Notes under the pieces: generated by a model
The model's input: the letters and a program-made list of their open reading frames with translations, nothing else
What the model was told of the DNA's origin: nothing
The model's database searches: none
Made by a program: the position numbers and the translations under genes
Source: Parcubacteria group bacterium GW2011_GWA1_56_13
Lineage (GTDB): Bacteria; Patescibacteriota; Minisyncoccia; Phycocordibacterales; Phycocordibacteraceae
NCBI GenBank assembly: GCA_001004905.1
Contig: LCRY01000002.1
Coordinates: 378,129 to 442,128 of the forward strand
Direction of reading: 5' to 3'
Length of the DNA: 64,000 bases
Shown here: piece after piece, positions 1 through 64,000 of the stretch
How positions within the stretch are numbered: position 1 is the stretch's first letter
How the letters are laid out: each line of letters begins with the position of its first letter

Positions 1-294
1 CCGTACAACCAACATAATGCCCGTCATTACATCGTAAGCTGTAAATGTAATACATAATTTTCTTCCCGCCTTCGCTCGTCTTGGCGGATTTCATCACGCC
101 GAAGCCGAGCTACTGCGAGGCGAAGGCGGAGAGGGTGGGACCGTGAGTACACTTTCGGTCACACATAAAATCCTGCTGGATTTTTGCGCGGCCCCGCCTC
201 GTCCTTCAACAACCTCAGGACTCCGGCTTTCGAATCCCACCCTCTCGCGCAAAATATAATCGCTGGAAGCTTTCGCTTCCGACTCGTTATTTTG

Positions 295-381
295 CGGAGA
301 GGGTGGGATTCGAACCCACGAGGAACTTTCGCCCCTGCTGGTTTTCGAAACCAGTGCATTCGACCACTCTGCCACCTCTCC
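295..381 (-). tRNA. tRNA-Ser(CGA), long variable arm, CCA not encoded
   Basis: Reverse complement reads ggagagg acceptor, D-arm, anticodon loop ttCGAaa, long extra arm, T-arm gggttcgaatccc, acceptor cctctcc. Confidence 0.8.
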
Positions 382-491
382 GTGTGTGCCGCGATTCTAG
401 CATTTCAGCAGAAAAATGGTAAGGTTTTAATCACGGCTAAACCATTCCACAAAGCGGAATGGTCGCCCAAATAAATCAAGATTTGTTTTAT

Positions 492-563
492 GGCCCTATC
501 GTCTAACGGTTAGGACGAGAGCTTTTCAAGCTCTAAACCCGGGTTCGACTCCCGGTAGGGTCA
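492..563 (+). tRNA. tRNA-Glu(TTC)
   Basis: ggcccta acceptor, D-arm tcgtctaacggttaggacg, anticodon stem/loop gagag-cttTTCaag-ctct, T-arm ccgggttcgactcccgg, tagggtc. Confidence 0.8.
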
Positions 564-644
564 CACAAGGTATACTTCAATTCGTGAAAATAATCTTTCT
601 CAATGCGTGGGGCGGAAAAATGAAAAAGGAGTTGCGCGGCTTTT

Positions 645-1205
645 TTGAACTGCAGGTACAGGTCTGCGATAGAAAGGTTCGATATGGCGACGTACGTTCG
701 CAAGACAGTTCCCGTGCGGCACTCCGAACTCGCATTCCACGATGGGGAGAGAATGTCGGGGATGGGTATATGCACGGAGATCGAATACCGGGGAAACCTC
801 CTCTATGTCCTCAATTACGGCGGCATATCGCGCCCTGGAAAACTCGACACGCCGGAGCGCATCCGGCAGTCGAAAAAGATTCTTGCGTACTACGGTACAA
901 AACAAGGACCGAAGATACTCGGCGGCGACTTCAACGTACTGCCTGAGACGAGGAGCATTCAGATGTTCATTGAGCACGGATACCGCGAACTCGTCCACGA
1001 ATTCGCCATACCGACGACGAGGAACCATTTGGCATGGGACAGATTCCCCACGAAACTGCTGTTTTCGGACTATGTGTTCGTCTCGAACGATATCGAGGTG
1101 AAAGATTTCAAGGTGCCGGATATGGAAATTTCCGACCATCTGCCGCTCATCCTAGAGTGCGACCCTCCGCCGGCTCGGATTATGGGCAGCTCTGTTGGCT
1201 CGTGA
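645..1205 (+). CDS. endonuclease/exonuclease/phosphatase (EEP) family protein
   Basis: 186-aa ORF with GGDFNVLPE and SDHLPLILE motifs typical of the EEP fold. Start uncertain; MATYV at 684 is an alternative. Confidence 0.55.
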   Translation: MNCRYRSAIERFDMATYVRKTVPVRHSELAFHDGERMSGMGICTEIEYRGNLLYVLNYGGISRPGKLDTPERIRQSKKILAYYGTKQGPKILGGDFNVLPETRSIQMFIEHGYRELVHEFAIPTTRNHLAWDRFPTKLLFSDYVFVSNDIEVKDFKVPDMEISDHLPLILECDPPPARIMGSSVGS

Positions 1206-1220
1206 TATAGTCCAGGTCAC

Positions 1221-1293
1221 GCGCGGTTAGCTCAGTTGGTAGAGCACTTCCTTGACGTGGATGGGGTCATAGGTTCGAGTCCTATACCGCGCA
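1221..1293 (+). tRNA. tRNA-Val(GAC)
   Basis: gcgcggt/accgcgc acceptor, D-arm agctcagttggtagagc, anticodon loop ttGACgt with one U-U mismatch in the stem, T-arm ataggttcgagtcctat. Confidence 0.7.
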
Positions 1294-1351
1294 CTAGCGA
1301 CACCTGACCAGGTCCCGTACATCACTTGATTTCGTGCTATAACATTATCTA

Positions 1352-2161
1352 ATGCGTCCCAAACGGCACGGCACATACGAAAAAAGAGAGCGGCCTGCGC
1401 ACCGCTCATCCTCTCCCGGAAAGATACATGTGTACGGCAAGCACGCGCTCATGGAAGCGCTCCAGCATAGCCCGCAGGTCATTCGCAAGGTGTTCCTCTC
1501 GCCAGGCCTGCGCGACACGGAGTTGAACGTCCTCCTCACGAAGCACAACATTCCCACCGCTCCGCTTGCGCCGGGCCGCGGCTCGGAACTCGTGGGACGC
1601 GACACGGCGCATCAGGGCATTATCGCCACAATGAACCCCTCTTCCCTGCTCGTTTCACTGGATGACTTTCTGGCGACTCTTCCTGCGTCAAGATCCACTA
1701 AAACCTCGGTTGCGGTTTTAGCGGAAGTACAAGACCCGCACAATGTCGGTGCCATCATACGCTCGGCCGCGGCGTTCGGGCTCACCGGCGTTCTCATTCC
1801 CGAGCATAATCAGGCGGGTGTCACCGGCGCGGTCGTAAAGGCGTCGGCGGGCATGGTATTCCGCATCCCGCTCGTTTCCATAGGCAACGTGAATCACGCT
1901 CTGCAGGTGCTCAAACAAAAAGGGTTCTGGACCTACGGCCTCGCGATGGATGGAAAGACAACGCTCGGCGCCGAGCCGTTCGACGCGCCCGCGGCATTCG
2001 TCGTCGGCAATGAAGGAGCCGGTATACGGGAAAAAACGCTCACCGCCTGCGACATAACGCTCAAGGTTCCCATGCACGCACGCACCGAATCACTGAACGC
2101 CGCCGTTTCCGCCGCCATCGTCTTTTACGAGTGGTCGAGAAAGCACCCCGAAGCCCTATGA
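1352..2161 (+). CDS. SpoU/TrmH-family RNA 2'-O-methyltransferase (RlmB-like)
   Basis: Start of family similarity (YGKHALMEAL), NVGAIIRSAAAFG, NEGAGI and ESLNAAVSAAIV motifs of the SPOUT class. The true start may be GTG 1430; the first ~25 codons look non-conserved. Confidence 0.7.
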   Translation: MRPKRHGTYEKRERPAHRSSSPGKIHVYGKHALMEALQHSPQVIRKVFLSPGLRDTELNVLLTKHNIPTAPLAPGRGSELVGRDTAHQGIIATMNPSSLLVSLDDFLATLPASRSTKTSVAVLAEVQDPHNVGAIIRSAAAFGLTGVLIPEHNQAGVTGAVVKASAGMVFRIPLVSIGNVNHALQVLKQKGFWTYGLAMDGKTTLGAEPFDAPAAFVVGNEGAGIREKTLTACDITLKVPMHARTESLNAAVSAAIVFYEWSRKHPEAL

Positions 2162-2204
2162 CCAGTTCAATTTCATTCAGGGTCATGGTGAGTTTTATCG
2201 AACC

Positions 2205-3068
2205 ATGACCCACGACCGGCACCTCGTTTCCCCTCCCTGGGACGATTATGAGCTTCTGGACTCGGGAGACAATATGAAGCTCGAGCGCTTCGGCCGCATC
2301 ACCATCGCGCGCCCTGAAACGCAGGCGCTTTGGGCGAAATGGCGGCCGCAGATATGGAAAGAAGCGGACGCCGAATTCGTCTTTCGCGACAAGAAAGGCG
2401 CGTGGGACATAAAAAAGCCGGTACCCGAGCGGTGGGAGCTCTCATGGAACGGCATCTGCTTCGGCGCACGGCTCACCAGATTCAAGCACACGGGCGTATT
2501 TCCCGAACAGTCCCCGAACTGGCAGTGGCTTACAGATACGATCGCAACGCTTGAAAAACCGAATGTGCTGAATCTATTCGGCTATACCGGCGTCGCTTCG
2601 CTCGCCGCCGCGCACGCGGGCGCGTTCGTGACGCATGTGGACGCCTCCAAACAATCGCTCGACTGGGCAAACCTAAATGCAAAACTGTCGCATGTGGACG
2701 AAGGCAGCATCCGGTGGATTCTGGACGATGCGCTCGCCTTCGCGAAGCGCGAAGCGCGGCGCGGCACCACCTACGACGGCATCATCCTCGACCCGCCCGC
2801 ATTCGGGCGGGGCGCTAAGGGCGAGGTCTGGAAGATCGAGGAAGATTTCCCCGTCCTGCTCCGGTCCCTCAAAGATCTGCTTTCGGAGAAACCCGGCTCA
2901 TTTTTTCTCGTCAACGGCTATGCCGCCGGCTACGCGTCCCGCTCCTTCGCGCAGGCGGTCGAAGGCATGTTTGGGAACGTCAATGGTGAAGCGGGCGAGC
3001 TCCATATAAAGGAGTCCTCGTCGGAACGGGTCATCCCTTCCGGTATCTATGTGCGCTTCACACGATAA
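2205..3068 (+). CDS. class I SAM-dependent rRNA methyltransferase (RlmI/RlmK-like)
   Basis: YELLDSGD...LERFG N-terminus, LNLFGYTGVASLAAA and ILDPPAFGRG motifs as in RlmI-type 23S m5C methyltransferases. Confidence 0.65.
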   Translation: MTHDRHLVSPPWDDYELLDSGDNMKLERFGRITIARPETQALWAKWRPQIWKEADAEFVFRDKKGAWDIKKPVPERWELSWNGICFGARLTRFKHTGVFPEQSPNWQWLTDTIATLEKPNVLNLFGYTGVASLAAAHAGAFVTHVDASKQSLDWANLNAKLSHVDEGSIRWILDDALAFAKREARRGTTYDGIILDPPAFGRGAKGEVWKIEEDFPVLLRSLKDLLSEKPGSFFLVNGYAAGYASRSFAQAVEGMFGNVNGEAGELHIKESSSERVIPSGIYVRFTR

Positions 3069-3085
3069 GCGGGTACACTACCCTC

Positions 3086-3946
3086 ATGAGCGGAAAAGGC
3101 ATCGTTATCCTCTACCACGGCGGCTGCCCTGACGGCTTCGGCGGCGCCTACGCCGCCTGGAAGAAATTCGGCGACTCGGCCGAATACATACCGGTAAAGC
3201 ACCAGCGGCCGGCTCCCGAAAATCTTGAAGGTCGTTCGCTCTATTTCGTTGATTTTTGCTATCCAAAGGACATTATGGATTCTTTCGTGGCGAAAGCGAA
3301 ATCGGTCGCCGTACTTGACCACCATATGAGCGCAAAAGATGTGGTTCAAAGCATGCCTGCCTTCGTGTTCGACAACAGGCGTTCCGGCGCGACCATTGCA
3401 TGGAACTATTTCCATCCCGATACTCCGGTGCCAAAACTGCTCACCTACGTCGAGGACGGCGATCTCTACACGTTCAAACTGCCCGATTCGCGGGCCATTT
3501 TGTCGTACACGTACGCCCGCCCGTTCCGTTTCGATGAATGGGACATGCTTGCAGGACGGCTCGAAACCGATGAAGGATATGCCGAATTCGTACGGGTCGG
3601 AAAGATCTACGCGGAGCATTTCGCCATCCTCGTTGAACAGATCGCGAGCAGAGCATCACTGGTCTCATTCGAAGGCTATGAATGCTATCTCGTCGGCAGT
3701 GCGGGCCTGTTCGCATCGGACGTCGGGAATCTCCTTGCCCGCATAAAGCCCCCGATGGGGATCATTCTCATGATGAGCGCGGATACGCTTTCCGTATCGC
3801 TGCGGAGCGATGCGTCCGTGGACGTGTCTGCTATCGCGAAAAAATATGGCGGCGGCGGGCATCCGCAGGCCTCCGGTTTTGATATCAAATGGGGCGACCC
3901 ACTCCCTTGGACCGTTCTCAAAGAACATGAGAATCCTCGCCACTGA
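3086..3946 (+). CDS. DHH/DHHA1 phosphoesterase (NrnA-like oligoribonuclease/pAp phosphatase)
   Basis: ILYHGGCPDGFGGAYA, VLDHH (DHH motif), C-terminal GGGGH (DHHA1). Confidence 0.7.
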   Translation: MSGKGIVILYHGGCPDGFGGAYAAWKKFGDSAEYIPVKHQRPAPENLEGRSLYFVDFCYPKDIMDSFVAKAKSVAVLDHHMSAKDVVQSMPAFVFDNRRSGATIAWNYFHPDTPVPKLLTYVEDGDLYTFKLPDSRAILSYTYARPFRFDEWDMLAGRLETDEGYAEFVRVGKIYAEHFAILVEQIASRASLVSFEGYECYLVGSAGLFASDVGNLLARIKPPMGIILMMSADTLSVSLRSDASVDVSAIAKKYGGGGHPQASGFDIKWGDPLPWTVLKEHENPRH

Positions 3947-4016
3947 AATGCCCTGCGACCCCGGTAGCACAACCTCGTTCCGCTCGGTTGGCTTACGGGG
4001 CAGGCGAAACTAAAGT

Positions 4017-5225
4017 ATGCGTATTCTTGCTATAGAAACGAGCTGTGATGAAACCGCCATCGCCATTGTCGAGGCAACGGGGGATGAAAAAGCGGCGAAG
4101 TTCCGCGTACTCGGGAATGCGCTTCTCTCGCAGGTCGAGACACACGCGAAGTATGGGGGCGTTTTTCCGTCCCTCGCGAAACGCGAGCACGCGAAAAATC
4201 TCGTTCCGATACTCGAAGCGGCGCTCGAAGAAGCGGAACTTTTGCACGAAGATACGCAGGTGATTCCGGATACCATCCGGAATCAGGTCGAGAAAATCCT
4301 TGAGCGAGAACCCGAGCTCGGCGAGCCGTTCCTCGACTTCGTCTCGGAATCCGAACGACCCGACATAGACGCCATCGCGGTAACGGCTGGTCCGGGGCTT
4401 GAACCGGCGCTATGGGTCGGCATCAATTTCGCGCGTGCTCTCTCGCTCCTCTGGGGAAAGCCCCTCGTCGCTGTTAACCACATGGAGGGCCACGTGATTT
4501 CCGCCTTGGCTAACGGAAATCACGTCGCCCCGCCCTTGGCGGGTAGCGACGCGCGAGCGTATCTTGAGATCAAAAACGTTGAGATACCGGTGCTGGCGCT
4601 TCTGATTTCCGGCGGGCACACCGAGCTCGTTGTCATGAGGAAGTGGCTCTCGTATGAACGCGTTGGCCAGACGCGCGACGACGCGGTGGGCGAAGCGTTC
4701 GATAAAGTCGCCCGCATGCTCGCGCTCCCCTATCCGGGCGGGCCTGAAATATCGCGTCTCGCCGAAGCGTCCCGCTCCGCGGGCGACACCCCTTCGTTCA
4801 CCCTGCCGCGGCCGATGATGCACTCGGATGTCTGCGATTTCTCGTTCGCGGGACTGAAGACGGCGGTGCTGTACCTGCTGAAGACGAAAACGGACCTGAC
4901 GGCCAAGGAAAAACAACACATCGCGCACGAATTCGAGAACGCCGTCGCCGAAGTGCTGTGGAGGAAGACCGAGTTGGCGCTTGGGCGGACGGGCGCGCGT
5001 ACGCTGGTCCTGGGCGGCGGCGTCTCGGCGAACGCGCACATCCGCCGCGAGTTCGCGCGCAACATGCGGCGGGAATATCCCGACCGCGCGCTGCGTATCC
5101 CTGCGGCCTCGCTCACGACCGACAACGCCATCATGATAGCCCTCGCCGGCTTCTACCGGGCGCGTCAGAACGATTTCGCGTCCGCCGATGCGCTTCAAGC
5201 CGACGGAAACGCCCGTCTCGGATAA
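4017..5225 (+). CDS. tsaD: tRNA N6-adenosine threonylcarbamoyltransferase TsaD (Kae1/Gcp family)
   Basis: MRILAIETSCDETAIAIV, VNHMEGH, LISGGHTELV, LGGGVSAN motifs, with long inserts. Confidence 0.85.
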   Translation: MRILAIETSCDETAIAIVEATGDEKAAKFRVLGNALLSQVETHAKYGGVFPSLAKREHAKNLVPILEAALEEAELLHEDTQVIPDTIRNQVEKILEREPELGEPFLDFVSESERPDIDAIAVTAGPGLEPALWVGINFARALSLLWGKPLVAVNHMEGHVISALANGNHVAPPLAGSDARAYLEIKNVEIPVLALLISGGHTELVVMRKWLSYERVGQTRDDAVGEAFDKVARMLALPYPGGPEISRLAEASRSAGDTPSFTLPRPMMHSDVCDFSFAGLKTAVLYLLKTKTDLTAKEKQHIAHEFENAVAEVLWRKTELALGRTGARTLVLGGGVSANAHIRREFARNMRREYPDRALRIPAASLTTDNAIMIALAGFYRARQNDFASADALQADGNARLG

Positions 5226-5260
5226 TTTGCGGGCTTTCGCCGCAGGGGTATACTGGCTTC

Positions 5261-5947
5261 ATGAACCAGGTGCGGCCCGACCAGTCCCTCCAACAGTTCC
5301 AGTCCGGTGTCGCAGCTATGTACGGTCTGGCGGACGACCGGCACTACTCCATCTTCGACCTTCTGACCCAGCTGCAGCGCTTCACCATGCGCGTCCTCAA
5401 GGGCATCCGCAAGGGCGACGATGAGAAACTGCGCACCAACCTTCTCATATCCTGCACGTGGCTCATGGCTATCGCGAATCGTCTGCATATCAACGTCGAG
5501 GACCAGGTATGGGAACGCTTCCCCGCCCTTTGCTCATACTGCGGCCTTGCGCCCTGCAAGTGCAAAAAGATACACCCGGAAAAACGCGCGGAAATAAAAC
5601 ACGACCACTCACAGCGTCCCGCCAACATCAAGGGATTTCAAGAAATGTTCCGCTCCGTCTATCCGCCCGAAAGTCGCACCCTGCTTGATGCCGGCGTGCA
5701 CCTCGCCGAGGAGACGGGCGAGGTGAGCGAGGCCATCCACAACTTCCTCGGCCAGCATCTGCAAAAGCAATTCGATGAAATAGAAAAGGAGATAGCCGAT
5801 TACGTTTCCTGCCTTTTCGGCGTGGCGAATTCCGCTTCCATCGACATCGCTCCCGCGCTCCACGATATGTTCAAGGACGGCTGCCACGTGTGCCACCGCA
5901 CCCCGTGCACCTGCACATTTTCGGAGGTGACCGCGTTCCGATCGTAA
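5261..5947 (+). CDS. MazG-like nucleotide pyrophosphohydrolase domain protein with two Cys clusters
   Basis: The ORF track extends upstream into tsaD. ATG 5261 (MNQVRP) follows the tsaD stop. LAEETGEVSEAIHN (EExxE) MazG motif. CSYCGLAPCKCKK and CHVCHRTPCTC look like zinc-ribbon insertions. Confidence 0.5.
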   Translation: MNQVRPDQSLQQFQSGVAAMYGLADDRHYSIFDLLTQLQRFTMRVLKGIRKGDDEKLRTNLLISCTWLMAIANRLHINVEDQVWERFPALCSYCGLAPCKCKKIHPEKRAEIKHDHSQRPANIKGFQEMFRSVYPPESRTLLDAGVHLAEETGEVSEAIHNFLGQHLQKQFDEIEKEIADYVSCLFGVANSASIDIAPALHDMFKDGCHVCHRTPCTCTFSEVTAFRS

Positions 5948-5998
5948 GGACGGAGCCGGTGAGAATATTCGTCCGATATTTGCTATATTTCATAGACA

Positions 5999-8209
5999 AT
6001 GCCCGAAAAATTCCTGAAACCATACGACCCCGCGGCGACGGAGTCGCGCGTCTATGCGGAGTGGGAAAAAAGCGGGCTCTTTAATCCCGACGAGTGCGTC
6101 AAACAGGGCGTCACAACGGCCGATGCCCCTCCCTACTCCATCGTGCTTCCGCCGCCGAACGTCACCGGGCGATTGCATATGGGTCACGCGCTCATGCTTG
6201 CCGTCGAGGACGCGTTCGTGCGGTACAGGCGCATGCGCGGCTTCCGCACACTCTGGGTACCCGGCACCGACCACGCAGCCATCGCGACGCAATCGGTCGT
6301 TGAGAAACAGCTTAAGAAGGACACCGGAAAGAACCGCCACGACCTCGGACGCGAGGGCTTGTTGAAGCACATCGAAGCGTTCGCGGCCGAGAGTCATGAC
6401 ACCATCGTCGGACAGCTCAAGACGATGGGTGCTTCGCTCGATTGGTCGCGCGAAGCGTTCACGCTTGATGAGGTGCGCAGCCGCGCGGTGCGCAACGTGT
6501 TCAAGCAGATGTATGATGCCGGCCTCATTTACCGGGGGCTTCGCATCGTCAACTGGGACCCAAAAGGCCAGACCACTATTTCCGACGACGAGATCGTGTA
6601 CGAAGAACGCCCCGCGAAGCTCTATACGTTCCGCTACAGCAAGGACTTCCCCATTCCGATCGCAACGACACGCCCTGAAACGAAGGTGGGCGACGTGGCG
6701 GTCGCCGTCCACCCGGATGACGCGCGATACGCCGGATTCGTTGGAAAAGAATACGACGCTCTTTTCTGCGACGTGCCCATCCATATAAAGGTGGTGGCGG
6801 ATGCCGCGGTTGACCCGGCGTTTGGTACGGGCGCCGTCGGCGTAACGCCGGCGCACAGCCAGACCGACTGGGACATCGCTGACCGGCACCTCCTTTCGCA
6901 CGAAACTATCGTCATAAACGAGTACGCGAAGATGATGGTACCCGGCCGCCTCGAAGGAAAGAAGACCTCCGAGGCGCGCGAGATGGTCGTTGCGTGGCTT
7001 ACGGACGAAGAACTGCTTGAGAAAGAAGAGCCCATCACGCAAAGCATAGCGACGGCGGAACGCACCGGCGGCATTATCGAGCCCCTGCCGAAACTACAAT
7101 GGTTCATCGCCGTGGACACGAAAATCCCGGGCCGCGGAAAAACGCTCAAGGAGCTCATGCTGGAACCCGTACGTTCCGGAGCGATCAAGATCGTTCCCGA
7201 ATATTTCGACAAAACCTATTTCCACTGGATAGAGAACCTGCGCGATTGGTGCATCAGCCGGCAGATCTGGTATGGGCACCGGATACCCGTCTGGTACCGT
7301 TCGCCTGACGCTCACGGCAAGCAAGGCGAGGAAATAATGGTCGGTATCGAGCCGAAGGAGGCCGGGTGGTCCCAGGACGAGGATACGCTTGATACGTGGT
7401 TCTCTTCGGGTTTGTGGACATTCTCGACCTTGGGATGGCCGGAGGACACTGCGGACATTAAGACATATCACCCCACCGACCTGCTCGAAACCGGTTACGA
7501 CATCCTCTTTTTCTGGGTCGCGCGCATGATACTCATGACCGAATTCGTACTGAACACCGTTCCGTTCAAAACCGTGTACCTGCACGGCCTCGTTCGCGAT
7601 GCACAGGGGCGCAAAATGTCGAAATCGCTCGGCAACAGCCTCGACCCCTTGGACATATCGGCGAAGTTCGGTGCAGATGCGGCACGGATGGCGCTCGTCG
7701 TCGGCAATACTCCGGGAACCGATCTGCGCATGAGCGAAGACAAGATAAAGGGCTACAAACACTTCGCGAACAAGCTTTGGAACATCGCGCGGTTCATTTT
7801 AGAAAATACTCCCAATGCTGACACGAATACGCCATTGACCGCCGAGGATAAAGAGGTTTTTTCCAAACTCGATGCGCTCGCCCGTGAAGTGACGGAGGAT
7901 ATGGAGAACTATCGCATCTATCTCGCCGCCGAAAAGCTCTATCACTATGCGTGGCACGAGCTCGCGGACAAGATATTGGAAGAGTCGAAACCCATATTCG
8001 CAGGAAGCGACGAAGCCGCGCGCGCTTCGCGCGCGCGGCTCCTCCTCGCGCTCCTCGATCGCACCCTGCGGCTCCTGCACCCATTCATGCCGTTCATCAC
8101 CGAGGAAATTTATCAGTCCATGCCGACGAAAGATTCCGAATTCCTGATGGTCGCCAAGTGGCCTATTCAATCTGAAAAATTGAAACTCTCTAAGTCAATT
8201 TCCAGATAA
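5999..8209 (+). CDS. valS: valine--tRNA ligase
   Basis: PPPNVTGRLHMGHA (HIGH) and KMSKSLGN (KMSKS) class I signatures of ValRS. 736 aa. The last ~14 codons lie in AT-rich DNA. Confidence 0.8.
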   Translation: MPEKFLKPYDPAATESRVYAEWEKSGLFNPDECVKQGVTTADAPPYSIVLPPPNVTGRLHMGHALMLAVEDAFVRYRRMRGFRTLWVPGTDHAAIATQSVVEKQLKKDTGKNRHDLGREGLLKHIEAFAAESHDTIVGQLKTMGASLDWSREAFTLDEVRSRAVRNVFKQMYDAGLIYRGLRIVNWDPKGQTTISDDEIVYEERPAKLYTFRYSKDFPIPIATTRPETKVGDVAVAVHPDDARYAGFVGKEYDALFCDVPIHIKVVADAAVDPAFGTGAVGVTPAHSQTDWDIADRHLLSHETIVINEYAKMMVPGRLEGKKTSEAREMVVAWLTDEELLEKEEPITQSIATAERTGGIIEPLPKLQWFIAVDTKIPGRGKTLKELMLEPVRSGAIKIVPEYFDKTYFHWIENLRDWCISRQIWYGHRIPVWYRSPDAHGKQGEEIMVGIEPKEAGWSQDEDTLDTWFSSGLWTFSTLGWPEDTADIKTYHPTDLLETGYDILFFWVARMILMTEFVLNTVPFKTVYLHGLVRDAQGRKMSKSLGNSLDPLDISAKFGADAARMALVVGNTPGTDLRMSEDKIKGYKHFANKLWNIARFILENTPNADTNTPLTAEDKEVFSKLDALAREVTEDMENYRIYLAAEKLYHYAWHELADKILEESKPIFAGSDEAARASRARLLLALLDRTLRLLHPFMPFITEEIYQSMPTKDSEFLMVAKWPIQSEKLKLSKSISR

Positions 8210-8904
8210 TCGTAATACTTCTTGTTTTCAAGATCATAACTACCGTTTTCAAATTTATTTTTCGGATTCGAGAGTTTGAGAGGGTTTTTCTGGAACAGGC
8301 AGACTTCACTCTTTAGTGGCTTGCCAGGATAAAAATGGAGAACCCATTTTTCTGTACCAGGAACAAACCGATTATTGAAGTTGAGTTTGCCTTTTGCGGC
8401 GAGATAAATGGTGGTGATTTCCTCGAGAATAAACATTATTTCTTTTTCTCCCAACCCATGTGGAGCATTTTTACAATCAAATTCAACACATGAACGAAAT
8501 TGAGCATCAGTTTTATACAAATCGAGCACTTTTGTGAATGTTGAAGGAAAGATCTCGGAATTATCTATAATGACTTGCCCAAAAGTATAGAATGAAAAAG
8601 CTTTTTTGATCCAAATATTGTCTTTCAAAACAATATTCATAAATCCATTTTTGTGCGCGACCATCAGTTCTTTATACCGATCACGGAGCATATTGGCCGG
8701 CTCATCGGAATGGAAATATAGATAATCGGAATACCAGGTCACCATTCCGATACCTTCAGTCCTATTAATCTTGGTGTCTATCCATTTTAGATCTTCAAAA
8801 CATTTTTCTGGGCTTTGGCGATTGCCTATACGGCTCATAGAAATGCCCCAAAATAGTATCCCCTCCTCGTTAGGTAATCGGCTTATGTCATGAAATCCAT
8901 GCAT
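8167..8904 (-). CDS. hypothetical protein encoded by an AT-rich (~38% GC) foreign segment
   Basis: 245-aa ORF convergent with valS and overlapping its 3' end. GC drops sharply between 8.16 and 8.90 kb. No recognisable motif. Confidence 0.5.
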   Translation of the reverse strand: MHGFHDISRLPNEEGILFWGISMSRIGNRQSPEKCFEDLKWIDTKINRTEGIGMVTWYSDYLYFHSDEPANMLRDRYKELMVAHKNGFMNIVLKDNIWIKKAFSFYTFGQVIIDNSEIFPSTFTKVLDLYKTDAQFRSCVEFDCKNAPHGLGEKEIMFILEEITTIYLAAKGKLNFNNRFVPGTEKWVLHFYPGKPLKSEVCLFQKNPLKLSNPKNKFENGSYDLENKKYYDYLEIDLESFNFSD

Positions 8905-9647
8905 TGCCCCTAGTATATACCTGTTACAATAAAGCCGTGGCTCCCATCACGCTCGGCTATGCGTTCATCGGCGGGCTCTTGCCGCCCCTCATTTGGCTCT
9001 ATTTTCTCCTCAAAGAAGACGCCAGTCACCCGGAGCCGCGTGTGCTCATCGCACTTACGTTCATCGGCGGGATGGCGGCCGTGCCGCTCGCACTGCCGCT
9101 TGAACAGTACGCAAAAGCCCATCTCCTCGGTGACGTTTCGATCTTCACCGCCTGGGCGCTCATCGAAGAGACGCTTAAATACGGCGCCGCGGCGACCCTT
9201 ATCCTCTGGCGGAGCGCCGTGGACGAAGCGCCCGATTACGTCATCTATATGATCACGGCCGCGCTCGGCTTCGCATCGGCTGAAAACATGCTTTTTCTTA
9301 TCAATCCTCTTTTAGATGGCGGCTTCGCCACCGGATTCTTGACCAATAATATACGGTTCCTCGGCTCGACGCTGCTCCACGTGGTCGCTTCTGCGGCGAT
9401 CGGCTTCGCGCTCGCGTTTTCGACCGCAGACCGTCCGGCTGGGCGCGCCTTTGCCGCGGCGTTGGGACTTATCCTCGCTATCGTATTGCATACCGCCTTT
9501 AACATGCTTATTATTAACGAAGGTGCCTCAACCGCACTCGCCGCGTTTTTCTTCGTTTGGATAGCCGCCGTCATTTTCTTTGCGGTGTTTGAAGTGCTAA
9601 AATATTTTCAGTATCGTAGCCCTAACAACAATCCTCCCTTACCATGA
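8904..9647 (+). CDS. PrsW-family intramembrane glutamic protease
   Basis: Polytopic membrane protein with IEETLKYG (EExxK), FASAEN and LHTAFN motifs of the PrsW/YpdC family. TTG 8904 or GTG 8937 start. Confidence 0.65.
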   Translation: MPLVYTCYNKAVAPITLGYAFIGGLLPPLIWLYFLLKEDASHPEPRVLIALTFIGGMAAVPLALPLEQYAKAHLLGDVSIFTAWALIEETLKYGAAATLILWRSAVDEAPDYVIYMITAALGFASAENMLFLINPLLDGGFATGFLTNNIRFLGSTLLHVVASAAIGFALAFSTADRPAGRAFAAALGLILAIVLHTAFNMLIINEGASTALAAFFFVWIAAVIFFAVFEVLKYFQYRSPNNNPPLP

Positions 9648-10141
9648 GTAAAAAGCCCTCATTCTTTGAACGCCTTTCCGGCGGCTCCGGCGCCGAAGTG
9701 TTCGACGCTTTCGATGAGGAATTGTCGGCAACACCGCCTGCGCGCGAAAAGCCGCGCGTGCGGGCGAGCGATACGCGTCCGGCACCGCTTGAGGCCGATG
9801 CGCCGGGAAGCGAGGGCCAGCTTCCCGTTGACGTTCATCAGACCGCGAGCGATATCATCATCCGCGCCTTCGTTGCGGGAGTCCGCCCCGATGAGCTCAA
9901 CATTTCCATAAGCCGGGACATGGTGGAGATCGAAGGTTCCCGTATGGAACGCGAACAGGTCGCCGGTCCGGATTATTTCACCCGCGAACTCTTTTGGGGT
10001 TCGTTTTCACGTACGATCATGCTCCCCCAGGAAGTGGACGTCGAGGCCTCTTCCGCGAGCGCTAAGGACGGACTGTTGACCATCATCCTTCCCCGTCTTG
10101 ATAAGACAAAACAAACGAAATTGCGCGTAAAAGCGGGATAA
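9644..10141 (+). CDS. Hsp20/alpha-crystallin small heat-shock protein
   Basis: ATGA overlap with the prsW stop. Alpha-crystallin domain ending in GLLTIILP. Confidence 0.75.
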   Translation: MSKKPSFFERLSGGSGAEVFDAFDEELSATPPAREKPRVRASDTRPAPLEADAPGSEGQLPVDVHQTASDIIIRAFVAGVRPDELNISISRDMVEIEGSRMEREQVAGPDYFTRELFWGSFSRTIMLPQEVDVEASSASAKDGLLTIILPRLDKTKQTKLRVKAG

Positions 10142-10155
10142 GCGGGCACGTGCGA

Positions 10156-11241
10156 TTATTTGAGGACTGTCGTTTCCAGAGAAGGAGGAGATATCGCCGG
10201 AGCGACGACGAAAGGGATGCGTGCGATGAGGCGGCCGTCTGCCGTCTCCACGTTGACGCGCCACTTCCCCACACTTCCTACCGGCACCGCCGAGTAACCA
10301 CGATATCCGCTTTCGCGACCGCCGACGATGGAATACTGTATCACTGATCTTGTTATCCACACTTTCCGCGCCGGGTCATACCACTGCCAGCGGTGCAAGA
10401 CATCCGTCGTGAGCGCGGTCGGCGCGAATACGGAGCTGTAGGCGAAGAGTGATTCTCCGGGAGCCGCGTGCAAGGTCGGCGGAAGGCCGAGGTACCGCAC
10501 CTGCCACGGCTCCGCCTCACGCTGTGCGAGATACGCGCCGGGAACGCGCCACACGCTGTGGTAGATGCCGGCTGCCGTCGCCGAAAGCGGCAGGGGCGGC
10601 AGGATATTGGTGAAATAGAATGCATTCATCAGTGCGAATACCGCGAACGCGCCGACCCGGATGCGCCAAACGTCGGAGAGGAAGCGTTCGCGTGCAAGCA
10701 TGCGCAGAAAGACCGTGAAAACCGCAAATACCACGGCCGCCAGTACGCCGCTTGCGAGAAATGTCTGCGTTCCGATGCTGCCGGTGTAGATGGGGACCGC
10801 GAGGATCGCGTAGGAATAGAGCGCAAAAAAGAATAGTATGCTCGTGAAGACCAATCGGGCGTGGTAGCGATGGAAGTACTCACTACCGAGAAAAATGAGG
10901 ACAAGAAAGAGAAGGAACGGCCAGGACGCGCCGACAACTGCCGAACGCCCGTAAAAGATGACGAATCCGCTCCAGAACCCGCCGAGCGCGAACTGCGTCG
11001 CAAGGGGAAGGATGAGGCGCCAGCGCGGGCGATGTTCCTGGCCGCCTAAACGCATCTCTATCCAATGGTGAAGCGGGATCGCGACGAAGCAGACGGCCGC
11101 ATAGAAAGCGAATACGATCTGCGTTTGCCAGAGATCGATGCGCTCAAAGTACAGGCTGTCAAAAATGAAGCCGACGGCCATCGCGACAGCCGAAAGATGC
11201 CGTTCACGTTTCTGCATCCAGAGAAAGACCTTCTGCAACAT
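10156..11241 (-). CDS. polytopic membrane protein, function unknown
   Basis: The ORF track start (11304) runs through tRNA-Phe. ATG 11241 (MLQKVF) lies 2 nt from the tRNA 3' end. About 7 TM segments plus a soluble C-terminal domain. Confidence 0.55.
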   Translation of the reverse strand: MLQKVFLWMQKRERHLSAVAMAVGFIFDSLYFERIDLWQTQIVFAFYAAVCFVAIPLHHWIEMRLGGQEHRPRWRLILPLATQFALGGFWSGFVIFYGRSAVVGASWPFLLFLVLIFLGSEYFHRYHARLVFTSILFFFALYSYAILAVPIYTGSIGTQTFLASGVLAAVVFAVFTVFLRMLARERFLSDVWRIRVGAFAVFALMNAFYFTNILPPLPLSATAAGIYHSVWRVPGAYLAQREAEPWQVRYLGLPPTLHAAPGESLFAYSSVFAPTALTTDVLHRWQWYDPARKVWITRSVIQYSIVGGRESGYRGYSAVPVGSVGKWRVNVETADGRLIARIPFVVAPAISPPSLETTVLK

Positions 11242-11243
11242 AC

Positions 11244-11319
11244 TGGTGCTTGGAGTCGGGCTCGAACCGACGACCCCTTCCTCTTCAGGGAAGTGCTCTA
11301 CCAACTGAGCTATCCAAGC
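11244..11319 (-). tRNA. tRNA-Phe(GAA), CCA encoded
   Basis: RC: gcttgga tagctcagttggtagagc, anticodon stem/loop cttcc-ctGAAga-ggaag, T-arm gtcggttcgagcccgac, tccaagc acca. Confidence 0.85.
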
Positions 11320-11328
11320 GTTACCGGG

Positions 11329-11616
11329 CTATCTCTGCCCCGCTTTGAAGGAGTTTATCAGCTTTTGAATGTCAGCGGAAGTCGGCAGACCGAAAAGCCC
11401 GGAAGGGGTCGTCTGGGTCGCGGACGAGAAGGTCTCGGCGAGCGGCCGCAGATATTGCTGGTATCCGAAGAACGCAAGCGCGAGCAGAATGAACCAGACG
11501 GCGAATTTCCAGAAGGCCCCGATGAGCTGATGCCGGCGGATGGCGCGCAAGAGATGATGATTGTCTTTCGCGAGTGCACGCACTTCGTCAAGCAGGTGTT
11601 TGGATTCCGGGTCCAT
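11329..11616 (-). CDS. small single-TM membrane protein
   Basis: 95-aa ORF with one hydrophobic helix (FWKFAVWFILLALAFFGY). Confidence 0.4.
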   Translation of the reverse strand: MDPESKHLLDEVRALAKDNHHLLRAIRRHQLIGAFWKFAVWFILLALAFFGYQQYLRPLAETFSSATQTTPSGLFGLPTSADIQKLINSFKAGQR

Positions 11617-11676
11617 ATGCCATACATTCTAGCATCAAAAACAAGGCGACCCATTCGGGCCGCCAGTGCAGCGTTG

Positions 11677-12366
11677 CTATTGCTGAAGGAGCTTCTTGGC
11701 GCACTGCCGTACTTTCCTCTTCCACGAGATAGGGTCTGTGGTATCAATGTCGGCGAAGACGGCGCAGGGAGGATTCTTGATTACCCACCGGCCGCCACCC
11801 GTGTTAACCCAGCGATAGTGGTGGGGCGTGCGGCGCCACATCTCGCGCAATTTCACCACCGCTCCCTTGGATTGTGCATTCCCTTTCCATCTTGAGGAAG
11901 CGCCGCCGAAAAATCCGCCTGCATGATACGCCGCAGAGATGACGCGGCCCGCCATGACATCGTGATCGCAATAGGTGCAGACGAAGATAGTGCGAACTCC
12001 TGCTCTTCGGGCTTTTTGGCGGACAGTTGCCCGTTTCTTTGCGTCAATGAAGTCGAAATCGAGGATTGCGTTCCCGCCCCGCTGTATGACTTCGAGCGCC
12101 ACGCTTTCGGCAATACCGCGAGTTCCTTCATAGCGCGCTTTCTGCTTGCGAAGTTCGATGCGAATAGCATCCCCCTCGATGACCGTCGCGCCAATATGTT
12201 TGGCGAGTTCTTGCGCCACCGAACTCTTACCAGAACCAACAAGACCGATGAGGGCGACGATAATCGGTTGCTTGGTTCTGCGTTTCTTGATGCGAAGCGC
12301 CGCCATGAATGTATCTTGGGCGGCACGTTCTTTTTTGGTCAGCACTTCCCGTTTGCGCATAGCCAT
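11677..12366 (-). CDS. P-loop NTPase (AAA/zeta-toxin-like kinase fold)
   Basis: Walker A IGLVGSGKSS. GGAGGT SD 6 nt before ATG 12366 (MAMRK). The ORF track start 12390 is GTG. Confidence 0.55.
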   Translation of the reverse strand: MAMRKREVLTKKERAAQDTFMAALRIKKRRTKQPIIVALIGLVGSGKSSVAQELAKHIGATVIEGDAIRIELRKQKARYEGTRGIAESVALEVIQRGGNAILDFDFIDAKKRATVRQKARRAGVRTIFVCTYCDHDVMAGRVISAAYHAGGFFGGASSRWKGNAQSKGAVVKLREMWRRTPHHYRWVNTGGGRWVIKNPPCAVFADIDTTDPISWKRKVRQCAKKLLQQ

Positions 12367-12458
12367 AAGTATACCTCCGCGTTCTGCCACGGCGAAATGT
12401 TCTCTGCTTTCTCCGCGAGAGATGCTAGTACGAAATACCTACCCGGTCAATGAAGCAG

Positions 12459-12530
12459 TGCCCTCGCTAGGAATTGAACCTAAATCGCCGCGTTAGGAGT
12501 GCGGTGCTCTATCCGTTGAGCTACGAGGGC
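12459..12530 (-). tRNA. tRNA-Arg(CCT)
   Basis: RC: gccctcg tagctcaacggatagagc, anticodon loop ctCCTaa with an A-C mismatch closing the stem, T-arm ttaggttcaattcctag, cgagggc. Confidence 0.7.
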
Positions 12531-12535
12531 TAGGG

Positions 12536-12784
12536 TTATGCGGTAACGCCGAGTGAGGTCGTGAGCCTTTCCTTGTCGAAACCGATGATCATTTCATTGC
12601 CGACGAAGATGACCGGTACGCCCATCTGGCCGGATTTTTGTATCATTTCCTGGCGCTTCTCGAGATCCTGCGCGACATTGTGCTCGGTGTAGGCGATGCC
12701 CTTTTCCTTCAGGAAATCCTTGGTCATCTGGCAGAAATGGCAGGTCGGGGTACTGTAAATAGTGACGGTTTTATCCATGTTCAT
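12536..12784 (-). CDS. glutaredoxin-like protein (YruB/NrdH-like)
   Basis: MNMDKTVTIYSTPTCHFCQ ... GVPVIFVG thioredoxin-fold motif. The ORF track start 12841 is upstream. Confidence 0.65.
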   Translation of the reverse strand: MNMDKTVTIYSTPTCHFCQMTKDFLKEKGIAYTEHNVAQDLEKRQEMIQKSGQMGVPVIFVGNEMIIGFDKERLTTSLGVTA

Positions 12785-12870
12785 TGTGTTATGCGGGAAA
12801 GTATAGCATCCCGGATTATCCCCACCAAGAGCGGCCCACACAAACGAAGGCCCGAGGTACTGTTTCGGGC

Positions 12871-13125
12871 CTAGGGAGTCGGTTTTCCGCGCCGGAGATC
12901 AGGCAATAATGTGTCTGTCATTTTTTTAATGCGCACTGCTATTCCGGGACGCTTCCTCGACAGCCACGTCTGTGACGCAGGCGGTTCTTGCGCAGGGTAT
13001 GCTTCATAATACGCTCCCGCGGCCTCCCGCAGACACTGTTCGATCTTACTAACGTCGGCATCCGACGGCAACGGCCCCGGTTCTTTCGGTGGTGGAGCTT
13101 TGTAGGCCTTGTGATAGGTCATCAT
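12871..13125 (-). CDS. hypothetical small Pro-rich protein
   Basis: GGAGGTG SD directly upstream of ATGATG 13125. 84 aa, no recognisable domain. Confidence 0.45.
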   Translation of the reverse strand: MMTYHKAYKAPPPKEPGPLPSDADVSKIEQCLREAAGAYYEAYPAQEPPASQTWLSRKRPGIAVRIKKMTDTLLPDLRRGKPTP

Positions 13126-13216
13126 TCACCTCCTGAAGTTACCTGCCGATATTAAGGGTATCACGCTCAACGCAAGGCGTCTTCGGCTTTCAGTTTCTAA
13201 CGGGATTCGCACTTTG

Positions 13217-13287
13217 TGCAGGATGCGGGAATCGAACCCGCGTCCAGTGCTTGGGAAGCACTTATTCTGCCACTAAACTAATCCTGC
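13217..13287 (-). tRNA. tRNA-Gly(CCC)
   Basis: RC: gcaggat tagtttagtggcagaat, anticodon stem/loop agtgc-ttCCCaa-gcact, T-arm gcgggttcgattcccgc, atcctgc. Confidence 0.85.
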
Positions 13288-13291
13288 ACAA

Positions 13292-13327
13292 AAGGCGAAT
13301 CCCGGTTCTGCCACTGAACTAATCCCG
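13292..13327 (-). repeat. truncated copy of a tRNA-Gly 5' half (acceptor plus D-arm), 3 mismatches to the full gene
   Basis: RC gcgggattagttcagtggcagaac versus gcaggattagtttagtggcagaat in the adjacent tRNA. Also part of an 11-bp inverted repeat (cgggattcgc / gcgaatcccg) that brackets the tRNA. Confidence 0.5.
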
Positions 13328-13669
13328 CTATTCAAACCAACTCGTTATCCACTCCCACCATGAAGGCGTCGTCGTCGGATTCTTCGCTTCAGGTGGCACC
13401 ACCACGATAACCTCTTCGCCTGGACGCGCAACCCCGAAAGCCGTGCGGATGGCCGCATCCTGGCCCCGCTTCGTGCCAAGCGCGGCGAGATTCGCTTCGA
13501 GCGTCTCCTTTCTCGTCTCAAGCGCGCGGTATTGCCGCTCGGCATTATGCGCTTCCGTGATCGCCACTCTTGCCTTCCCCATTAACCCCCAAATGAGCGA
13601 CAGGAGCCCGAAAGCGACGAGCAGCAGAACGCCGATGACGACCCCTTGCCGCATTTGTCTCGTGCGCAT
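13328..13669 (-). CDS. FtsB/DivIC-like septum-formation initiator (single TM plus coiled coil)
   Basis: N-terminal TM VVIGVLLLVAFGLLSLIWGL followed by a heptad-like helical segment. Confidence 0.4.
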   Translation of the reverse strand: MRTRQMRQGVVIGVLLLVAFGLLSLIWGLMGKARVAITEAHNAERQYRALETRKETLEANLAALGTKRGQDAAIRTAFGVARPGEEVIVVVPPEAKNPTTTPSWWEWITSWFE

Positions 13670-13699
13670 GTGTCTAGTATAACGCGGGGCCGAACCCGC

Positions 13700-15535
13700 C
13701 TATTCGGCCGAGGACTGCACCATTTTCATGAATACCTCTTCCGGAATATTCACCTTGCCCGTGCCGCGCTCGAGGAGTTTCTTTTTGCCGCGCTTTTGCT
13801 TCTGGAGCAGTTTCATCTTGCGCGAGACGTCGCCGCCGTACAGATATCCCGTCACATCCTTGCGCATTGCCGAGAGCGTCCGTGATGCGATAATGCGCCC
13901 GCGCGCCCGCGCCTGGATCTTGGTGTTGAAGAGCTGTTTCGGCAGTATCGAATGCAGTTTCTCCACCATTTTTTCCGCTTCCTCCTGCACCCGCCTTGCC
14001 GCGACAACGCGCGCGAAGGCCGGTATCGGTTCTTCGGCCACCAGCACGTCGAGCCGCACAACGTCCGCCGAGCGTTCGGGAAGGATCTCATAGGAGAGAG
14101 ATGCGTAGCCGGAGGAGATATTCTTCAGGGTATCGAAGAACCCGCGCATAAGCTCTCGAAGCGGCATCTCAACGACCATTTCTATACGCCCATCCGCGTG
14201 CGTTTCCGTGCCGAGCGTATTCGCCTCGTGCTCGTACAAGAGCTGCACGAGTGCGCTCAAGGAATCCGGCGGTGTAATGATGATGACTTTGGCCCACGGT
14301 TCTTCGACGACCGCGATGTCGCCATGTTCGGGAAATTTCGCCGGTGTGTAGACGGTCTCGCGGGCGCCGTTGGTCTTCGTAACGATGTAGGAGATCGTCG
14401 GGATGGTGACTATGAGCGAGAGATCGAATTCCCGCTTTAAACGCTCCGTGACTATTTCGAGATGGAGGAGTCCGAGAAAGCCGCACCGGAACCCTCTTCC
14501 GAGCACGCCCAAGGACTCTTCCTCGAACGACAGCGAGGAATCGGAAAGGCGCAGCCGCTCCAGTGATTTGCGCAGGACCGGGAGATCATTCTGGTCTTCC
14601 GGATACACCGAGGCCCAGACCACTGGCCGCGGTTTTTCGTAGCCCGGGAGCGCTCCGAGCGAGCCCCGTACTGCCCCAATGGTGTCGCCCACCGCGACGA
14701 TGCCCGGTTCCTTGATGCCCGTCACGATGTACCCAATCTCGCCGGCGGAGAGCGAGTCGGAGGGCGTTTCTTCCGGCGTGAAAATACCCGTCTCCAGCGC
14801 GATGAACTCCTTTCCCGCGGCGTGGAAGAAAAGCGGTTGGCCTTTGCGGAATACGCCGTCGAAAACGCGCAGGTACACGGCGACGCCGCGATGTGTCGAG
14901 TAGGAAAAATCGAAGATGAGCCCGCGGGGCTCCGCACCCGCGGACGGTTCGCCGTTCCCGGGCGGAGGGATGAGTCGCACGATCGCCTCGAGGAGCTCGT
15001 CAACGCCTTCGCCGGTTTTTCCCGATACCGCAAGCACGCCCTCTTTCGGCACGCCTACGAGCTGCGAAAGCTCCGCCCTTACTTCTTCCACGCGCGCAGC
15101 CGGAGAATCTATTTTTGAAACGATGGGAATGACGACGCATCCCTGTGCCTCGGCCGCCGCGAGCGTCGTGAGGGTCTGTGCCTGCACGCCTTGCGTGGAA
15201 TCAACGAGTAGGAGAACGCCCTCGACCGCGTGGAGCGCCCGCGAAACTTCGTATGAAAAATCAATGTGTCCGGGCGTATCAATAAGGTTCAAGATGTACT
15301 GCTGTTCCTCGCTTCGCTCGGAACCTCCAGAATGATACATCATTCTTACGGGTTGCATCTTGATGGTGATGCCGCGCTCGCGCTCCAAGTCCATGCGATC
15401 AAGCACCTGGTCGCGCATAAGACGGTCCGGGATGGTCCCGGTGCGCTCAAGCAGACGGTCGGCCAGCGTGCTCTTTCCGTGATCCACGTGCGCAATGATG
15501 GAGAAATTGCGGATGCGCGACGGACTCATGCTCAT
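13700..15535 (-). CDS. lepA: translation elongation factor 4 (LepA)
   Basis: [32 protein letters not shown] and full EF4 domain order. Confidence 0.9.
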   Translation of the reverse strand: MSMSPSRIRNFSIIAHVDHGKSTLADRLLERTGTIPDRLMRDQVLDRMDLERERGITIKMQPVRMMYHSGGSERSEEQQYILNLIDTPGHIDFSYEVSRALHAVEGVLLLVDSTQGVQAQTLTTLAAAEAQGCVVIPIVSKIDSPAARVEEVRAELSQLVGVPKEGVLAVSGKTGEGVDELLEAIVRLIPPPGNGEPSAGAEPRGLIFDFSYSTHRGVAVYLRVFDGVFRKGQPLFFHAAGKEFIALETGIFTPEETPSDSLSAGEIGYIVTGIKEPGIVAVGDTIGAVRGSLGALPGYEKPRPVVWASVYPEDQNDLPVLRKSLERLRLSDSSLSFEEESLGVLGRGFRCGFLGLLHLEIVTERLKREFDLSLIVTIPTISYIVTKTNGARETVYTPAKFPEHGDIAVVEEPWAKVIIITPPDSLSALVQLLYEHEANTLGTETHADGRIEMVVEMPLRELMRGFFDTLKNISSGYASLSYEILPERSADVVRLDVLVAEEPIPAFARVVAARRVQEEAEKMVEKLHSILPKQLFNTKIQARARGRIIASRTLSAMRKDVTGYLYGGDVSRKMKLLQKQKRGKKKLLERGTGKVNIPEEVFMKMVQSSAE

Positions 15536-17226
15536 GGCTGTACGGGTTCTTCGGCGGAAGGTTCGAGTACCGCAGAGGGAGCTTCCGGCGCGCGCACGAG
15601 TTTGGCAAGCGCATTTGTGACGATGAGAAATTCCTCGTTCTCGACGAGGAACAACGCGACTCCCGCGGCGACAAGGCCGACGACGCCTGCGATAAATCCT
15701 TGGGTGAAAACGGATATGAGCGTGGTCAAAGGGGCGATGCCGCCCTCAAGGAGCAGTGTGCCGTACGCGGCCGCGCCGCCGGCGAGCGCAGCAATGCCGC
15801 CATCCACACAAGGACGCACGAGAGCACGTGCAAGACCAGGAGCGATGTCACGGAGCGCGGCCAGGGAGAGAACGGCGAGGAATATCTGACCACAGGTAGC
15901 CGAGAGCGCGATAAGTAAAACTCCCGTCCCATGAACATCGCCCACGCGCAAGAATTCGGCGAGCGAGGAAGGAAGCCCGTTACGCTCCACCGTGAGGAAC
16001 GCGAGAGCGAGAAACACGGTGAGGATGCCGCCGGCGAGCTGATAGAAGAACGGCTGCCACGATCGCCGCGCCGCGTAGAGCGCGCGCGAAAAGAGGAGTA
16101 TGAGCCCCTGCGCCACGAGCCCGACAGCAAGGACGGCGAGAAGAGCCGCGGTAAGGCGCGTCGCATTCCAATCGAACGCCCCGGTGCCGAGGATGACCCG
16201 CACGACATGCGCGCGCAGGACGATAATGAGCCCAAGAGCGACGAACGACCAGAGGATGATGTGCCGCGCGCTTGAAGAAAGGATCCGGCTGAATTCATTC
16301 TGTTTCTGCAGCGCCGATGCCTCGGAAAGTGCGGGGAACGCCGCTACCGCGTAGGAGGAACCGATGAGTGCAAGCGGCACCGCTTCCAAATTGCTGGCGA
16401 AAGTGAAGACCGACACCGCTCCGGTGCCGATCCGGGACGCAAGCGCCGTAAGAACGAGCGCCGTGATCGAGCCCATGCCAAGCGCGAGCGAGCGCGGGAT
16501 GGAATCCCGCACGATGGGTGACATGAACGAAAATGACGGGAACCGCAGGCGTGGCATGACGCCCGTTTCGAGTATTACCGGGATATTCACCGCAAGATAC
16601 GCGACCGCGCCGATGATGACGCCGTAGCCGATGCCGAGCAGGCCGAGGCGCGGGTAAAAGAAAACGGCGCCGAAAATGATGCCAAGATTGTAGAGCACCG
16701 GCGAGAGCGCGAAGAGGGCGAAACGGCGATGCACCTGCGTAACGCTCGCGAGTATGCCGGAGAGCCCGAGCAGTATCGGCTGAAGGAGCAGAATGCGGGC
16801 GAGCAGAATGAATTCCGCCTGATGCGCGGAAGCGATGAGATTCGGGTAGAGGAATGCGAGGAACTGCGGCATGAAGACGGCAAGTATGGCGCAGATGAGC
16901 CCGCCGAAACCGAAAAGAAATGAGGCCGATTCGGACAAAATCCGGCGCGTGGCCTCCCTGTCCATTCCCGTGATGCGGGGAATGAGGACGTACGCGCTCA
17001 CGAGCGAGGCAACGAGCGCGAAAACGAGGTCGGGCACGCGAAATGCGGCATAGTACAGGTCGAGTACGGGGCCGGCGCCGAATGCGTGCGCGAACGTGCG
17101 GTCCCGCAGAAGCGCAAGCATCTGCGAAGCGAGGGTCAGTCCCGCGAGCAAGTACGCGGCCTGATGCAGGCCGCGTATGGGGCGGACCAACTGTCCGCCG
17201 ATGCGCTCGAAAATACGCCGAACCAT
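15532..17226 (-). CDS. murJ: lipid II flippase MurJ/MviN
   Basis: 14-TM MOP-family protein, N-terminus ...LASQMLALLRDRTFAHAFGAGPVLDLYYAAFRVP. ATGA overlap with lepA. Confidence 0.8.
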   Translation of the reverse strand: MVRRIFERIGGQLVRPIRGLHQAAYLLAGLTLASQMLALLRDRTFAHAFGAGPVLDLYYAAFRVPDLVFALVASLVSAYVLIPRITGMDREATRRILSESASFLFGFGGLICAILAVFMPQFLAFLYPNLIASAHQAEFILLARILLLQPILLGLSGILASVTQVHRRFALFALSPVLYNLGIIFGAVFFYPRLGLLGIGYGVIIGAVAYLAVNIPVILETGVMPRLRFPSFSFMSPIVRDSIPRSLALGMGSITALVLTALASRIGTGAVSVFTFASNLEAVPLALIGSSYAVAAFPALSEASALQKQNEFSRILSSSARHIILWSFVALGLIIVLRAHVVRVILGTGAFDWNATRLTAALLAVLAVGLVAQGLILLFSRALYAARRSWQPFFYQLAGGILTVFLALAFLTVERNGLPSSLAEFLRVGDVHGTGVLLIALSATCGQIFLAVLSLAALRDIAPGLARALVRPCVDGGIAALAGGAAAYGTLLLEGGIAPLTTLISVFTQGFIAGVVGLVAAGVALFLVENEEFLIVTNALAKLVRAPEAPSAVLEPSAEEPVQP

Positions 17227-17264
17227 CGCCCTATATTACTCTATCTACTCTGTTCCTTCTATAT

Positions 17265-19640
17265 TTATTGTTTGACGGGCGTCGACGAGATCGAGAGAAG
17301 ATTTGCCGGAAACGGATTTCTGCCCGCCGCAAGCGCCGCAAGCTGCGACGCGACCGCTGTTGCATTGTCGTCCGAGAACGCGGCTATCGCCTGCATCTGG
17401 GCGAGCGCATCCTCGAAGTTACCCTGCTTCGCGTAGACCGCGGAGAGGAAGTAGCGTGCATTCGCGAACTGCGGGCTCGCGTCAACCGCAGCGGCAAGCG
17501 CGGCGGCGGCGTTCGGAAGGTCATTGCTGGCCGCATACAATATGCCGACCTGGAAGAGGATATTCGGATTATCCGGCGTGAAGTAGGCGGCGGCAAGCGC
17601 GGCAGCAAGCGCTTCCTTCAGATTGCCGTCCTGCACTTCGAGCTGCGAAAGAAGGAAAATGGCGGGCGTGTAGTCCTGTTTGAGCGCGATCGCCGTTTTG
17701 AGATTTTCTTTCGCTCCCTTGATGTCCTGGTTCGCGATATCGAGTTGGGCGAGGACGTAGGGCATTTGCGGATTGGTCGGATTCAGCGCCTGCGCCTTTT
17801 CGTATGCGGTCTTGGCGCTGTCGTAGGCGCCGGCAACTTTGAGCGGCACTGCCTGGGCGTAGAGATTCCCGAGCGTGACCCAGCTTCGATAATCCGAAGC
17901 ATTGATGCGTGTTGCGGTCAGAGCGGCATTGATGCCCGAAGAGAGCGTCGTTTGGAACGCCTGCTGTGCAGCCGACGCCGTCATGGTCGACGAAGCGAGT
18001 ATCTGGTTCAGCCGGGCGTTCGCGACACCCGCTTGGATCTGGTAAGCGACGGCGCTCGGCGCGAACGAGATCGAACTCTGGGAAGCCATATCGGCGGCGT
18101 CAAGATCCCCGGCAGAAAATGCGCTGCCCGCGCTCGTGATCTTCGACGTCGCAATGTAGTGCCCGATGATCGTATATGCGGCGCCCACCGAAGACAGAAG
18201 AAGAATGGTCAACGCGAATACGATAACGAATCCGAGACGCGGACTTCGCGAGAAGATGACTCCCCACTGCGAACTTCCGCTCGCGAAGCGCGTCGTCGAG
18301 ATGAAGAGACCCGCGAAGACGAATGTGAGTGCGAGCAGGACGGAATTCGGCAGACCGAAGATCGCGACCGCGAAGAGATAGAGGGACGCAATGAACGAAA
18401 GTATGGCGACGTAGCGGATGAATGGGTCTTGCGGCGCGCGCTGGATGAGTGTGCGCAAGCCGAACACGATGAAGAGCGCCAAAAGTCCCACCCATGCGAG
18501 GATCCCGAGAATGCCGGTCGTTACCGCGGAAGTCGGTATGAAGCCGATGCCGGATGAGAAATCCGTGTTCCAGAATACGGTCGAATTGAGAGACGCATCG
18601 CGGTATTTGAGCCACTCCGTGCCGAAAGTGCCGGGACCGGTGCCGAAGATCGGAGCGGTCGTATAGACCTTCTGTGTGATCGCAAGCGTTGACTGCCACG
18701 AAGGACGGACCGAAAGGACGTTCACGTTGAGCGCATTCGCGACCGCTCCCCCGAGCGTTCCGCCGATGAGGAAAAAGATCGAGATGGCGAGCACCGAAAG
18801 TGGCAGGATGAGAGAGTGGCTACCGACATCCTCCGCCTCAAGCGGCGTAGATTCAACGCTTACACCAACCTCATCGAGGTCGGTGGACGATCCTCCCGAG
18901 CGGCGCATTACCGCTTCGACGAAGAGTCCAAGAGAGACGAGGGCGATAAGTATCCAGACGAGCTGGGAGTTCGCAACTGCCAGAAGCAGGAGCGCCCCGA
19001 GCCCGGCGAACAGAAGTGCACGAAGGGCGCGCCTGGAGAGGTCAACGAAACGCAACGTGATGAGCGTTCCGATGATGCCGAGTCCGGCGAGAAATGCGAG
19101 ATCATCGTACGAACCGACGAGCGAGAACGACGGCGAGATCGTGTTCGGCGAGAATTGTCCGACGATAAGGATGAGTATCTGCAGGACAACGGCGATGCAG
19201 AACACGTAGGCGGCGACACGCAGATAGGTGCGGTACTGTTCGACGCGCCGCAACGCGAGCGCGGAAAGCGTACCGAGGACCGCGATGATGAGCAGGGAGC
19301 CGAGCGTGTCCGGTTCAAGTGACGAACCCCACAACGCGTTCCCGAACGCGACACCGGAAAATGCCGCCGAGAGCGCATAGGCGAGCACCGGCAGCCATAG
19401 TGCGAGGATGAGCACCGACGGCGGGAAAATGACATTGCCGCGCGAAAGGCGCGCGAGGATATAGAGCGCGAGCGTGATGAGCGCGCCCGCGGCGAGCACG
19501 AACGTTTTTGTCGCCCCGAACGGAACCGCTGTCGACGGAATGAACATGAATAAAGCGACGACGAGCGTGGCAAGAAGCGCCACTACACTTATGGTATCGA
19601 GCGAATGGCGTGCTGCGCGCACTGGCTGTTGCGGGGGCAT
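17265..19640 (-). CDS. O-antigen-ligase-like polytopic membrane protein with C-terminal TPR repeats
   Basis: ~12 TM helices, then TPR-like repeats (AYEKAQALNP..., ALKQDYTPAIFLLSQLEVQDGNLKEA...). Confidence 0.5.
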   Translation of the reverse strand: MPPQQPVRAARHSLDTISVVALLATLVVALFMFIPSTAVPFGATKTFVLAAGALITLALYILARLSRGNVIFPPSVLILALWLPVLAYALSAAFSGVAFGNALWGSSLEPDTLGSLLIIAVLGTLSALALRRVEQYRTYLRVAAYVFCIAVVLQILILIVGQFSPNTISPSFSLVGSYDDLAFLAGLGIIGTLITLRFVDLSRRALRALLFAGLGALLLLAVANSQLVWILIALVSLGLFVEAVMRRSGGSSTDLDEVGVSVESTPLEAEDVGSHSLILPLSVLAISIFFLIGGTLGGAVANALNVNVLSVRPSWQSTLAITQKVYTTAPIFGTGPGTFGTEWLKYRDASLNSTVFWNTDFSSGIGFIPTSAVTTGILGILAWVGLLALFIVFGLRTLIQRAPQDPFIRYVAILSFIASLYLFAVAIFGLPNSVLLALTFVFAGLFISTTRFASGSSQWGVIFSRSPRLGFVIVFALTILLLSSVGAAYTIIGHYIATSKITSAGSAFSAGDLDAADMASQSSISFAPSAVAYQIQAGVANARLNQILASSTMTASAAQQAFQTTLSSGINAALTATRINASDYRSWVTLGNLYAQAVPLKVAGAYDSAKTAYEKAQALNPTNPQMPYVLAQLDIANQDIKGAKENLKTAIALKQDYTPAIFLLSQLEVQDGNLKEALAAALAAAYFTPDNPNILFQVGILYAASNDLPNAAAALAAAVDASPQFANARYFLSAVYAKQGNFEDALAQMQAIAAFSDDNATAVASQLAALAAGRNPFPANLLSISSTPVKQ

Positions 19641-19726
19641 GATGAGTGATTGCTATTTAATTCGTAATGATCCCAGTATACCCGCTATCGTCCTTTGTCG
19701 AGGAACCCATCCACACCGACAAAATG

Positions 19727-19735
19727 TGGTATAAT
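19727..19735 (+). promoter_or_regulatory. extended -10 promoter element (TGgTATAAT) for rnpB
   Basis: tgGTATAATg sits 7-8 nt upstream of the inferred P1 5' strand. Confidence 0.5.
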
Positions 19736-19741
19736 GCATCT

Positions 19742-20614
19742 GGACCGAACCAGGCGACCGCCCCGTGAGATAATTGCTCATTATGGTGCACTACGTATAT
19801 GTGCTTAGGGGACCCAAGCAGTTTTACATCGGTTCTACCAATGACCTAAAGAGACGCTTCGAAGAACATTGTTCTGGAATGTCTTTGGCGACGAAAGGAA
19901 GAGGTCCGTGGAAACTCGTGTATTATGAAGCGTCTCTTTCCCGCAAGGGGGTATTTTCGAGAGAACGATATTTAAAAACTGCTTGGGGGAAGAGATATCT
20001 CAAGAAACGTATCAACGATAGTGAGTAGTTATCTCACGGGGAGGAAAGTCCGAACATGCGCCAATTTTGCCTGCCGCAGGCAGTTGCAAAATTGAGCGTC
20101 CCGAACGAGGTGAGGGGCCTATCCCTCGCAAAAGCCTCGGGGCGCTCGATTCTGTAACCACCTTCGGCGGGCAGAATTGACAAACAGGTAGCGGGTAACG
20201 CCCGCCGTCCGGAAACCTTCGATAAAAGACTCGGGTTCGTCCCGAGTCATGTCGAGGGACAAGGACAGAGGTGCCTACAGAGACGCTTGCGAGCGAAAGC
20301 GAGCAGGCGCCCCATGAGATGTCGCCGCAAGGCGGCTATCTCACGGGGCGAGCTCCCAAGTAATTGGGAGGTGCAACGAGCAAATCCTTACCCGCATGCA
20401 AGGCCGTGACCCAGTGGGATAAAACCTCCGAGATTAGTGTTGCATCTCGAGAACCTAACGGATTTCGAGATACTGATTAAAATCGACATGGGTTATCCCA
20501 CGGGTAGTGCCGCTCGAGCTCGCAAGCGATTGCGGGCCCAGATAAATGGTCGTCGCCGATCCTGCAACCACCTCCGGTGGGCAGGACCGGTACAGAATTC
20601 GGCTTATCGGTTCG
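19742..20614 (+). ncRNA. rnpB: RNase P RNA (bacterial type A) with a ~280-nt insertion in P3 carrying a GIY-YIG ORF
   Basis: P4 motifs gGAGGAAAGTCCGaac (20042) and ACAGAAttCGGCTTATCGG (20590) covary (ccgaa/ttcgg). GGTAACGCC P11/12 motif at ~20190. P1 gaccgaacc (19743) pairs with ggttcggtc (20606). P3 stem ccccgtgagataa / ttatctcacgggg brackets the ORF. Confidence 0.8.
19783..20028 (+). CDS. GIY-YIG nuclease family protein (stand-alone, ~81 aa)
   Basis: YVYVLRG...FYIGSTNDLKRRFEEH GIY-YIG motif. Lies entirely between the two arms of the rnpB P3 stem. The ORF track start is TTG 19774. Confidence 0.7.
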   Translation: MVHYVYVLRGPKQFYIGSTNDLKRRFEEHCSGMSLATKGRGPWKLVYYEASLSRKGVFSRERYLKTAWGKRYLKKRINDSE

Positions 20615-20623
20615 GTCTATACA

Positions 20624-20655
20624 AATGCGAAAACCCGCGCTCCTGCGCGGGTTTT
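20624..20655. terminator. hairpin aaaacccgcgc-tcct-gcgcgggtttt (bidirectional terminator candidate)
   Basis: 11-bp stem flanked by A and T runs, right after the rnpB 3' end. Confidence 0.55.
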
Positions 20656-20681
20656 CGCTTATTCTCGACTAAGCGGAGCGG

Positions 20682-20723
20682 CGGGAGTGATTTCGGAGCT
20701 CCGAAATCACTCCCGCCGCCAAG
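20682..20723. repeat. 42-nt perfect palindrome gcggcgggagtgatttcggag|ctccgaaatcactcccgccgc
   Basis: Seen directly. Lies immediately downstream of the RNR stop (20727, minus strand). Confidence 0.7.
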
Positions 20724-20726
20724 CGG

Positions 20727-23114
20727 CTACACTATTTCACACGTCCCTCCTGCGCAGGCGAGTTCCTTCTTCATTTCCGTTTCGTCCTGACGCTCATATG
20801 CATAGAGTTTCGAATAATCGACTTTCGGGAAGCGCTTCATTCGGTCCTCGTAGTCCTCTTTCGTAATGGCCTCGTACGGAGCGAGGCGGTAGACGTGTTC
20901 GGACCGCGGAAGGAACGAAAGGCCGCCGATGATGTCCCAGTTCCTCTGGATCCAGTCAACAACACCGATCCATTCATCTTCGCTTACCGAGACGGTCGCT
21001 GACGGATTATGCTGGGTGTAATTGATTTTGACCTTTTTCCAATACTCGAGCTGATCAAGCGCCGTGAGGTCGTCCTTGAAACGCGCTTCTTTGGAATGGT
21101 CGGGAGCTTTGACCGGGAATTCGAGTACGTAGGTATTCGCCTCTTCCATGGACTGTCCGACTTCCGGGTACAGCGGCACTCCTTGGTCGCGCATCATTTT
21201 GAAGAGAGAATCGGTCGCGCTAATACGCACGCGGCGAATGTAATACGGCGCGTGGCGCGGATGGATGCCCGACGCGCAGTTGAAGGTCTGCGAGACAGTG
21301 CCCGAGGGCTTGACCGCCGTTACCGCCATCGATCGCTCGATGCCGAAGCGCTTCGCGTACGTCGCGTTCGTCTTGTCCGCCATGTCGCGGACCTTGCGCA
21401 TCACCTCCGCCTGGCGCGCGACCGGCGAGTCCCACTGCCCCGTTATCGAGACGCCGAGAAGCCGTTCCGCGGCGCAATGTTCCGTCCATTCCTTTGATAT
21501 GTAGCTGAATTTTGTCAGCGTCGATTGGTATGTACCGAGAATCGCGGCGAGGCGGGCTTTTCGGATGAGCGATGCTTCCGTGTCACCGGCGCGCGCGATG
21601 ACCTCGGAGAGATTGCAGAACTGTTTCGACTGGAGAATGATCTCGGCGCAGGGATTCGTGCCGATTGGGCCGTGCACGACGCCGTCGTCGCCGATGAAGC
21701 CGACTTTCCTAAAATAATCCACACGGCGCTTCGGAAGCGTTACCGCGAGCGAGCCGCGGTTGAAGATGCCGCGCTCTCCCGCGCCACTCTTCATAAGCGC
21801 GACCCATTCATCCATAAGCTGGGCATTCGTCGGCTGGGTTTCGTAGACCGCGGAGTTATTCGCGACCGAGCGGTGAGGATCGGTCATGTAAAATTGGCCC
21901 TTCTTGGCGTCGCGCATCTCGACATCGTCGAGGTCGGAGAGTGAGATCATCGCGGTACGGCGCACGCCGCCGGCGACCACGCATTCGCCGATCTTACAGA
22001 TAATGTCGTGCGCATCAATGGCGCGCAGACGCCGTCCTTGGCGCTTCAGTATCCTCTCGCGGGCAAACGCGAGGAGAGATTTAAGCGGTTCCGGACCGGA
22101 CGCCTTGCCGCCCATCGTCTTCAGCCGCGCGCCTGCGGGACGGATGCCTGAAAAATCGAAGGTGATGTCTTTTCCGGAATACCAGGTCTTGAGACCGAGC
22201 GTGAGCGCGTCGCACCATCCCTCTTTCGAGTCCGGAATGACATACGTCGGCAACATTTTCCCCGACTGCTTCATGATCTGCGGGAGCTGTTCTATATTTT
22301 GGCTCTCTACAGCGAACCCGACGCCGCATCCCTGCATGGAGAGATACATTATCTCCGCGAAGTCCTCGAGCTTCACGGGCGCCGTGAACGTGCAATTGTA
22401 GGCGCACGTGTTACAGCGACGAGCCGCTTCCCCGGCGAACTGCATGAGGCGCATTGATGGCATCACTTCCTGTTTCAAAATACCCATGCGCACTTCGGCA
22501 TACTCTTTTTCGGTGAGCTTGTCGCCAAGATTCTCGCGCATGAAGCTGACGTAGCGGTCAACCGTCTCTATCCACGTTTCGCGACGCCCTTCTTCCGGTA
22601 TCCATTTCGCGTATGTGCGCAAATATACGAATTCACCGAGCGCGTTGCCTTCAAAATATTTTTTACTCTCTTCCGAAAGCTTTTTTACATGCGCCGGCAC
22701 TTCCACATGCGCCGCGCGCAACTGTGCGCGCTTGTCGCGGTAGAGAATATACGCCTTCGCCGTCTTCACGTAATCATTCAGGATGAGATATTTCTCCACC
22801 GAGTCCTGCGTGCCTTCAACTGTGGGGAGAAAACTCCTGTACCGCTTCGAAAATCGCGCGAGTTCGCCCACGACCTGGTGCGCGATGAGATTCGCATCGT
22901 CCTGACTGCCCTCTCCTGCCGCAGCCATTGCCTTCCACACGGCGGCGGCGATCTTATCGAAATCGAATGGGACCAATCGCCCGTCCCGCTTCTCGATTTG
23001 CGGGATTATTTCTCGATACCGGCGTGTTTCTTTGGAAACCGGAGGCACCGCGACCTCTGCAACCGGAACAACCGGCACTTTTACACGGACGGAATCTTTG
23101 GCGACTTTGGACAT
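20727..23114 (-). CDS. ribonucleotide reductase, class II-like (adenosylcobalamin-dependent) with N-terminal ATP-cone
   Basis: ATP-cone IEKRDGRLVPFDFDKI, large RNR barrel, C-terminal Cys pair CAGGTCEIV. No glycyl-radical motif. Confidence 0.6.
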   Translation of the reverse strand: MSKVAKDSVRVKVPVVPVAEVAVPPVSKETRRYREIIPQIEKRDGRLVPFDFDKIAAAVWKAMAAAGEGSQDDANLIAHQVVGELARFSKRYRSFLPTVEGTQDSVEKYLILNDYVKTAKAYILYRDKRAQLRAAHVEVPAHVKKLSEESKKYFEGNALGEFVYLRTYAKWIPEEGRRETWIETVDRYVSFMRENLGDKLTEKEYAEVRMGILKQEVMPSMRLMQFAGEAARRCNTCAYNCTFTAPVKLEDFAEIMYLSMQGCGVGFAVESQNIEQLPQIMKQSGKMLPTYVIPDSKEGWCDALTLGLKTWYSGKDITFDFSGIRPAGARLKTMGGKASGPEPLKSLLAFARERILKRQGRRLRAIDAHDIICKIGECVVAGGVRRTAMISLSDLDDVEMRDAKKGQFYMTDPHRSVANNSAVYETQPTNAQLMDEWVALMKSGAGERGIFNRGSLAVTLPKRRVDYFRKVGFIGDDGVVHGPIGTNPCAEIILQSKQFCNLSEVIARAGDTEASLIRKARLAAILGTYQSTLTKFSYISKEWTEHCAAERLLGVSITGQWDSPVARQAEVMRKVRDMADKTNATYAKRFGIERSMAVTAVKPSGTVSQTFNCASGIHPRHAPYYIRRVRISATDSLFKMMRDQGVPLYPEVGQSMEEANTYVLEFPVKAPDHSKEARFKDDLTALDQLEYWKKVKINYTQHNPSATVSVSEDEWIGVVDWIQRNWDIIGGLSFLPRSEHVYRLAPYEAITKEDYEDRMKRFPKVDYSKLYAYERQDETEMKKELACAGGTCEIV

Positions 23115-23201
23115 ACCGGGACGATGGAATTAGAAATAATAACGCGGCTCGTAATGCAATTAAGTGTACCCTCCCCGTGCAAAAAAGCCCTGTGGACAGC
23201 G

Positions 23202-23660
23202 TTATTTTGAAACGCCCGGTGGGATTTTCAATAGGAGCAAAGTACCCGTCGCGATGGAGTAGGCCTCTGCGAAGCCGGAAGCGGTTTCAAGGACATAGCG
23301 CGCGGGGACCGCAGGATAAAAGACATTTGGGTAGGAAGACGTCGCGACGTGGGAGGCGATAGAGACGACTTGTCCTTGAGCATTGAGCCAGAAGATGTCT
23401 ATGGGCACGAGCATATCCTTCATCCAAAAGCCGTATAAACCGTCGCTTGGAAAAACGAAGAGCATGCCGTAATCACCTGGTATGTTATTTCGCCCGGCAA
23501 GGCCTCTCTCCTGCTCCGCTTCCGTTGTCGCATACTCAACCCTCAAGGACACGCCACCAAATTCTCCGGTTGCGGGCTGTCGTACGAGGCCTGTCCTATA
23601 GAAAGAGAAGGTTGCCACGCCGGCGATTACTACGAAAATACCGAAACCGAGACGTTTCAT
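23202..23660 (-). CDS. DUF192-family secreted/periplasmic protein
   Basis: ATG 23660 (MKRLGFGIFVV... signal/TM) abuts the tRNA-Ser 3' end. The ORF track start 23720 runs through the tRNA. Confidence 0.5.
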   Translation of the reverse strand: MKRLGFGIFVVIAGVATFSFYRTGLVRQPATGEFGGVSLRVEYATTEAEQERGLAGRNNIPGDYGMLFVFPSDGLYGFWMKDMLVPIDIFWLNAQGQVVSIASHVATSSYPNVFYPAVPARYVLETASGFAEAYSIATGTLLLLKIPPGVSK

Positions 23661-23661
23661 T

Positions 23662-23752
23662 TGGGCGGAGAGGGCGAGATTCGAACTCGCGGTGGGGTTT
23701 CCCCCACGCATGCTTTCCAAGCATGTCCTTTAGACCACTCAGGCACCTCTCC
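23662..23752 (-). tRNA. tRNA-Ser(GGA), long variable arm, CCA encoded
   Basis: RC: ggagagg tgcctgagtggtctaaagg, anticodon stem/loop catgc-ttGGAaa-gcatg, extra arm, T-arm gcgagttcgaatctcgc, cctctcc gcca. Confidence 0.85.
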
Positions 23753-23799
23753 GGATGCGCTCTGTTATATCAGAAAAGAAGGGCCTGCGCCCGCTGTTT

Positions 23800-25233
23800 T
23801 TATTGCTCGAGTTCGGCATCGAGCTCGCGGTTGAGCACGTGCTCGGATTCGCTCAGCAGTTTTTGCAAGCGGTTCGCGAGCCGCTCTTCCTCGACCGTGA
23901 GATTCCGTTTGGATTTCAGATCTTCGAGCGCCCTGATCTCGGACGTGATGGAACTACGCAATTCGTTAAATTGCCGATGGACGAGGATGTGCATGCGGTC
24001 TTCCTTGTTCACGACGCGGCGACGGAATGTATGGAACCGATGCCAGAGATACCACGCGACGGCAGAGAGCATGGCGAGTGCGGCGAGCGCGAGCAGGATA
24101 AGCGCGAGGTAGTTCGCGATGAGCCACGCAAGTGCGCCCCATGACGGTGTTTCCGCGCCGCGCTGTCCAGTGGAAGTGAATTGCTGACTTGCGGCGACCG
24201 AATTTCCGGCTTTGTCGTACACCGTGACCGAAAGCGTGTGCGTTCCCGCATCTCCTGCGGGTAGCGCGTACACGTCACCCCCTTCGGATGCGCTTACGGT
24301 CGTATCGGCGCCGTCGACGGACAGGACGTAGTGGTCGATGCCGGAAAGCGCGTCGGTCGCCGCAAATTCGACGGCGATGGTCGACGTCGCGGTCGCCGCC
24401 CCGTTCGGGAACGTGATGACGAGCGGGTCAGGCGGCTCCGTGTCGATCTGTATGCGGAATGTGGCGACCTGCCCCCAGCCGTCCGCCCCCTTCTCGCGCA
24501 CATGGAAATACCAAATGCCGTCGCCGAGCTGAAGCTCCTTGTGTGAAATGGGCTCGTCATAGAGGACGCCCGGCGTGCCGTCGGCATTCGTATCGTAGCC
24601 AAGACGTACCGCGGAGACGCCCTGCGCATTCGTCCAGTCGAGCACGACGTTCGAGCGGCTGTACCACTTCGTTTGATCGGGGTGTGTTGAGGAGGTAATG
24701 CGCGCGAGAAGCGGTGACTTTTCGACCGTCGGAGCGGGTACAGGTGCCGCGGAGGTGCTGATGGTAACGGTGGAGGGGTTCGCTCCGGTCAGTATGTTCG
24801 TACCGTTACCATCGTTCGCCAGGACCGCCGATGAGGTGAAATAAACGGTCGCCGTCCCTTCTTTTTTGGCCAAAAAGCGGATGGAGAAAACGGTGCCGGT
24901 GCCGGCAAAGCCGGGATTCGGGACAACGCCACTCCATTGCACGGAACCGGCGAGGTTGGAAAACGTCGGTTCCTGCACCCAGAGCGACAGCACCGAATTC
25001 GCCTTCGAGACGGAGGCGATGGAAAGAAGGTTTGTGGGGAAAGAGACGGTGCCCGAGATCGCGTTCAGTGCCTGATCGACGCTCGCGACGGTGACGGAAA
25101 CAGTGACCTGCTGTCCGGCGGCGACCGAGACGCTCGCGGGAACGATATTGAGCGACGCGGCGTGCGCCGCCGGCCCGGAGATGAGCAGCGCAACAATAGA
25201 GATGCCTATACGCAAACGTATCGATGCCAGCAT
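23800..25233 (-). CDS. cohesin-domain surface protein with C-terminal TM anchor and coiled coil
   Basis: Signal peptide, then LNIVPASVSVAAGQQVTVSVTV cohesin-like beta-sandwich start, SGIDHY motif, TM LAWLIANYLALILLALAALAML, charged helical tail. Confidence 0.5.
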   Translation of the reverse strand: MLASIRLRIGISIVALLISGPAAHAASLNIVPASVSVAAGQQVTVSVTVASVDQALNAISGTVSFPTNLLSIASVSKANSVLSLWVQEPTFSNLAGSVQWSGVVPNPGFAGTGTVFSIRFLAKKEGTATVYFTSSAVLANDGNGTNILTGANPSTVTISTSAAPVPAPTVEKSPLLARITSSTHPDQTKWYSRSNVVLDWTNAQGVSAVRLGYDTNADGTPGVLYDEPISHKELQLGDGIWYFHVREKGADGWGQVATFRIQIDTEPPDPLVITFPNGAATATSTIAVEFAATDALSGIDHYVLSVDGADTTVSASEGGDVYALPAGDAGTHTLSVTVYDKAGNSVAASQQFTSTGQRGAETPSWGALAWLIANYLALILLALAALAMLSAVAWYLWHRFHTFRRRVVNKEDRMHILVHRQFNELRSSITSEIRALEDLKSKRNLTVEEERLANRLQKLLSESEHVLNRELDAELEQ

Positions 25234-25248
25234 ATATTATATATGGGC

Positions 25249-26109
25249 TTAGAAAGTCCTTCGACGGGCCCGACCGATATACCAGAACCCCGCCAACACC
25301 ACTAGGATACCCCAAACAGGCCATTCCCGGGGACGAAGCAAGTTCGTGCGGTGGACAACGCTTATGCGCGCGTTCCCCGCCCGGTCGACGGCTTTTACGG
25401 ACACACCGCTTGTAAGATACTGGTCGCGGATGAGGAAGGGGCTTTCCGCGCGCTCCCATGAGGACGGCCAGGGCAAGCGGGTTTCCGCGACTTCATAATG
25501 GTCAATGCCGGAACCCTTGTCGACGGCGGAGAAGACGACGTACGACAGCCCGCCAAAGGTCTCCTGGTCGCTTCCGAGCGACGCGATAAACGGTTCCGGC
25601 GGAAAAGTGTCCACCGGTTCGGTGTACGTACTCGTTGCATTCGCGGCAACAGTAAGCAGGAGCGGCGGCGCGGTCGCCTGCTCGTTCGTCCCCTCTCCGT
25701 CGTTTTGGAGCACGCGTATGTCCGCCAGTACAAGGCGCGTGTCTCCGATGGCGGCGGTATTGAATATCACGCTGAAGAGTTTTTTCGAGTCGCCAGAGAA
25801 TCCGCCGGGAGTGGCGCCTGCGAACGCGACGGTCCCGTTGTCGAGAGTCGGGTGTGTTATCCACATGCTTATAATCGAGTTCCCGTCGTCGACGGCGACA
25901 GGGGCAAGTAGGTCCGACGGGAATCGAAGCGTACCGGAGAACGCGTTTACTGGCGTGTCGCTTCGTATCGACACGGTTATTTCAACGAGCTTGCCGACGC
26001 CCGGATGCGTCGGATCGGCGGAAAGCGACAGTGTCGCGGCCACCGCGGCAAGCGGTAGGGCAAGGAGGGCGAACGGAACGATGGTATACATCAATTTCTT
26101 CATATTCAC
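25249..26109 (-). CDS. cohesin-domain surface protein (paralog of 23800..25233) with C-terminal TM anchor
   Basis: Signal peptide MNMKKLMYTIVPFALLALPLAAVA, VGKLVEITVSIRS cohesin-like start, SGIDHY motif, C-terminal TM. Confidence 0.5.
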   Translation of the reverse strand: MNMKKLMYTIVPFALLALPLAAVAATLSLSADPTHPGVGKLVEITVSIRSDTPVNAFSGTLRFPSDLLAPVAVDDGNSIISMWITHPTLDNGTVAFAGATPGGFSGDSKKLFSVIFNTAAIGDTRLVLADIRVLQNDGEGTNEQATAPPLLLTVAANATSTYTEPVDTFPPEPFIASLGSDQETFGGLSYVVFSAVDKGSGIDHYEVAETRLPWPSSWERAESPFLIRDQYLTSGVSVKAVDRAGNARISVVHRTNLLRPREWPVWGILVVLAGFWYIGRARRRTF

Positions 26110-27419
26110 TATCCGGTCCAGTGGGACACGAGGATTGAAACATCGCGCAGGTCGACGGCTCCGTCGCCGTTCAGATCCGCCTTAAACCCGGCACCCGAGA
26201 GCGGCCGCCGATACCAATAGAGCATCATTGAGAAATCGATAAGGTTCACGCGACCGTTGTTATTCAGGTCGCCGATTAGTTTTTGCTGTTTCAATTTGGA
26301 AATATTTTCGTCCCCGACGAGAAAGCTAACCGATGCTCCGGAACTGCTTATTTCGTTCACGAACACCGACTTTGCCTGGGCAAGGTGGCTGCCGAGGTCG
26401 AGGACGGAACTGTCGAGATTGAAGAGATAGGCGCCGACGCCGTCCGTGGGCGTTTTAAAGAAGAGGCCGGCGTCGGAATGGACGGCGATGGTGACGGCCG
26501 AACCCGGATACGACTGGCCGAAAATGGCGATGTTGTCTCCCTGCTTCACCTCGCTTTTGTCAACATCAATGGTCGGCGCGATGAATATGCCGCCGACGGT
26601 CGTCGTATTGCCGGACGTCACCGCGGTCGGGAATGAGACCATGCTCGACCGGTTCCCCGCAGTGTCTTCGCTATAGAGCGAAAATATGTAGTCACCGGTC
26701 GAAAGTCCCGAGATCATGACCTGGAAATTCGCCTTGCTGTCTGCGGTAGTGATGGCAGCTACCTGCGCATCCTTAAGCACCGTCACACTGCTTCCCGGAT
26801 ACGCCCGACCGGAAAGCACTACCGACCCTCCGCCCACCGTCGTGATGCTTCCGCCTCCGCCTCCTCCCCCGCCGCTTGAAGCGGGCGTCGCCGACACCTG
26901 CGTCGAGGTCGCGATGACGTTCCCGACCCCGTCAAGAACGCGTACGATGAAATAGTACACGGTGCCGTTCGTAAGGCCCGTTATGGTACTTGAGAGAGAG
27001 CTTGTGGGAGACGTGTACGCATACGGACCGCCGGATACCGCCGCTTCCCCCACCGTGTAGTTCGTCGGGTTCCAGCCGAGGAACCCTTGCGATGCCGTCC
27101 AGGAAAGAGCGACTTGCGCGTTGCCGACGGTTGCGCTCACGACGGGCGTGGTCGCATACGGGAACGCGAAAAAGCCAGCGGTTTCGGTAAACGACGCGGA
27201 TGAGCTGGTGCCTACCGCCGTTCCGGATATCTCGCCGTACAACTTGAAGCTCGCCGATGCGCCGTAACCGCCGGCGCTCATGACGGGATTGAGTGATCGG
27301 TAGTTGGCGGAGGTGAATTCGTCCGCGGACGCGCTTCCTGCGGCGATGAAAAGAGCGATACCGAGAACCCCGAGCCACGGAAAGAGATTGCGCCGGGTTG
27401 GGAAAGAGCCGAAACTCAT
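26109..27419 (-). CDS. secreted FN3-domain protein with C-terminal type I dockerin
   Basis: Signal peptide, poly-Gly linker, two dockerin Ca-binding repeats DLNNNGRVNLIDFSMML and DLNGDGAVDLRDVSILV at the C-terminus. Confidence 0.55.
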   Translation of the reverse strand: MSFGSFPTRRNLFPWLGVLGIALFIAAGSASADEFTSANYRSLNPVMSAGGYGASASFKLYGEISGTAVGTSSSASFTETAGFFAFPYATTPVVSATVGNAQVALSWTASQGFLGWNPTNYTVGEAAVSGGPYAYTSPTSSLSSTITGLTNGTVYYFIVRVLDGVGNVIATSTQVSATPASSGGGGGGGGSITTVGGGSVVLSGRAYPGSSVTVLKDAQVAAITTADSKANFQVMISGLSTGDYIFSLYSEDTAGNRSSMVSFPTAVTSGNTTTVGGIFIAPTIDVDKSEVKQGDNIAIFGQSYPGSAVTIAVHSDAGLFFKTPTDGVGAYLFNLDSSVLDLGSHLAQAKSVFVNEISSSGASVSFLVGDENISKLKQQKLIGDLNNNGRVNLIDFSMMLYWYRRPLSGAGFKADLNGDGAVDLRDVSILVSHWTG

Positions 27420-27423
27420 GAAG

Positions 27424-28608
27424 CTATGGTGTCGTGTTGGACGCCGTATCTATTGTCATGGACGAGATGTCGGTGGTTTCAGATGTTGTCACGGCCGGGT
27501 CCACGACCGTGACGGTGCGCGAGGCACTCGTGGTGTTTCCCGCCGCATCAGTGGCGGAGTAAGTCAGGGTATAGAGCCCTGCGACAGCAGTATCGACCGT
27601 GCCCGATACAGTTATATGTGCCGTGAGGTCGTCGTCCACGTTGTCGGCGGCGGTCGCGCCGGGGTCGGTCCAGGTATCGCCTTTGTTGAGTTGCATCGCG
27701 GCATCGCCGTTTAGGGTCACGATTGGCGGCGTGCCGTCGGGTGATGAACTCGTCGAACCATCGCCCGAGGACACGGTGGTCGTTGCGGTTTCGGGTGGCG
27801 TGGAGGATGCTGTCGTGCTCGTAGAAGGCGTCGAGGTCGCGATCGTTTCCCCTCCGGTTCCCGATGAGGTGGTCGTAGTCGCCATTTCCTCCTGCGAGGG
27901 TCCCGGTGAAGACGCCGCTGTTGACGCTTGTGTCGGTTGCCTTTGCGTTGTCGTGTCCGTTGTTTGCGTGGTCTGCGCGACCTGCGCAGGTCGTTCCGGA
28001 TCGATGATAGGAGCGACCGGTGCCCCGACGTTCGACGTGTCCCCCGCGGCCGCCGCGACGGCGGCGGTTTCCGGCACAACCGGCGTGTATCCTTCGATAG
28101 TTCCATTCCTCGCATTCAGCATCCTTCCCACGAGACCCGAGTATTCCACGGCGACGACCTTTCCCGACTCCCCTTTTCCTTGTTCCAGTTTCTGCACCCG
28201 CTTCAGGTATGTTAATTCGTCTTTCACGTTATCACTCAATTCTTTGGTCACATGGAGGCCGAGATCCTTCCCTTCGAGACTCGCCTTGCTCACGGTCAGG
28301 ATTTTTTCGACGAACAGCGTCCGCCAAACACTGTCTTCGACCGCGAGCGTGCGGTAGGAATACGCTACGTAGTAATTCTTCTCATCGTCGGTGACGGCGT
28401 TGATGCGCAGGCCGAAATCGAAATTATCCAGATTGGCGGTGATGATGACGTGATTGTCGACTGATACCACCACCTCCTTGCTTGAGTACACAGCATCGCG
28501 CACTTGCGGACTCGCGGCATACGCGGCGCCGGAGCCGAGAAAGAGGACTCCGAGCGCTACCGTGAAGGCATTGTTGTATTTGATGAACCGAAGAACACGC
28601 TCCAGCAT
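27424..28608 (-). CDS. secreted protein with Thr/Ser-rich linker and C-terminal Ig-like (DUF5011-type) domain
   Basis: Signal peptide, low-complexity TTQTTDTTTQ linker, C-terminal LTAHITVSGTVDTAVAGLYTLTYSATDAAGNTTSASRTVTV. Confidence 0.45.
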   Translation of the reverse strand: MLERVLRFIKYNNAFTVALGVLFLGSGAAYAASPQVRDAVYSSKEVVVSVDNHVIITANLDNFDFGLRINAVTDDEKNYYVAYSYRTLAVEDSVWRTLFVEKILTVSKASLEGKDLGLHVTKELSDNVKDELTYLKRVQKLEQGKGESGKVVAVEYSGLVGRMLNARNGTIEGYTPVVPETAAVAAAAGDTSNVGAPVAPIIDPERPAQVAQTTQTTDTTTQRQPTQASTAASSPGPSQEEMATTTTSSGTGGETIATSTPSTSTTASSTPPETATTTVSSGDGSTSSSPDGTPPIVTLNGDAAMQLNKGDTWTDPGATAADNVDDDLTAHITVSGTVDTAVAGLYTLTYSATDAAGNTTSASRTVTVVDPAVTTSETTDISSMTIDTASNTTP

Positions 28609-28653
28609 GAGTCCAGTATAGCGCGAAGCGCGCCCGCAAACGGCTTCTGTGCA

Positions 28654-31377
28654 CTAGCCGTTCAAATTGATTCCGTTGACCCTCTTCACCGAGTCGCTAG
28701 CGAGGCCGTTCAGTGTTTTCACCGAGGTTTCGTCGAGGCCGTTAAACGTGCTGATGTCGGAAGTCGGTATCGAAGGGCTTACCGACGCGGATTCTGAACT
28801 CGAAGGCGAAAATGAGGCGGAAGGGGACAAGCTTGGGGAGAGCGACGCGGAGGGCGAGCTTGACGCACTCGGGGATGGCGATGGAGAAATGGATGAGCTT
28901 GGCGAGAGAGAGGCCGATGGCGACTGGCTCGGGGATTCGGAAGCGGAGGGAGAGACAGACGGGCTCGGGGAGGCCGATGGCGACTGGCTCGGGGATTCAG
29001 AGGCAGAGGGAGAGAGCGAAGCGGAGGGAGACAGTGATGGCGAAACCGATGATGAGGGAGAGAGCGAGGCGGAAGGCGAAAGAGAGGGCGAAGCGGAACT
29101 CGAGGGAGAGATGGATGCGCTCGGAGATATCGAGGGACTTTCAGATGCGGAAGGCGAAAGCGAGGCGGATGGGCTAAGCGACGGCGAAACTGACGAGCTC
29201 GGTGAAAGCGACGCGCTCGGGGAAAGCGACGGACTTTCTGACGCCGAAGGCGAAAGTGAGGGAGAGACAGACGGGCTCGGGGAGGCCGAGGGCGACTGGC
29301 TCGGGGATTCAGAACTTGAAGGCGAGAGCGAAGCTGAGGGGGAAAGGCTCGGAGATTCGGAACTTGAGGGCGATAACGAAGCGGAGGGAGAGAGCGAAGG
29401 AGAAGCCGAGGCGGAGGGAGAGATTGAGGCGGAGGGAGAGATTGAGGAGGATTCAGAGGCAGAGGGAGAGAGAGACGCCGACGGCGAGAGTGAAGGACTT
29501 TCAGACGTGGATGGCGAGAGCGAGGCGGAGGGAGAGATTGAGGGCGATTCGGATGCCGAAGGCGACTGGCTCGGGGATTCAGAAGCGGAGGGAGAGAGCG
29601 ATGCCGATGGTGAGAGCGACGGGGAGATGGATGAGCTTGGCGAGAGTGAAGCCGAGGGAGAGAACGATGGCGACTCAGACGCTGAGGGCGAGAGTGAAGC
29701 TGAGGGCGAGAGCGACGGAGAAACGGAAGAACTCGGCGAGAGCGAGGCGCTGGGAGAGAGGGACGGCGATTCAGAAGTTGAGGGTGAGAGCGAGGCGGAA
29801 GGTGAGAATGACGGGGACTCGGATGCGGATGGAGAGAGTGAGGCGGATGGGCTGAGCGATGGCGATTCAGAAGTTGAGGGTGAGAGCGAGGCTGACGGAG
29901 ATTGACTCGGCGATTCGGAGGCGGATGGGCTCAGGGATGCAGACGGAGAGAGCGAGGGGGAAACAGAGGAACTTGGCGAGAGCGAGGATGACGGAGAAAG
30001 CGAGGGCGATTCGGATGCCGAGGGTGAAAGAGATGCAGAGGGAGAGAGCGAGGGTGATTCGGAGGCGGATGGGCTCAACGATGCCGAGGGTGACAGAGAG
30101 GGAGAAGCCGATGAGCTTGGCGAGAGCGAGGCGCTCGGAGATAACGATGGTGATTCAGAAGCCGAGGGCGACAACGACGCAGACGGGCTTAAGGACGGTG
30201 AAACCGACGAACTTGGCGAGAGCGAGGCTGACGGAGATTGACTCGGCGATTCGGAGGCGGATGGGCTCAGGGATGCAGACGGAGAGAGCGAAGGTGATTC
30301 GGAAGCGGATGGGCTCAACGATGCCGAGGGTGACAGAGAGGGAGAAGCCGATGAGCTTGGTGAGAGCGAGGATGAAGGAGAGAGGGATGGAGATATCGAA
30401 GAGGAAGGCGACAATGAAGCTGATGGGGAGAAAGACGGACTTTCAGAAGTCGATGGGGATAATGATGCTGAGGGAGAGAGCGAAGCGGATGGGGAAAGGG
30501 AGGGAGAAACGGAAGAGCTTTGCGCCGCTTGCGATGGCGAAACGGAAGCCGAAGGCGAAAGCGATGGGGATTCCGATGTCGAGGGGCTAAGCGAAGCTGA
30601 TGGGGAGAAGGACGGACTTTCAGAAGTCGATGGGGATAATGATGCTGAGGGAGAGAGTGAGGGTGATTCGGATGTAGACGGGCTAAGCGATGCTGAGGGA
30701 GAGAGTGAGGGTGATTCGGATGTAGACGGGCTAAGCGATGCAGACGGAGAGAGCGAGGGTGATTCGGATGACGAGGGAGAGAGAGACGGTGACTCCGATG
30801 GAGACTCTGAGGGCGATTGAGAGGAAGACGGCGAGAGGCTCGGTGATTCGGAAGGTGATTCGGAAGGTGATTCGGAAGGGCTTACCGAGGAAGACGGCGT
30901 CGGCGGCGTGAAGTCAACCGTGCACGTAACGAAATCGATGGAAAAAGTGACCGCGTCGGTATCGTTCCCCCGGATGCTCCGCAACCGGGCCCTGACGTTA
31001 TTGGCGGTTCTCAGGTCAGCGAGCGTTACGCCCGAGGTGACTTGATGTTCCAGGAGCGTGTCTACTGTCTTCTCCGTCGCGTCGCTCTGTTCCGAACCAA
31101 CTGCCGAGGTGCCGATGAACACCTGTATCGCCTGCGTGGCGATCGACATGTTGGTACTGACCTTGTATTGGAGGGAAACCGTAACCGAATTGATCGTTGA
31201 GCTGTCGGGGATGAGCGCGGTGTCAAACGCGGGGAATCCGAAATATGCCGAGATTTCGGCGTTTTTGCCGGGTGCGGCGGTCGCGTACTGAGTATTGTCG
31301 CCATCGTAGGCCAGCTGGGGGTTCGTGTATCCCGTCGTGATGGCTGTATGGGCATTGGCGTTCTGTGTGACAGCCAT
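28654..31377 (-). CDS. 907-aa Ser/Pro tandem-repeat protein (globular N-terminal ~165 aa, ~700 aa of SPSxSxSPS repeats, NGL-repeat C-terminus)
   Basis: Single uninterrupted minus-strand ORF through 2.7 kb. Plus-strand frames are broken by stops. Co-directional with the flanking genes. Confidence 0.6.
28800..30900. repeat. degenerate ~18/48-bp tandem coding repeats (Ser/Pro-rich region)
   Basis: Repeated ggcgagagcgaggcggagggagag... units encoding ([16 protein letters not shown])n on the minus strand. Confidence 0.8.
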
Positions 31378-31380
31378 AAC

Positions 31381-31836
31381 CTATCGCATGATTTTATTCC
31401 ACTCCTCTTCCGTCCAATTATTCAAAAAGTCCCTCTCCCCCTTCACCGAACCGCGGTAATTGATGCTGTGATGTTGCTTCTTCCCCACGCGCTTGCACTC
31501 GCTCCACGCTTTTTTCACATCGAGAACATACTCCCACGCACTGATGGCATGAACCAGGTCAAAGCTGCCGTCTGCGAACGGCAGCGTTTCCACCGAGGCC
31601 TTCAGTACGTATCCTTTGGCGCAGGTATGTTCGAGCGCATAATCGGATACTTCTATGCCCCACGCGTCAAAGCCGCGCTCGCGTAATAGTTTGACCAGAT
31701 AGCCGCATCCGGTGCCGATGTCCAAAATTTTGCATACGCCATATTTTTTCTCCAGCCAGTCGGCGACCGCTTCATAGAACGCATGCCTATGGATAGTTCC
31801 CCAGAGGTCTTCGTAGTATTTCCGATCAAAAATCAT
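31381..31836 (-). CDS. class I SAM-dependent methyltransferase
   Basis: GAGGGG SD before ATG 31836 (MIFDRKYYEDLWG). ILDIGTGCGYLV motif I. The stop lies 3 nt before the start of the repeat protein. Confidence 0.55.
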   Translation of the reverse strand: MIFDRKYYEDLWGTIHRHAFYEAVADWLEKKYGVCKILDIGTGCGYLVKLLRERGFDAWGIEVSDYALEHTCAKGYVLKASVETLPFADGSFDLVHAISAWEYVLDVKKAWSECKRVGKKQHHSINYRGSVKGERDFLNNWTEEEWNKIMR

Positions 31837-31970
31837 AGGCCCCTCATACGTAGATAGTACTCCATACTCCCCCTCTTCTGCTTTCCCAAATTTGGCGCCA
31901 CGACTTGCGGCGACAGGTAGCACGGTATCTCTTTTTAAGAGCCGGTCTCGGTGTGGAGCGCCACTGTCCT

Positions 31971-33722
31971 TTACGTCGCCCCCTGAAGGTCGAGTAGTTT
32001 GCGCACGTTGTCCCATCCGGGAATAGTGTCGACAGTCGCTTCCTTCCAGAAGGCCGGCTTGCGGCGGAACTGGTCCTGGCTCCAGCGCGCGCGGGTCAGG
32101 TTTTTGCCGTGCTTGATGTCAATCGAGGGCGCGGCGGACTGATACGTCTCGAAGCCGTACCAGTGTTCCCATTTGATGCGGCCGTGGGTCATCGGCTCGA
32201 AGCCAATGCGGTAAGAGAAGCCCTCCTTCTCGACAAGCGCCACCCGCTCCCGGAAATGATTTAGGAGTGCTCGCCGACAGGCGACGAGGCCCGACAAGGG
32301 GCTCACGTTGTACTGGATGGCGAATCCGTCCGAGGCGCGCAGGAACCAGTAGTTGCTGTCGTAGTAAAAGACGTCCTCGCGCGGCGGCACGAAGTCGAAG
32401 TGCGAAGGGTGGTAGAGCACGTCGTGTTCGGCGAGGAAGACGACGTCGGTGCCGAGCGTCTCGAGGCCGACGAGTATCTGCTTGAACAGCGTGATGTAGC
32501 TTCGCTTGAGCGGGAGCACGACATTCCTGCCGAACGCGGTCGGCTTGAGCGAGACGGAAACGAGCGGCAACCGTTTGCGCCGCGCGATTTTTTCGAGCTG
32601 GCGCTGGCAAACGCGCTGAATCTTTTCGTCGAGCTCGTTGTCAGTGTAGTAAAGAATGCCCATGCTTGGCACGCGCTTCGGGTCCCGGGGTTCCGAGGGA
32701 GCCGGCACGGCTTCGGTCGGCGCCTGCGGCTCCGGGAGCGGCTCGACATCTTCGGCCCGCGCCGCGCGCTCGTTCTGGAGCGGCCACGCCTTGAGCTTTG
32801 CGAACGCCTCCTCGCTCCATCCCGGTACTGGCCAGAATTTCTCGAGAAGCCACGAGAGTGGGCGCACCTGCTTCTCCCACTTATTGTCGAAAAAGAGCTC
32901 GCGCGCCGTCTTCTTCGCGGCCTGCACCTTGCTCCCCGGGTTCTCGTAAGGGAAGCCGAAGTCGCCGCCCTGTGTCCTGAACATATGCGCATACCACGTC
33001 TGGTGGTTCACAAGTACCCTGCCCCCCGAGAGCCACGTCTTGCAGGCCACCTCGATGCCCTGTGAGCCCCACGAGCCGAACGTCTCGTCGCTTATGCCGA
33101 GTTCCCAGTATTTGTCGCGGGTCAGCATGAAGCAGGAACCTTGAATGGACATCGACTCCGTGAGGCCGGTCGCAAGCGCCTTCTTATATTCAGGGCGGCG
33201 CCTGAAATCCCTGAAGTACTGAAAGTGTGGTTCCTGGTCGAAGCAGTAGGAGTCGCTCTGCGGATTCGTCTTCGGTATCCAGACCACGTCCTTCTCGGCC
33301 GGCTTGCCGCACTCCTTACAGGGCCCGGAGGGGCTCTGGTACCGGACGTGCCCGTCCGGGCACACCCAGTTGAACGCGTGGAGATTGCGCATCACTGGCA
33401 CCATCGTCACGTCGTCGCCGACTTCTTTGAACGCCGCGAGCATCTTGATGTCGAATCCTTGGTCGAACGCGCAGTGCGCATCGCACTTCATCACGTACTT
33501 CGCCTCCGAAAGCCGCGCCGCCTGGTTGGTCGCCGCGCGCTGGCCCTTCGCCTCAGGGTTGCGGATGATCTTGAGCCGCGGGTCTTCCGGCAGGTCCGCC
33601 GCGTAGCCGTCGAGGACCGCGATAACCTCCGTGTCCCCTTCCCGGTGGCTCAAAATGTCCTCGATGGTCCGTGTGAGGAATTCTTCGTTGCGAGCGGGAA
33701 TGAGTATCGAGAGGTCTGCCAT
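31971..33722 (-). CDS. family 2 glycosyltransferase fused to a second C-terminal domain
   Basis: SILIPARNEE...VIAVLDG GT-A N-terminus (DxD region CDAHC). ~300-aa extra C-terminal domain. Confidence 0.6.
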   Translation of the reverse strand: MADLSILIPARNEEFLTRTIEDILSHREGDTEVIAVLDGYAADLPEDPRLKIIRNPEAKGQRAATNQAARLSEAKYVMKCDAHCAFDQGFDIKMLAAFKEVGDDVTMVPVMRNLHAFNWVCPDGHVRYQSPSGPCKECGKPAEKDVVWIPKTNPQSDSYCFDQEPHFQYFRDFRRRPEYKKALATGLTESMSIQGSCFMLTRDKYWELGISDETFGSWGSQGIEVACKTWLSGGRVLVNHQTWYAHMFRTQGGDFGFPYENPGSKVQAAKKTARELFFDNKWEKQVRPLSWLLEKFWPVPGWSEEAFAKLKAWPLQNERAARAEDVEPLPEPQAPTEAVPAPSEPRDPKRVPSMGILYYTDNELDEKIQRVCQRQLEKIARRKRLPLVSVSLKPTAFGRNVVLPLKRSYITLFKQILVGLETLGTDVVFLAEHDVLYHPSHFDFVPPREDVFYYDSNYWFLRASDGFAIQYNVSPLSGLVACRRALLNHFRERVALVEKEGFSYRIGFEPMTHGRIKWEHWYGFETYQSAAPSIDIKHGKNLTRARWSQDQFRRKPAFWKEATVDTIPGWDNVRKLLDLQGAT

Positions 33723-33741
33723 GCTTGGCGCTAGTATCTCA

Positions 33742-34446
33742 CTATTTCTTCATAAACGAAACTTGTTTTTCTTGGCTTAAATTATGGAATAAAGCGCCTG
33801 GATTGAGCTCTTTTCGGTCGTGGAACCGCCCGATGGGGAACAGGTAGATATCCGGACCGAGGACGGGCGCTGTTCCCGCGAACGCGCGGTTCCACTTGCC
33901 GTTGAAATAGCAATCGTCCCCTTTTTTGCTCGCCGGATGGTAGCCGAGCGTGCAGGTCTCGGGCGCGTAGCCCCCCAGCTGATCGAATATCTCTTTTTTC
34001 ATGACGAAGGTGTTGCCGTGCACGCTCGCGTCCATCCTCTCCCCGCTGTAACCGAACTCCGTAAGCGCTTTCCTGTCCTGGGTGAGTGTCCCGTCAGACA
34101 AGAGGAGCGCTATCTGTCGGCGGAATATCATTTTGTTCCCCGTGAAGGCGCGCGTGGCCTCAAGCGCTTCGCGCGAGATGATGTGGTCAAGGTCGGTCAT
34201 GAAAAGATACTCTCCGCGCGCCTGCGAAGCGCCTAGATTCCGGCCGAGCCCCTGCGTCCAGGCCAGGTTATTGTGCGTCTGGAGAATGCGCATGTTTTTC
34301 ATCTCGCCCTGAAGCGGCGGGTCGCTCCCGTCATCGACAAAAATAAATTCGACGTCGTTCGGCGGGTTCATTTTCTTGAAGTATGCGAGCTGCCGCGCGA
34401 ACGCCCCGTGCGAGTTGTATATCGAGATGACGATCGAAACCTTCAT
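33742..34446 (-). CDS. family 2 glycosyltransferase
   Basis: MKVSIVISIYNS...FIFVDDGSD...MTDLDH GT-A motifs. Confidence 0.65.
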   Translation of the reverse strand: MKVSIVISIYNSHGAFARQLAYFKKMNPPNDVEFIFVDDGSDPPLQGEMKNMRILQTHNNLAWTQGLGRNLGASQARGEYLFMTDLDHIISREALEATRAFTGNKMIFRRQIALLLSDGTLTQDRKALTEFGYSGERMDASVHGNTFVMKKEIFDQLGGYAPETCTLGYHPASKKGDDCYFNGKWNRAFAGTAPVLGPDIYLFPIGRFHDRKELNPGALFHNLSQEKQVSFMKK

Positions 34447-34458
34447 ATTGTGCTTGCT

Positions 34459-35112
34459 CTAATAATTTAACCCTACCCTGACGTCGCCGATATGCATAAC
34501 CCTCGGCGCATCGGTGCGCTTGCCCCAGTATGCGCATTTGGCGTTCGCATCTTTGAAGAGCATGCGTCCATACTGGCGTTCCGAGTACGGGACATCGGGC
34601 CAAGGATAATCGTAGACAAGAGATTTGTTATACACGCAGGGATTGCAGGAAAAATTATTCCGGTGTTCCACCCAATAGTGAACGCCGTCGGTTTTGTCTT
34701 CATATCGCTCTGGATGCGAAGCTATTATTCCTCCCTTTTTCCGCTCCCGCGAACCGATTGGCTGCCGGAGAAGCACTATTTCTTTGAGATGGGGGTTATT
34801 CCCCATGACCTTGATCATGTCAGCGACAGCCACGTCTTCCATAAAAAGAAAATCGTCTTCCAGGTGGAAAACCCACTCATTGGCATCCTCTTTGAGCTTC
34901 TGCCAGGCGGAGATCATGGCTTTTGCGAATCCGACCCGATCGGTGGCCGCGATCTCGTACTTGAATCGCTCAAGCCACTTTCGGTACGTATTATCCCCCG
35001 AATCATCATGGATCAATACCCGAGAAAAGGAGGCGTGAAGTTTCCCGAGCGTGGAGAGAGTCCGCTCGAGATATTCCCCGCGTCCATTGGTCATGATGAG
35101 AAGCGTCACCAT
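34459..35112 (-). CDS. hypothetical protein (possible nucleotide-sugar transferase-like), ~50% GC
   Basis: 217-aa ORF in the operon, HLEDDFLF acidic motif. No clear family. Confidence 0.4.
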   Translation of the reverse strand: MVTLLIMTNGRGEYLERTLSTLGKLHASFSRVLIHDDSGDNTYRKWLERFKYEIAATDRVGFAKAMISAWQKLKEDANEWVFHLEDDFLFMEDVAVADMIKVMGNNPHLKEIVLLRQPIGSRERKKGGIIASHPERYEDKTDGVHYWVEHRNNFSCNPCVYNKSLVYDYPWPDVPYSERQYGRMLFKDANAKCAYWGKRTDAPRVMHIGDVRVGLNY

Positions 35113-35612
35113 AAGGTGTCAAGAGGAGTCGTGTTACTGAGGACGGTCGTCCATGGTATATAGCGGTCGAAATCCTTTCGATACTTGAATTCGGGAAATG
35201 CGATTTGGTACATATTTTTCCGAACGACGTTTGAATCGTGGATGACAATGTAGTCGGCGCTATTCTTAAGATGAACTGCGGTTTTGCCTCTCGTGTGCCC
35301 GCCATGGTCAATAAGGATGATGCTGTAATGCCCTGTATTTGGTATTGAGAGATAGTCATCAATAAGATGAACTGCGTGGTTTTCTGACCTATATTCCTCG
35401 GCTAACTTGATGAAGTTCTTGTCGCTCTCGTATGTGACAAGGGAACGTTTTGTCTCGGCGCATAACCAGTGAAGAAGGGGCGTGCTGTAGATCCCGGATC
35501 CCACTTCCATGATCGGTCCCGTAGTCATGGCGGCCAGTTTCAGCAACACAGGCATGTGGGTCGACCATCCTTGTTCGATATTTATGGAGAGTGATTTATC
35601 CGAATGGCGCAT
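35106..35612 (-). CDS. putative class I SAM-dependent methyltransferase (TylF/MycF-like fold), lower GC
   Basis: IMEVGSGIYSTPLL glycine-rich motif. 7-nt overlap with the upstream gene. Confidence 0.4.
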   Translation of the reverse strand: MRHSDKSLSINIEQGWSTHMPVLLKLAAMTTGPIMEVGSGIYSTPLLHWLCAETKRSLVTYESDKNFIKLAEEYRSENHAVHLIDDYLSIPNTGHYSIILIDHGGHTRGKTAVHLKNSADYIVIHDSNVVRKNMYQIAFPEFKYRKDFDRYIPWTTVLSNTTPLDTLW

Positions 35613-35615
35613 AAT

Positions 35616-36302
35616 TTAATAGCCGTGCCTCGTAAACAGTTCGATGAGGTGCGCGGGGAGGAGCGGCTTCACGTCCTTATAGAGCTCTTTCATGCGGGGA
35701 TGGAAATGAAATACCTTGACGGGCTTTTCCGCTTTGGCAAACATCAGCTCGTTATGCCGCATGCGGCCTAAGTTATACGTATTGTTCAGTTTTATATACC
35801 GGTCATTTATATTGTCCACGTTCCTCGATGTTAAACGATACAAGGCTATTTCTTCGTTGACGCGTTTGTCGTTCATGGTCCGCCGAATGAGTTCGAACAG
35901 GTCTTTCGCCCGAGGCGAGAAAAAGAAACTGCCGGTATTCCACATTTCATTGAATCCGTAATCGGTAAAAGCGGCATCCTTATCCCCCAATACGTCCGCC
36001 GGAAATGCACTCACTTGGTAGGCATCGAAATCATGGAACCAACACACACCATCAAGTGCGCCAGTATCCAATAGATGACAAATGACATTTATCTTGCTAG
36101 CCCGTTTTCGATGTGTACAAAATAATTCATCGGGTACCACGATTGCATTAACCCCTTCATAAGAATATGGAAAATTGGTTACCAGGAGGATATCTTCCCT
36201 GTTCCATATCCGTAAAGAATTATCAATTTGCACTTTAACCAGGCCCGCATAATCTTTGGTAAATTCTTTTGACGGATGTATATATGCCATCAAGTTTTTC
36301 AT
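35616..36302 (-). CDS. hypothetical protein, ~44% GC
   Basis: ATG 36302 overlaps the upstream stop (ATGA). No recognisable motif. Confidence 0.4.
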   Translation of the reverse strand: MKNLMAYIHPSKEFTKDYAGLVKVQIDNSLRIWNREDILLVTNFPYSYEGVNAIVVPDELFCTHRKRASKINVICHLLDTGALDGVCWFHDFDAYQVSAFPADVLGDKDAAFTDYGFNEMWNTGSFFFSPRAKDLFELIRRTMNDKRVNEEIALYRLTSRNVDNINDRYIKLNNTYNLGRMRHNELMFAKAEKPVKVFHFHPRMKELYKDVKPLLPAHLIELFTRHGY

Positions 36303-36967
36303 AGCGAAAGCGAGGCTCGCAGCAAGGTCAAGTCGCCCCAAAATGGAAGCGACTCGCGCGGCGGATGCCGGCGCGAGTGGGAAGAGTAGCGGCTCACGTT
36401 GTTCAGCGTTTTAAAGGTGATAACGGGCTCATCGGACGTCCACACGAATTTTGGGTCCGTCCCGAGATGATACGCCCTGTTACTCGGCTTGTCCTCCTCG
36501 GTATACCAGCGCATTTCCTTCCCGAAGACCTGTCCGATGTATAAGCGCCAAAAGTCCTTGCGAATCACTTGCGCGCCGTCCGAGTATCGCTTGAAGAAAG
36601 CCAAATCCGGCTCTGACGCCGTTTTCGGTCGGATATAGGCAAGCCATACGTTGCCGTATCGATAATAATCCGCGCCGTCGGGCCGGAATGCGAAATAGGC
36701 GGGCGGGTACAGCACATCGGCTTCGGCTGTGATGACGTAGTCGGTTTTGACCGCATCGAGCCCGATTTGGATTTGGCGAAATTCGTTCCCGTAGCATGGG
36801 TGATGCCGCCCGACGCAAATGTTCTCTCCAAAGCCGGGGGCCGGCTCCTGTGTCACGGAGACGAGCGGCAGGTTGCCCTTGTGTTTGAGCAGATTCTCGC
36901 GGATTTTCGCCTCGAATGCGGGTTCTTCTGCATTCGCAGAGTAGTAGAGGACGGTAAGATTGTTCAT
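36299..36967 (-). CDS. hypothetical protein
   Basis: 222-aa ORF in the co-directional operon. Confidence 0.4.
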   Translation of the reverse strand: MNNLTVLYYSANAEEPAFEAKIRENLLKHKGNLPLVSVTQEPAPGFGENICVGRHHPCYGNEFRQIQIGLDAVKTDYVITAEADVLYPPAYFAFRPDGADYYRYGNVWLAYIRPKTASEPDLAFFKRYSDGAQVIRKDFWRLYIGQVFGKEMRWYTEEDKPSNRAYHLGTDPKFVWTSDEPVITFKTLNNVSRYSSHSRRHPPRESLPFWGDLTLLRASLSL

Positions 36968-36968
36968 A

Positions 36969-37571
36969 TCAAGTCTTCACGTACATCCAGGAGGGACACT
37001 TGTCCTTCCAGGTAAAGAGCGGTGTGATGCCGTAGGCCGAACACCAGCCGTTCACCGCCTCGATGACACCGAAGTTGAGCTTTGAATTGACGAAATAATC
37101 GTGGCCGATAACAAGCCCTCCCTTGCGCACCTTCCTGCTCCACGCCGCGATGTCGGCGACTACATGCTCGTAGGAGTGGTTCGCGTCGATAAATACCCAG
37201 TCGAGCGACTCGTCGGGAAATTCTTTTACCGCATCCAGAGACCAGGCCTTCTTGAGCGTGACATTCTTGAATCGCGCGAGCTTTTTCTGCGCATGCTGGT
37301 AGGCATCGTTTTCGAGGTCGTTTTTGTCGTAATCGCGGTAATTTTCGTACGAGGTCCACGCGTCAATGCCGATAATCTCCACGTTTGGAGCCCGTGAGGC
37401 GAGCCGCTCGGTAAATCTGCCTCGATATACACCGAGCTCCACCCCCTTTTTGAATCCGAGGTCGTTTAAGAGGCGGCCCATGTCGTGCCAGCGGCTCGCC
37501 GGAATCCTCACAGGCGACGACGCGTTCGGATTGAGCCCGTATCGCCGCATGACGAAGTTGAGGGTGTCCAT
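36969..37571 (-). CDS. class I SAM-dependent methyltransferase (Methyltransf_24-like)
   Basis: VELGVYRGRFTERL glycine-rich SAM motif, FIDANHSYEHV. Confidence 0.5.
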   Translation of the reverse strand: MDTLNFVMRRYGLNPNASSPVRIPASRWHDMGRLLNDLGFKKGVELGVYRGRFTERLASRAPNVEIIGIDAWTSYENYRDYDKNDLENDAYQHAQKKLARFKNVTLKKAWSLDAVKEFPDESLDWVFIDANHSYEHVVADIAAWSRKVRKGGLVIGHDYFVNSKLNFGVIEAVNGWCSAYGITPLFTWKDKCPSWMYVKT

Positions 37572-37572
37572 A

Positions 37573-38430
37573 TCACCCCCAGATGCGCTTCCTCCAGTCC
37601 GTGGGCCAGGATGGGAGCGGCCAGAACTGGTCTATCATGTTCTCGAACGTTTTCCGGTCTTCGTATACCCAATAATTATACGAGAATTTATTGCAGGCCC
37701 GCATGGACTCTCGGCTCATGAAATACATGCGACCGTATTTTGGCCCCTTATGCAGGTGCGCATACCAGGTGTTCTTGTTCGACATTGTTTTGCCGCCCGC
37801 GCGCTTCGTCTTGTAGACGATCTCCTCGCCCTCCTGTCCCCACCCCGAGTAACCTTCTATTTGCATAAGACCGACGTGTTTGAACCACTCTTTCGTCATA
37901 AACCACGCACTTCCCTGGATATGCATCGTCTCGTCGATCGGAATGTGGGAACGCTCGCGAGTGCGAGCGTCCCATTTGAACCCGTGAAGGCCCTTTGGGT
38001 CGAACTTCTCGGGATACATCGTGTATTCGTAGTCGATGGGCGGCCGGTCATCCACCTGCGTCTGTAGGCACCAGTGCTCGGCATCGAGGCGGTGTCGGCG
38101 CGGCACCTGTACCCAATTCGGCTGATGGTCCTTCGCAAGCTGCATGTCAAAGCCCGGTGCGACCATGCAGTGCGCATCAAGTGCCATGATGTATTGTCCA
38201 TTCGCACGTTCGGCCATCGTATTTATTCCGTGCCTCTTATGCGTTTCGCCGCCGCCCAAGGGAATGCGCAGGTACGTAACGCGCGAATCGTGTACAAGCT
38301 CTTCGGTGGGCGGTTCGTACCCATCCAGTATGGGAAACACCTCGATTTCGCCCGTGGCGTTTTTCAGCACATCCTCGATCGTCTGTTTTAAGAAACGTTC
38401 GTTCCTGCTCGGTATGGCAATGGATAACAT
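37573..38430 (-). CDS. family 2 glycosyltransferase (paralog of the N-terminal half of 31971..33722)
   Basis: The ORF track start 38721 gives an Arg-rich N-terminus that is unlikely. ATG 38430 gives MLSIAIPSRNERFLKQTIEDVL, parallel to MADLSILIPARNEEFLTRTIEDIL. Confidence 0.55.
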   Translation of the reverse strand: MLSIAIPSRNERFLKQTIEDVLKNATGEIEVFPILDGYEPPTEELVHDSRVTYLRIPLGGGETHKRHGINTMAERANGQYIMALDAHCMVAPGFDMQLAKDHQPNWVQVPRRHRLDAEHWCLQTQVDDRPPIDYEYTMYPEKFDPKGLHGFKWDARTRERSHIPIDETMHIQGSAWFMTKEWFKHVGLMQIEGYSGWGQEGEEIVYKTKRAGGKTMSNKNTWYAHLHKGPKYGRMYFMSRESMRACNKFSYNYWVYEDRKTFENMIDQFWPLPSWPTDWRKRIWG

Positions 38431-38468
38431 GATTCCCGCTTTGCGTAACGAGGATTTTACCTTGCCGT

Positions 38469-39080
38469 CTAGACGTGCGTCAAATAGAGAATGGAGGGAG
38501 CGAAGTACATTGCGTCGGCCGAGAGCGCCCAGCCGATGGGCTGGATAACCTCGTCCGTTCCCGAGGGCTGGACCTGGGAGAGGGCTCCCGTGGCGGTTGA
38601 TACGTAAATGAGTCCGGAGTCCCCGGGTCCGATCGTCCAGTTCCAGGCATCGGCGCGGAGCACCCCGTGGAGGAGGATGCGCTTCGCGCCGGCCCCGGCG
38701 TCTACCGCAAGCGCGACGCACGGCGAGGTTGCGTTCGAAGTTGCGCTCGCCGTACTCAAGTTGCCATTGGAAGCCATGTAGAGCGGCGCGCCGATGCCTT
38801 GATCGTTCGTATCCACAGTCGCCGTAATGATGAGGCCGGAGGCGGAATTGTCGGCCGACGGCGGGTTCATGAGCTTGATGCCCGCAACGCTGTTGATGGG
38901 AAGCTCGCCCATGTCGAGGCGATACCGCGATATCTTGATGGTCTGCGTGCCCACCTTAAGGTCTCCGCATCCGAGGCAGGTAAACAGCGACGTGGGAACT
39001 GTTTTCTTTTTGTCGGACCCCAAAAGCGGTATCCAGTGATGCGTACCGCATTCCTCCTGTTCTTTTTTTCTTTTCTTCAT
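38469..39080 (-). CDS. hypothetical protein with N-terminal Cys4 zinc-ribbon-like motif and beta-rich C-terminal domain
   Basis: CGTHHW...CLGCG. No SD. Function unknown. Confidence 0.4.
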   Translation of the reverse strand: MKKRKKEQEECGTHHWIPLLGSDKKKTVPTSLFTCLGCGDLKVGTQTIKISRYRLDMGELPINSVAGIKLMNPPSADNSASGLIITATVDTNDQGIGAPLYMASNGNLSTASATSNATSPCVALAVDAGAGAKRILLHGVLRADAWNWTIGPGDSGLIYVSTATGALSQVQPSGTDEVIQPIGWALSADAMYFAPSILYLTHV

Positions 39081-39099
39081 TTGAACTGCGCTGTATGTT

Positions 39100-39315
39100 T
39101 CAGCTTAAATAATCTATCTGAAGCACCTCTTCCCCACCAGCATCATGGACAGAAAGAAATTGCTCGGTCTCGGAAACGTTGAACGTCGAAAGACGACGTC
39201 CCGGCGCCGCATCCTGCGGCGGTTTCGAAAGCAACGGGCCGAACATTTTCCCCATCACGAATGTCCCGCTGCCAATGAGCACTATTTTTAAGAACTGTCT
39301 TCTGCTGGTATCCAC
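39100..39315 (-). CDS. small (71 aa) protein with twin-arginine signal peptide
   Basis: SRRQFLKIVLIGSGTFVMG Tat motif. Mature part only ~40 aa. Confidence 0.4.
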   Translation of the reverse strand: MDTSRRQFLKIVLIGSGTFVMGKMFGPLLSKPPQDAAPGRRLSTFNVSETEQFLSVHDAGGEEVLQIDYLS

Positions 39316-39322
39316 ACGTTTT

Positions 39323-39517
39323 CTATTTTCGGCCGGATTTTTTCAGTTCTTTCTGTGCCTTTTGTATCTCCCGCTCCATTTCGGTCTTCCCCTTCTGGAA
39401 TTCTCCCGTGAATCGACCGAGGCCGCGTGCTATTTCCGATATCTTCTCTCCGCCGAAAAAAAACACAACGACGACCACGAGAATGATCGCTATCTCCGGG
39501 AATCCGAGTCCAAACAT
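39323..39517 (-). CDS. tatA: twin-arginine translocase subunit TatA/E
   Basis: MFGLGFPEIAIILVVVVVFFFGGEKISEIARGLG amphipathic TatA signature. The ORF track extends it with a TTG start. Confidence 0.65.
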   Translation of the reverse strand: MFGLGFPEIAIILVVVVVFFFGGEKISEIARGLGRFTGEFQKGKTEMEREIQKAQKELKKSGRK

Positions 39518-39528
39518 ACTAAGATAAG

Positions 39529-39630
39529 TTATTTGATATTGTCCTGCTTCTTCCTGTTTTTCCAAAAGAAAAACAGGGCCACGATGACGATTACAATGAC
39601 CGCAATTTCTGGGAATCCGAGTCCAAACAT
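39529..39630 (-). pseudogene. truncated tandem duplicate of the tatA 5' end (33-codon ORF MFGLGFPEIAVIVIVIVALFFFW...)
   Basis: ~45 bp near-identical to the tatA start (tccgagtccaaacat...), out of frame with tatA. Confidence 0.4.
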
Positions 39631-39730
39631 AAGAGGGAGCGTTTACTTTTTATTAATCCGACCATATCGAAAGTATAGCAGGTGTTGTAGTGCGCGCGCG
39701 GCCTACGGTGGATATCGTTTTTGATGCGCC

Positions 39731-40504
39731 TCAGCTTCTTGCGGCACGGCGAGCAAGGAAGGTGCCTGTGATGTATAAGAGCACGAGCGGTACGAACAAA
39801 AGGACCATGGTGATGCCTGTCTGATCCGGAGTTATGACTGCAGAAAAGACGAGCAAGGATACGAGCGCGTGACGCCGCTTTCTCCTCCAAAAGTCTGGTG
39901 CCACAACGCCGAGAAAACTCAGGAGCGCCATGAAGATGGGGAGCAGGAAGATGACGCCGGTCGCGAGCATGATGCCGACGATCCACGCCATAAACGCATC
40001 GAGCGAAAAGAGCGGCGTGACACCGAGCGCTGTCGTGAACGGATACATGAGCTCAAAGGTTAAGGGTATGAGATAGACATACGCGAAGACGCAGCCGGCG
40101 ATGAATAAGGCGGAGGAGAGGACGAGCGCCTGGGACACTCCTTTTCGTTCGTGCGCGAACAAGGCCGGCGAAAGGTACTGCATGAAGCGGTACAGAAAAT
40201 ACGGGGAAACCGTGATGAACGCGAGTACGAGCGCTATCTCAACCTGAGTGATGAAGCCGCTCAAGGGAGTCATCACGATGAGCGTGACCTCTGACGGCAC
40301 GAAATCGCTCTGCATCATCTTGAAAAAGTGTACCGCAAAGGAATCTCCGGTGAAAACAGGGATCGGGATATTTTTTCCGAACACTGTCACGGTGCTCGGG
40401 CCGACCAGAAAATAAAAAAGAGAGGAGGCGACGAACGCGAAAACCCAATAGACAATGCTTTGGGCGAACAATTTCAATTCCCCGAGGATGGTCACGGAAT
40501 GCAT
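39731..40504 (-). CDS. tatC: twin-arginine translocase subunit TatC
   Basis: 6-TM protein with conserved TatC blocks (PLSGFITQVEIALVLAF..., FLLPIFMALLSFLGVV). Confidence 0.8.
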   Translation of the reverse strand: MHSVTILGELKLFAQSIVYWVFAFVASSLFYFLVGPSTVTVFGKNIPIPVFTGDSFAVHFFKMMQSDFVPSEVTLIVMTPLSGFITQVEIALVLAFITVSPYFLYRFMQYLSPALFAHERKGVSQALVLSSALFIAGCVFAYVYLIPLTFELMYPFTTALGVTPLFSLDAFMAWIVGIMLATGVIFLLPIFMALLSFLGVVAPDFWRRKRRHALVSLLVFSAVITPDQTGITMVLLFVPLVLLYITGTFLARRAARS

Positions 40505-40506
40505 CG

Positions 40507-41496
40507 CTACTCCCCTTCGTCGAACTCAAAGATGGGATTGTCCGTCGTGTCGTACATGACCGTCGTTGACGCGTCGATTTGCTTGAACGTGAATGAATTG
40601 CCGAAGATGACGCCATTCTCGACGACGACATTGCCTTTTGTCCCCGGCTCCGTGACCCCGCAGCCGCCGCCAGAACAGACCCAGAGATTCTCGTTGTTCT
40701 GCCGTATATTCCCGCCCGTTGAAGATATTTCGAGGTCGCCGGTACCGGGGACGGCATACAGTTCACCGTATACATCACTTGCCTGGCTCACTCTGAATTG
40801 AGCATAGCTGTTTGCATCAAACACATTGAATTTTCTAGTCGCCGTTGAAGTTCCGATACCGGTATTGCCGGAATTGTCGATAACGAACAGATTCGTGCCG
40901 GCCGAGTTTTGGACCTGGAAGAGATTTGCCACCTGGCTCGCAATACCTCGAAGTGAAAGTGGCGTTGCCGCCGTCGATGTTGCCTCGATGGAAACCATGG
41001 AGCCCGAAATCGGCGTCGTCGTCCCGAAAGAGGATTGGCCAGTGCCGCTCACGGCTCCTGACAAGAGTGAAAAAAGAGAGGATGTTATCTGTTGGCGGGG
41101 TGAGAGCGTTTCCCAACTGGCATTATCGGAAGAAACCTCTACCTGCAAATAGAGAGAATTGCCGTTTGAGAAGTCGAGGGAGAGGGCGTCGGGATATCCG
41201 TTATCCGTGTCGCCGATATTGACGGTAAATACTCCCTGGCGCACCGTCGCGGAGACCGCGGTCGGCGCGGCGGCCGGCCACGTACGTGAACCAGTGGCTA
41301 TGTTCGATGTGGTCCAAACGGAAAATTTGAAATAGTACGTCGTTCCGGTTGATGAGCCGAGTAGGTCGCCGCTTGCATTTGTCAGTCGGCCCTGATAGCT
41401 GATGATTTGCGGAAGGGTTTGCGCGGCATGAGACGCAGAAAGTGGGAGTGCAACGAAGACCCCACCACAAAAAAGAACCATCAAGAGTTTTTTCAT
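40507..41496 (-). CDS. secreted Ser/Thr/Gly-rich protein (fiber-like), function unknown
   Basis: ATG 41496 gives a classical signal peptide MKKLLMVLFCGGVFVALPLSASHA. The ORF track start 41967 adds an unlikely 157-aa basic extension. Confidence 0.5.
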   Translation of the reverse strand: MKKLLMVLFCGGVFVALPLSASHAAQTLPQIISYQGRLTNASGDLLGSSTGTTYYFKFSVWTTSNIATGSRTWPAAAPTAVSATVRQGVFTVNIGDTDNGYPDALSLDFSNGNSLYLQVEVSSDNASWETLSPRQQITSSLFSLLSGAVSGTGQSSFGTTTPISGSMVSIEATSTAATPLSLRGIASQVANLFQVQNSAGTNLFVIDNSGNTGIGTSTATRKFNVFDANSYAQFRVSQASDVYGELYAVPGTGDLEISSTGGNIRQNNENLWVCSGGGCGVTEPGTKGNVVVENGVIFGNSFTFKQIDASTTVMYDTTDNPIFEFDEGE

Positions 41497-41542
41497 CGTA
41501 GTGCTGCCGCGCAAGCGGCCTATGTACAGTGTAGCGCACTTT

Positions 41543-42436
41543 CTAGCTGAGAAGCGCCCTGATGCGGTCTTGTATCGGCGGATGTGTGGAAAACAATCGC
41601 TCGATCCAGCCGCCAGCGCCCGCGCCCTTAGCACCGAAAGGGCTGCTGATGAAAAGATGTGCGGTCGCCGTATTGGCGCTTCGCATCTTTGCGGGATAAC
41701 TGCCGATCTTTTCGAGCGCGGAAGCGAGTCCTTCTGGATAGCGCGTGAGGAGCGCGCCCGAGGCATCTGCGAGATATTCGCGGCGGCGCGAGACGGCGAG
41801 CTGGATGAGCTTCGCGGCGAGGGGGGCAAGTATGATGCCGATGACGGCGAGGACAACGAGAAGGGCGTTTCCTTGTTTATTGCCGCCGCTGCGGCCGTGC
41901 CCCCAGAAGGACATGCGCAAGAAAATGTCCGCGATGATGGCGACAAAGCCCGCGAGAACCACCGCAACCGTCATGAGAAGCATGTCCCGGTTCTTGATAT
42001 GCGAGAGTTCGTGACCAATGACGCCCTCCAATTCGCTCCGCGAGAGCGCCGCGAGCAGGCCGGTCGTCGCGCAAACGACCGCATGCCTCTCGTCGCGACC
42101 GGTAGCGAACGCGTTCGGCGCCGGGTCGTCTATCACGTAGAGTTTCGGCATCGGCAATCCGGCGGCAATGGAGAGATTCTCGGTAACGGTATAAAGGTCG
42201 AAGAATTCCTCGCGCGACGCCGATCGTGCGTGGTTGAGCGAAAGCACCAGCGTATCGGAGGCCCAGTACGCGTAAAAGTTCGTCGCGACGGCGATGATGA
42301 CCGCGATGTAGAGAATGGCGGGGTTGCCGTAATACCAGGAGATAGCATACCCCACCGCGATGACGACGATGAGGAAACCGAGCACGAGCGCCCATGTCCG
42401 GCGGACATTACTCGCGCGCTGTTCATATAAATTCAT
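41543..42436 (-). CDS. htpX: zinc metalloprotease HtpX (M48)
   Basis: HELSHIKNRD HExxH motif, 4 TM segments. Confidence 0.85.
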   Translation of the reverse strand: MNLYEQRASNVRRTWALVLGFLIVVIAVGYAISWYYGNPAILYIAVIIAVATNFYAYWASDTLVLSLNHARSASREEFFDLYTVTENLSIAAGLPMPKLYVIDDPAPNAFATGRDERHAVVCATTGLLAALSRSELEGVIGHELSHIKNRDMLLMTVAVVLAGFVAIIADIFLRMSFWGHGRSGGNKQGNALLVVLAVIGIILAPLAAKLIQLAVSRRREYLADASGALLTRYPEGLASALEKIGSYPAKMRSANTATAHLFISSPFGAKGAGAGGWIERLFSTHPPIQDRIRALLS

Positions 42437-42474
42437 ATATCGATACGACGTGCCTTGGCCCGATCTCTCGGAAA

Positions 42475-43047
42475 CTAGAATCGCACTTTCACTGGTTCGG
42501 CGGCCGCGGCATCGGTGGAAGAAAGTTCGAAGAGGTCCATCGGCTTGAATCCGAACGCGTTCGCGATCAGGTTCCCGGGGAACGATTGCTCCGCAGTGTT
42601 GAGCGCCATGACGGTCGTGTTGTAGAAGCGGCGGGACGCCTGGATCTTGTCTTCGGTGTCGCCGAGTTCCCTCTGCAATTGGAGGAAGTTCTGATTCGCT
42701 TTCAGGTCGGGATACGCCTCGGAAACGGCGAAAAGTGATTTGAGCGCTCCGGTGAGCATGTTTTCCGCCTGTGCTTTGCCTGCAGCACCCGAGGCGCCCA
42801 TCGCGGCGGCGCGCGCCCGGGTAACATTCTCAAATGCGCTTGATTCGTGCGCGGCGTATCCCTTTACCGTCTCCACGAGGTTCGGAATAAGGTCGTAGCG
42901 GCGCTTGAGCTGTACTTGGATGTCGGCCCACGCTTCCTTCGCGTGGTTCACGAGCGTTATAAGCCGGTTATATGCTGTAATAATCCAGAGCAAAACGAGT
43001 CCTACGAGTATGAGGATACCAGTGGTTGTAGACATATGGGACAGCAT
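42475..43047 (-). CDS. lemA: LemA-family protein
   Basis: N-terminal TM plus conserved LemA core. Classic lemA-htpX pair. Confidence 0.8.
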   Translation of the reverse strand: MLSHMSTTTGILILVGLVLLWIITAYNRLITLVNHAKEAWADIQVQLKRRYDLIPNLVETVKGYAAHESSAFENVTRARAAAMGASGAAGKAQAENMLTGALKSLFAVSEAYPDLKANQNFLQLQRELGDTEDKIQASRRFYNTTVMALNTAEQSFPGNLIANAFGFKPMDLFELSSTDAAAAEPVKVRF

Positions 43048-43107
43048 ATCACATGTGGTACAGTACAGGCCTCTTTACCAGGTTTTTATCATAACTTAAC
43101 CACGTAT

Positions 43108-43557
43108 ATGGAAGGAAGGACTCTTGCCATTATCGTTATCGTTCTCATCATCATCGCGGGCGGCTGGTACCTCCTGAAAGGGGCGCCGGAGGGCACGCCG
43201 GCGGCGAATACCCAAACGCCGGCGGCAACCAGCACCGTTCCCTCGGGCACGACCATCCTTTATTCTGCCCAAGGGTTCTCGCCAAAAAACGTTACGGTTC
43301 CTGTCGGCGCGACCGTGACGTTCATAAACCAAGGCGATGCTGGGATGTGGGTCGCATCCGCTCCCCATCCGACGCACCAAGGATACAGCGGCACGACGAG
43401 AGGCGAGCACTGCGCGGCCGGATACAGCGGTTCGGCTCCGTTCGACCAATGCTCCGCAAGCGACAGCTTCACGTTCACATTCACCAAAGCCGGTACGTGG
43501 ACCTACCATAACCACGTCTCGGCGGGAGACACGGGCGCCATTGTCGTGACTCCGTAA
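43108..43557 (+). CDS. membrane-anchored cupredoxin-like protein
   Basis: ATG 43108 (MEGRTLAIIVIVLIIIAGG TM). C-terminal HNH...GDTGAIVV plastocyanin-like copper site (H, C, H). Confidence 0.5.
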   Translation: MEGRTLAIIVIVLIIIAGGWYLLKGAPEGTPAANTQTPAATSTVPSGTTILYSAQGFSPKNVTVPVGATVTFINQGDAGMWVASAPHPTHQGYSGTTRGEHCAAGYSGSAPFDQCSASDSFTFTFTKAGTWTYHNHVSAGDTGAIVVTP

Positions 43558-43695
43558 GCAAAGGGAATACCGGCGCATCGTATGCGGCGCGGCCAAAAGG
43601 CCGCGCCGCGCGTCGTTTTGCGATCGTGTGCCTGTCCTGAAAACGCGCAGTATACTAGCAAGGTGAATATAGAAGATACCGTTGACGCGCACTTC

Positions 43696-45861
43696 ATGCG
43701 GCTCCGTCCCGACCAGAAGCGGGCGCTCGCCAAACTCGGGATACGGACTATTCGTGACCTGCTGTACCACTTCCCATCGCGGTATGAACGCTCGGGGCCT
43801 TCGACCACTATTTCCGGGGTCACGGCGGGAGCCGAGGTCACGCTTTACGGCACGGTGCGCAAGCCCGCCGTCCGCAAGACCTGGAAAAGCCGCCGGCCTA
43901 TCGCCGAAGCATGGCTCGAGGACGCGTCAGGGAAACTCAAGATGATGTGGTTCTCCCAGCCCTATATCGCCAAAACGCTCCACGACGGTATGGCGGTGAA
44001 AGTGAGCGGGCGGGTGGCCGGCGCGGGTGCGAAAACGTATCTCGCCAATCCGTCCATCGAACGATCCCCCGTCGCGCCCGAAGCGGCGCACGACACTCTT
44101 TTCTACCAAGGTGGAACCTTGTACGGCTCAGTACAAGGTTCCACCTTGAATGCCGCGCTGTATCCGGTCTATCCGGAAAGCCGAGGAATTTCCTCGCTCT
44201 GGTTCTTGCACGCCTTAAGGAAAGTATTCGAGGAGCGCGCGCACGAGAACATCGCGGACCCTATCCCAAAAGAGCTCCTCGCGCGCTATAGCCTCCCGTC
44301 GCTTCCCGCAGCGCTTGTGTTCATGCATGCGCCGCGTCGGTTCTCCGACGCGACGGCGGCGCGCAAGCGTTTCGCGTTCGAGGAAGTATTCGCCCTCCAG
44401 ATAGTGATGCAGAAACGACGACGCGCGCACATATCGGAGAAGGCGCTGCCGGTTCTGGTCGACGACGGCGCGATGCGCCGTCTTGGGGATTTCGTCGCTT
44501 CATTTCCCTTCCCCGCCACCGCCGCACAGATGCGCGCGATAGACGCCATCGCGAACGATTTTGAAAAACCGCATCCGATGCTCCGCTTGCTTGAGGGCGA
44601 TGTGGGGAGCGGTAAGACCGCGGTCGCTGCAGCGACCGCGTACCTCGTCGCGACTTCGACTCCGGCGGGAAGGATCGCCGGTACGCTCCAGGTCGCGTAT
44701 CTCTGCCCGACCGAGATACTCGCGAAACAGCATTTTTCCACGTTCGTTTCGTACTTCCGCGACCATCCGGTACCCATCGGGCTCATCACCGGCAGCGAAT
44801 GCCGGAAATTCCCCTCGCGCGTGCGGTACGAGGAATCCGCGAAACTGTCCCGGGCGGCATTCAAGAAAATGGCGGCGAACGGCGAGCTACCCATCATCAT
44901 CGGTACGCACGCACTCATCGAGAAATCGCTCTCGCTCAAATATTTCGCGTACGCCATCATTGACGAACAGCATCGTTTCGGCACCATACACCGACAGAAG
45001 CTTGCGACCAAAGGCACCGTCGCGCCACACCTGCTCTCCATGACGGCGACGCCCATCCCGCGCACGCTCGCGCTCACGCTCTACAGCGACCTCGATCTCA
45101 CGCTTCTGGATGAAATGCCCGCCGGAAGAAAAGCGGTAGTGACCGAAGTGCTCGCTCCCGAAAAGCGGGAACGAGCGTACGAGCGGGTACGGTCTGAACT
45201 CGCCATCGGGCACCAGGCATACGTCATCTGCCCGCGCATTGATGAACCGGACCCGGCGAAGGAACTCGCGCTTCAGGCAAAATCGGTCAAAGCCGAAGCG
45301 GCGCGCTTGCAGAAAGACGTCTTCCCCGACGCAATTATCGGCATCCTGCACAGCAAGATGACACCCGGCGACAAGGAGGAAACGATGAAAAAATTCGAAA
45401 AGGGATACATCGATATCCTCGTCGCCACGTCGGTGGTCGAGGTGGGCGTCAATGTCGCGAATGCCACCGTCATCCTCATCGAAGGCGCCGAACGCTTCGG
45501 TCTCGCTCAACTCCATCAACTCCGAGGACGCGTTATCCGCTCAACGCATCAGCCGTACTGCTTCGCCCTCCCCGAGATGTTCGGCGACGTGACGCGGGAA
45601 CGCATGAAGGCGTTCGCAAAAACGAACAATGGCTTCGAGCTCGCCGAATACGACCTTGCGCTCCGGGGCGCAGGCGAGCTTGGCGGCGGCAGACAGTGGG
45701 GGGTTTCCGACGTCGCGATGGAAGCGCTCAAAAACATCAAGCTCGTGGAAGCGGCGCGCGCCGAGGCGGCGCGCCTCGTCGAGATAGACCCCGGGTTGAA
45801 AAATCATTCCGCGCTCGCCCTGCGCGCGGCGCACGCCGACCGTGAGATGCATTTGGAGTAG
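43696..45861 (+). CDS. recG: ATP-dependent DNA helicase RecG
   Basis: Wedge/OB domain, helicase motifs GDVGSGKT, DEQHRFG, ATPIPRTL, HQLRGRV. The start may lie upstream (ORF track 43582). Confidence 0.85.
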   Translation: MRLRPDQKRALAKLGIRTIRDLLYHFPSRYERSGPSTTISGVTAGAEVTLYGTVRKPAVRKTWKSRRPIAEAWLEDASGKLKMMWFSQPYIAKTLHDGMAVKVSGRVAGAGAKTYLANPSIERSPVAPEAAHDTLFYQGGTLYGSVQGSTLNAALYPVYPESRGISSLWFLHALRKVFEERAHENIADPIPKELLARYSLPSLPAALVFMHAPRRFSDATAARKRFAFEEVFALQIVMQKRRRAHISEKALPVLVDDGAMRRLGDFVASFPFPATAAQMRAIDAIANDFEKPHPMLRLLEGDVGSGKTAVAAATAYLVATSTPAGRIAGTLQVAYLCPTEILAKQHFSTFVSYFRDHPVPIGLITGSECRKFPSRVRYEESAKLSRAAFKKMAANGELPIIIGTHALIEKSLSLKYFAYAIIDEQHRFGTIHRQKLATKGTVAPHLLSMTATPIPRTLALTLYSDLDLTLLDEMPAGRKAVVTEVLAPEKRERAYERVRSELAIGHQAYVICPRIDEPDPAKELALQAKSVKAEAARLQKDVFPDAIIGILHSKMTPGDKEETMKKFEKGYIDILVATSVVEVGVNVANATVILIEGAERFGLAQLHQLRGRVIRSTHQPYCFALPEMFGDVTRERMKAFAKTNNGFELAEYDLALRGAGELGGGRQWGVSDVAMEALKNIKLVEAARAEAARLVEIDPGLKNHSALALRAAHADREMHLE

Positions 45862-45979
45862 TGTCGCCCTAGCAACGTAAAAAATGGTGTGTTATTATGC
45901 CGTCAGTCGCTCGCCAAGGTCGAGATGACTGAGGACGGAGCGGCAATTCTTTTTCTTTCACACGATCTGGAGGTGTACG

Positions 45980-46384
45980 ATGAACGCTAAGTTCGCATCC
46001 AGTATCATCCTTTCCATCGTTTGCGCCATCAGCTTGTCCTTTTCGAATCCTGTTCTCGCCGGCGACAAGCTGACTAGCCAGAAAGTCCACAATGCCGTAT
46101 GGCAGTTCCTCGAAGGCAGCGCGGGCGGCTTGCAGGTCATAGGCGTCCTGGAGGTACCGCAACAAAACGTTGCGAAGGCAGATTTGGTCATCCAGAACTG
46201 GCTCCTTGCCACCCCGAAAAATGACCCGGTCACTGCATATGCCCTTGGGCCTGGTGGACAGACATTCAAGTGGTCGGGGCGAGCCGTCGCAGTATTCGTG
46301 CACTACAACGATGGGCGATGGGTACTGAATCGGGTCGCCTTCGAACGAGGAACGTTCGATAACCTGAACATCGTTGCCAGGTGA
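45980..46384 (+). CDS. small secreted protein (134 aa) on a ~650-bp segment bracketed by 28-bp direct repeats
   Basis: GGAGGTG SD, signal peptide MNAKFASSIILSIVCAISLSFSNPVLAG. Confidence 0.55.
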   Translation: MNAKFASSIILSIVCAISLSFSNPVLAGDKLTSQKVHNAVWQFLEGSAGGLQVIGVLEVPQQNVAKADLVIQNWLLATPKNDPVTAYALGPGGQTFKWSGRAVAVFVHYNDGRWVLNRVAFERGTFDNLNIVAR

Positions 46385-46479
46385 TAGCGATAGCGGACCC
46401 TCCACAACCTCACCGAGCGTGGGGTTGTTTATTTACCCCGGCTCCACGGGATTCGAACCGCTGCGCTTCGCGCCTCCCG

Positions 46480-46507
46480 CGCCGACCGTGAGATGCATTT
46501 GGAGTAG
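46480..46507 (+). repeat. 28-bp exact direct repeat of the recG 3' end (45834..45861)
   Basis: cgccgaccgtgagatgcatttggagtag occurs at both positions. A degenerate tRNA-like T-arm fragment (gggattcgaacc) lies just upstream at ~46449. Confidence 0.8.
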
Positions 46508-46612
46508 TCGTGCGCTACAGTATCAGAACGCCCATCCGTATGATTACATACTGTGTGGTCGTTCGGAGAATATGAGAACGAACGAGGAAATTCATCTCAT
46601 GTTTCCTCACTC

Positions 46613-46689
46613 CCACCCGTAGCTCAGCTGGTTAGAGCATCGAGCTTATACCTCGAGGGTCCTTGGTTCGAATCCAAGCGGGTGGACCA
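46613..46689 (+). tRNA. tRNA-Ile(TAT), CCA encoded
   Basis: ccacccg tagctcagctggttagagc a tcgag-ctTATac-ctcga gggtc cttggttcgaatccaag cgggtgg acca. Ile-type body with a UAU anticodon. Confidence 0.75.
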
Positions 46690-46691
46690 GT

Positions 46692-48641
46692 TTACGCGAT
46701 GTCGCCGGAGCCAACGGGAGCGATGGTGATACCTGGCTCCTCTTCTTTTTTCTTCGGCGTGATGCCGTTCGCGATGAGGATTTTCTCGAATTCGTGGCGC
46801 TCGACGGTCTCCTTTTCGATGAGTTCCTTGGCGATGGCGTCGAGCGCGGTACGGTGCTCGGTGATGACCTTTTTTGCGCGAGATTTCGCCTCGTCAATGA
46901 TGCGGGCGACTTCGGCGTCTATCTGTGCCGCGACCTGCTCGGAGTACGGTTCGTTCCCGAGGTTCCGCTCGCCGAAGGCGATGGGGCCCATCCGCTCGCT
47001 CATTCCGTAGCGGGCGACCATGTCGCGTGCAAGCGCGGTAATGACCATCAGGTCGTTCGACGGCCCGGTCGTCACGTCGTCGAAGAGCAACTCTTCGGTA
47101 ACGTAGCCGCCGAGCGTTGCCGCGATATCGTCGAGGAACTGTTTTCTCGACTGCATCTTTTTATCTTCAAACGGAAGCTTCAGCGTATAGCCGGCGGCGC
47201 GGCCGCGGCTGATGATGGAAATTTTGTGTACCGGGTCGGCGTTCGGAAGTATCGAGGAGACGAGTGCGTGTCCGGCTTCGTGGTATGCCGTCAGCTCTTT
47301 TTCTTTCTTCGTGAGCAAGTGTGATTTGCGCTCCGGGCCGAGCATCACCTTTTCTATCGAGCGTATAAGGTCGTACTGCGTCACCTCTTTACGATTCTCG
47401 CGTGCGGCGAGTATCGCCCCTTCGTTCATGAGCGAATAGAGTTCGGCGCCCGAGAAGCCCGGCGTCCGCTCCGCGATGACCGCGAGCGCCACATCCGGGC
47501 CCAAGGGCTTCGTGCGCGCGTGTATCTTCAATATCTCCTCGCGGTCGCGGCGGTCCGGCAGGTCTATGGTGACGCGCCGGTCGAAACGGCCCGGGCGCAG
47601 AAGCGCGGGGTCGAGTACGTCGGGTCTGTTGGTCGCCGCCATGACAACGACTTTCTCGGTCGGCTCGAATCCGTCCATTTCCACGAGTATCTGGTTCAGC
47701 GTCTGTTCGCGCTCATCGTTGCCGCCGCCCACTCCCGCGCCGCGCACGCGCCCGACCGCGTCTATCTCATCAACGAAGATGATGGCGGGTGCCGCTTTTT
47801 TCGCGAGCTGGAACAGGTCGCGCACGCGGGAAGCACCGACGCCGACGAACATTTCGACGAATTCGGAGCCCGAAATGGAGAAGAACGGCACACCCGCTTC
47901 GCCCGCGACCGCGCGTGCAAGCAACGTCTTGCCCGTGCCCGGCGCGCCCATGAGGATAATGCCCTTCGGTATGCGCGCGCCGATGTCGAGGAATTTCTTC
48001 GGACTCTTGAGAAAGTCGACTATCTCAAGAAGCTCTTCCTTCGCCTCGCGCGCCCCCGCGATATCCTTGAAGGTGACGCGTTGTGAAAGATCGGCGGGGT
48101 CGGTCACGCGCGCCTTGGACTGGCCGAAACTGAAGGCCTGCATGCCCGCACCCCGCACTTGCCGCGAAAGGAACCAAAATAAAAACGCGATGAAAAGAAG
48201 CGGGAGTACGATCGGCGCGAGCGTGAGGAACCAGAATTCAAACCCGGATTGTCCCTGTATCGTTATGGAAACCTTGGTGAGTTCCTGCGGCGTAACGCCG
48301 TAAGTCGCGAGCGTCTCCGGAAGTCCCGCGGAAGGGTCCTTGCGCGAGGTTTTTTCCGCTCCGTCGGTATAGACGAGGTCAAGCGAATCGCCCCTCACGG
48401 TGATCGACTGCACCTTCCCCGCCGCGACGTCCGCAGCAACGACCGAAAGAGGAATGTCTGAACTCGGCTCTACAAGACCGGAAAAGAGCGAATAGGCGCT
48501 CATGAGGACGAGGAATATGAGGACCGTCGTCGTTAGGTTGCCGAAGAACGACGGGCCGCCGAAAAACGAGCGCATGTTCCGCCGGAACGGCGGTATTGAG
48601 GGCTTCTTCCCTTTTGGTTTCTTCGCCGGTGTGCGAGGCAT
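46692..48641 (-). CDS. ftsH: ATP-dependent zinc metalloprotease FtsH
   Basis: Two TM segments, Walker [19 protein letters not shown] zinc site. ATG 48641 preferred over the ORF track start 48932, whose Pro-rich extension overlaps smpB. Confidence 0.85.
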
Positions 48642-48726
48642 GGCAGGTACTATACCTCGCGCTATGGTGAAAGTCATGCTTCGTATGGCCGGGTAGCCCG
48701 CTATTTTGCGGGGTATACTCTGTCGT

Positions 48727-49170
48727 ATGACCCTCGTCGCATACAAGAAAGCGTTGCTCAAATACATCCCGCTTGAGAGCTTTTCTGCGGGACTCGAACT
48801 TTTCGGCACCGAAGTGAAAGCATTGCGAAGCAAGCTCGGCTCTTTAGAGGGTGCGCGTGTGGTGGTGCGGGGAGGCGAAGCGTTCATCGTCGGTATGACC
48901 ATTCCGCCGTACCAGACCGCAAATACTAACAAGAGTTATGAGCCGGACCGCGCGCGACGCCTGCTGCTCACCAAAAGAGAGATAGCCGCGCTCGCCGACG
49001 CCGAAGCAAAAAAGGGCTTGACAATTATACCTCTTGAGGTGTATACTGCAGGCACATTCGTGAAGGCGCGCATCGCCATCGTTCGCGGCAAGGGCAAGGA
49101 GGACCGCCGCGAGGACCTGAAGAAGCGCGACGCCGAGCGGGAACGGGAGCGTGTCCTGAAAAATCGCTGA
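48727..49170 (+). CDS. smpB: SsrA-binding protein SmpB
   Basis: ALLKYIPLESFSAGLELFGTEVKALR...GGEAFIVGMTIPPY conserved SmpB core. tmRNA lies immediately downstream. Confidence 0.85.
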   Translation: MTLVAYKKALLKYIPLESFSAGLELFGTEVKALRSKLGSLEGARVVVRGGEAFIVGMTIPPYQTANTNKSYEPDRARRLLLTKREIAALADAEAKKGLTIIPLEVYTAGTFVKARIAIVRGKGKEDRREDLKKRDAERERERVLKNR

Positions 49171-49210
49171 TCGGTCGCAGAAAGCACAGAAATGGTATTC
49201 TGTTCTCTCT

Positions 49211-49613
49211 GGGGGTGACCGGCTTTGACGGTCTGTACCTTGAAATGCGTGCGACGCAGTGCACTCCCGCTCACCACTGTAAACTGGCGGGAAACAAACT
49301 TGCCAAGAACACTCTTGCAAGCGCGAAGCAGTCGCCTTACTTCGGTAAGGTCGGCGATATCGCGTTCGCCTACGCGACGGCTCGCGGCTAACGCCCGTTC
49401 ATCCTCCCGGGTTTTCGCAGCCGGAGGCATGGGCGGAATTATCTGCGGAATCGGTCCTTCGTTCTCCCGAACTGAGGATCTAAACAAGGGATCGGGCAGG
49501 AATGGTTTCGCCGGCGTTCCTCGCATCCTGCCTTAGACACGAACGTTGGCTATGCGTCGTAGAAGCGCTTTCATAGACGGATTCGGACCGGGGTCCAATT
49601 CCCCGCACCTCCA
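49211..49613 (+). ncRNA. ssrA: tmRNA (SsrA), one-piece
   Basis: 5' GGGGGUGACCGGCUUUGACGG, 3' tRNA-like domain GGACCGGGGUCCAAUUCCCCG CACCUCC A. Candidate tag ORF ends ...AFAYATARG-TAA at 49389-49391. TGgTATTCT -10-like element at 49193. Confidence 0.8.
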
Positions 49614-49684
49614 CAAAATAACGAGTCCTGAAAGGACGACTATATTTTGTGAGAGTACTGAGTTCTGTCCGCAGAACGAACGTG

Positions 49685-49731
49685 CTCCACAAAATGAAAA
49701 CACCCCTTCCGGGTGTTTTCATTTTGTGGAG
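49685..49731. terminator. 21-bp perfect-stem hairpin ctccacaaaatgaaaacaccc-ttcc-gggtgttttcattttgtggag
   Basis: Seen directly. Lies between ssrA (+) and a convergent small gene (-). Confidence 0.5.
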
Positions 49732-49784
49732 AGGCAAAAGAAGTGACCGCCTGCAGAATCTTGCAGGCGGTCGGGGGCGGTAAT

Positions 49785-50036
49785 TCATGGCGCCGGTTTT
49801 TCGTCGCGCACGTGCGGTTGCACGAGCGGAACGGACATGACCGCCATGGCCACCCTAGACGGCACGCCGAGCCAGTAAAAGCCGGCCAGGAACGCCCGGG
49901 ACCACGCCTCGACCCCTTGGCGCACGGTGTCACCGACCGCCAGCGCCATTTGGAGCGGCAAAAGCGATGACGCAACCGGGGCGTCGGCAGGGGCCGGGTG
50001 GAAGTGCGTTTCCACAGAGGGCTGTGTAAACAGCAT
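49785..50036 (-). CDS. hypothetical 83-aa protein
   Basis: AAGGAGGT SD 5 nt before ATG 50036. No recognisable domain. Confidence 0.45.
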   Translation of the reverse strand: MLFTQPSVETHFHPAPADAPVASSLLPLQMALAVGDTVRQGVEAWSRAFLAGFYWLGVPSRVAMAVMSVPLVQPHVRDEKPAP

Positions 50037-50258
50037 CTGAACCTCCTTTACTCATCACAAAGAGCATCCCTGGCCTGGATGAACCGGGCCATCGTCGCCA
50101 TTATAACACTTTCAATCCTGTCCCCGCACGCTTGTTAATGGACAGAGGACGAAGTACGTTTCTTGATTTATTCGATGATTTTGCTATGGTACGACCCTGT
50201 AATTAACCGGGTTCCCTGGACGAAATTGCAGTGTTCCTTATTCGAGGAGGTGACTAAG

Positions 50259-50996
50259 ATGAAACCGCCGGACAAAATCATCGTCGCACTGGATGTGCCG
50301 GACTTCGGCAAAGCGCTTGAGCTCGCCGTTCTTTTGCGTCCGCACGTCTGGGGCTTCAAGTTCAACGTCGTGTTCCTGACTTTCGTACTTTCGCAGCTAC
50401 TCACCTGTAAAGATGAGAGAGAGGCCCTTGGCAAACTTCGGACGCTCAACCAGCTGTTCAAGACCATCTCGAAGATTTTCTGGGACGGCAAGTTCAATGA
50501 CATCCCGAGAACCGTGTACGGCGCATCGAGAGCACTGAGGGACCTGCAGGTGAAGATGTTCGACGTGCACGCATCCGCGGGGTCCGACGCGATGAAAGCG
50601 GCCTTGGCGCAAAAAGGAAAGTCGCTCGTGCTCGCGAACACCGTACTTTCTTCGCTCGACGGAGATACGGTGCAGTCGATCTTTGGGGCGTCAGCGGAGG
50701 AAAAAGTTCTGCAGTTTTCCCATGAGGCGATGGATATCGGTTGTGACGGCATCGTCGCCTCGGCCAGGGAGCTCGCTATTCTGCGCACGCATGAACGGTT
50801 CTGTGGTTGGACAAAGGTTGCTGTGGGCATCCGGGATGCAGGCGATCCGATCGACGACCAAACGCGCTCCACGACCGCCGCCGAAGCGATACGAGCGGGC
50901 GCGACCCATCTCGTTATCGGGCGGCCTATCACCGGAGCAGATGACCCGGTTAAGGCGGCGCAAAAGTTCGCGGCCCAAATCGGCGAAGCAGTGTAG
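50259..50996 (+). CDS. pyrF: orotidine 5'-phosphate decarboxylase
   Basis: GAGGAGGTG SD then ATG 50259. KIIVALDV...GFKFN...DIPRTV OMPdecase motifs. Confidence 0.75.
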   Translation: MKPPDKIIVALDVPDFGKALELAVLLRPHVWGFKFNVVFLTFVLSQLLTCKDEREALGKLRTLNQLFKTISKIFWDGKFNDIPRTVYGASRALRDLQVKMFDVHASAGSDAMKAALAQKGKSLVLANTVLSSLDGDTVQSIFGASAEEKVLQFSHEAMDIGCDGIVASARELAILRTHERFCGWTKVAVGIRDAGDPIDDQTRSTTAAEAIRAGATHLVIGRPITGADDPVKAAQKFAAQIGEAV

Positions 50997-51008
50997 TGTA
51001 CCCGTTTC

Positions 51009-51043
51009 GAGGCGCTTCCTTCGGGAGCGCCTCATTTTTATTT
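51009..51043 (+). terminator. rho-independent terminator after pyrF
   Basis: gaggcgcttcc-ttcg-ggagcgcctc followed by atttttattt. Confidence 0.7.
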
Positions 51044-51146
51044 CACGTTCTTAACATCGTTTTCACTCCATCTTGTTACCATACTCCCGTGATTGGCCGT
51101 ATACGCCGTATGCGGATGCGATTACAAGGTTCTTTTCTTTCATGAG

Positions 51147-51812
51147 ATGTCAACCAAAGGGTGCACTAAGGTGTCAACCAAACGTAAGGAGGTCCGGCGT
51201 GACCTCGGTGAGGATCGGCGCGAACTCGCGCATAAGTTGATAGAAGTCGGCGCCGTGTCACCGCATGTCGCTGATCCCTCTCTTCAGTTTCCGTTGAATC
51301 TGCGCACCCCGGACGATCCGTGTCCGGGGCCGCTCACGCCGGAAATCGTCGACCTAGCGGCGCGGTGTATGCATAAGATTCTGAAAGCGTTGGGGCCGGT
51401 CGACGCAATTGTCGGGATCCCGCCGGCAGGCGAACCGTTCGCAAGGGCGATCGCGATGCTCCCTCCTCGCACGCTGCATATCGTGCCCGAGATATGGGAA
51501 GACGGAGGGAGGAAGCATATCGTGTCGCTTGGGCGAACACCGATACTCGTCATCACGAAGGTCCTGCTCGTGGACGCCCTTCTCGAGGAGGGTGGCTTGA
51601 TGTGCGAGACGGTCAGGGTACTGCGGGACGCACGGATAGAAGTGGCTGATGCCATGGTGGTGGTTGACCGCGGGATGGGCGGCAGTAAAGAGCTTGCGAA
51701 GCTTGGCTGCCATTTGCACCCGATATTCACTGCGTCCGAGTTGCTGGAGTTATGCGCCGAAAGCAATAGGATAAGCAACCAACCTCCTGGCGGCTTTCAT
51801 CCACGTCCATAA
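51147..51812 (+). CDS. orotate phosphoribosyltransferase-like type I PRTase (degenerate PRPP motif)
   Basis: VLLVDALLEEGGLM in place of the canonical VLLVDDVITTG. Adjacent to pyrF. The start may be 51093. Confidence 0.55.
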   Translation: MSTKGCTKVSTKRKEVRRDLGEDRRELAHKLIEVGAVSPHVADPSLQFPLNLRTPDDPCPGPLTPEIVDLAARCMHKILKALGPVDAIVGIPPAGEPFARAIAMLPPRTLHIVPEIWEDGGRKHIVSLGRTPILVITKVLLVDALLEEGGLMCETVRVLRDARIEVADAMVVVDRGMGGSKELAKLGCHLHPIFTASELLELCAESNRISNQPPGGFHPRP

Positions 51813-51841
51813 ATTCACAAAAAACTCACAAAAAAAGGGGC

Positions 51842-51873
51842 GCCCGACGCAGTGGTTTGCGTCGGGCTTTTTA
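51842..51873 (+). terminator. rho-independent terminator
   Basis: gcccgacgc-agtggttt-gcgtcgggc followed by ttttta. Confidence 0.75.
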
Positions 51874-51962
51874 TGTTTAGCGAGGTCACCGCATCGATGC
51901 CCTTGCAAATAATAATATCTGTGATACAATGCACACAGACCAGTAACCAAACGGGAGAGCTC

Positions 51963-52340
51963 ATGAGCTCGAAAATCGTTGCAGGCCGGAATCAGGCACG
52001 CGAAGCGGCATGGCGGAAGCTGCTCGAACGACTGAGGAACCGAATCGCCCTGTGGAATATGGACCACGAAGGGTTCGACCTCTACAACGCTTTTCTTTCC
52101 GAAGTGTCCGGGAGCCCGAAAATACCTTGGACGCAAAAAGAGCGGATACTTCACCATTTCCGCGAGGAAGCGAAACTCATCAGAGATTTCGATCCCGTGG
52201 AGGCAGAAGGTCTGGCGTTGTCCAAGGCGATTTTGGAGATGATATCCGGCGAAGCCCGGAATTATCGCTCGGCGCAGAACATGCAGATGTATTTGCTGCT
52301 GAAAGCCATCTGCGGTCCCTCCAAAGCCGCGCCGCACTGA
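51963..52340 (+). CDS. hypothetical protein
   Basis: GGGAGA SD before ATG 51963 (MSSKIVAGRN). 125 aa. Confidence 0.4.
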   Translation: MSSKIVAGRNQAREAAWRKLLERLRNRIALWNMDHEGFDLYNAFLSEVSGSPKIPWTQKERILHHFREEAKLIRDFDPVEAEGLALSKAILEMISGEARNYRSAQNMQMYLLLKAICGPSKAAPH

Positions 52341-52400
52341 CGGCCCGAGAAATCTCGTCGCGACAGAAGCCCTTGGATCTCCCAGGGGCTTCCTTTTACC

Positions 52401-54209
52401 TTATCGGCGCGATCTCGCGCGATCATTCTCGGTAAGGAATTGTTTGCGCAGGCGGACACTCGCAGGTGTGATCTCCAGATACTCGTCGTCTGCCATTACC
52501 TCGAGCCCGCGCTCAATGGTAAGGTCGAAGGTCGGCACAAGCACGATGGCTTCGTCGGTTCCGGAGGCGCGGACGTTCGACTGGTTCTTCCCTCTCGTCG
52601 GGTTTACCAGCATCTCCTCGCCTTTCGCGGTGTTGCCGATGACCATGCCCTCGTACACCTCGGTCGCCGGCTTCACGTAGAGCTGCCCCCGGTCCTGCAG
52701 GTTCCAGAGCGAATAGCCGAGCGCTTTGCCGGTGGCCATCGAGATCATTGAGCCGACCTGGCGCTTCCTGATCTCGCCCGCGAACGGATGGAAACCGACG
52801 AAACGCGACGAGAGAATTCCCTCGCCTTTGGTATCAATAATGAACATATTCTTATAGCCCAAAAGGCCGCGCGTCGGCCCGAGAAGTGTGAGACGGACCA
52901 TGTTCCCGTGCTGGACGAGGTTCTGTAGCACGAAAGCGCGCTGACCCAGCTTCTCGATGACCGCTCCTTGGAATTCTGACGGCGTATCGACGATGACTTC
53001 TTCAAAGGGCTCCGTTTGCATGCCGTTTTCCTCGCGGAAAATGACATGCGGCTGCGAGACCTGGAGCTCATAGCCCTCGCGCCGCATGTTTTCAAGAAGC
53101 ACGGCGATATGGAGTTCGCCGCGGCCGGACACGTGGAAGGAATCCGAGTTGGAGAAATCTATCTTGAGCCCGACATTGACCTCGAGTTCCTTCATGAGCC
53201 GTTCGCGTATCTGGCGGCTCGTGACGCACTTCCCTTCTCGGCCGGCGAACGGCGAATTATTAACGAGGAAATCGAGCGAGATAGTCGGCTCGTCCACGGC
53301 GATCGCGGGCAGGGGTGCCGCATTCTCATCGGTCGTGACGGTCTCGCCGATATAGATGTCGGGGAGGCCCGCGACGAGCACGATATCTCCCGCCGATGCT
53401 TCCGGCGTTTCAACGCGTTCAAGCCCTTTGAACGTAAATATCTTCGTCGTACGGCCGGTGCGCGTCGTGCCATCCGCTTTTTTTATAAAAACCTGCTGAT
53501 TGGGACGGACGGTCCCCGCATAGATGCGACCGACCGCGAGCCGGCCCATGAAATTGTCGTACGCGAGATTGAAGGGCTGCAGCATCAAAGGCGCATCTGC
53601 GGACGCGCTCACGTTTGCGGCGGGAACCTTGTCGAGAATGTCGGCTTCGGCCATGGAGCCGCCTGTCATGAGCTTGTCGGGGGAAAGCGCGGCACGGCCG
53701 TCGCGACCGATCGAGTAGACGACCGGAAAATCGGATTGCTCGTCGGAAGCGCCGAGCTCGAGGAAAAGTTCGAGCACCTGCTCGAGGGTAGCGGCCGGAT
53801 CGGCCGCGGGCTTGTCCACCTTATTGATGATGACGATGGGCTTGAGCCCGAGTTCGAGCGATTTCTTCAGTACGAAACGGGTCTGCGGCATCGGCCCTTC
53901 TTGCGCATCAACGACGAGCAGGACCGAATCAATGGAGCGCAGCACGCGCTCAACCTCGCTGCCGAAATCCGCGTGCCCGGGCGTGTCCACGATGTTTATC
54001 TTCGTGACGGGACGTCCCGAGTCCTTCGAAGGATATTCGACCGCCGCGTTCTTCGCGTAAATGGTAATGCCGCGCTCCCTCTCGAGCGCGTTCGTGTCCA
54101 TCGTGGTTCCTTCCGCCGCCGCGCCCGTCTGCTTCAGAATGGCGTCAGTAAGCGCGGTTTTCCCGTGGTCCACATGTGCGATTATCGCTATATTTCTTAT
54201 CTCGGTCAT
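52401..54209 (-). CDS. typA: translational GTPase TypA/BipA
   Basis: [31 protein letters not shown]-motifs and BipA domain order. Confidence 0.9.
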
Positions 54210-54218
54210 ATTGAAAAG

Positions 54219-54326
54219 TTATTTCCCGAATGCGATGAATCGCGCCCCGTAGCCGTCCGAGCGAAGCGAGGACGTGGTACTGGGGTGGTCCACATGGGCA
54301 ATGATGGCGATATTACGTATTTCCAT
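54219..54326 (-). pseudogene. 35-codon remnant duplicating the typA N-terminus ([14 protein letters not shown]...)
   Basis: gtggtccacatgggcaatgatggcgatattacgtatttccat parallels the typA start (54168-54209) with mostly third-position differences. Diverges after HVDH. Confidence 0.45.
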
Positions 54327-54407
54327 AAATAAAAATGGCCGTGAGGCCGATGCTCTCAATATACAACAAAACGCCGCTGATGAAAAGCGCGTGAACGGAG
54401 ACGGCGT

Positions 54408-55186
54408 TTATTGGCGCAGGCCGAGGCCGATGCGGATGAGATACCACGCAATGCCGAGAAAGAGGAGCGCGAAGAACAGCAATATCCCGAACGACAGCGA
54501 GAGCGAAGCGTCCGCAACGCCAAGGAATCCGTAGCGGAAACCGTTTATCACGTAAAAGATGGGGTCGAATTTGGTGAGGGTCCCCCAAAATCCGGGCAGC
54601 GACTGCGTCGAATAGAAGACCCCGCCGAGGTAGACCAAGGGCGTAAGCACGAAGGTTGGCACGATGTTGATGCCGTCCATTGATTTGGCGAACACGCCGT
54701 TGATGAGTCCCGCCACGGCGAAGATGAGACTCGTCACGAGGAGAAAGAGGATGATGACGGCAAGATTATGGACGGCGAGGTCGGTGAAGAAGAGCGAGAC
54801 CGCGATGACGATGATGCCGATGAGGACGCCGCGCACCATCGCACCGGCCACAAACCCGGCAACGATGACCCACGGGGGCGTTGGCGACACGAGTATCTCG
54901 TCAATATTGCGCGCGAAGAATTTCGACATGAACATGGTGAAGGAAGAATTCGTGTAGGAATTGGTCACGACGGCGAGCATGACGAGCCCCGGTACGACGA
55001 AATTAATATATGGAACGCCCTGCACCTGCCCGATGCGCGAGCCAAGGAACGTCCCGAAAATGAGGAAGTATAGTACGGACGTGACGACCGACGGCAAGAA
55101 GGTTTGCGCCCAGATCCGCATGATGCGCACTACGTCCTTGCGGACGATAGTGTAGAAGGAAATCCATGTCTGGTACGGGGTCATGT
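54408..55186 (-). CDS. ABC-2 type transporter permease
   Basis: 6-TM ABC-2 permease. ATG 55184 follows the ATPase stop (55234). The ORF track start 55283 overlaps the ATPase. Confidence 0.65.
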
Positions 55187-55233
55187 CATGTATGGTGAGC
55201 GATGTATCCTGAACTTCGTCGAAGGAAGTTGAA

Positions 55234-56022
55234 CTATTTCTCCTTCGTGAGCTGAAGAAAGATCTCTTCAAGCTTGCCGCCACGATAGCCGCTTTCGCCC
55301 GCCCCGGGCGAAGTCAAGGAGTCGTGCATGGTGAGCACCTCCGCCATGGTGCCGTTCACGATGATCTCGCCCTTGTTAATGATGGCGACTTTATTGGCAA
55401 GTCGTTCGGCCTCCTCGAGATAATGAGTGGTGAGCAATATCGTTACGCCCGCTTTGGTGAGACCAGTGAGGTATTCCCACATGCTTCGGCGCAGTTCGAC
55501 GTCCACGCCGGCAGTCGGTTCGTCGAGGATGAGGAATTGCGGCTCGTGAATAAGGGCGCGCGCTATCATGAGCCGACGCATCATGCCGCCCGAAAGCATG
55601 CGCGCCTGATCGTTCCTTTTCTCGTAAAGTCCGAGGTCCTTGAATATGCGCTCCGCACGCGGTATCGCGACGCTGCGCGGAATGCCGTAGTACCCGGCCT
55701 GGTTCACGACGATGTCGCTCACCTTGCCGAAATAATCGAGATTCATGTTCTGCGGCACGACGCCGATGTACGTGCGCGCCTTCTCCGGCGCGGTATCAAT
55801 ATCAACGCCGTGCACGGATACTTTTCCCCCCGTCTTGTTCACAAGCCCGGTCACGATGCCGATAAGGGTCGTCTTTCCCGCCCCGTTCGGGCCCAGCAGG
55901 GCGAAAAAATCGCCTTTCTCTACCGTGAGCGAGACGCCCGCAAGCGCGTGCGTGCCGGCCCTTCCGGACTCGCCCGCATATGTTTTCTCGAGGTTATTAA
56001 CGACAAGAGCTGGCTCGGTCAT
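55234..56022 (-). CDS. ABC transporter ATP-binding protein
   Basis: Walker A GPNGAGKTT, signature LSGGMMRRL, Walker B ILDEPT. Confidence 0.85.
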   Translation of the reverse strand: MTEPALVVNNLEKTYAGESGRAGTHALAGVSLTVEKGDFFALLGPNGAGKTTLIGIVTGLVNKTGGKVSVHGVDIDTAPEKARTYIGVVPQNMNLDYFGKVSDIVVNQAGYYGIPRSVAIPRAERIFKDLGLYEKRNDQARMLSGGMMRRLMIARALIHEPQFLILDEPTAGVDVELRRSMWEYLTGLTKAGVTILLTTHYLEEAERLANKVAIINKGEIIVNGTMAEVLTMHDSLTSPGAGESGYRGGKLEEIFLQLTKEK

Positions 56023-56131
56023 ACTGACGGCTGATTATAGCAAACGATCCCGCGCCGATGGATTCGACCGCATAAGAAACTGTTTGGAACGTTATTTGAC
56101 ATTTCCTCGATTTCCTGATTCACTAGCTACC

Positions 56132-56146
56132 GGAGGAACTTCCTCC
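56132..56146. promoter_or_regulatory. 15-bp perfect palindrome GGAGGAAcTTCCTCC immediately upstream of the precursor-peptide RBS
   Basis: Seen directly. Possible operator or anti-SD hairpin. A TTGACA -35-like hexamer sits at ~56094. Confidence 0.35.
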
Positions 56147-56165
56147 TAATCCTGAGAGGATTGCC

Positions 56166-56306
56166 ATGAACGCGACCCCCTCTTCCGTAACGGTCCCCAA
56201 AAAAAAGGCCCCTGCGGAACAAAAACCCGCCACGCGGGTGCTGAAGCCTGGGAAGCGCCGGATCATCGGCACGACCAAGTTCGGCAAGGACGGCTGTGGT
56301 TACTAA
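56166..56306 (+). CDS. 46-aa candidate RiPP precursor peptide (MNATPSSVTVPKKKAPAEQKPATRVLKPGKRRIIGTTKFGKDGCGY)
   Basis: Absent from the ORF track (<60 aa). GAGAGGA SD 6 nt before ATG. Lys-rich leader and C-terminal GCGY core. Directly upstream of a radical-SAM/SPASM gene. Confidence 0.55.
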   Translation: MNATPSSVTVPKKKAPAEQKPATRVLKPGKRRIIGTTKFGKDGCGY

Positions 56307-56323
56307 AGTAAGGACCACCGCCA

Positions 56324-56354
56324 GCGCTCGGGGCTTGCTCCGGGCGCTTTTCTT
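56324..56354 (+). terminator. attenuator-like hairpin between precursor and maturase
   Basis: gcgctcgggg-cttg-ctccgggcgc (two G-U pairs) followed by ttttctt. Confidence 0.5.
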
Positions 56355-56383
56355 GAGCAACCCTCCAGATAAGGAGATATTCC

Positions 56384-57679
56384 ATGTGGTTACTTAGTGC
56401 ATTTACGATCTTTGAAAATCTGCCTATAGGAATATTGGCTAAGAACACATTCACCGAGTCGGTCATCCTCATGAGTCGCGAAGCAAAAGAAGAACTCGAT
56501 GCATGGCTAATGGATCCTTTCGGAACAGACCTTCCGAAATGCTTCAATGATTTTGTCCAGAACGGTTTTCTCGTTATGGACGATGATCTGAAAGAATGGC
56601 ATGACCTGCTCCTGATGAAGAGGAATAATGAGGCGCATGTCTTCACTCTTCATTTCGAGCCGACGATCCAATGCCAACTAGCCTGTTCATATTGCTTCGA
56701 AAACGGCTCCGATCGGAGTCAATCAATGAAACCGCTTGTTCTCGTGCGCTCTCTTGAGTGGTTTCGGCAATATGTTCACTTGCACCCAGAAATTGATTCG
56801 CTCAAATTGAAATTCTTCGGTGGTGAACCGCTACTTTGCAAAGAGATGGTGAGTCAAGCCCTCGAAGCGTATCAATCCTTGTGCCAGGAGATTGGTATCG
56901 ACTTTTGGGTCGAAATCACTACGAATGGCGAGCTGCTCGATGAACAAACGGCCGAATTGCTGTCCCATTACAATTGGCGTCGCGTGCAGATTACGCTCGA
57001 CGGTCCCGCCGATATTCACGACATCCGACGTGCCGGAAAAAAGGGGCGGCCTACATTCGCGAACATTATGCGGAATATCCAGATGTTAGTATCAACGGAT
57101 TACATTCCGGTGGTTGATATCCGGTTGACCTTCGATGAAGGCACGAGAGACCACCTCCCGCGCTTACTTGACGAGCTAGACGCTCTGAATGCGCATCCGC
57201 GCATTAAGCTCTCCCTCGGGTTCACGACGCCTTCGCTGTCCATTACGCCGGAACGGATGTCCGAGGAAGAACTCGCGGATACGGCGCTCGCCATATGGGC
57301 GTATGCAAAGCAGAAAGGGTTCGAAATCCCCGACGAGTTCGTCGCAGGACCTTTATGCGTTGCAACGGCGAAACATTCGGCGATCCTTCAGCCAGACGGG
57401 AATCTACAGAAATGCTTCTGCACGAGCGGACGCAAGGGGTTCAACATCTCAAATGTCGCCGTACAGCCGCTCACGTACACGAAAGATGCGCGGTTCGAGC
57501 AATGGAAGCGCACCGAGCAGTGCATTAAGGAGCGCTGCGCCTACTTACCAGTCTGCGGCGGCGGATGCACCTTTGATGCGATCGTGAAGCATGGCGAACA
57601 CGGAGGCGGCAATCGCTTCTGTCAGAAAATTCTCCTCGACCGAATGAACAGGGGGTTGCTCCGGCTCATGTATTCCTAA
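56384..57679 (+). CDS. radical SAM/SPASM-domain peptide-modifying enzyme with N-terminal RRE-like extension
   Basis: AAGGAG SD. CQLACSYC (Cx3Cx2C) radical-SAM cluster, C-terminal SPASM cysteines (CFCTSG...CIKERCAYLPVCGGGC...FC), ~95-aa N-terminal extension. ~47% GC. Confidence 0.7.
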   Translation: MWLLSAFTIFENLPIGILAKNTFTESVILMSREAKEELDAWLMDPFGTDLPKCFNDFVQNGFLVMDDDLKEWHDLLLMKRNNEAHVFTLHFEPTIQCQLACSYCFENGSDRSQSMKPLVLVRSLEWFRQYVHLHPEIDSLKLKFFGGEPLLCKEMVSQALEAYQSLCQEIGIDFWVEITTNGELLDEQTAELLSHYNWRRVQITLDGPADIHDIRRAGKKGRPTFANIMRNIQMLVSTDYIPVVDIRLTFDEGTRDHLPRLLDELDALNAHPRIKLSLGFTTPSLSITPERMSEEELADTALAIWAYAKQKGFEIPDEFVAGPLCVATAKHSAILQPDGNLQKCFCTSGRKGFNISNVAVQPLTYTKDARFEQWKRTEQCIKERCAYLPVCGGGCTFDAIVKHGEHGGGNRFCQKILLDRMNRGLLRLMYS

Positions 57680-57747
57680 ACTAGGCTTTGGATCTACGGC
57701 TGCATGCATCACATGCAGTCGTTCTTTTCTTATAGTAGAGTTCCGGT

Positions 57748-58506
57748 ATGTACGAACAACATCTCCCTGGGTACACTACCGCATTCAACGGCTTCCCTTG
57801 GTTAACTCGGGATTCGGGACATTATCATTTTCATTATGCTGCGAATAGCCTTGCGGAAAGAGAAATAGATTATATTGAAAAAACCCAGGAGAGCGCGTTC
57901 CGAAACATTCTCGCGTTTCTCCAAATTGAACCGCCGGAAAAGAAAATTCATTACTATTTCTATCCGGACGAAGACATGAAAGAAAAATTGATGGGTAGCC
58001 GATGGTTCGCTCAGTCCATCTATAATGATTTTTCCATTCATGCGCTTTATACCCAGAAAAATCGCGTGATAGGCCCGCATGAGGACGCGCACCTCCTTTC
58101 ATTGCCGCTCGGCCTTTCAATAGGATTTTTGCAGGAAGGGCTTGCCGAAAGAATGGTCGGCGCCGACTGGTTCGGACATCCGTTTATTGAAACGGTCCGG
58201 AGCGCTATAGCCGACGAGCATTTTAATGTGTCCGCCGAGCTGCTGACATCTCATGAGGCGTGGCTCGCTACGGATGATGGGTATGCGAGACAGTATTATG
58301 CGCTCGCGGCGCTATTTGTTACGTATCTTATCGATACGTGCGGGAAGCAGCTGTTTTTGAAACTGTATTCTTCGCTCAGCCGCACCGCCAATCCTGAAGA
58401 AAATGCCGCCAAGTACCAGGAAATCTTCGGAATCGTTCCGTCCGAATTATTCTCTCGCTTTATCAAGAAATACGGTCTCAAAATCACGCGGGCAACTCGA
58501 CGATGA
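57748..58506 (+). CDS. hypothetical protein with HExxH motif (candidate metallopeptidase), ~45% GC
   Basis: GPHEDAHLLSLP contains HEDAH. No other recognisable family. Confidence 0.4.
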   Translation: MYEQHLPGYTTAFNGFPWLTRDSGHYHFHYAANSLAEREIDYIEKTQESAFRNILAFLQIEPPEKKIHYYFYPDEDMKEKLMGSRWFAQSIYNDFSIHALYTQKNRVIGPHEDAHLLSLPLGLSIGFLQEGLAERMVGADWFGHPFIETVRSAIADEHFNVSAELLTSHEAWLATDDGYARQYYALAALFVTYLIDTCGKQLFLKLYSSLSRTANPEENAAKYQEIFGIVPSELFSRFIKKYGLKITRATRR

Positions 58507-60262
58507 ACGTAGAGCCCGTCCCTTGCCCTTCGGATTCGGCCCGGATGGTGCCGCCGTGCGCTTCGACGATCTGCTTCGCGATGTAGAGGCCGTAGCCGGT
58601 TGAGTGCGCATTCACTCGCTGTGAATCCCTGCCGTGGCCGCCTTCGGTGAAGAGCCGCTTCTTGTCCTCCTCGGTGATGCCGACGCCCGTGTCTTTGACG
58701 GAGAAAATGACTTTGTTCCCCGCCCCGAGCGTAGTCGAGGGGGCCTTCTTCAGGAAGATATCCACCGAACCGGACGGCGTGTAATTGACGGCGTTCTCGA
58801 CGAGGTTCCGGAATACATGATCGGCAAGCTGCCCCGCATCTGCCGTGATTGAGTACGGGCGATCCTGGCTGTCTACGGTCAAAGAAAGGGTAAGGCCCTT
58901 CCCTTCGGCTGCGGGGCGGGTTTTTTTCACGACTTCGGCAATGAGCTTCTCAAGATCGACTGCCGCGACTTGGAGCGCCAAGGTTCCCCGTTTCAGATTC
59001 GCTGCCGCAAGAATGTCGGTCACGACGCGTACGGCAGTGCGGGTTTCGAGGAGCGCATTCTCGGCGAGTGCCGTCGCGGCTCCAGGAAGCGTCCCCCCAT
59101 CGCCCTCGGCAAGGGCAGCGAATGTACTTTGGTCTTTGGCGAGGAACCCCTTCACTTCATGGCCGATGAAATGGATGAGTTTTTCTTGCCGTGCATTGCT
59201 GTCCTCGAGCTCTTCGGCGAGCTTTTGGATGCTGTGGCGCTGGGACACTTCTCGAAGCGCGCCCTGCTGGAAGAGGTAGCCAAAAGCCGCGGCGAGAAGG
59301 AGCGTTATGCCGATGAGAAAACGTCCCGTCCCTGAATCTGTAAGGAGGAATAGGGAGGAAATGATGAGCAGGATGAGATAGAGGAGTACCTGCACCCCGA
59401 AGGATTCCATCTTGAAGAGCTCCAAATTGGAGATGGCGTATACGAGAACGATGATAAAGATGGGAAGCGCAAGCAATCCGTACAAGAGGATCTCGTAGTG
59501 CGCGGTGAGCGAAGCGAAGAACGAGCTGAGCGCAAAAATCGACAAGAAAAGAAACAAGGAAGCCGTCATCGCATGGAAGGGCTTTTTCGGGATCGTGGCC
59601 TGCGGCAAGAGCATCCAGCTGTAGGTGATGAGCGTCAGTACGACGGCCTCCGCGCCGAGACGATACACCGCGAGGTATCCCTCCTGAAGCGGATTGCAGA
59701 GCGTACGAAGCGTCTCAAGCGTGAAGCCACCTTGAAAAACGAGACCGATCGGCACAAGAAGGATAGCGAGAAGGAGGAACCGGATCCAGAATGGCGGGCG
59801 GCCGCTAAACGAAAAGAGCGCCACAAAGTAGGCCGCCAGGACAAAAAAGGCGATCTCAAGAAACCCGAGCACCAGACGTACAGCGTGGAGCAGGAGCGGG
59901 TTTTCAGAAACGAGCGTTATGAGATTTCCCGAAAGCCAGAGTGAGAACGCGAGCACGAAGAGCGAGAATATCTTCTTCACTTTCCTCTCATGCGAAGAGG
60001 CGAACACAAAACCCGCAATGACGACGAGTACGGCGATGGGCACCAGGTGCGCGTAGTAAGCGAGCGCGATGAAGCCAGAACTGCCTGCGTAGGGTGTGAT
60101 CGCACACGCGCTCGGCAGTATTTTCCCCGCATAAAGGTAGACGCTAAGGACAGGCGCTGCAAGGACCGTAAGAAACAGAACAAAGAGGACGAAAAAATCC
60201 ACTGCACGATCAAACCCCAAGCGAACCTTTTCTATCCGAGCGTTCAAGGACGCGATATTCAC
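58484..60262 (-). CDS. sensor histidine kinase with ~10-TM sensing domain
   Basis: Polytopic N-terminus, HisKA (IHFIGHEVKGF), HATPase_c (NLVENAVNYT, DTGVGI, GYGLYIAKQIVEAHGG). Confidence 0.7.
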   Translation of the reverse strand: MNIASLNARIEKVRLGFDRAVDFFVLFVLFLTVLAAPVLSVYLYAGKILPSACAITPYAGSSGFIALAYYAHLVPIAVLVVIAGFVFASSHERKVKKIFSLFVLAFSLWLSGNLITLVSENPLLLHAVRLVLGFLEIAFFVLAAYFVALFSFSGRPPFWIRFLLLAILLVPIGLVFQGGFTLETLRTLCNPLQEGYLAVYRLGAEAVVLTLITYSWMLLPQATIPKKPFHAMTASLFLFLSIFALSSFFASLTAHYEILLYGLLALPIFIIVLVYAISNLELFKMESFGVQVLLYLILLIISSLFLLTDSGTGRFLIGITLLLAAAFGYLFQQGALREVSQRHSIQKLAEELEDSNARQEKLIHFIGHEVKGFLAKDQSTFAALAEGDGGTLPGAATALAENALLETRTAVRVVTDILAAANLKRGTLALQVAAVDLEKLIAEVVKKTRPAAEGKGLTLSLTVDSQDRPYSITADAGQLADHVFRNLVENAVNYTPSGSVDIFLKKAPSTTLGAGNKVIFSVKDTGVGITEEDKKRLFTEGGHGRDSQRVNAHSTGYGLYIAKQIVEAHGGTIRAESEGQGTGSTFIVELPA

Positions 60263-60268
60263 GAATAA

Positions 60269-61897
60269 TTATGTCGGGAGCTCCACGATAAAGGTCGAAC
60301 CCTTCCCTTCTCCTTCGCTTTCGGCGCGGATGGTGCCGCCGTGGGCTTCGACTATCTGTTTGGCGATGTAGAGGCCGTAGCCGGTCGAGTGCGCGTTTAT
60401 TCTCTGCGAATCCCTTCCGTGGCCGCCTTCGGTGAAGAGCCGTTTCTTGTCTTCCTCGGTGATGCCGACGCCCGTGTCTTTGACGGAGAAAATGACTTTT
60501 CCGCTCTCCTTCTTCAGGAAGATATCCACCGAACCGGAGGGGGTGTAATTGACGGCGTTGTCGATGAGGTTGCGCAATACGTGCTCGCTGAGGTTGTCTT
60601 TATCGGCGCTGACCATGTAGGGCGCGCCGGCGGGGTCAGTCATGATATTGAGAGAAAGATGCTTCGCTTCGGCCGCGGGCTTCGCCCTCTGCACAGCGAC
60701 CGCGACCAGCGTCGCGAGGTCAACCGGCTCCTTGGTGTAGGTGACCGTCCCCTTCTTCAGGTTCGACGCCTTGAGGATATTCGACACCGAATCGACGCCC
60801 ACGCGCGATTCAGCAAGCGCGTGGTCCACGAACGGCTTCATGCCGTCCGGCGGCGCGCCGAAGTCGCCCTGCGAAATGGCGGCGAAGGCGCTCATGTCCT
60901 TGGTCAAAAATCCTTTCACCTCATGCCCGATGAAGTGGATGAGCGTTTCCTGCCGCTCATTGGTCTGGGCGAGTTCTCCGGCGAGTTTCTCAATATGTTC
61001 GCGCTGCGCGATTTCTCGTTTCACACTTCGAACAAGGAAAACCCCACTTATCAAGAAGCCAACCAGGGTCACTACGGACAAAATAGTACCGGCCGTCGTC
61101 GTGCTATAGAAGAGTCGTGCGGCAATAAGCACCGCGATGCTCGCGACAAGTGCCTGGGTGGCAAACAATTTAACATTGAACGTTTTAAACCTAACGACAG
61201 TGTACGTCAGGAATGCGATAAACACCGGCATACCGAAGAGTCCGGCCTGCGCTGTATCCCAATCCTCCGTCAAGCTCCCAACAATATTCCCAGAAGAAAA
61301 CGCGATGAGGAATATGATGAGGCCGGTCGTGAAGAGTATGATCTCCTTTTTCCGCGCTGGTTGGCGGCTAATGCCCCAGAAACTCGTAAAGAGAATGAGA
61401 AAACTCAACAGTATCTCGATAGCATATGTGGACAGGAAATTCAGTGCGGGTGTCTCAGAAATAACACAGGTAGAAAGGTCAACACCAGTAAACAAATAGG
61501 ATGTCGGGAGCAGTATCGTTATCGGGAGAAGCAAAATAACGAGACCGACCTTGGAAAGAAAATCTAGGTCTTTTTTCGCGATAAACACGTAAGCGAAATA
61601 GAGGGCCGACACGTAGACGAACACTTCCGATAAGACCTGCATGCTCCAAAGGAACAAATCTATGTCCGGTCGATTGAGTGCCCAGAGGGGCAAATCAATG
61701 AGCGTCCATGTGGTGAAAAAAAAGATCGTTACAAGGAATAGCTTAACGGCAAGCGATTCGCGAGCTCGCGGGATGAGGATAAGGGCGAAAACAACCGCCG
61801 CCAATACCGCGGTAAGGTGAGAATAGTACAGAAGTGGCGGAACGTTGCTTGAAAAAATGAAATATTGAGCTGGTTCCCACGGACAGAGTAGTTCCAT
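60269..61897 (-). CDS. sensor histidine kinase, tandem paralog of 58484..60262
   Basis: Same architecture. The C-terminal ~200 codons are ~90% identical at DNA level to the neighbour. Confidence 0.7.
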   Translation of the reverse strand: MELLCPWEPAQYFIFSSNVPPLLYYSHLTAVLAAVVFALILIPRARESLAVKLFLVTIFFFTTWTLIDLPLWALNRPDIDLFLWSMQVLSEVFVYVSALYFAYVFIAKKDLDFLSKVGLVILLLPITILLPTSYLFTGVDLSTCVISETPALNFLSTYAIEILLSFLILFTSFWGISRQPARKKEIILFTTGLIIFLIAFSSGNIVGSLTEDWDTAQAGLFGMPVFIAFLTYTVVRFKTFNVKLFATQALVASIAVLIAARLFYSTTTAGTILSVVTLVGFLISGVFLVRSVKREIAQREHIEKLAGELAQTNERQETLIHFIGHEVKGFLTKDMSAFAAISQGDFGAPPDGMKPFVDHALAESRVGVDSVSNILKASNLKKGTVTYTKEPVDLATLVAVAVQRAKPAAEAKHLSLNIMTDPAGAPYMVSADKDNLSEHVLRNLIDNAVNYTPSGSVDIFLKKESGKVIFSVKDTGVGITEEDKKRLFTEGGHGRDSQRINAHSTGYGLYIAKQIVEAHGGTIRAESEGEGKGSTFIVELPT

Positions 61898-61906
61898 ATC
61901 TTTTTT

Positions 61907-61945
61907 ATAATAACACCAGAATATGCCCGCATGGGGTGTTATTAT
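61907..61945. promoter_or_regulatory. 11-bp inverted repeat ataataacacc-N17-ggtgttattat in a divergent intergenic region
   Basis: Seen directly between the HK start (61897, -) and the DHS-like gene (62017, +). Confidence 0.3.
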
Positions 61946-62016
61946 AGGGCTTGTGTATTATCGTGATTTTAGGATTCTTTTCTGTCACAAAAGTCTAACC
62001 TACGCATCTTCTATAT

Positions 62017-63117
62017 ATGGAAAAAAGTAAACTGGACAAGCTTTCGCCCGGATTAAAAAAGCTCATCGTACAGAGCAATGCCACAGCTACAGGCATCTTA
62101 AGTGATGATATTAAAAAGAGCTCCGTGCCGATTAGCAGATTTGCCGAAAGGGTACTGCTCCATTGCAACGGGGGCTCCACTATGCACGCAGCATTGTGGT
62201 TAAAAAATCATTTACATAATGGCGGGAAATTGGTAGTTACCTTGGCGGGTGCCTTGAGCTCTTTTGAGGTCGGCGTGCTGCTTGCTGAACTTATCCGGAA
62301 AAATAAGGTACATCTGATATCCGCAACCGCAGCTAACCACGAAGAGTCCTATTACCGCTATGTTGCTCATTCACACTATGCCAACATCCCGCGCTATACC
62401 GAACTAACCCCTGAACAAGAATCTGAATTGCGAGATGCCGGTTTCCGCAGGATTACTGATACATTCCTGCCCGAAGAGGAGAGCGTACGCATTATGGAAC
62501 CCCACTTAGTCAAGATGTGGCAAGATGCACACAAAAAAAATGAGCGGTACTTCCCGCATGAATATTTCCGAAGGCTATTTCAGGAAAAGATGGTAAAACC
62601 GGACCCTCATACCAACCCCAGTGACAGTTGGGTCTACGCAGCATTTGAAAAAGACATCCCGATTATTATTCCTGGGTTTGAGGATTCTACGATGGGGAAT
62701 ATATTTGCAAGCTATACATACAACGGCCTGCACAAGAATGAGAAAGATATTGTAATAGACGGTAACGTTATGAAGAGCGGTGTAGAATATTTTCATCTCA
62801 TGTACGACTGGTACATGAAAGAAAGTAAAAAAACTCCTATCGCTTTCCTACAATTGGGTGGAGGTATTGCCGCGGATTTCCCCATTTGTGTGGTACCTTC
62901 TCTGAAACACGATTTTAAACTCCACGGTACTGTCAGAGATTGGGCAGGTTTTATTGAGATCGGTTCTTCTCCGATGTCATACGGCTCCTATTCCGGTGCC
63001 GGAGGTAAAGAAAAAATAACCTGGGATAAACTCTCACCAGAAAGCTATTACCAAATTATCCAAAGCGATGTAACAGTGGCTTTCCCGTGGATCGCAGCGG
63101 TGCTTCTTGATTTCTAA
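62017..63117 (+). CDS. deoxyhypusine-synthase-like protein (polyamine aminobutyl transferase family), ~42% GC
   Basis: 366 aa with DHS-like Rossmann segments (LVVTLAGALSS, HLISATAANHEESYY, LGGGIAADF). Assignment from family resemblance only. Confidence 0.45.
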   Translation: MEKSKLDKLSPGLKKLIVQSNATATGILSDDIKKSSVPISRFAERVLLHCNGGSTMHAALWLKNHLHNGGKLVVTLAGALSSFEVGVLLAELIRKNKVHLISATAANHEESYYRYVAHSHYANIPRYTELTPEQESELRDAGFRRITDTFLPEEESVRIMEPHLVKMWQDAHKKNERYFPHEYFRRLFQEKMVKPDPHTNPSDSWVYAAFEKDIPIIIPGFEDSTMGNIFASYTYNGLHKNEKDIVIDGNVMKSGVEYFHLMYDWYMKESKKTPIAFLQLGGGIAADFPICVVPSLKHDFKLHGTVRDWAGFIEIGSSPMSYGSYSGAGGKEKITWDKLSPESYYQIIQSDVTVAFPWIAAVLLDF

Positions 63118-63133
63118 CTAAATTAATCTTCTT

Positions 63134-63310
63134 CTAGAGCGTCTCTTCGTCGACTGGCGCCTCGTCCGTCGGCATCTCATCAGCCGATGCCTCAAACGTC
63201 TCCTCCTTGTATACTTCAAAATCCTTCCGTACAACAGCACGGTCGTAGGTGAGATAGAGCGATGTTGCAATAGCTACAGCGAGGAGAATGAACAAGATTT
63301 TTGTTTTCAT
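63134..63310 (-). CDS. 58-aa signal-peptide protein with acidic tail
   Basis: MKTKILFILLAVAIATSLYLTY... Not in the ORF track (<60 aa). Start abuts the speH stop. Confidence 0.35.
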   Translation of the reverse strand: MKTKILFILLAVAIATSLYLTYDRAVVRKDFEVYKEETFEASADEMPTDEAPVDEETL

Positions 63311-63708
63311 GGAACAAGATTTTTTGTCGGGTAATGCGTACCCCGTTTGATAAAGTGTTGTTCTATGTCCTGGAGTTTGAATTTTTTCTTGAAATAATTT
63401 GTAACGAACTCCACATCAATGCCATTTTGGCACGTGTATACGTCAGCTGACAGAAATCGGCGTTTCGGAAATGTATGAATGCTTATGTGGCTTTCGGCAA
63501 TCATAACGAAACCGCTCCATCCGCCCGGGTCCTTGATATGATTGTCGGGGGCAGATATGATAAGCGGCTTCATGAGTGGGCGCATGTGGAGTGAATCACA
63601 CATCTCTATAAGCGCCGAGTACACAGCCTCCTCGTCATTCAGACGTTCCGGGTCTCCGCCGTAACCGTCCACGGTAACGTGCTCTCCAAAGTGAGCTGCC
63701 ATAGGCAT
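63307..63708 (-). CDS. speH: S-adenosylmethionine decarboxylase proenzyme (class 1b, SpeH)
   Basis: AESHISIHTFP self-processing motif. Confidence 0.75.
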   Translation of the reverse strand: MPMAAHFGEHVTVDGYGGDPERLNDEEAVYSALIEMCDSLHMRPLMKPLIISAPDNHIKDPGGWSGFVMIAESHISIHTFPKRRFLSADVYTCQNGIDVEFVTNYFKKKFKLQDIEQHFIKRGTHYPTKNLVP

Positions 63709-63721
63709 TTAGTATAGCAAC

Positions 63722-63763
63722 AAAAAAAACCGGCGGTAGTGCACGAGATGTGCACTACCGCCG
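63722..63763 (-). terminator. rho-independent terminator for the minus-strand gene ending at 63772
   Basis: 14-bp stem cggcggtagtgcac-gagat-gtgcactaccgccg followed by T8 on the minus strand. Confidence 0.8.
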
Positions 63764-63771
63764 ATATGAAG

Positions 63772-63996
63772 TTACTCCATCACCAGACCATATCCGAGTT
63801 CGTACAGAACGGTCCAGATCAAAGCCTGGATGGCAGTAAGGACGAGGAGTACGGCGATGGTCCGAGGAACCGTTCCGATTTCCTTGCGGAAGAAGGTGAC
63901 AATTTTCTCGGGCCCCGTCCAGACAATCGCCCGGACAATGATGGGCGCCATCGCCAGATAACCCGCCAATCGCGATTTCTCCTGGATGGTGTCCAT
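63772..63996 (-). CDS. small two-TM membrane protein (window edge)
   Basis: 74-aa ORF. The start coincides with the window end, so it may be truncated. Confidence 0.35.
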   Translation of the reverse strand: MDTIQEKSRLAGYLAMAPIIVRAIVWTGPEKIVTFFRKEIGTVPRTIAVLLVLTAIQALIWTVLYELGYGLVME

Positions 63997-64000
63997 CGCT

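Follow-up and report, generated by a model that had tools for sequence, protein, structure and literature searches.

A serine-alternating repeat protein encoded behind putative GalNAc-transferase-like enzymes in a Parcubacteria genome

The repeat gene and its product

The window analysed here, a 64-kb stretch of DNA from a tiny groundwater bacterium (Kaiserbacteria), contains on its minus strand an open reading frame of 907 codons (28654..31377). The frame begins with ATG, three nucleotides past the stop codon of a 211-aa methyltransferase gene (Methyltransf_11, 31381-32016), precisely as the initial annotation had placed it. The following gene lies 45 nt further on, making the packing operon-like; scanning for promoters and terminators yielded nothing above chance level. 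The product is composed, in this order, of an N-terminal domain (N-domain), a long array in which serine alternates with other residues (Ser-x array) and a short C-terminal tail.

The array (28774..30897, minus strand; 708 residues, 161-868) has a unit of 16 aa, or 48 nt, and not the 12-aa unit proposed earlier. TRF detected periods of 48, 96, 144 and 240 nt across 28914-30879, and a repeat search aligned approximately 40 copies in the 48-nt register at DNA identities of merely 60-75%, bearing out the description of a long degenerate tandem array on this strand. The (Ser-x)n alternation is strict: even lags give an autocorrelation of at least 0.5, with the maximum of 0.78 at lag 16, and odd lags one of about 0.06. 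Two uninterrupted Ser-x runs measure 122 and 584 residues. Serine accounts for 53% of residues 161-868, followed by P (19%), L and A (9% each) and E (5%).

The reading frame is a real gene under protein-level selection. Over the 708 sense codons of the array, no stop codon occurs in the ORF frame; stops number 7 and 16 in the other two sense frames, and 69, 3 and 7 in the antisense frames. When 38 repeat units were compared in the sense frame, divergence at codon positions 1, 2 and 3 was 0.24, 0.21 and 0.71, respectively. Codon differences among the units comprised 6898 synonymous versus 1755 non-synonymous changes, each Ser position of the array drawing on all six Ser codons. The contrary view, that the ORF is low-complexity DNA with real antisense genes for Glu/Gly/Asp-rich proteins, or else an assembly artefact of collapsed repeats, could appeal to the public gene calls of GCA_003531405.1, which choose antisense ORFs of 77, 221 and 383 aa at this site. 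It could also appeal to the long open stretches that occur in antisense frames, and to the fact that assemblies break at repeats (contig L017 stops within the array). We regard this view as very improbable. Beside the excess of divergence at third positions, a domain with homologues at E 1e-55 is fused in frame to the array within one 907-codon ORF, and phage homologues show the same architecture of N-domain plus repeats. As to a collapse of the repeat region, a hazard named in the initial annotation, GCA_003531405.1 holds the identical sequence with identical 2773-nt spacing, and a third contig spans the first 1.1 kb of the gene; short reads can place the repeat units because these are just 60-75% identical. 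The same degree of divergence, together with the equal length in two assemblies, leaves unsupported the suggestion that the array is a site of length variation. The exact 907-aa sequence has no entry in a collection of 15 billion proteins.

The N-domain (30898..31377, minus strand; residues 1-160) is confidently predicted to fold as a beta-sandwich of the jelly-roll, CBM-like type (AF2, pLDDT 95.8). The N-terminus of the protein is part of this folded domain and has no hydrophobic segment, and neither a signal peptide nor a TM segment was found in the 907-aa protein (highest 19-residue Kyte-Doolittle hydrophobicity, 1.07), in agreement with the earlier description of a globular N-terminus that lacks a signal peptide. 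A Tat signal was considered and ruled out, there being no RR motif. The family search with this domain that the initial annotation had recommended retrieved, by profile, 2,270 clusters. The family heads phage structural proteins, and most of its listed members have the domain at residue 1, followed by variable extensions. The match to the family member P0001 covers the whole domain of about 160 aa from residue 1 (E 7e-55, 65% identity), and every invariant column of the family alignment is kept in the window copy. In podovirus- and siphovirus-like contigs, genes for homologues 55-65% identical follow the major capsid gene; the copy in the window has cellular genes around it and is not part of a phage structural module. 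Of 167 family members inspected, none carries a Ser-x array. No match to the domain was found in Pfam, PHROGs, NCBIfam or PADLOC, nor to its profile among PDB sequences. Fold searches returned generic CBM-like jelly rolls only, with no close solved phage match, and a profile scan of the genome contigs gave one weak match.

The C-terminal tail (28657..28773, minus strand; 39 aa) consists of three [S/L][V/I]KxxNG[L/I] units, or (SVKxLNG[LI])x3, and corresponds to the NGL/NGI repeat tail noticed previously ('FNGL...LNGL...VNGI NLNG'). Neither LPXTG nor a hydrophobic stretch was found at the C-terminus. The tail shares 59% identity with the C-terminus of the array protein encoded in synteny on another Parcubacteria contig, L167, and 50% with that of an FN3-like protein of 238 aa from the phage-like contigs L006/L007. 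Downstream of the repeat gene are four tightly packed envelope genes (23800..28608, minus strand) encoding, by Pfam, an Ig-like protein of 394 aa, a dockerin/Big_6 protein of 436 aa, a protein of 286 aa and a cohesin protein of 477 aa. All four have hydrophobic N-termini (signal peptide or TM segment). An RR motif was found solely in the 436-aa protein. In L167, homologues of the 394-, 436- and 286-aa proteins (61%, 41% and 32%, respectively) follow the array gene in synteny.

The upstream enzyme genes

Nine co-directional genes (31381-38430, minus strand) precede the repeat gene, as the initial annotation had reported. Reading along the minus strand, the block opens with GT285 (37573..38430), a GT-A enzyme with a DxH motif that matches Pfam GT2 and, weakly, Glyco_transf_7C, and MT200 (36969..37571), a SAM methyltransferase (Methyltransf_24, Pfam E 4.5e-20) that recurs beside array genes. 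Then comes u222 (36299..36967), which has no Pfam match and an apparent relative in the C-terminal half of GT583; tblastn matches of u222 and GT583 coincide on the same stretches in several loci. It is followed by u241 (35616..36341), a putative glycosyltransferase with a weak Nucleotid_trans-like Pfam match below cut-off (E 0.0037) and a homologue in L146, and by u168 (35106..35612), which lacks a Pfam match and recurs beside array genes (L138, L226). A 217-aa GT2-like protein (34459..35112) scores 22.3 bits in Pfam, just below the cut-off, and matches phrog_3047, 'galactosyl transferase' (PHROG E 2e-20); it is succeeded by a 234-aa GT2 glycosyltransferase (33742..34446; Pfam). GT583 (31971..33722) combines a GT-A domain, with Pfam GT2 match, DxH and Gal/GalNAc-T-like motif, and a C-terminal 'YYTDN' domain. 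The last gene (31381..32016) encodes the SAM methyltransferase already mentioned (Pfam E 7.6e-16). Thus, the three GT2 enzymes counted in the initial annotation stand, with one more just under the cut-off, as do two of its three methyltransferases; a third methyltransferase was not confirmed, and genes lacking a Pfam match number two instead of three. In Pfam, PHROGs, NCBIfam and PADLOC, u168 and u222 had no match and u241 had the sub-threshold Pfam match only. All nine products are soluble and free of TM segments, and a search of the block revealed no hydrophobic segment that would mark a flippase, a polymerase or an initiating phosphoglycosyl transferase.

By profile comparison, the closest solved relatives of GT285 and GT583 are polypeptide GalNAc-transferases, the similarity being remote (E about 1e-9). 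The GT285 profile aligns with GalNAc-T4 at E 1.5e-9 (positions 3-251, the whole catalytic domain) and the GT583 profile with GalNAc-T2 at E 3.7e-9; all 14 matches of GT583 to PDB sequences are to polypeptide GalNAc-transferases or to one unnamed glycosyl transferase. Neither alignment shows any variation in the DxH motif (D85-x-H87 in GT285, D81-A-H83 in GT583). GT583 also has the Gal/GalNAc-T motif, whose pattern is WGGEN.E.SFR.W.CGG...H.FR: its 'SWGSQGIEVACKTWLSGGRV...WYAHMFR' aligns with '...VGHVFR' of GalNAc-T2. Neither enzyme has a Ricin_B match or a TM segment.

At the head of the block lies c203 (38469..39080, minus strand; 203 aa), a very conserved Parcubacteria protein whose core has a candidate phage capsid-decoration (beta-tulip) fold; its sole match in Pfam, PHROGs, NCBIfam and PADLOC is a faint one (phrog_12121, E 0.008). 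Two other Parcubacteria contigs show the same order, TatC-TatA-c203-glycosyltransferase/methyltransferase genes. Homologues of GT583 number more than 5000, and many of them lie on contigs of at least 50 kb; those with a named source come from Paceibacterota, Patescibacteria, Microgenomates or Collierbacteria. Judging from these gene orders and homologues, the nine-gene block is a native locus; the possibility that it is phage cargo was ruled out on the same grounds. The conserved neighbour heading the block is c203 only, not the array gene, a counterpoint to the model in which the array protein is the substrate.

Array genes and enzyme genes in metagenomes

Loci with long Ser-x arrays were compared with control loci, defined as pure (SP)n or single chance matches from a looser DNA pattern. 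Homologues of GT285, MT200 or GT583 were present at 11 of 19 informative array loci and at none of 127 controls (Fisher p = 7e-12), an enrichment that is in part taxonomic because the controls come mostly from other taxa. Wherever enzyme matches occurred (17/17 loci), the array gene was co-directional with the enzyme genes, often with gaps below 50 nt. Two other Parcubacteria contigs have the repeat gene in the matching position with a different N-domain. In L020 the series TatA-c203-cluster is followed by an array gene whose N-domain is unrelated (hhalign probability 1.9%, which rules it out as a relative of the window domain), and in L167 an array gene that shares the tail comes after the glycosyltransferase genes and is itself succeeded by the downstream envelope homologues. 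Altogether, 26 array proteins carry 25 unrelated N-domains. A related cluster in L021, a contig of 16.8 kb, has no array gene within the contig.

The pairing extends to phages. L138 and L117 are bona fide phages with enzyme and array genes inside the structural module: genes for portal/adaptor, major head and tail tubular proteins precede GT285-like, MT200-like or u168-like, and GT583-like genes, and the array protein gene comes next. No c203 or TatC match was found in the phage loci that have array and enzymes. Like the 907-aa protein, most of the other array proteins whose N-terminus is complete show no recognisable export signal. We found no prior description of such a system in the literature. 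The pairing in related bacteria and phages seems to point to an undescribed mucin-type glycoprotein system of bacteria and phages.

Proposed function and relation to known systems

The initial annotation had considered the repeat protein a plausible O-glycosylation substrate of the upstream enzymes. The comparative evidence supports this: enrichment and co-directionality, the matching positions in L020 and L167, the GalNAc-transferase relatives and the solubility of the enzymes. On balance we favour, with moderate confidence, the reading that the 907-aa protein is a modular mucin-like fibre that receives its O-glycans in the cytoplasm from the soluble enzymes encoded upstream. The protein would be made together with these enzymes. 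GT285 and the N-terminal half of GT583 would place the first sugar on array serines, whose Pro-flanked positions resemble mucin acceptor sites; the remaining GT2-like and 'YYTDN' domain proteins would lengthen the glycan and the SAM methyltransferases would methylate the sugars. The product might be a stiff bottle-brush stalk of about 700 residues, with the beta-sandwich at one end and the (SVKxLNG[LI])x3 tail at the other. Since the tail and the downstream envelope genes are kept together whereas the N-domain is swapped between genomes, we infer a docking role at the cell envelope for the tail, the N-domain being the variable business end; the four downstream envelope proteins are candidate docking partners. 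Glycosylation, the nature of the sugar, the order of the enzymes, the way of export, surface location and docking all belong to what we infer, and the missing export signals on this and most other array proteins weigh against taking the surface location as given.

One might instead see here a stranded phage gene, a prophage remnant or moron whose product serves the virion as a head fibre or decoration protein, the adjacency reflecting phage use of a host glycosylation system. The location of N-domain homologues after major capsid genes would fit, as would the 2,270-cluster family in which the domain mostly occupies residue 1 ahead of variable extensions, as expected of a virion-anchoring module. 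So would the tail in common with a protein on a phage-like contig, the missing signal peptide, and the phages that carry the same enzymes and array proteins. We nevertheless judge this unlikely: portal, capsid, terminase and integrase genes are absent from the annotated parts of the 64-kb window, where the annotated neighbours are housekeeping genes, two other contigs have an array gene at the corresponding place among conserved neighbours, and the numerous GT583 homologues often lie on long contigs. Alternatively, the block could serve another target (c203, the downstream S/T/P-rich envelope proteins, a glycolipid or a polysaccharide), the repeat protein being a mere neighbour. In favour of this, c203 stands at the head of the block in every case and exceeds all array proteins by far in conservation; the 60-aa stretch of the 394-aa protein with 65% S/T/P and the cluster in L021 that has no array gene in its contig point the same way. 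We give it little credence, however, given the strong directional association of arrays and enzymes, found also in phages where c203 and TatC matches were not, and the solubility of all products of the block, which has no membrane-spanning lipid-carrier or export enzyme.

The fibre-substrate model was compared with known systems. In the serine-rich repeat protein (SRRP) adhesins, Ser-x arrays are O-glycosylated in the cytoplasm before export (PMC6973325, PMC5578698). Like the Gram-positive SRRPs GspB, Fap1, PsrP and SraP, the 907-aa protein has a long Ser-x array flanking a non-repeat binding domain, and its gene lies beside several soluble glycosyltransferase genes. Unlike them, it lacks the extended N-terminal signal peptide and the LPXTG anchor. 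SecA2/SecY2/Asp and GtfA/GtfB are not among the annotated genes of the window, where the neighbours are TatA/TatC and GT2-type enzymes. The initiating enzymes are putatively GT-A/DxH (GalNAc-T-like) instead of GtfA/GtfB; moreover, Pro, Leu and Ala predominate at the x positions, and the N-domain and tail are phage-related. The analogy to SRRP adhesins and S-layer glycoproteins drawn in the initial annotation thus holds for the Ser-x array but not for the other defining SRRP features, and no evidence of an S-layer was found. In mucin-type O-glycosylation of eukaryotes, polypeptide GalNAc-transferases (GT27) initiate the process, acting on Pro/Ser/Thr tandem repeats. These are the enzymes that GT285 and GT583 match best among solved structures, with the DxH metal motif and the WGxxxxE...W..GG...H.FR Gal/GalNAc-T motif in common, and the acceptor proposed here is likewise a Ser/Pro-rich tandem repeat. 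The homology is remote, however, and the bacterial and phage enzymes are soluble, without type II membrane anchor or ricin-type lectin domain, and are accompanied by methyltransferases.

Other parallels come from phages. As with capsid decoration and head-fibre proteins (phi29 gp8.5, T4 Hoc and the lambda gpD-type cement), N-domain homologues are encoded right after the major capsid gene and bear variable repeat extensions, and the neighbouring c203 has a candidate decoration-protein fold; in contrast to those, the N-domain has the fold of a CBM-like jelly roll, its copy in the window is encoded on the chromosome, and the inspected family members are devoid of Ser-x arrays. Virion glycosylation in mycobacteriophages was reportedly described by Freeman et al. 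in 2023 in Cell Host Microbe. It likewise occurs in giant viruses and chloroviruses. Virion proteins are modified by phage-encoded glycosyltransferases whose genes adjoin the structural ones. Phages L138 and L117 resemble the mycobacteriophage type in having glycosyltransferase (here also methyltransferase) genes in the structural module, followed by the array protein, and differ from it in the enzyme families, in a long dedicated Ser-x stalk in place of a short C-terminal extension, and in that the module is common to the host chromosome. Elsewhere, capsid glycosylation was inferred from two phage glycosyltransferase genes (PMC11256854). The swapping of domains, 25 unrelated ones on 26 array proteins, also invites comparison with a bacterium that attaches to bacteria. 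The mosaic adhesive trimer (MAT) fibres of Bdellovibrio are phage-fibre-like, with swapped recognition domains (NCBIfam NF053851). The 907-aa protein has no sequence relationship with them, and neither Ser-x arrays nor dedicated glycosylation genes are known from MAT fibres.

Since the module is carried by phages, and the N-domain and tail are common to phage proteins, the module would be exchanged between these bacteria and their phages. A wider interpretation, which we advance tentatively as a possibility that may well prove wrong, is that Parcubacteria and their phages share a dedicated mucin-type O-glycosylation module made of GalNAc-T-like GT-A enzymes, methyltransferases and (Ser-x)n acceptor stalks, the latter fused to end domains of high diversity. 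On the chromosome, where its N-domain is of the phage capsid-accessory type and a protein with a candidate capsid-decoration fold lies alongside, the module would be a phage-derived apparatus that has been domesticated, for host-cell attachment or else for binding and neutralising phage particles. Mucin-type polypeptide glycosylation, usually regarded as eukaryotic, would then gain a bacterial and phage counterpart, and glycosylation of Ser-x arrays a second, unrelated enzyme solution beside that of the SRRPs. If true, this would offer a first handle on the surface fibres of ultra-small, host-dependent bacteria of the Candidate Phyla Radiation (CPR) and show which genes they exchange with largely unknown phages. 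Enzyme-substrate pairs can be read from gene neighbourhoods, so that the proposal is testable with peptides and recombinant enzymes. The gene class would be invisible in public annotation because gene callers choose the antisense strand: at both loci with available gene calls (L016 and L020), antisense ORFs replace the array gene, an annotation blind spot.

The repeat gene and its array

The repeat gene occupies positions 28654-31377 on the minus strand and encodes 907 aa. As the initial annotation had stated, it starts with an ATG 3 nt past the stop of a methyltransferase gene (211 aa, Methyltransf_11); its own stop lies 45 nt from the next co-directional gene. TRF periods of 48, 96, 144 and 240 nt extend over 28914-30879, and a comparison of the repeats gives about 40 copies in the 48-nt register, with a mutual DNA identity of only 60-75%. 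The corresponding array (residues 161-868; 53% Ser, 19% Pro) is a strict (Ser-x) alternation, unbroken over two runs, one of 122 residues and one of 584. Comparing the array with itself gives an identity of about 0.06 for odd lags and no less than 0.5 for even ones, the maximum being 0.78 at lag 16; the repeat unit is therefore a 16-mer, not the 12-mer originally read. Variation in repeat length, anticipated at the same time, found no support either in the divergence of the units or in the two assemblies, where the gene is equally long; a third contig spans its first 1.1 kb.

Public gene calls miss this gene. In GenBank contig DQGO01000004.1, which is nearly identical, its place is taken by calls of three antisense ORFs (77, 221 and 383 aa), and no copy of the exact 907-aa protein occurs in a collection of 15 billion proteins. 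Nonetheless, none of the 708 repeat codons is a stop in the sense frame; divergence between 38 repeat units is 0.24, 0.21 and 0.71 at codon positions 1, 2 and 3, with 6898 synonymous versus 1755 non-synonymous codon differences. All six Ser codons are used at each Ser position, and the array is joined in frame to an N-terminal domain whose homologues reach E 7e-55. The sequence thus says that the repeat ORF is a gene, despite the public calls. On the plus strand at 28667-30590, the strand called by public annotation, there are long antisense ORFs of 412, 243 and 217 aa with a high content of Glu, Gly and Asp. The array gene of a second locus, L020, is likewise displaced by an antisense call, a sign that annotation may systematically overlook Ser-x array genes.

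Terminal domains of the array protein

The N-domain (residues 1-160) is predicted to form a beta-sandwich (AF2 pLDDT 95.8) and has no match in Pfam, PHROGs, NCBIfam or PADLOC. Its closest homologues (55-65% identical) all have a phage context: one is on a contig with P22-portal, Phage_capsid_3 and SU10-adaptor, another on a T7-like contig with terminase, portal, capsid, nozzle and gp14, and others are on Gp80/phiTE-type contigs and five IMG/VR contigs. Their genes usually lie after the major capsid gene and before head-tail or tail genes. An exhaustive profile search returned 2,270 cluster representatives with the domain, 303 of them at E <= 1e-30. Members range from 179 to 2,694 aa, and most of the 150 listed have the domain from residue 1 onwards. 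The tandem-repeat tails of phage members are unrelated (LSGIGxL, ADALAPQLTAPAAL, SVVESSIxSL); a Ser-x array was seen in 0 of 167 members inspected, a biased count, since such genes escape gene callers. The N-domain is a member of a phage family without a name.

The 39-aa C-tail consists of three [S/L][V/I]KxxNG[L/I] units. With the C-terminus of the L167 array protein it shares 59% identity, and with that of a 238-aa FN3-like protein from phage-like contigs (L006/L007) 50%; these contigs also carry an N-domain homologue.

The enzyme block and its chromosomal setting

The window is cellular chromosome (Kaiserbacteria/Parcubacteria GW2011_GWA1_56_13), with genes for LepA, TsaD, a class I tRNA synthetase, FtsH, RecG, BipA, MurJ, RNR, tRNAs and tmRNA; no portal, capsid, terminase or integrase is among its annotated genes. 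RNA genes are rather dense (9 in 64 kb) and include a tRNA-Ile with anticodon TAT (46613-46689, plus strand) and the tmRNA (49211-49614, plus strand). The repeat gene is part of a run of 15 head-to-tail minus-strand genes, from 39080 to 23800, in the order c203 (a conserved 203-aa protein), nine GT/MT-type genes, repeat gene and four envelope proteins (Ig-like, dockerin/Big_6, 286-aa, cohesin), each of the latter with a signal peptide or TM segment. TatA and TatC are directly upstream. The dockerin/Big_6 protein (26109-27419, minus strand) starts with MSFGSFPTRRNLFPWLGVLGIALFIAAGSASA, which looks like a twin-arginine signal, and the protein would thus be a substrate candidate for the TatA/TatC encoded nearby. 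In the Ig-like protein (27424-28608, minus strand), a 60-aa stretch at residues ~237-296 is 65% Ser/Thr/Pro, a possible second O-glycosylation acceptor. The membrane protein upstream of TatC (40507-41967, minus strand) gave a faint NCBIfam match, below cut-off (E 1.5e-4), to the N-terminal domain of Bdellovibrio mosaic adhesive trimer fibre proteins; within its ORF, DQGO01000004.1, elsewhere 99.99% identical, has 2 nt in place of 77 nt of the window (41221-41297), and the final ~450 nt of that contig do not align to the window.

G+C is 0.51-0.53 within the glycosylation block (34000-38000), versus 0.56-0.61 on both sides. That the block is phage cargo was considered and rejected, since three observations mark it as native: c203 (38469-39080, minus strand) has at least 256 homologues of 64-81% identity, with named sources mostly Paceibacterota, Minisyncoccia, Andersenbacteria and Zambryskibacteria; two other contigs preserve the order TatC-TatA-c203-GT2-GT2-MT...; and the GT2-type enzyme GT583 (31971-33722, minus strand) has more than 5000 homologues, the named sources being Paceibacterota, Patescibacteria, Microgenomates or Collierbacteria. 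Tentative matches of c203 to phage decoration-type proteins comprise YSD1_16, Mycobacterium phage Adjutor gp16, the cyanophage Pam3 cement protein and lambda gpD.

None of the nine block enzymes has a TM segment, and no hydrophobic segment was found in the block that would point to a flippase, a polymerase or a phosphoglycosyl transferase of the initiating type, which argues for cytoplasmic protein glycosylation rather than polysaccharide export. The 14 PDB sequence matches of GT583 are, apart from one unnamed glycosyl transferase, all polypeptide GalNAc-transferases. Its profile matches GalNAc-T2 (E 3.7e-9) over the Gal/GalNAc-T motif, its WGSQGIEVACKTWLSGG...HMFR aligning with a segment ending ...HVFR. 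The profile of the second such enzyme, GT285 (37573-38430, minus strand), covers the entire catalytic domain of GalNAc-T4 (E 1.5e-9); the matches of ordinary GT2 enzymes are confined to the first 80-100 residues. A DxH motif is invariant in both families. Polypeptide GalNAc-transferases initiate mucin-type O-glycosylation on Ser/Thr stretches (PMC3417536). GT285 and GT583 resemble this family, GT27, yet were not filed there because they have neither of two defining features, the lectin domain and the membrane anchor.

Arrays, enzymes and a proposed mechanism

Viral and metagenome contigs were scanned for DNA encoding S-P-S-x-S-P-S-x-S-x-S-P-S, yielding 239 loci, 73 with an ORF of at least 20 consecutive Ser-x dipeptides. 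Loci entered the association test if their mixed Ser-x array reached at least 100 aa and the rest of their DNA at least 4 kb. Homologues (E <= 1e-10) of GT583, GT285 or MT200 (a SAM methyltransferase, 36969-37571, minus strand) were present in 11 of 19 array loci versus 0 of 127 controls (Fisher p = 7e-12), the controls being loci from the same scans, mostly of other taxa, that lack such an array. Even with such controls, a gene present once per genome of ~1 Mb should fall inside a 10 kb distance in only 1-2% of cases. Wherever enzyme matches exist (17 loci), the array gene is co-directional with the enzymes, on either side of them and often less than 50 nt away; several loci have 2-4 array genes in tandem. 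These figures favour the early proposal that the repeat protein may be an O-glycosylation substrate.

Two loci match the gene order of the window, and so the question whether relatives place the repeat gene elsewhere is answered in favour of the array-enzyme link. L020 has TatA-c203-cluster and then an array gene, whose product combines an unrelated 215-aa N-domain with a nearly identical 16-aa repeat. In L167, GT genes precede an array protein of 1133 aa whose N-domain is again different but whose tail is the same; homologues of three of the window's envelope proteins follow, the Ig-like (394 aa, 61%), the dockerin/Big_6 (436 aa, 41%) and the 286-aa protein (32%). The N-domains of 26 array proteins form 25 BLASTP clusters; C-terminal regions recur more (31 in 22 clusters). 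As the tail is conserved with the downstream envelope genes and the N-domain is swapped, we infer that the tail would dock the fibre, the N-domain being its variable end.

Phages carry the same module as the chromosome. In L138, a portal/adaptor (phrog_332, E 9e-69), a major head protein (phrog_3437, E 4.5e-71) and a tail protein (phrog_394) are followed by GT285-like, u168-like (u168, a block protein of unknown function, 35106-35612, minus strand) and GT583-like genes and a Laminin_G_3 + Ser-x array protein. In L117, the major head gene precedes GT285-like, MT200-like and GT583-like genes and an array protein. In L112, a siphovirus with a tape measure gene, array genes precede the head-tail adaptor.

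We consider it reasonably probable that the Ser-x array is glycosylated by the adjacent cytoplasmic enzymes into a bottle-brush stalk. A cytoplasmic O-glycosylation pathway would use the array as its acceptor: GT285 and GT583 would start the glycan, other GT-like block proteins would lengthen it and the methyltransferases would methylate its sugars; we infer that glycosylation takes place at all, and likewise the sugar, how the protein is exported and where it is located. The protein would work like the serine-rich repeat proteins (PMC6973325, PMC5578698), with which an analogy had been drawn, but lacks three of their four defining features. We class the system as a new variant of serine-rich repeat glycoprotein systems; no description of this enzyme and array module was found in the literature.

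Three other explanations were considered. The phage context of the N-domain family would suit a stranded virion gene, which we regard as unlikely beside the chromosomal genes that surround it and the matching position of array genes in L020 and L167. The same unlikelihood attaches to its being a bystander of enzymes that act on c203, envelope proteins or a glycan: such candidates do adjoin the block, and array genes run co-directionally with the enzymes. That the ORF is no gene, or an assembly artefact, would agree with the antisense calls and is very improbable given its codon pattern and its equal length in two assemblies.

Tandem sets of 2-4 array genes are frequent (L050, L164, L172, L174, L188, L233), with two recurrent C-terminal domain types ('EWEGQ...YNRN', 'LKYRH...VQ.R.E'). 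A single array ORF can be as long as 1,515 aa, in L172, or even exceed 2,253 aa, in L233, where it runs off the end of the contig. In L167, five extra genes (2160-7095) separate the GT genes from the array gene, so that this junction may be an insertion hot spot; two of the five resemble, by eye, AbiE-type nucleotidyltransferase toxin/antitoxin proteins.

Follow-up and report, generated by a model that had tools for sequence, protein, structure and literature searches.

Nine open reading frames (ORFs), g1 to g9, lie in one direction, as a first-pass annotation had stated, between positions 31381 and 38430 of a 64,000-nucleotide stretch (the window) of a Candidatus Kaiserbacteria (Patescibacteria/CPR) chromosome; all are on the minus strand. 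What do these sugar- and methyl-transferases modify, and have some of them been acquired from elsewhere? The best reading, to which we give a probability of roughly 60%, is cytoplasmic O-glycosylation and sugar methylation of a serine/proline-repeat fibre. The first-pass annotation had left the choice between a surface-glycan and a protein-glycosylation pathway; of the two, protein glycosylation linked to the neighbouring surface proteins is the better fit, ahead of a free surface glycan.

Organization and conservation of the locus

The original boundaries, 31381 to 38430, were too narrow. The co-directional array spans 23800-40504 and runs from the Tat genes through a small twin-arginine ORF, g10 and the glycosyltransferase/methyltransferase cassette to a Ser/Pro-repeat protein and cohesin/dockerin/Ig surface proteins:

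39731-40504, minus strand: TatC (twin-arginine translocase; PF00902, 9e-42), six hydrophobic segments
39323-39517, minus strand: TatA (PF02416, 1e-10)
39100-39315, minus strand: RR-ORF, 71 aa, twin-arginine signal SRRQFLK and a hydrophobic stretch
38469-39080, minus strand: g10, zinc ribbon (C11, H14, C35, C38), conserved linker and beta domain
37573-38430, minus strand: g9, DxH-type GT-A glycosyltransferase, distantly like polypeptide GalNAc-transferases
36969-37571, minus strand: g8, class I SAM methyltransferase (Methyltransf_24; PF13578, 4.5e-20)
36299-36967, minus strand: g7, matches the C-terminal domain of g2 but is a gene by itself; GT-A fold (predicted, divergent), invariant ExD
35616-36302, minus strand: g6, possible nucleotide-diphospho-sugar transferase; lowest GC of the island
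35106-35612, minus strand: g5, probable SAM methyltransferase
34459-35112, minus strand: g4, probable GT-A glycosyltransferase (phrog_3047 galactosyl transferase, 2e-20)
33742-34446, minus strand: g3, GT2 glycosyltransferase (PF10111, 2.7e-10; PF00535, 7e-10)
31971-33722, minus strand: g2, two domains, the N-terminal one a g9-like DxH GT-A with a Cys-rich insert, the C-terminal one a g7-like GT-A
31381-32016, minus strand: g1, class I SAM methyltransferase (Methyltransf_11; PF08241, 7.6e-16)
28654-31377, minus strand: SP907, 907-aa Ser/Pro-repeat protein, the proposed acceptor
27424-28608, minus strand: Ig394, membrane-anchored or secreted, bacterial surface Ig-like domain (PF16403, 1.8e-26)
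26109-27419, minus strand: Doc436, secreted Ig/FN3 protein with C-terminal dockerin (PF00404, 4e-8; PF17936)
23800-26109, minus strand: p286 and Coh477, paralogous secreted proteins (hydrophobic segments, synteny)

The junctions are tight, with spacers of 1-19 nt or short overlaps, but of the several ATGA overlaps claimed earlier just one, between g7 and g6, is genuine. The spacers measure 1 nt (g9-g8 and g8-g7), 3 nt (g6-g5), 12 nt (g4-g3) and 19 nt (g3-g2), and g5 overlaps g4 by 7 nt. The start of g1 is ambiguous (32016 or 31836; public records give 211 or 151 aa), and depending on the start taken g2 and g1 overlap by 46 nt or are 134 nt apart. The ORF of g9 extends to 38721; the start at 38430 chosen earlier is nevertheless the right one, because all homologs begin with MLSI..IPSRNE.

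The gene order from TatC to the surface proteins recurs across Patescibacteria genomes. In several families the array is found at 40-77% identity with TatC/TatA upstream and Ig/dockerin/cohesin proteins downstream, and because the same cellular genes flank it, the array must be old and stable. In Andersenbacteria TatA, TatC, RR-ORF, g10, the cassette and a Ser-rich ORF occur together although their order and orientation differ, TatC remaining close by. TatC is upstream of g10 in eight related loci, and in related loci TatA immediately precedes RR-ORF and g10 (12 nt from g10 in locus L095). RR-ORF, which has no Pfam match, ends in a conserved LSVxDxxGEExxQID and is present in all nine loci that cover this gap; it adjoins TatC in L095, where it is annotated, and is uncalled in L001-L003.

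The beta domain of g10 has the phage capsid-decoration/cement fold, and the C-domain of the protein is 50-60% identical to the C-termini of phage collagen-like fibres. The fold points to a virion context that is absent from the window.

Enzymes of the cassette

The three GT2 genes named in the first-pass annotation (31971-33722, 33742-34446 and 37573-38430) all score above the Pfam threshold, and its two class I methyltransferases match Pfam families at 31381-32016 and 36969-37571. The paralogy proposed between the first and last glycosyltransferases holds for the N-terminal half of g2 and g9 (30% identity, 307 aa, E 8e-35). The extra domain noted earlier at the C-terminus of g2 is confirmed, and g7, formerly an 'unknown' gene, is its paralog (35% identity, 110 aa, E 3e-14). 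Structure prediction of the g2 domain gives g7 a GT-A fold. More than 5000 homologs of g2 exist, and the best 120 are 45-72% identical and nearly all full-length. The GC3 of g2, 0.83, is the highest in the window.

The N-terminal domain of g2 forms one family with g9. By itself g9 matches PF00535 (1.4e-10), and PF02709 weakly (a model reached by only 4 of 32 family members). The top 12 matches of the family profile in the PDB are all polypeptide N-acetylgalactosaminyltransferases (CAZy GT27). These match at E 1e-13 over the whole catalytic domain, with DAHC aligned to DAHC, whereas ordinary GT2 structures align over the first 80-100 residues only. D85, H87, C88, E203 and H225 are invariant, and so is the DxH motif; the DxH(C) motif and a downstream His are shared with GT27. 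Unlike GT27 enzymes, the family lacks both a ricin-type lectin domain and a membrane anchor, its identity to them is low, its setting is cytoplasmic and bacterial or phage, and a minority of its members score on the Gal/GalNAc-T motif model. The likeness is distant, and GT2 would suit the family as well as GT27. GT27 enzymes start mucin-type O-glycosylation in eukaryotes; for most GT2 members the acceptor is lipid-linked or a polysaccharide.

Of the other enzymes, g3 has seven orthologs (49-66% identity) and g8 has 40 paralogs or orthologs across related loci. In some genomes a Methyltransf_24 domain of the g8 type is fused to g2 homologs; methylation is therefore tied to glycosyl transfer, and the methylated sugars proposed earlier form part of the best reading. 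The assignments of g4, g5 and g6 are based on sub-threshold matches. The phrog_3047 match makes g4 (PF00535, 1.4e-4) a probable GT-A glycosyltransferase. An E36-x-G38-x-G40 motif, invariant in 17 homologs, suggests that g5 is probably a SAM methyltransferase; a few family members match Methyltransf_24/_3 weakly, and a PDB search with g5 gave no match. The gene g6 (PF03407, 0.0037) possibly encodes a GT-A glycosyltransferase and is 75% identical in amino acids and 73% in nucleotides to its counterpart in L011.

No signal peptides or transmembrane segments were found in the cassette enzymes, g10 or SP907. In contrast, the flanking Ig394, Doc436, p286, Coh477 and p331 do have signal or hydrophobic segments.

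Base composition and gene exchange

A GC drop over 34459-36967 had been taken as a sign of horizontally acquired modules. A modest dip exists in g4, g5 and g6 (0.512, 0.471 and 0.44-0.45; z about -0.9, -1.8 and -2.2 against a mean of 0.557, sd 0.048, for window genes), but g7, included in that span, is not low (0.564). Equal or lower values occur outside the island (8167-8904, 0.370; 62017-63117, 0.448; 57748-58506, 0.478), and several housekeeping-type genes of the window are equally low. In codon usage, which the first-pass annotation had proposed as a check, g6 is the only outlier (z 2.1), g4 and g5 staying below z 1. Furthermore, in two relatives as well g6 exceeds every other gene of its locus in AT content, and its GC2 here is the lowest of the island; amino-acid composition therefore explains part of the dip. 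The compositional signal is weak and unexceptional for the window, no integrase, tRNA or flanking repeats were found at the island edges, and the locus is conserved on the chromosome; the mosaic-GC argument for acquisition is not supported in the form given.

The view that g4-g6 are foreign modules recently put into an otherwise native pathway nevertheless draws on more than GC. Both g4 and g6 are found in just 2-3 of 26 related loci (g4 in two). Their nucleotide identity to a 39%-GC Zambryskibacteria locus is 69% and 73%, compared to 61-64% for g2, g3 and g7, and their GC3 (0.51-0.62) falls between the 0.25-0.31 of the Zambryskibacteria genome and the host norm of about 0.70-0.83. Given the unremarkable codon usage of g4 and g5, and with no mobility genes or repeats found, a recent insertion appears rather doubtful. 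The comparative data, and not GC, indicate that gene flux and horizontal exchange as such are real: besides the sparse occurrence of g4 and g6 and the g6 identity just given, the number and kind of glycosyltransferase and methyltransferase paralogs differ in every genome, and a rough tree of g2 mixes sequences from phages and cells, cellular clades nesting among phage sequences.

The proposed acceptor and the rival readings

SP907 starts 3 nt past g1 on the same strand. Its 166-aa N-terminal globular domain has 25 homologs, the Ser/Pro repeats run for about 700 aa, and the triple [I/V]K.[V/I]NG motif at the C-terminus is also present in L011, L020, L025 and L026. The repeats (43% Ser, 16% Pro) have a 16-aa period in which every second residue is a Ser, adjacent to Pro; a length variant in L001 differs by 80 codons, in frame. 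No recognisable export signal or signal peptide is found in SP907. Such composition is rare: among the 85 window ORFs with a length of 200 aa or more, just 2 have a Ser content above 25%. Ig394, with a hydrophobic segment at its N-terminus, directly follows the Ser/Pro protein in all five loci holding both. Doc436 has a signal peptide-like N-terminus and is syntenic in L011, L020, L025 and L026; Coh477 carries a cohesin-like domain (PF00963, 7e-5, just under threshold) and a C-terminal hydrophobic segment.

Sequence downstream of g2 is available for 22 related genome loci, and about 15 of these have an ORF of 25-53% Ser close to g2 on the same strand. In roughly one third of related loci the sequence at hand contains no Ser-rich ORF, but many of these are cut by contig ends, because repeats break assemblies. 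Relatives of g2 are also present in 55 phage loci, 39 of them with such an ORF. A tblastn search with g2 against 50,697 GenBank phage records gave no match. In all four phage loci with scanned neighbours the cassette lies inside structural modules, for example after the tape measure and Dit (L041), after the portal and major head protein (L032) or after TerL and the portal (L070). Phage and cellular Ser-rich proteins have N-terminal domain types in common. The proximity of SP907 to g1 and the Ser-rich ORFs of most related Patescibacteria and phage loci support a protein acceptor.

Serine-rich-repeat adhesins and glycosylated virions are analogies for the proposed system, which would use different enzymes. 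The serine-rich-repeat proteins (SRRPs) of Gram-positive bacteria, such as GspB and Fap1, have gtf/accessory-Sec loci, and soluble glycosyltransferases modify them in the cytoplasm prior to export (PMC5578698, PMC7948813). SRRPs share with this locus a giant protein, a ligand-type N-terminal domain, hundreds of Ser-x dipeptide repeats, and soluble glycosyltransferases encoded alongside in a cassette of strain-variable composition. However, the GtfA/GtfB (GT-B) pair, SecA2/SecY2/Asp, long signal peptide and LPXTG are missing here, where the enzymes are GT-As of other families, methyltransferases are prominent, the linked translocon is Tat and the module is shared with phages. Staphylococcal SDR proteins also have dipeptide Ser repeats forming a stalk that is modified by dedicated adjacent glycosyltransferases, SdgA/SdgB (PMC3794999). 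Their repeats are Ser-Asp rather than Ser-Pro/Ala/Leu and, unlike SP907, they have signal peptides and LPXTG anchors. SdgA and SdgB are GT-B enzymes of family 4. Virion glycosylation, e.g. of mycobacteriophage capsid and tail, is a further parallel (on phage virions, PMC12582341, its ref. 80, and PMC11256854). There, as proposed here, soluble GT-As modify structural proteins in the cytoplasm, with or without methyltransferases; they are encoded by the virus, and GT-GT(-MT) fusions resemble the 770-830 aa g2 homologs. The chlorovirus PBCV-1 enzyme A064R combines GT + GT + methyltransferase, and the fibrils of giant viruses are also glycosylated. The acceptor here would, however, be a dedicated Ser/Pro-repeat protein and not a major capsid or tail-tube protein, and the window copy is chromosomal, with cellular flanks and linkage to Tat and cohesin/dockerin proteins.

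Could the enzymes instead serve the cell envelope, assembling an oligosaccharide that is methylated and carried by a lipid or a wall polymer, with the Ser/Pro protein a mere neighbour? Pfam does place g2, g3 and g9 in Glycos_transf_2, a family in which most of the bacterial enzymes characterised produce polysaccharides, weak NCBIfam similarities to EPS and PNAG synthases exist, and sugar-nucleotide modifying genes appear in loci L014, L015, L017 and L029 (aminotransferase-/epimerase-like N-termini, identified by eye only). Such a glycopolymer or glycolipid is nevertheless improbable: the 17-kb array was found to hold no priming phosphoglycosyltransferase, flippase, polymerase or ABC exporter, no enzyme has a membrane segment, the nearest solved relatives of the DxH family are protein O-glycosyltransferases, and the cassette and Ser-rich proteins occur in structural modules of tailed phages, which build no wall polymers. 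Equally slight is the chance that g10, the cassette and the fibre are a remnant or helper of phage head- or tail-fibre glycosylation whose products serve virions, a proposal in which the biochemistry would be the same and the biological role different. The relationships of g10, the phage loci, the nesting of cellular g2 clades and the lack of a signal peptide in SP907 and its relatives, as in virion proteins, favour it. However, terminase, portal, capsid, tail and integrase genes were not found among the ORFs scanned (those of the operon and its flanks plus a selection from elsewhere, together all but about a dozen in the window), flanking repeats are absent, and the conserved cellular flanks speak for long residence. 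Furthermore, a search of the 55 phage loci up to 10 kb from g2 gave no zinc-ribbon g10, and the C-terminal IKxVNG motif is confined to chromosomal Ser-rich proteins.

Cytoplasmic protein O-glycosylation therefore remains the preferred reading. The nine genes would be the enzyme cassette of this system: soluble GT-As (g9, both g2 domains, g7, g3 and probably g4 and g6) would build short glycans on SP907, and g1, g8 and probably g5 would O-methylate the sugars. That SP907 is the substrate we infer from adjacency, the sole link between the enzymes and this protein; serine is the presumed acceptor residue, in a tandem repeat resembling a mucin domain, and sugars the presumed target of methylation. 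The product may be a mucin-like or serine-rich-repeat-like fibre with a variable N-terminal head on a glycosylated stalk. Its display on the cell surface, possibly via Tat with the small RR protein as an escort, is a guess. Within a locus that is conserved in the ultra-small Patescibacteria and also carried by their phages, the nine genes form the variable core, and since homologous cassettes and Ser-rich proteins occur in tailed-phage genomes, the module moves between these bacteria and phages.

The cassette and its enzymes

The nine co-directional genes g1 to g9 form a compact cassette, which the first-pass annotation had described as tightly joined, with g2 and g9 as paralogs. Open reading frames, junctions and alignment agree with that description.

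Genes of the glycosyltransferase/methyltransferase cassette
g9, 37573-38430, minus strand: GT2 (Pfam), first in transcription order
g8, 36969-37571, minus strand: Methyltransf_24
g7, 36299-36967, minus strand
g6, 35616-36302, minus strand
g5, 35106-35612, minus strand
g4, 34459-35112, minus strand
g3, 33742-34446, minus strand: GT2 (Pfam)
g2, 31971-33722, minus strand: GT2 (Pfam) with an extra domain
g1, 31381-32016, minus strand: Methyltransf_11, last in transcription order

From g9 to g2 the junctions measure 1, 1, -4 (ATGA), 3, -7, 12 and 19 nt, and the g2/g1 junction is -46 or +134 nt, according to which start is taken for g1. The promoter/terminator scan gave a signal equal to the shuffled expectation, and the ends of the operon are therefore not defined by it. 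The N-terminal half of g2 (g2-N) is 30% identical to g9 over 307 aa (E 8e-35), and its C-terminal half (g2-C) is 35% identical to g7 over 110 aa (E 3e-14). With one half paralogous to g9 and the other to g7, g2 looks like the product of a fusion between genes of these two types.

The Pfam Glycos_transf_2 scores of g2, g3 and g9 (55.2, 39.5 and 41.8 bits) are above the curated cut-off of 23.3, and that of g4 (22.3 bits) is slightly under it. The g4 protein also has a match (2e-20) in a phage family named 'galactosyl transferase', and g6 is weakly nucleotide-sugar-transferase-like in Pfam. Class I SAM methyltransferase domains are present in g1 (PF08241, 59 bits) and g8 (PF13578, 72.9 bits); g5 has an invariant ExGxG, with sub-threshold methyltransferase matches in 3 of 17 homologs. 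The cassette total is up to seven GT-A domains and three methyltransferases, and none of the enzymes contains a membrane segment. PDB searches with single sequences or profiles gave nothing usable for g4, g5, g6, g7/g2-C or the N-terminal domain of the neighboring Ser/Pro-repeat protein; the WD40 designs matched by g6 are spurious. A role in DNA modification, raised by the name of phrog_2675 ('DNA methyltransferase'), was set aside on the grounds that these are GT-A enzymes adjoining Ser-rich structural proteins.

The top 12 PDB matches of a 32-member profile of the g9/g2-N family are polypeptide GalNAc-transferases (ppGalNAc-Ts, CAZy GT27; E 1e-13), as are all 16 matches of g2 alone. Profile positions 3-250 align with residues 32-289 of 1xhb, covering the whole catalytic domain, whereas ordinary GT2 structures align over the first 80-100 residues only. 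All 32 sequences keep D85, H87, C88 and H225 (g9 numbering); the family DAHC falls on the DAHC of GalNAc-T1, and the downstream histidine is also aligned. The Gal/GalNAc-T motif segment (PF02709 region) aligns in the profile, with E203 and the GG retained, although PF02709 itself is reached at E < 0.01 by just 4 of the 32 members (g9 scores 17.7 bits against a cut-off of 23). The family shares with ppGalNAc-Ts the catalytic domain and the DxH, but lacks their lectin domain and anchor: Pfam found no ricin-type lectin domain in g9 or g2, and neither has a hydrophobic segment that could serve as a type II membrane anchor. The g9 protein ends at 285 aa, and g2 has a second GT-A domain where ppGalNAc-Ts have the lectin domain. 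For these reasons the family is called GT27-like, not GT27. For g9 and g2-N, a UDP-GalNAc donor and retaining transfer to polypeptide Ser/Thr, the chemistry of GT27, are putative at most. The g2-type N-domain also carries a Cys-rich insert, W-V-C-P-x-G-H ... C-x-x-C-G-K-P (33300-33380, residues ~115-140), which is missing from the g9-type paralogs and looks like a small zinc ribbon.

The Ser/Pro-repeat protein and the Tat genes

Three nucleotides past g1 starts the 907-codon ORF of the proposed acceptor, SP907 (28654-31377, minus strand). Its N-terminal domain of 166 aa has 25 database homologs. The repeat that follows spans ~700 residues, is 43% Ser and 16% Pro, and has Ser at every second position and a 16-aa period; its autocorrelation is 0.5-0.78 at period 2 compared to 0.06 at odd lags. 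The C terminus carries a triple [I/V]K.[V/I]NG motif common to counterparts in four related loci (L011, L020, L025 and L026). A dockerin-like identity for this motif was considered and set aside, as the calcium-binding Asp pattern is absent. Of the 85 window ORFs with 200 aa or more, only 2 have a Ser content above 25%.

In L001, from another assembly of the same organism, the ORF (12343-14826) is exactly 80 codons shorter, with a shared prefix of 379 aa and suffix of 491 aa. The difference reflects either length polymorphism in the population or a collapse of the repeat in assembly. The minus-strand frame is supported by this whole-codon difference and by the use of all six Ser codons. Public records call Glu/Asp/Gly-rich ORFs on the opposite strand over the repeat, instead of the same-strand ORF, and the Ser/Pro-repeat class is consequently mostly missing from protein databases.

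Opposite-strand calls across the Ser/Pro repeat
L001, 12432-14729
L002, 12432-14969
L095 (Andersenbacteria), 15380-16036

SP907 resembles the Gram-positive SRRPs in its long Ser-x dipeptide repeat region. Unlike them, it has no extended signal peptide, the N terminus being without a hydrophobic stretch, and no LPXTG anchor at its C terminus. The array also differs from accessory Sec loci in lacking the GtfA/GtfB (GT-B) pair and SecA2/SecY2/Asp genes: no array gene matched the GT-B, SecA or SecY families, and TatA and TatC are there instead.

Between TatA and g10, the gene just upstream of the cassette, lies a small ORF of 71 codons, RR-ORF (39100-39315, minus strand). Its N terminus, SRRQFLKIVLIGSGTFVMG, has a canonical twin-arginine signal, with S/T-R-R-x-F-L-K and then a hydrophobic stretch, as expected of a Tat substrate, and so do 10 orthologs that lie next to TatA or TatC in Patescibacteria loci. 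An ortholog occupies the TatA-g10 gap in 9 of the 9 loci that cover it. The C terminus has a conserved LSVYDxSGEEIFQID-like motif. RR-ORF is uncalled in L001-L003 and annotated in L095. The Tat motif was found neither in SP907 and g10 nor in any cassette enzyme. In the rearranged Andersenbacteria locus, L095, TatA-g10-GTs-Ser-rich ORF converges on RR-ORF-TatC with all parts kept together, an arrangement that speaks for Tat and the locus being functionally connected. Flanked by the glycosyltransferases and the Ser-rich ORF, L095 also encodes a 195-aa protein (13553-14140) with an N-terminal GFMRTGTSAM that recalls sulfotransferases; the glycan or protein might there also be sulfated.

The g10 protein (38469-39080) is part of a 256-member family that has no Pfam domain and whose few named representatives come almost all from Patescibacteria. 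It combines a zinc ribbon with a highly conserved linker and a β domain. The β domain has the fold of tailed-phage capsid decoration/cement proteins and is 50-60% identical to the C termini of collagen-like 'tail fiber' proteins on phage contigs, where it forms the end of the fiber. No capsid, portal or terminase gene was matched among the window ORFs scanned. In the phage locus L086 (6981-10438), a collagen-like fiber ending in a g10-type domain is encoded directly after a gene that fuses a GT to a methyltransferase; this is a fiber of a second kind, which may be glycosylated.

Relatives in Patescibacteria and phages

Four public assemblies, one of them labelled Candidatus Kaiserbacteria, contain the identical locus. 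There are more than 5000 homologs of g2, the best 120 of which are 45-72% identical and nearly all aligned from end to end; the few named among these are Paceibacterota, Microgenomates or Collierbacteria. Some g2 homologs are fused to Methyltransf_24. Synteny, which the first-pass annotation had proposed comparing in relatives, was compared with the window proteins in 26 loci from species-representative genomes, and an order recurs: p331, TatC, TatA, g10, a variable set of g9/g8/g7/g5/g3-type genes and g2, followed further downstream by the surface-type proteins Ig394, Doc436 and p286/Coh477. With this order kept while the number of glycosyltransferase and methyltransferase genes varies, the cassette is the changeable center of a co-directional array (23800-40504) that is itself conserved. 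A Ser-rich ORF (25-53% Ser) lies on the same strand near g2 in ~15 of the 22 related loci with downstream sequence. The p331 protein (40507-41502, minus strand) is secreted, has no Pfam match and is 55-60% identical to its counterparts in L013, L019 and L026, where it also sits directly upstream of TatC; it could be part of this system too.

Relatives of g2, mostly 41-64% identical, were found in 55 IMG/VR loci. Most of these phage loci have the same cassette, and 39 of the 55 have a Ser-rich ORF. A tblastn search with g2 against 50,697 GenBank phage records gave no match, whereas the IMG/VR contigs do contain relatives. When neighboring proteins were scanned in five phage loci, tailed-phage hallmark genes were present in four, with the cassette beside or within the structural module.

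Tailed-phage hallmarks near the cassette
L041: tape measure and Dit
L070: terminase and portal
L032: portal and major head protein
L066: terminase

Phage and cellular Ser-rich proteins have N-terminal domain types in common; the IKxVNG tail is found in the chromosomal ones only. In a rough neighbor-joining tree the cellular g2 clades are nested among phage sequences.

Rival readings and a predicted pathway

The first-pass annotation saw a low-GC core in the cassette and suggested horizontal acquisition, and a recent import of g4-g6 is one rival. Relative to 60 window ORFs (mean 0.557, sd 0.048), GC does dip in g4 (0.512), g5 (0.471, z -1.8) and g6 (0.44-0.45, z -2.2), but g7 is not low (0.564) and equal or deeper dips occur elsewhere (0.370 at 8167-8904 and 0.448 at 62017-63117). 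Karlin codon bias likewise singles out g6 (z 2.1, third in the window), but not g4 and g5 (z < 1). Since g6 has the lowest GC2 of the island and its counterparts in two relatives are likewise the AT-richest genes of their loci, amino-acid content contributes to the dip. No integrase, flanking direct repeats or att-like flanks were found around the island; the sole long repeat is the DAHC-coding stretch common to g2 and g9. No tRNA bounds the island, the nearest, tRNA-Ser (23662-23753), lying beyond the surface-protein genes. Among the island genes g6 is the one compositional outlier, outliers of similar size occur in other parts of the window, and a foreign origin of the central genes does not follow from GC alone.

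Nothing in the window is more atypical in composition than 8167-8904 (minus strand; GC3 0.374, codon bias z 3.5), which has no Pfam match and overlaps the terminal part of the gene for a class I aminoacyl-tRNA synthetase. The low-GC pair at 62017-63708 encodes a deoxyhypusine-synthase-like protein (PF01916, 1.6e-31) and an S-adenosylmethionine decarboxylase (PF02675), a polyamine/hypusine-type pairing unusual for a bacterium. A tRNA-Ile with anticodon TAT lies at 46613-46689 (plus strand); such tRNAs are uncommon in bacteria, where AUA is usually decoded by a lysidine-modified CAU tRNA.

Two other rivals concern function. The cassette could be a phage remnant serving virions, as its phage relatives and the fold of g10 would suggest. 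A complete prophage was rejected: PHROGs and Pfam searches of the operon neighbors and selected window ORFs returned cellular functions only (LepA, MurJ, RNR, HtpX, FtsH, class I aminoacyl-tRNA synthetase, TatAC), and none of the scanned ORFs was a phage hallmark gene. Alternatively, these glycosyltransferases might synthesize a wall polymer; no flippase, polymerase, exporter or priming transferase was found in the array genes scanned. The most economical reading, predicted from the genes, is cytoplasmic O-glycosylation and sugar methylation of the Ser/Pro-repeat protein.

Serine-rich-repeat adhesins are glycosylated intracellularly and exported afterwards (PMC5578698, PMC7948813), which in principle resembles the cytoplasmic glycosylation proposed here. 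SDR proteins are comparable glycosylated repeat proteins (PMC3794999), and glycosylated phage virions are known (PMC12582341, PMC11256854). This locus differs from all three in its enzyme families and in its link to Tat rather than accessory Sec. The literature searched contained no description of the system, whether in Patescibacteria or in their phages, and none of GT27 relatives in bacteria.

A broader proposal, to which we give a probability of about one in five, is that the locus encodes a dedicated, so far undescribed Patescibacteria pathway. In the cytoplasm, enzymes distantly related to the eukaryotic mucin initiators would O-glycosylate giant Ser/Pro-repeat fibers, whose sugars would also be methylated there. 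The finished fibers would leave through the co-encoded Tat translocon, with the conserved RR protein, and possibly also a trimeric, phage-decoration-like g10, as signal-bearing escort. Outside, they would dock on a cohesin/dockerin/Ig surface scaffold. Phages of these bacteria, with the same cassette and fiber types on their virions, would mimic, or compete with, the host surface coat.

Much of bacterial diversity falls within the Patescibacteria (CPR), whose members live attached to other cells; to our knowledge, almost nothing is known of their surface molecules. In practical terms, wrong-strand annotation of the repeat hides most of this Ser/Pro-repeat class from current databases. The finding points to bacterial and phage relatives of mucin-initiating glycosyltransferases and suggests that glycosylation cassettes are traded between Patescibacteria and their phages. 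Conserved in several Patescibacteria families, the locus is a concrete candidate for a major surface or virion glycoprotein system, and it names substrates and enzymes that are open to expression and assay.

Follow-up and report, generated by a model that had tools for sequence, protein, structure and literature searches.

The CIMEs at the 3' end of fda in Streptococcus thermophilus and the pseudo-SCC elements at the 3' end of rlmH/orfX are islands that are flanked by att sites and contain no integrase. Other elements integrate at the 3' ends of protein genes, such as phage 21 and e14 in icd, SGI1 in trmE and the streptococcal integrative conjugative elements in rplL, guaA and similar genes. 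Many tycheposon-derived modules are also found without a recombinase. Here we analyzed a window of 64,000 nucleotides (the whole stretch of DNA considered) from a Kaiserbacteria genome, in which a unit of 646 bp, made of a cassette (45863-46479) and one copy of a repeat, follows recG. Based on this unit and on related loci we lean, with limited confidence, to the view that it is an integrase-less, att-flanked island that was left by recombination between two recG ends and is probably the relic of a larger integrative element. The recG 3' end is a newly recognized integration hot spot in CPR bacteria. Gene acquisition in these tiny genomes is little known, and the recG 3' end together with tRNA-Ile(TAT) is a concrete and recurrent entry point, at which small foreign expression units were captured in at least three species.

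The original prediction described an exact 28-nt duplication of the recG 3' end, comprising the last nine codons and the stop codon. The duplication, its coordinates and its content stand: the 28-mer occurs exactly twice in the window (45834-45861 and 46480-46507), and no such repeat is expected in 100 shuffles, even with three mismatches permitted. Its length had to be revised. The exact repeat is 29 nt, as the T that follows TAG is common to both copies, and with mismatches the similarity grows to ~55 nt, of which 82% is identical; the imperfect extension reaches from about -48 to +14. The direct repeats lie at both ends of the island, and the one inside recG preserves the reading frame. The RecG C-terminus (...ADREMHLE*) is kept in relatives, which indicates that the functional end of the gene is the one in the first copy. 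The true recG start codon is probably downstream of the called one, because relatives align only from about residue 24. The sequence 3' of the second copy (TGCGCTACAG...) matches the native DNA that follows recG in two island-free relatives, L021 and L031 (TGCGTTAG...). Within the spacer and leader of tRNA-Ile, the first 22 nt resemble the post-recG sequence of island-free relatives, and the last 80 nt are common to a further locus (L024), where they move together with the tRNA. The tRNA-Ile that had been placed about 100 bp beyond the repeat was located there as tRNA-Ile(TAT) (Table 1). In relatives this tRNA gene is a recombination target in its own right and was repeatedly inverted and replaced. 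The ftsH gene closes the variable interval on the right; its real start is probably internal to the open reading frame, since the called genes give 627 aa.

Table 1. Features of the recG-ftsH interval and of the island that it contains (positions are those of the window).
Feature	Position	Strand	Remarks
recG, target gene	43582-45861	+	Pfam RecG_wedge, DEAD, Helicase_C, RecG_dom3_C
Repeat copy 1 (attL-like core)	45834-45862	+	CGCCGACCGTGAGATGCATTTGGAGTAGT; exact 29-nt identity with 46480-46508
Left cassette arm	45863-45979	+	Holds candidate promoter and ribosome-binding site
Candidate promoter	45870-45875 and 45890-45898	+	TAGCAA, 17-nt spacer, extended -10 TGtTATTAT; read from sequence
Ribosome-binding site	45969-45975	+	GGAGGTG, 6 nt upstream of the ATG of the 134-aa ORF
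Cargo gene, 134-aa secreted protein (predicted)	45980-46384	+	Signal-peptide-like N-terminus (MNAKFASSIILSIVCAISLSFSNPVLA|GD) and NTF2/cystatin-like alpha+beta domain
Terminator-like hairpin	46404-46438	+	10-pair stem (46404-46428), then T-rich TTATTTACCC
tRNA 3'-end-like fragment	46438-46459	-	GGTTCGAATCCCGTGGAGCCGG; T-loop, 3' T-stem, acceptor-like strand
Diverged recG 3' remnant, right cassette arm	46460-46479	+	In frame ..AALRASRA; CGCGCCTCCC type as in recG of L019 and L015
Repeat copy 2 (attR-like core)	46480-46508	+	Exact 29-nt match to copy 1
Native spacer and tRNA-Ile leader	46509-46612	+	Similarity to relatives
tRNA-Ile(TAT), native recG neighbor	46613-46689	+	105 nt past the second repeat
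ftsH, conserved right-hand boundary of the variable interval	46692-48932	-	Gene in the window

The second copy forms the last part of a ~48-nt remnant of the recG 3' end (46460-46508). At positions -29 to -50, just upstream of this copy, 12 of 22 positions match the window's own recG and 16 of 22 match the recG of another species (L019), while beyond -50 the match to recG is random at ~25% (about 10/40). The outer part of the remnant is thus closer to the recG of other species than to that of the window, so that the 29-nt identity is likely to be bounded by a recombination crossover rather than by the end of a plain duplication. The sharp drop from 29/29 to 12/22 is the pattern expected where two different recG ends have crossed over, rather than that of a duplication in decay, and the putative attP-derived arm differs from host sequence from this boundary on. 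We propose that a mobile DNA bearing a recG end of its own (attP) recombined with the 3' end of the resident recG (attB). A crossover inside the 29 identical bases would keep recG intact and give an attL at 45834-45862. Distally, the insert would terminate in the element's ~48-nt recG mimic, and native sequence would resume directly after it (attR, 46460-46508). The empty site is then predicted to read recG ...GGAGTAGTCGTGCGCTACAG, and the circle junction ...CGCGCCTCCCG + core + GTCGCCCTAGCAACG. The insert would have delivered an expression unit that consists of a promoter, a ribosome-binding site, a secreted NTF2/cystatin-like protein of 134 aa and a terminator. The recombinase gene would have been lost, most likely by deletion from a larger integrative element, and the island would now be fixed and immobile in this Kaiserbacteria population.

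Analysis of the cassette suggests that it is compact and self-contained, with a candidate promoter, a ribosome-binding site, a gene for a secreted protein and a terminator. The promoter in the left arm is a candidate that a consensus scan missed because its -35 hexamer has only three of six matches. The 134-aa protein with a signal peptide and a strong Shine-Dalgarno sequence was found as described earlier, and it is predicted to be expressed and secreted, with residues 28-134 as the mature part and a fold of the NTF2/VirB8 type. The weak hairpin of the original prediction is also present, with a T-rich tail; it looks like the cassette's own terminator. A degenerate fragment of a tRNA T-arm had been noted at ~46449. 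The fragment is real: gggattcgaacc at 46448-46459 extends to a 22-mer on the minus strand that is unique in the window at up to three mismatches. It matches no tRNA among those compared, and at up to four mismatches there was no match to the 22-mer in ~135 loci from other species or other elements (L011-L161) or in viral contigs. We rejected the possibility that the 22-mer is part of the recG remnant, as its identity to the recG of every relative is random beyond -50; it may be an older att remnant that is carried in the right arm. With a GC content of 55.6% for the island and 56.4% for the window, base composition is not distinctive, and an Rfam search gave no match in the island besides the flanking tRNA and tmRNA.

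The small gene is not a core gene of this interval, as it is absent from all ~90 related recG loci. The pattern that the original prediction had named as its refutation, a core gene in an interval that lacks repeats in relatives, is thus clearly not the one observed. Only three homologues of its product were found among 5.8 billion proteins. One is encoded on a contig (L011) with a serine recombinase, a type IV coupling protein, DUF932 and RadC, another on the P0003 contig with Phage_integrase and ArdC, and the third on a contig (L014) with Phage_integrase, NinG and HNH; the neighbors of these homologues were considered as paralogues and rejected. The protein cluster that contains the window's protein holds this one locus only, and no family match was found in Pfam or PHROGs. 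A search of phages and plasmids, which the original prediction had suggested, gave no match in GenBank phages or PLSDB plasmids; the closest homologues lie on contigs of mobile elements. By this distribution the gene is best described as foreign, horizontally acquired accessory cargo.

In four relatives (L021, L088, L102, and L109) the recG-tRNA-Ile interval is compact and free of an island, with recG, tRNA-Ile and ftsH lying within 107-153 nt, and in other species the recG-ftsH interval reaches 7.4 kb. Such unoccupied sites are seen between species, at RecG identities of at most 84%; a search for a closer RecG, for an empty site at strain level, gave 81-84% identity as the best value from another species. 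Two further species have cassettes at the same place. In L019 a 42-nt repeat of the recG end (40/42 identical) flanks a ParE/RelE-type toxin-antitoxin pair, with only ~20 nt between the genes and each repeat. In L096 a 17-nt repeat flanks a 351-nt insert of promoter, small ORF and terminator (a 368-bp unit), for which Rfam gave no match. In the window and in both of these loci the repeat ends at or just past the stop codon, and the core ATGCATTTGGARTAR is common to all three. The cassettes of L019 and L096 are independent cases, each at its own recG end and with different cargo. The reading of the unit as an insertion is supported because the cargo is absent from relatives, its homologues belong to mobile elements, compact island-free sites exist, the remnant is foreign with a sharp boundary, and the event recurs in two other species. 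This part of the original prediction, a foreign insertion by recombination with a repeat that keeps recG intact, holds. Its further parts, that an integrase mediated the process and that a larger element decayed, are less secure.

Another question that is raised by the island is which enzyme formed it. We infer that a tyrosine-type integrase catalyzed the event and that a larger parent element existed. As had been stated earlier, no integrase remains: the island holds the 134-aa ORF only, and no recombinase was detected among ten unknown window ORFs that were scanned, nor by phmmer with tyrosine and serine recombinase queries against every window ORF of at least 90 aa. The recG-ftsH interval of relatives (~90 loci) gave none by a Pfam scan of gap ORFs and by phmmer, and neither did a single scan of 107 pooled ORFs downstream of recG, in which singleton matches could be hidden; all these screens would miss divergent enzymes. 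The only recombinases that turned up in relatives are distant large serine recombinases outside this interval (L056, L106, L127, and L145). An exact search with the 24-nt core gave no match in metagenome and viral contigs, so that neither an empty attB, nor a circular attP junction, nor an intact parent element was found there. A degenerate recG-end pattern had 15 matches in viral contigs, all of which were rejected as chance matches in low-GC phages without recG. As no integrase was found, the recombination may not have been integrase-mediated.

One option, which we regard as improbable while giving it more weight than the others below, is that the cassette never had an integrase and that a recombinase encoded elsewhere in the genome or on a helper element moves such minimal cassettes into and out of the recG 3' end. 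At 368-646 bp each of the three cassettes is very compact, which makes such a cassette possible; the island need not be what is left of a larger element that decayed, and three compact cassettes are awkward for three independent deletion remnants. Three independent species with different cargo, tight units without a cis recombinase, only tens of nucleotides between cargo and repeats, and the shared core that ends at the stop codon all fit this option. Yet no candidate for a trans-acting recombinase was found in the window or in the loci of relatives that were screened, and each cassette was seen in a single species, and neither at another site nor in circular form, with the window protein's cluster being a single locus. 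The core also has no dyad symmetry and no Xer- or attC-like architecture: its only internal dyad is the hexamer ATGCAT, and an inverted-pair scan gave a single 5-nt pair that straddles the left core edge into the flank, with nothing longer. The logic of cassettes that depend on a recombinase in trans resembles that of integron cassettes, of the Acinetobacter pdif modules, and of cis-mobilizable elements that ride with an incoming integrative element. A broader proposal, which we hold slightly more doubtful still, is a platform at the last recG codons in Kaiserbacteria and other Paceibacteria, where minimal units (a secreted protein, a toxin-antitoxin pair, a small ORF or an RNA) that have only a mimic of the recG end would be inserted or exchanged by a recombinase from elsewhere; the platform would be coupled to tRNA-Ile(TAT). 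If it is true, gene shuffling of the integron or pdif kind takes place in ultra-small CPR genomes.

Homologous recombination of the RecA type is a clearly less likely explanation. A circular or circularized DNA from a related Kaiserbacterium, with ~50 nt of a recG end and the cargo, would enter by a single Campbell-type crossover without a site-specific enzyme. This would account for the right arm with its recG remnant typical of related species, for the lack of an integrase, and for the varying length of identity (17, 29, and 42 nt), which would simply mirror local homology. However, the usual minimum of identity for efficient RecA recombination is at or above 17-29 nt, so that the identity seen here is at or below it. 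Random homology would not be expected to place the right-hand boundary of all three events at the stop codon, and the relatives of the cargo sit in elements that have dedicated recombinases.

Illegitimate recombination of foreign DNA, with or after a local duplication of the recG end, is very unlikely in our opinion. Here the second copy would have been kept because the recG end overlaps downstream signals, for example TTGGAG in the final codons as the -35 box of tRNA-Ile, so that an insertion would be tolerated only if it doubles the overlap. Such an arrangement (TTGGAG, a 16-nt spacer and TATCAG) indeed lies in and after the second copy, and L021 has a similar one ahead of its plus-strand tRNA-Ile, as does the inverted block of L024, but the promoter match is under the scan threshold. 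Moreover, the tRNA that follows the second copy in L019 and L096 lies on the minus strand with its 3' end toward the copy, which makes a promoter role impossible there, and a local duplication fails to explain the recG sequence upstream of copy 2 that resembles other species. An assembly artefact, by a chimeric join or loop at the shared 28-29-mer, can for practical purposes be set aside: although the window comes from metagenome assemblies and the short contigs L009 and L010 terminate in or close to the island, both copies are held by eight contigs from four pipelines (NCBI, ENA k141 MEGAHIT, JGI, and Logan) and several samples, which are 99.7-100% identical to the window over the aligned segments, and k=141 far exceeds the repeat. 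L010 was also considered as a circular 646-bp contig or a population bubble and was rejected, since its ends are not identical and the k-mer geometry does not fit.

The reading that we prefer, an att-flanked island from recombination of two recG ends, has some practical meaning. For annotation, the second copy of the recG end is a recombination scar and not a gene fragment to be called. If the recombinase and the parent elements are found, the site could be used to trace horizontal transfer in uncultured CPR bacteria and could be a natural landing pad for genetic tools.

Comparison with known systems sets the island apart from several of them. A transposon or IS origin was rejected, as there are no terminal inverted repeats, no transposase and no core dyad symmetry, and the repeats of the three cases have no fixed duplication length. 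Integron cassettes and the Xer-dependent pdif modules are alike in being single-gene or toxin-antitoxin cassettes at a fixed site without their own recombinase. In contrast to them, the repeat here has no attC-like palindrome and no Xer site of the IMEX/pdif type (28 nt, inverted 11-nt arms, 6-nt spacer), and the right arm folds unremarkably (z-scores of -1.1 and -2.1). No IntI, attI or Pc platform was seen in the window, which gave no integrase in our screens, and the cassette carries its own promoter-like signals. The Prochlorococcus tycheposon-derived islands share with our locus a hot spot beside a tRNA, a streamlined genome, and small cargo modules between partial target repeats; they differ in that they target tRNA genes with their own family of tyrosine recombinases, whereas here none was found and the repeat is the end of a protein gene. 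The integrators of protein-gene 3' ends (phage 21, e14, SGI1, and the streptococcal elements) also bring a gene-end copy that preserves the ORF and leave a displaced or mimic fragment at the far junction, with perfect core identity followed by a sharp drop. They have an integrase beside att and extend over kilobases to tens of kilobases, unlike the single gene without an integrase described here. As in CIMEs, the island is flanked by att sites and has no recombination and conjugation modules. In a non-exhaustive search none of ~90 loci had, beside recG, an autonomous partner element that shares its att specificity, and to our knowledge no integrase-bearing element with this specificity has been described. 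With CIMEs and pseudo-SCC elements the island shares the direct repeats, the intact 3' end of a housekeeping gene, the foreign cargo and the absence of recombination and transfer genes inside; it differs from them in its recG target, its CPR Kaiserbacteria host, and its much smaller size of 0.65 kb.

The original prediction described a duplication of the recG 3' end, and its 28-mer was indeed found exactly twice in the window (45834-45861 and 46480-46507), where shuffled sequence gives an expectation of 0, even at three mismatches. Exact identity extends to 29 nt, including the T after the stop codon that is common to both copies, and weaker similarity on both sides brings the repeat to 55 nt at 82%. 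The gene that ends in copy 1 is a genuine recG: it has the domains RecG_wedge, DEAD, Helicase_C and RecG_dom3_C, and relatives share its C-terminus (...ADREMHLE, then stop). An assembly artefact is ruled out by eight contigs that contain both copies, at 99.7-100% identity, from NCBI, ENA, JGI and Logan assemblies and several samples.

The origin of copy 2 can be read from its flanks. When the 90 nt before each stop were aligned to the recG ends of 25 relatives, recG-derived sequence could be followed upstream of copy 2 as far as about -48. Between -29 and -50 this stretch agrees with recG of the window at only 12/22 positions, versus 16/22 for recG of the related locus L019 and 14/22 for that of L015; in frame it reads ..ALRASRADREMHLE and stop, close to ..SLRASLADREMHLE and stop in L015. 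Upstream of -50, agreement with any recG falls to the random level (about 10/40), and a multiple alignment agrees with a recG-derived stretch of foreign type. A decaying duplication was rejected, as identity jumps from 29/29 to about 55%. Such a jump is what arises when two different recG ends cross over, and the upstream boundary of copy 2 is read in this way. Written as att sites, the copies are B-O-P' (copy 1) and P-O-B' (copy 2), and the P arm, judged by these alignments, bears a recG mimic of the type found in related species. Just after copy 2, the sequence TCG-TGCGCTACAG is similar to the native post-recG sequence of the island-free loci L021 (CTC-TGCGTTAG) and L031 (CGA-TGCGTTAG).

The features previously noticed between and beyond the copies, namely a small gene with a strong Shine-Dalgarno sequence, a hairpin, a T-arm-like motif and a tRNA-Ile, are all present, and the T-arm-like motif extends to a 22-mer. 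This 22-mer sits before the recG remnant, not after it, and has no match in any sequence set available for comparison. The GC content of the island is not distinctive.

Features of the window and of related loci
Locus	Feature	Coordinates	Strand	Remark
Window	Left arm, 117 nt		+	Directly after copy 1; candidate extended -10 promoter and strong ribosome-binding site
Window	Candidate extended -10 promoter TGtTATTAT	45890-45898		Read from sequence; plausible; missed by simple promoter scan
Window	134-aa ORF	45980-46384		GGAGGTG six bases before ATG
Window	Terminator-like hairpin, then T-rich tail	46404-46438
Window	tRNA-like (T-arm-like) 22-mer	46438-46459	-	Unique
Window	recG-like stretch			Between 22-mer and copy 2, running into copy 2
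Window	tRNA-Ile(TAT)	46613-46689
L017	tRNA-Ile(TAT)	7193-7267
L021	tRNA-Ile(TAT)	5602-5676
L019	tRNA-Ile(TAT)	8365-8441 and 8558-8586
L016	HTH_23 protein beside tRNA-Ile	8545-9255
L049	HTH_23 protein beside tRNA-Ile	10947-11612
L054	HTH_23 protein beside tRNA-Ile	8983-9675
L090	HTH_23 protein beside tRNA-Ile	2603-3313
L097	HTH_23 protein beside tRNA-Ile	3933-4610
L101	HTH_23 protein beside tRNA-Ile	2723-3280
L096	TTGACA-17-TATACT promoter			Near consensus
L096	28-codon ORF	4208-4294		Strong ribosome-binding site
L096	Strong terminator
L056	Large serine recombinase-like ORF	147-1715		Several kb from recG
L106	Large serine recombinase-like ORF	8012-9805		Several kb from recG
L127	Large serine recombinase-like ORF	20434-22086		Several kb from recG
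L145	Large serine recombinase-like ORF	16033-17745		Several kb from recG

Public records assign the 134-aa protein to a Candidatus Kaiserbacteria bacterium. Its gene is foreign cargo: it is absent from all of about 90 related recG loci, which were gathered from species-representative genomes and metagenomes, and only three homologues were found in a collection of 5.8 billion proteins, all on mobile-element contigs. P0002 (57% identity; contig L011) lies with a serine recombinase, a type IV coupling protein-like ATPase, DUF932 and RadC; P0003 (58%) with Phage_integrase, ArdC-N antirestriction and HTH genes; and P0004 (28%; L014) with HNH, NinG and integrase genes on a phage-like contig. The GenBank phage and PLSDB plasmid collections gave no match. 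By exhaustive profile search the domain is broader (274 clusters at 50% identity); frequent fusion partners are TPR, ankyrin, Lcl_C, CBM96 and peptidoglycan-binding modules, which suggest an extracytoplasmic protein.

Among the relatives the order lemA ... recG, tRNA-Ile(TAT), ftsH, smpB is conserved. The recG-ftsH stretch is extremely variable in length (107-153 nt in L021, L088, L102 and L109, up to 7.4 kb elsewhere), its tRNA-Ile lies on either strand depending on the locus and occurs as at least three very different alleles, and partial copies are found in several species, including L022, L050, L053 and L067. This interval is thus a recombination hot spot. The empty site that the original prediction would look for is seen as compact, island-free configurations in other species; as even the closest other species reach at most 81-84% RecG identity, the argument holds between species only.

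The tRNA-Ile(TAT) gene (window; L015-L161) flips strand between closely related species, and L019 has two forms of it: the intact gene, on the minus strand, belongs to a different allele from that of the window, whereas a 3' fragment on the plus strand, abutting ftsH, is of the window type. These flips, the divergent alleles and the leftover fragment suggest repeated replacement of the gene by incoming DNA. In many relatives 220-236-aa proteins with an N-terminal HTH_23 directly adjoin the minus-strand tRNA-Ile, and one neighbour has a LAGLIDADG-like motif, LIAGLFLYWGEGTK; the HTH_23 proteins may be free-standing homing endonucleases travelling with the tRNA gene. Window 46495-46689 recurs inverted at L024 7043-7260 as one block (recG-end-like ATTGAGTAG, CGCTAC, TATATT, an 80-nt leader and tRNA-Ile), so that the tRNA gene moves together with a piece of recG end.

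Further downstream, a tmRNA adjoins smpB (49211-49614); its predicted tag, AKQSPYFGKVGDIAFAYATARG, is unlike those of relatives (e.g., AKNTLASVKSPYFGMKDFAFAYA), a call that is uncertain because the Rfam posterior probability is low across the coding part. One NCBI assembly, GCA_003531405.1 (L001), lacks 104 nt (window 46652-46755; the 3' half of tRNA-Ile and the ftsH end) and 64 nt of the tmRNA region (49237-49300). Both stretches are present in all other assemblies, so the gaps probably arose when that record was assembled or polished.

Each locus was also searched for a repeat of its own recG terminus, and two further clear cases were found. In L019, whose RecG is 78% identical, the final 42 nt of recG (7131-7172) recur at 7655-7696 with 40/42 identity, enclosing a 60-aa ORF and an 84-aa ParE/RelE-like toxin with a spacer of about 20 nt per side. 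After copy 2 come a 3' fragment of tRNA-Ile on the minus strand, an ORF of 156 aa and an intact minus-strand tRNA-Ile; the stretch 7697-8441 forms a second integrase-less mini-island with tRNA-Ile repeats at both ends, and its ORF matches PHROG 17560 (function unassigned in PHROG). In L096 (RecG 80% identical) the 17-nt repeat ATGCATTTGGAGTAATG, at 4043-4059 and 4411-4427, flanks a 351-nt unit (4060-4410; 368 bp with one repeat copy), and copy 2 directly abuts a minus-strand tRNA-Ile. With z = -3.2, its transcript folds better than is usual, and Rfam has no match for the unit, which may encode a small toxin or peptide or else a structured RNA. The three cassettes are mutually unrelated and each occurs in one species only, while all three repeats hold ATGCATTTGGARTAR and have their right end at the stop codon or no more than two bases past it.

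The reading with the best support is that of an island without an integrase, lying between two att sites. The recG 3' end would have recombined with mobile DNA bearing a recG-end mimic, which would have delivered a self-contained secreted-protein gene, and the unit would now be fixed in this population. The original prediction was right in its essentials, recombination at the recG end and a foreign insert. The unit may be what is left of a larger element, or else a minimal cassette that a trans-acting recombinase moves, a second option kept alive by how compact all three cassettes are. No integrase or other recombinase is found in the island, among the window ORFs screened or in the recG-ftsH interval of any relative; the only enzymes of this kind are distant large serine recombinases outside the interval, in four loci. 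DNA-pattern scans found neither an attP-bearing element nor an empty site. Around recG in relatives there are an IS200/RayT-like and an IS3 OrfA-like ORF, judged by eye (L093 4651-5340, L104 18256-22101), and, in a pooled scan that does not distinguish individual loci, a DDE transposase and a Prim-Pol hit. The island was tested against the architectures of transposons, integrons and Xer-type elements and fits none of them.

A less likely option is a RecA-type Campbell insertion via short homology, against which stands the right boundary common to all three repeats. Also less likely is illegitimate insertion, with the duplication kept because downstream signals overlap the recG end: TTGGAG (46498-46503), a 16-nt spacer and TATCAG may form a tRNA-Ile promoter, below the promoter-scan threshold, with its -35 box in the last codons of recG, but in L019 and L096 copy 2 plays no part as a promoter.

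Islands that lie between duplicated 3' ends of a gene are well known, including integrase-less ones such as cis-mobilisable elements (CIMEs), pseudo-SCC elements and tycheposon remnants. New here are recG's last codons as the target, the candidate phyla radiation as the host group, and evidence that the site is a recurrent hot spot, coupled to a tRNA-Ile(TAT) gene subject to repeated inversion and replacement.
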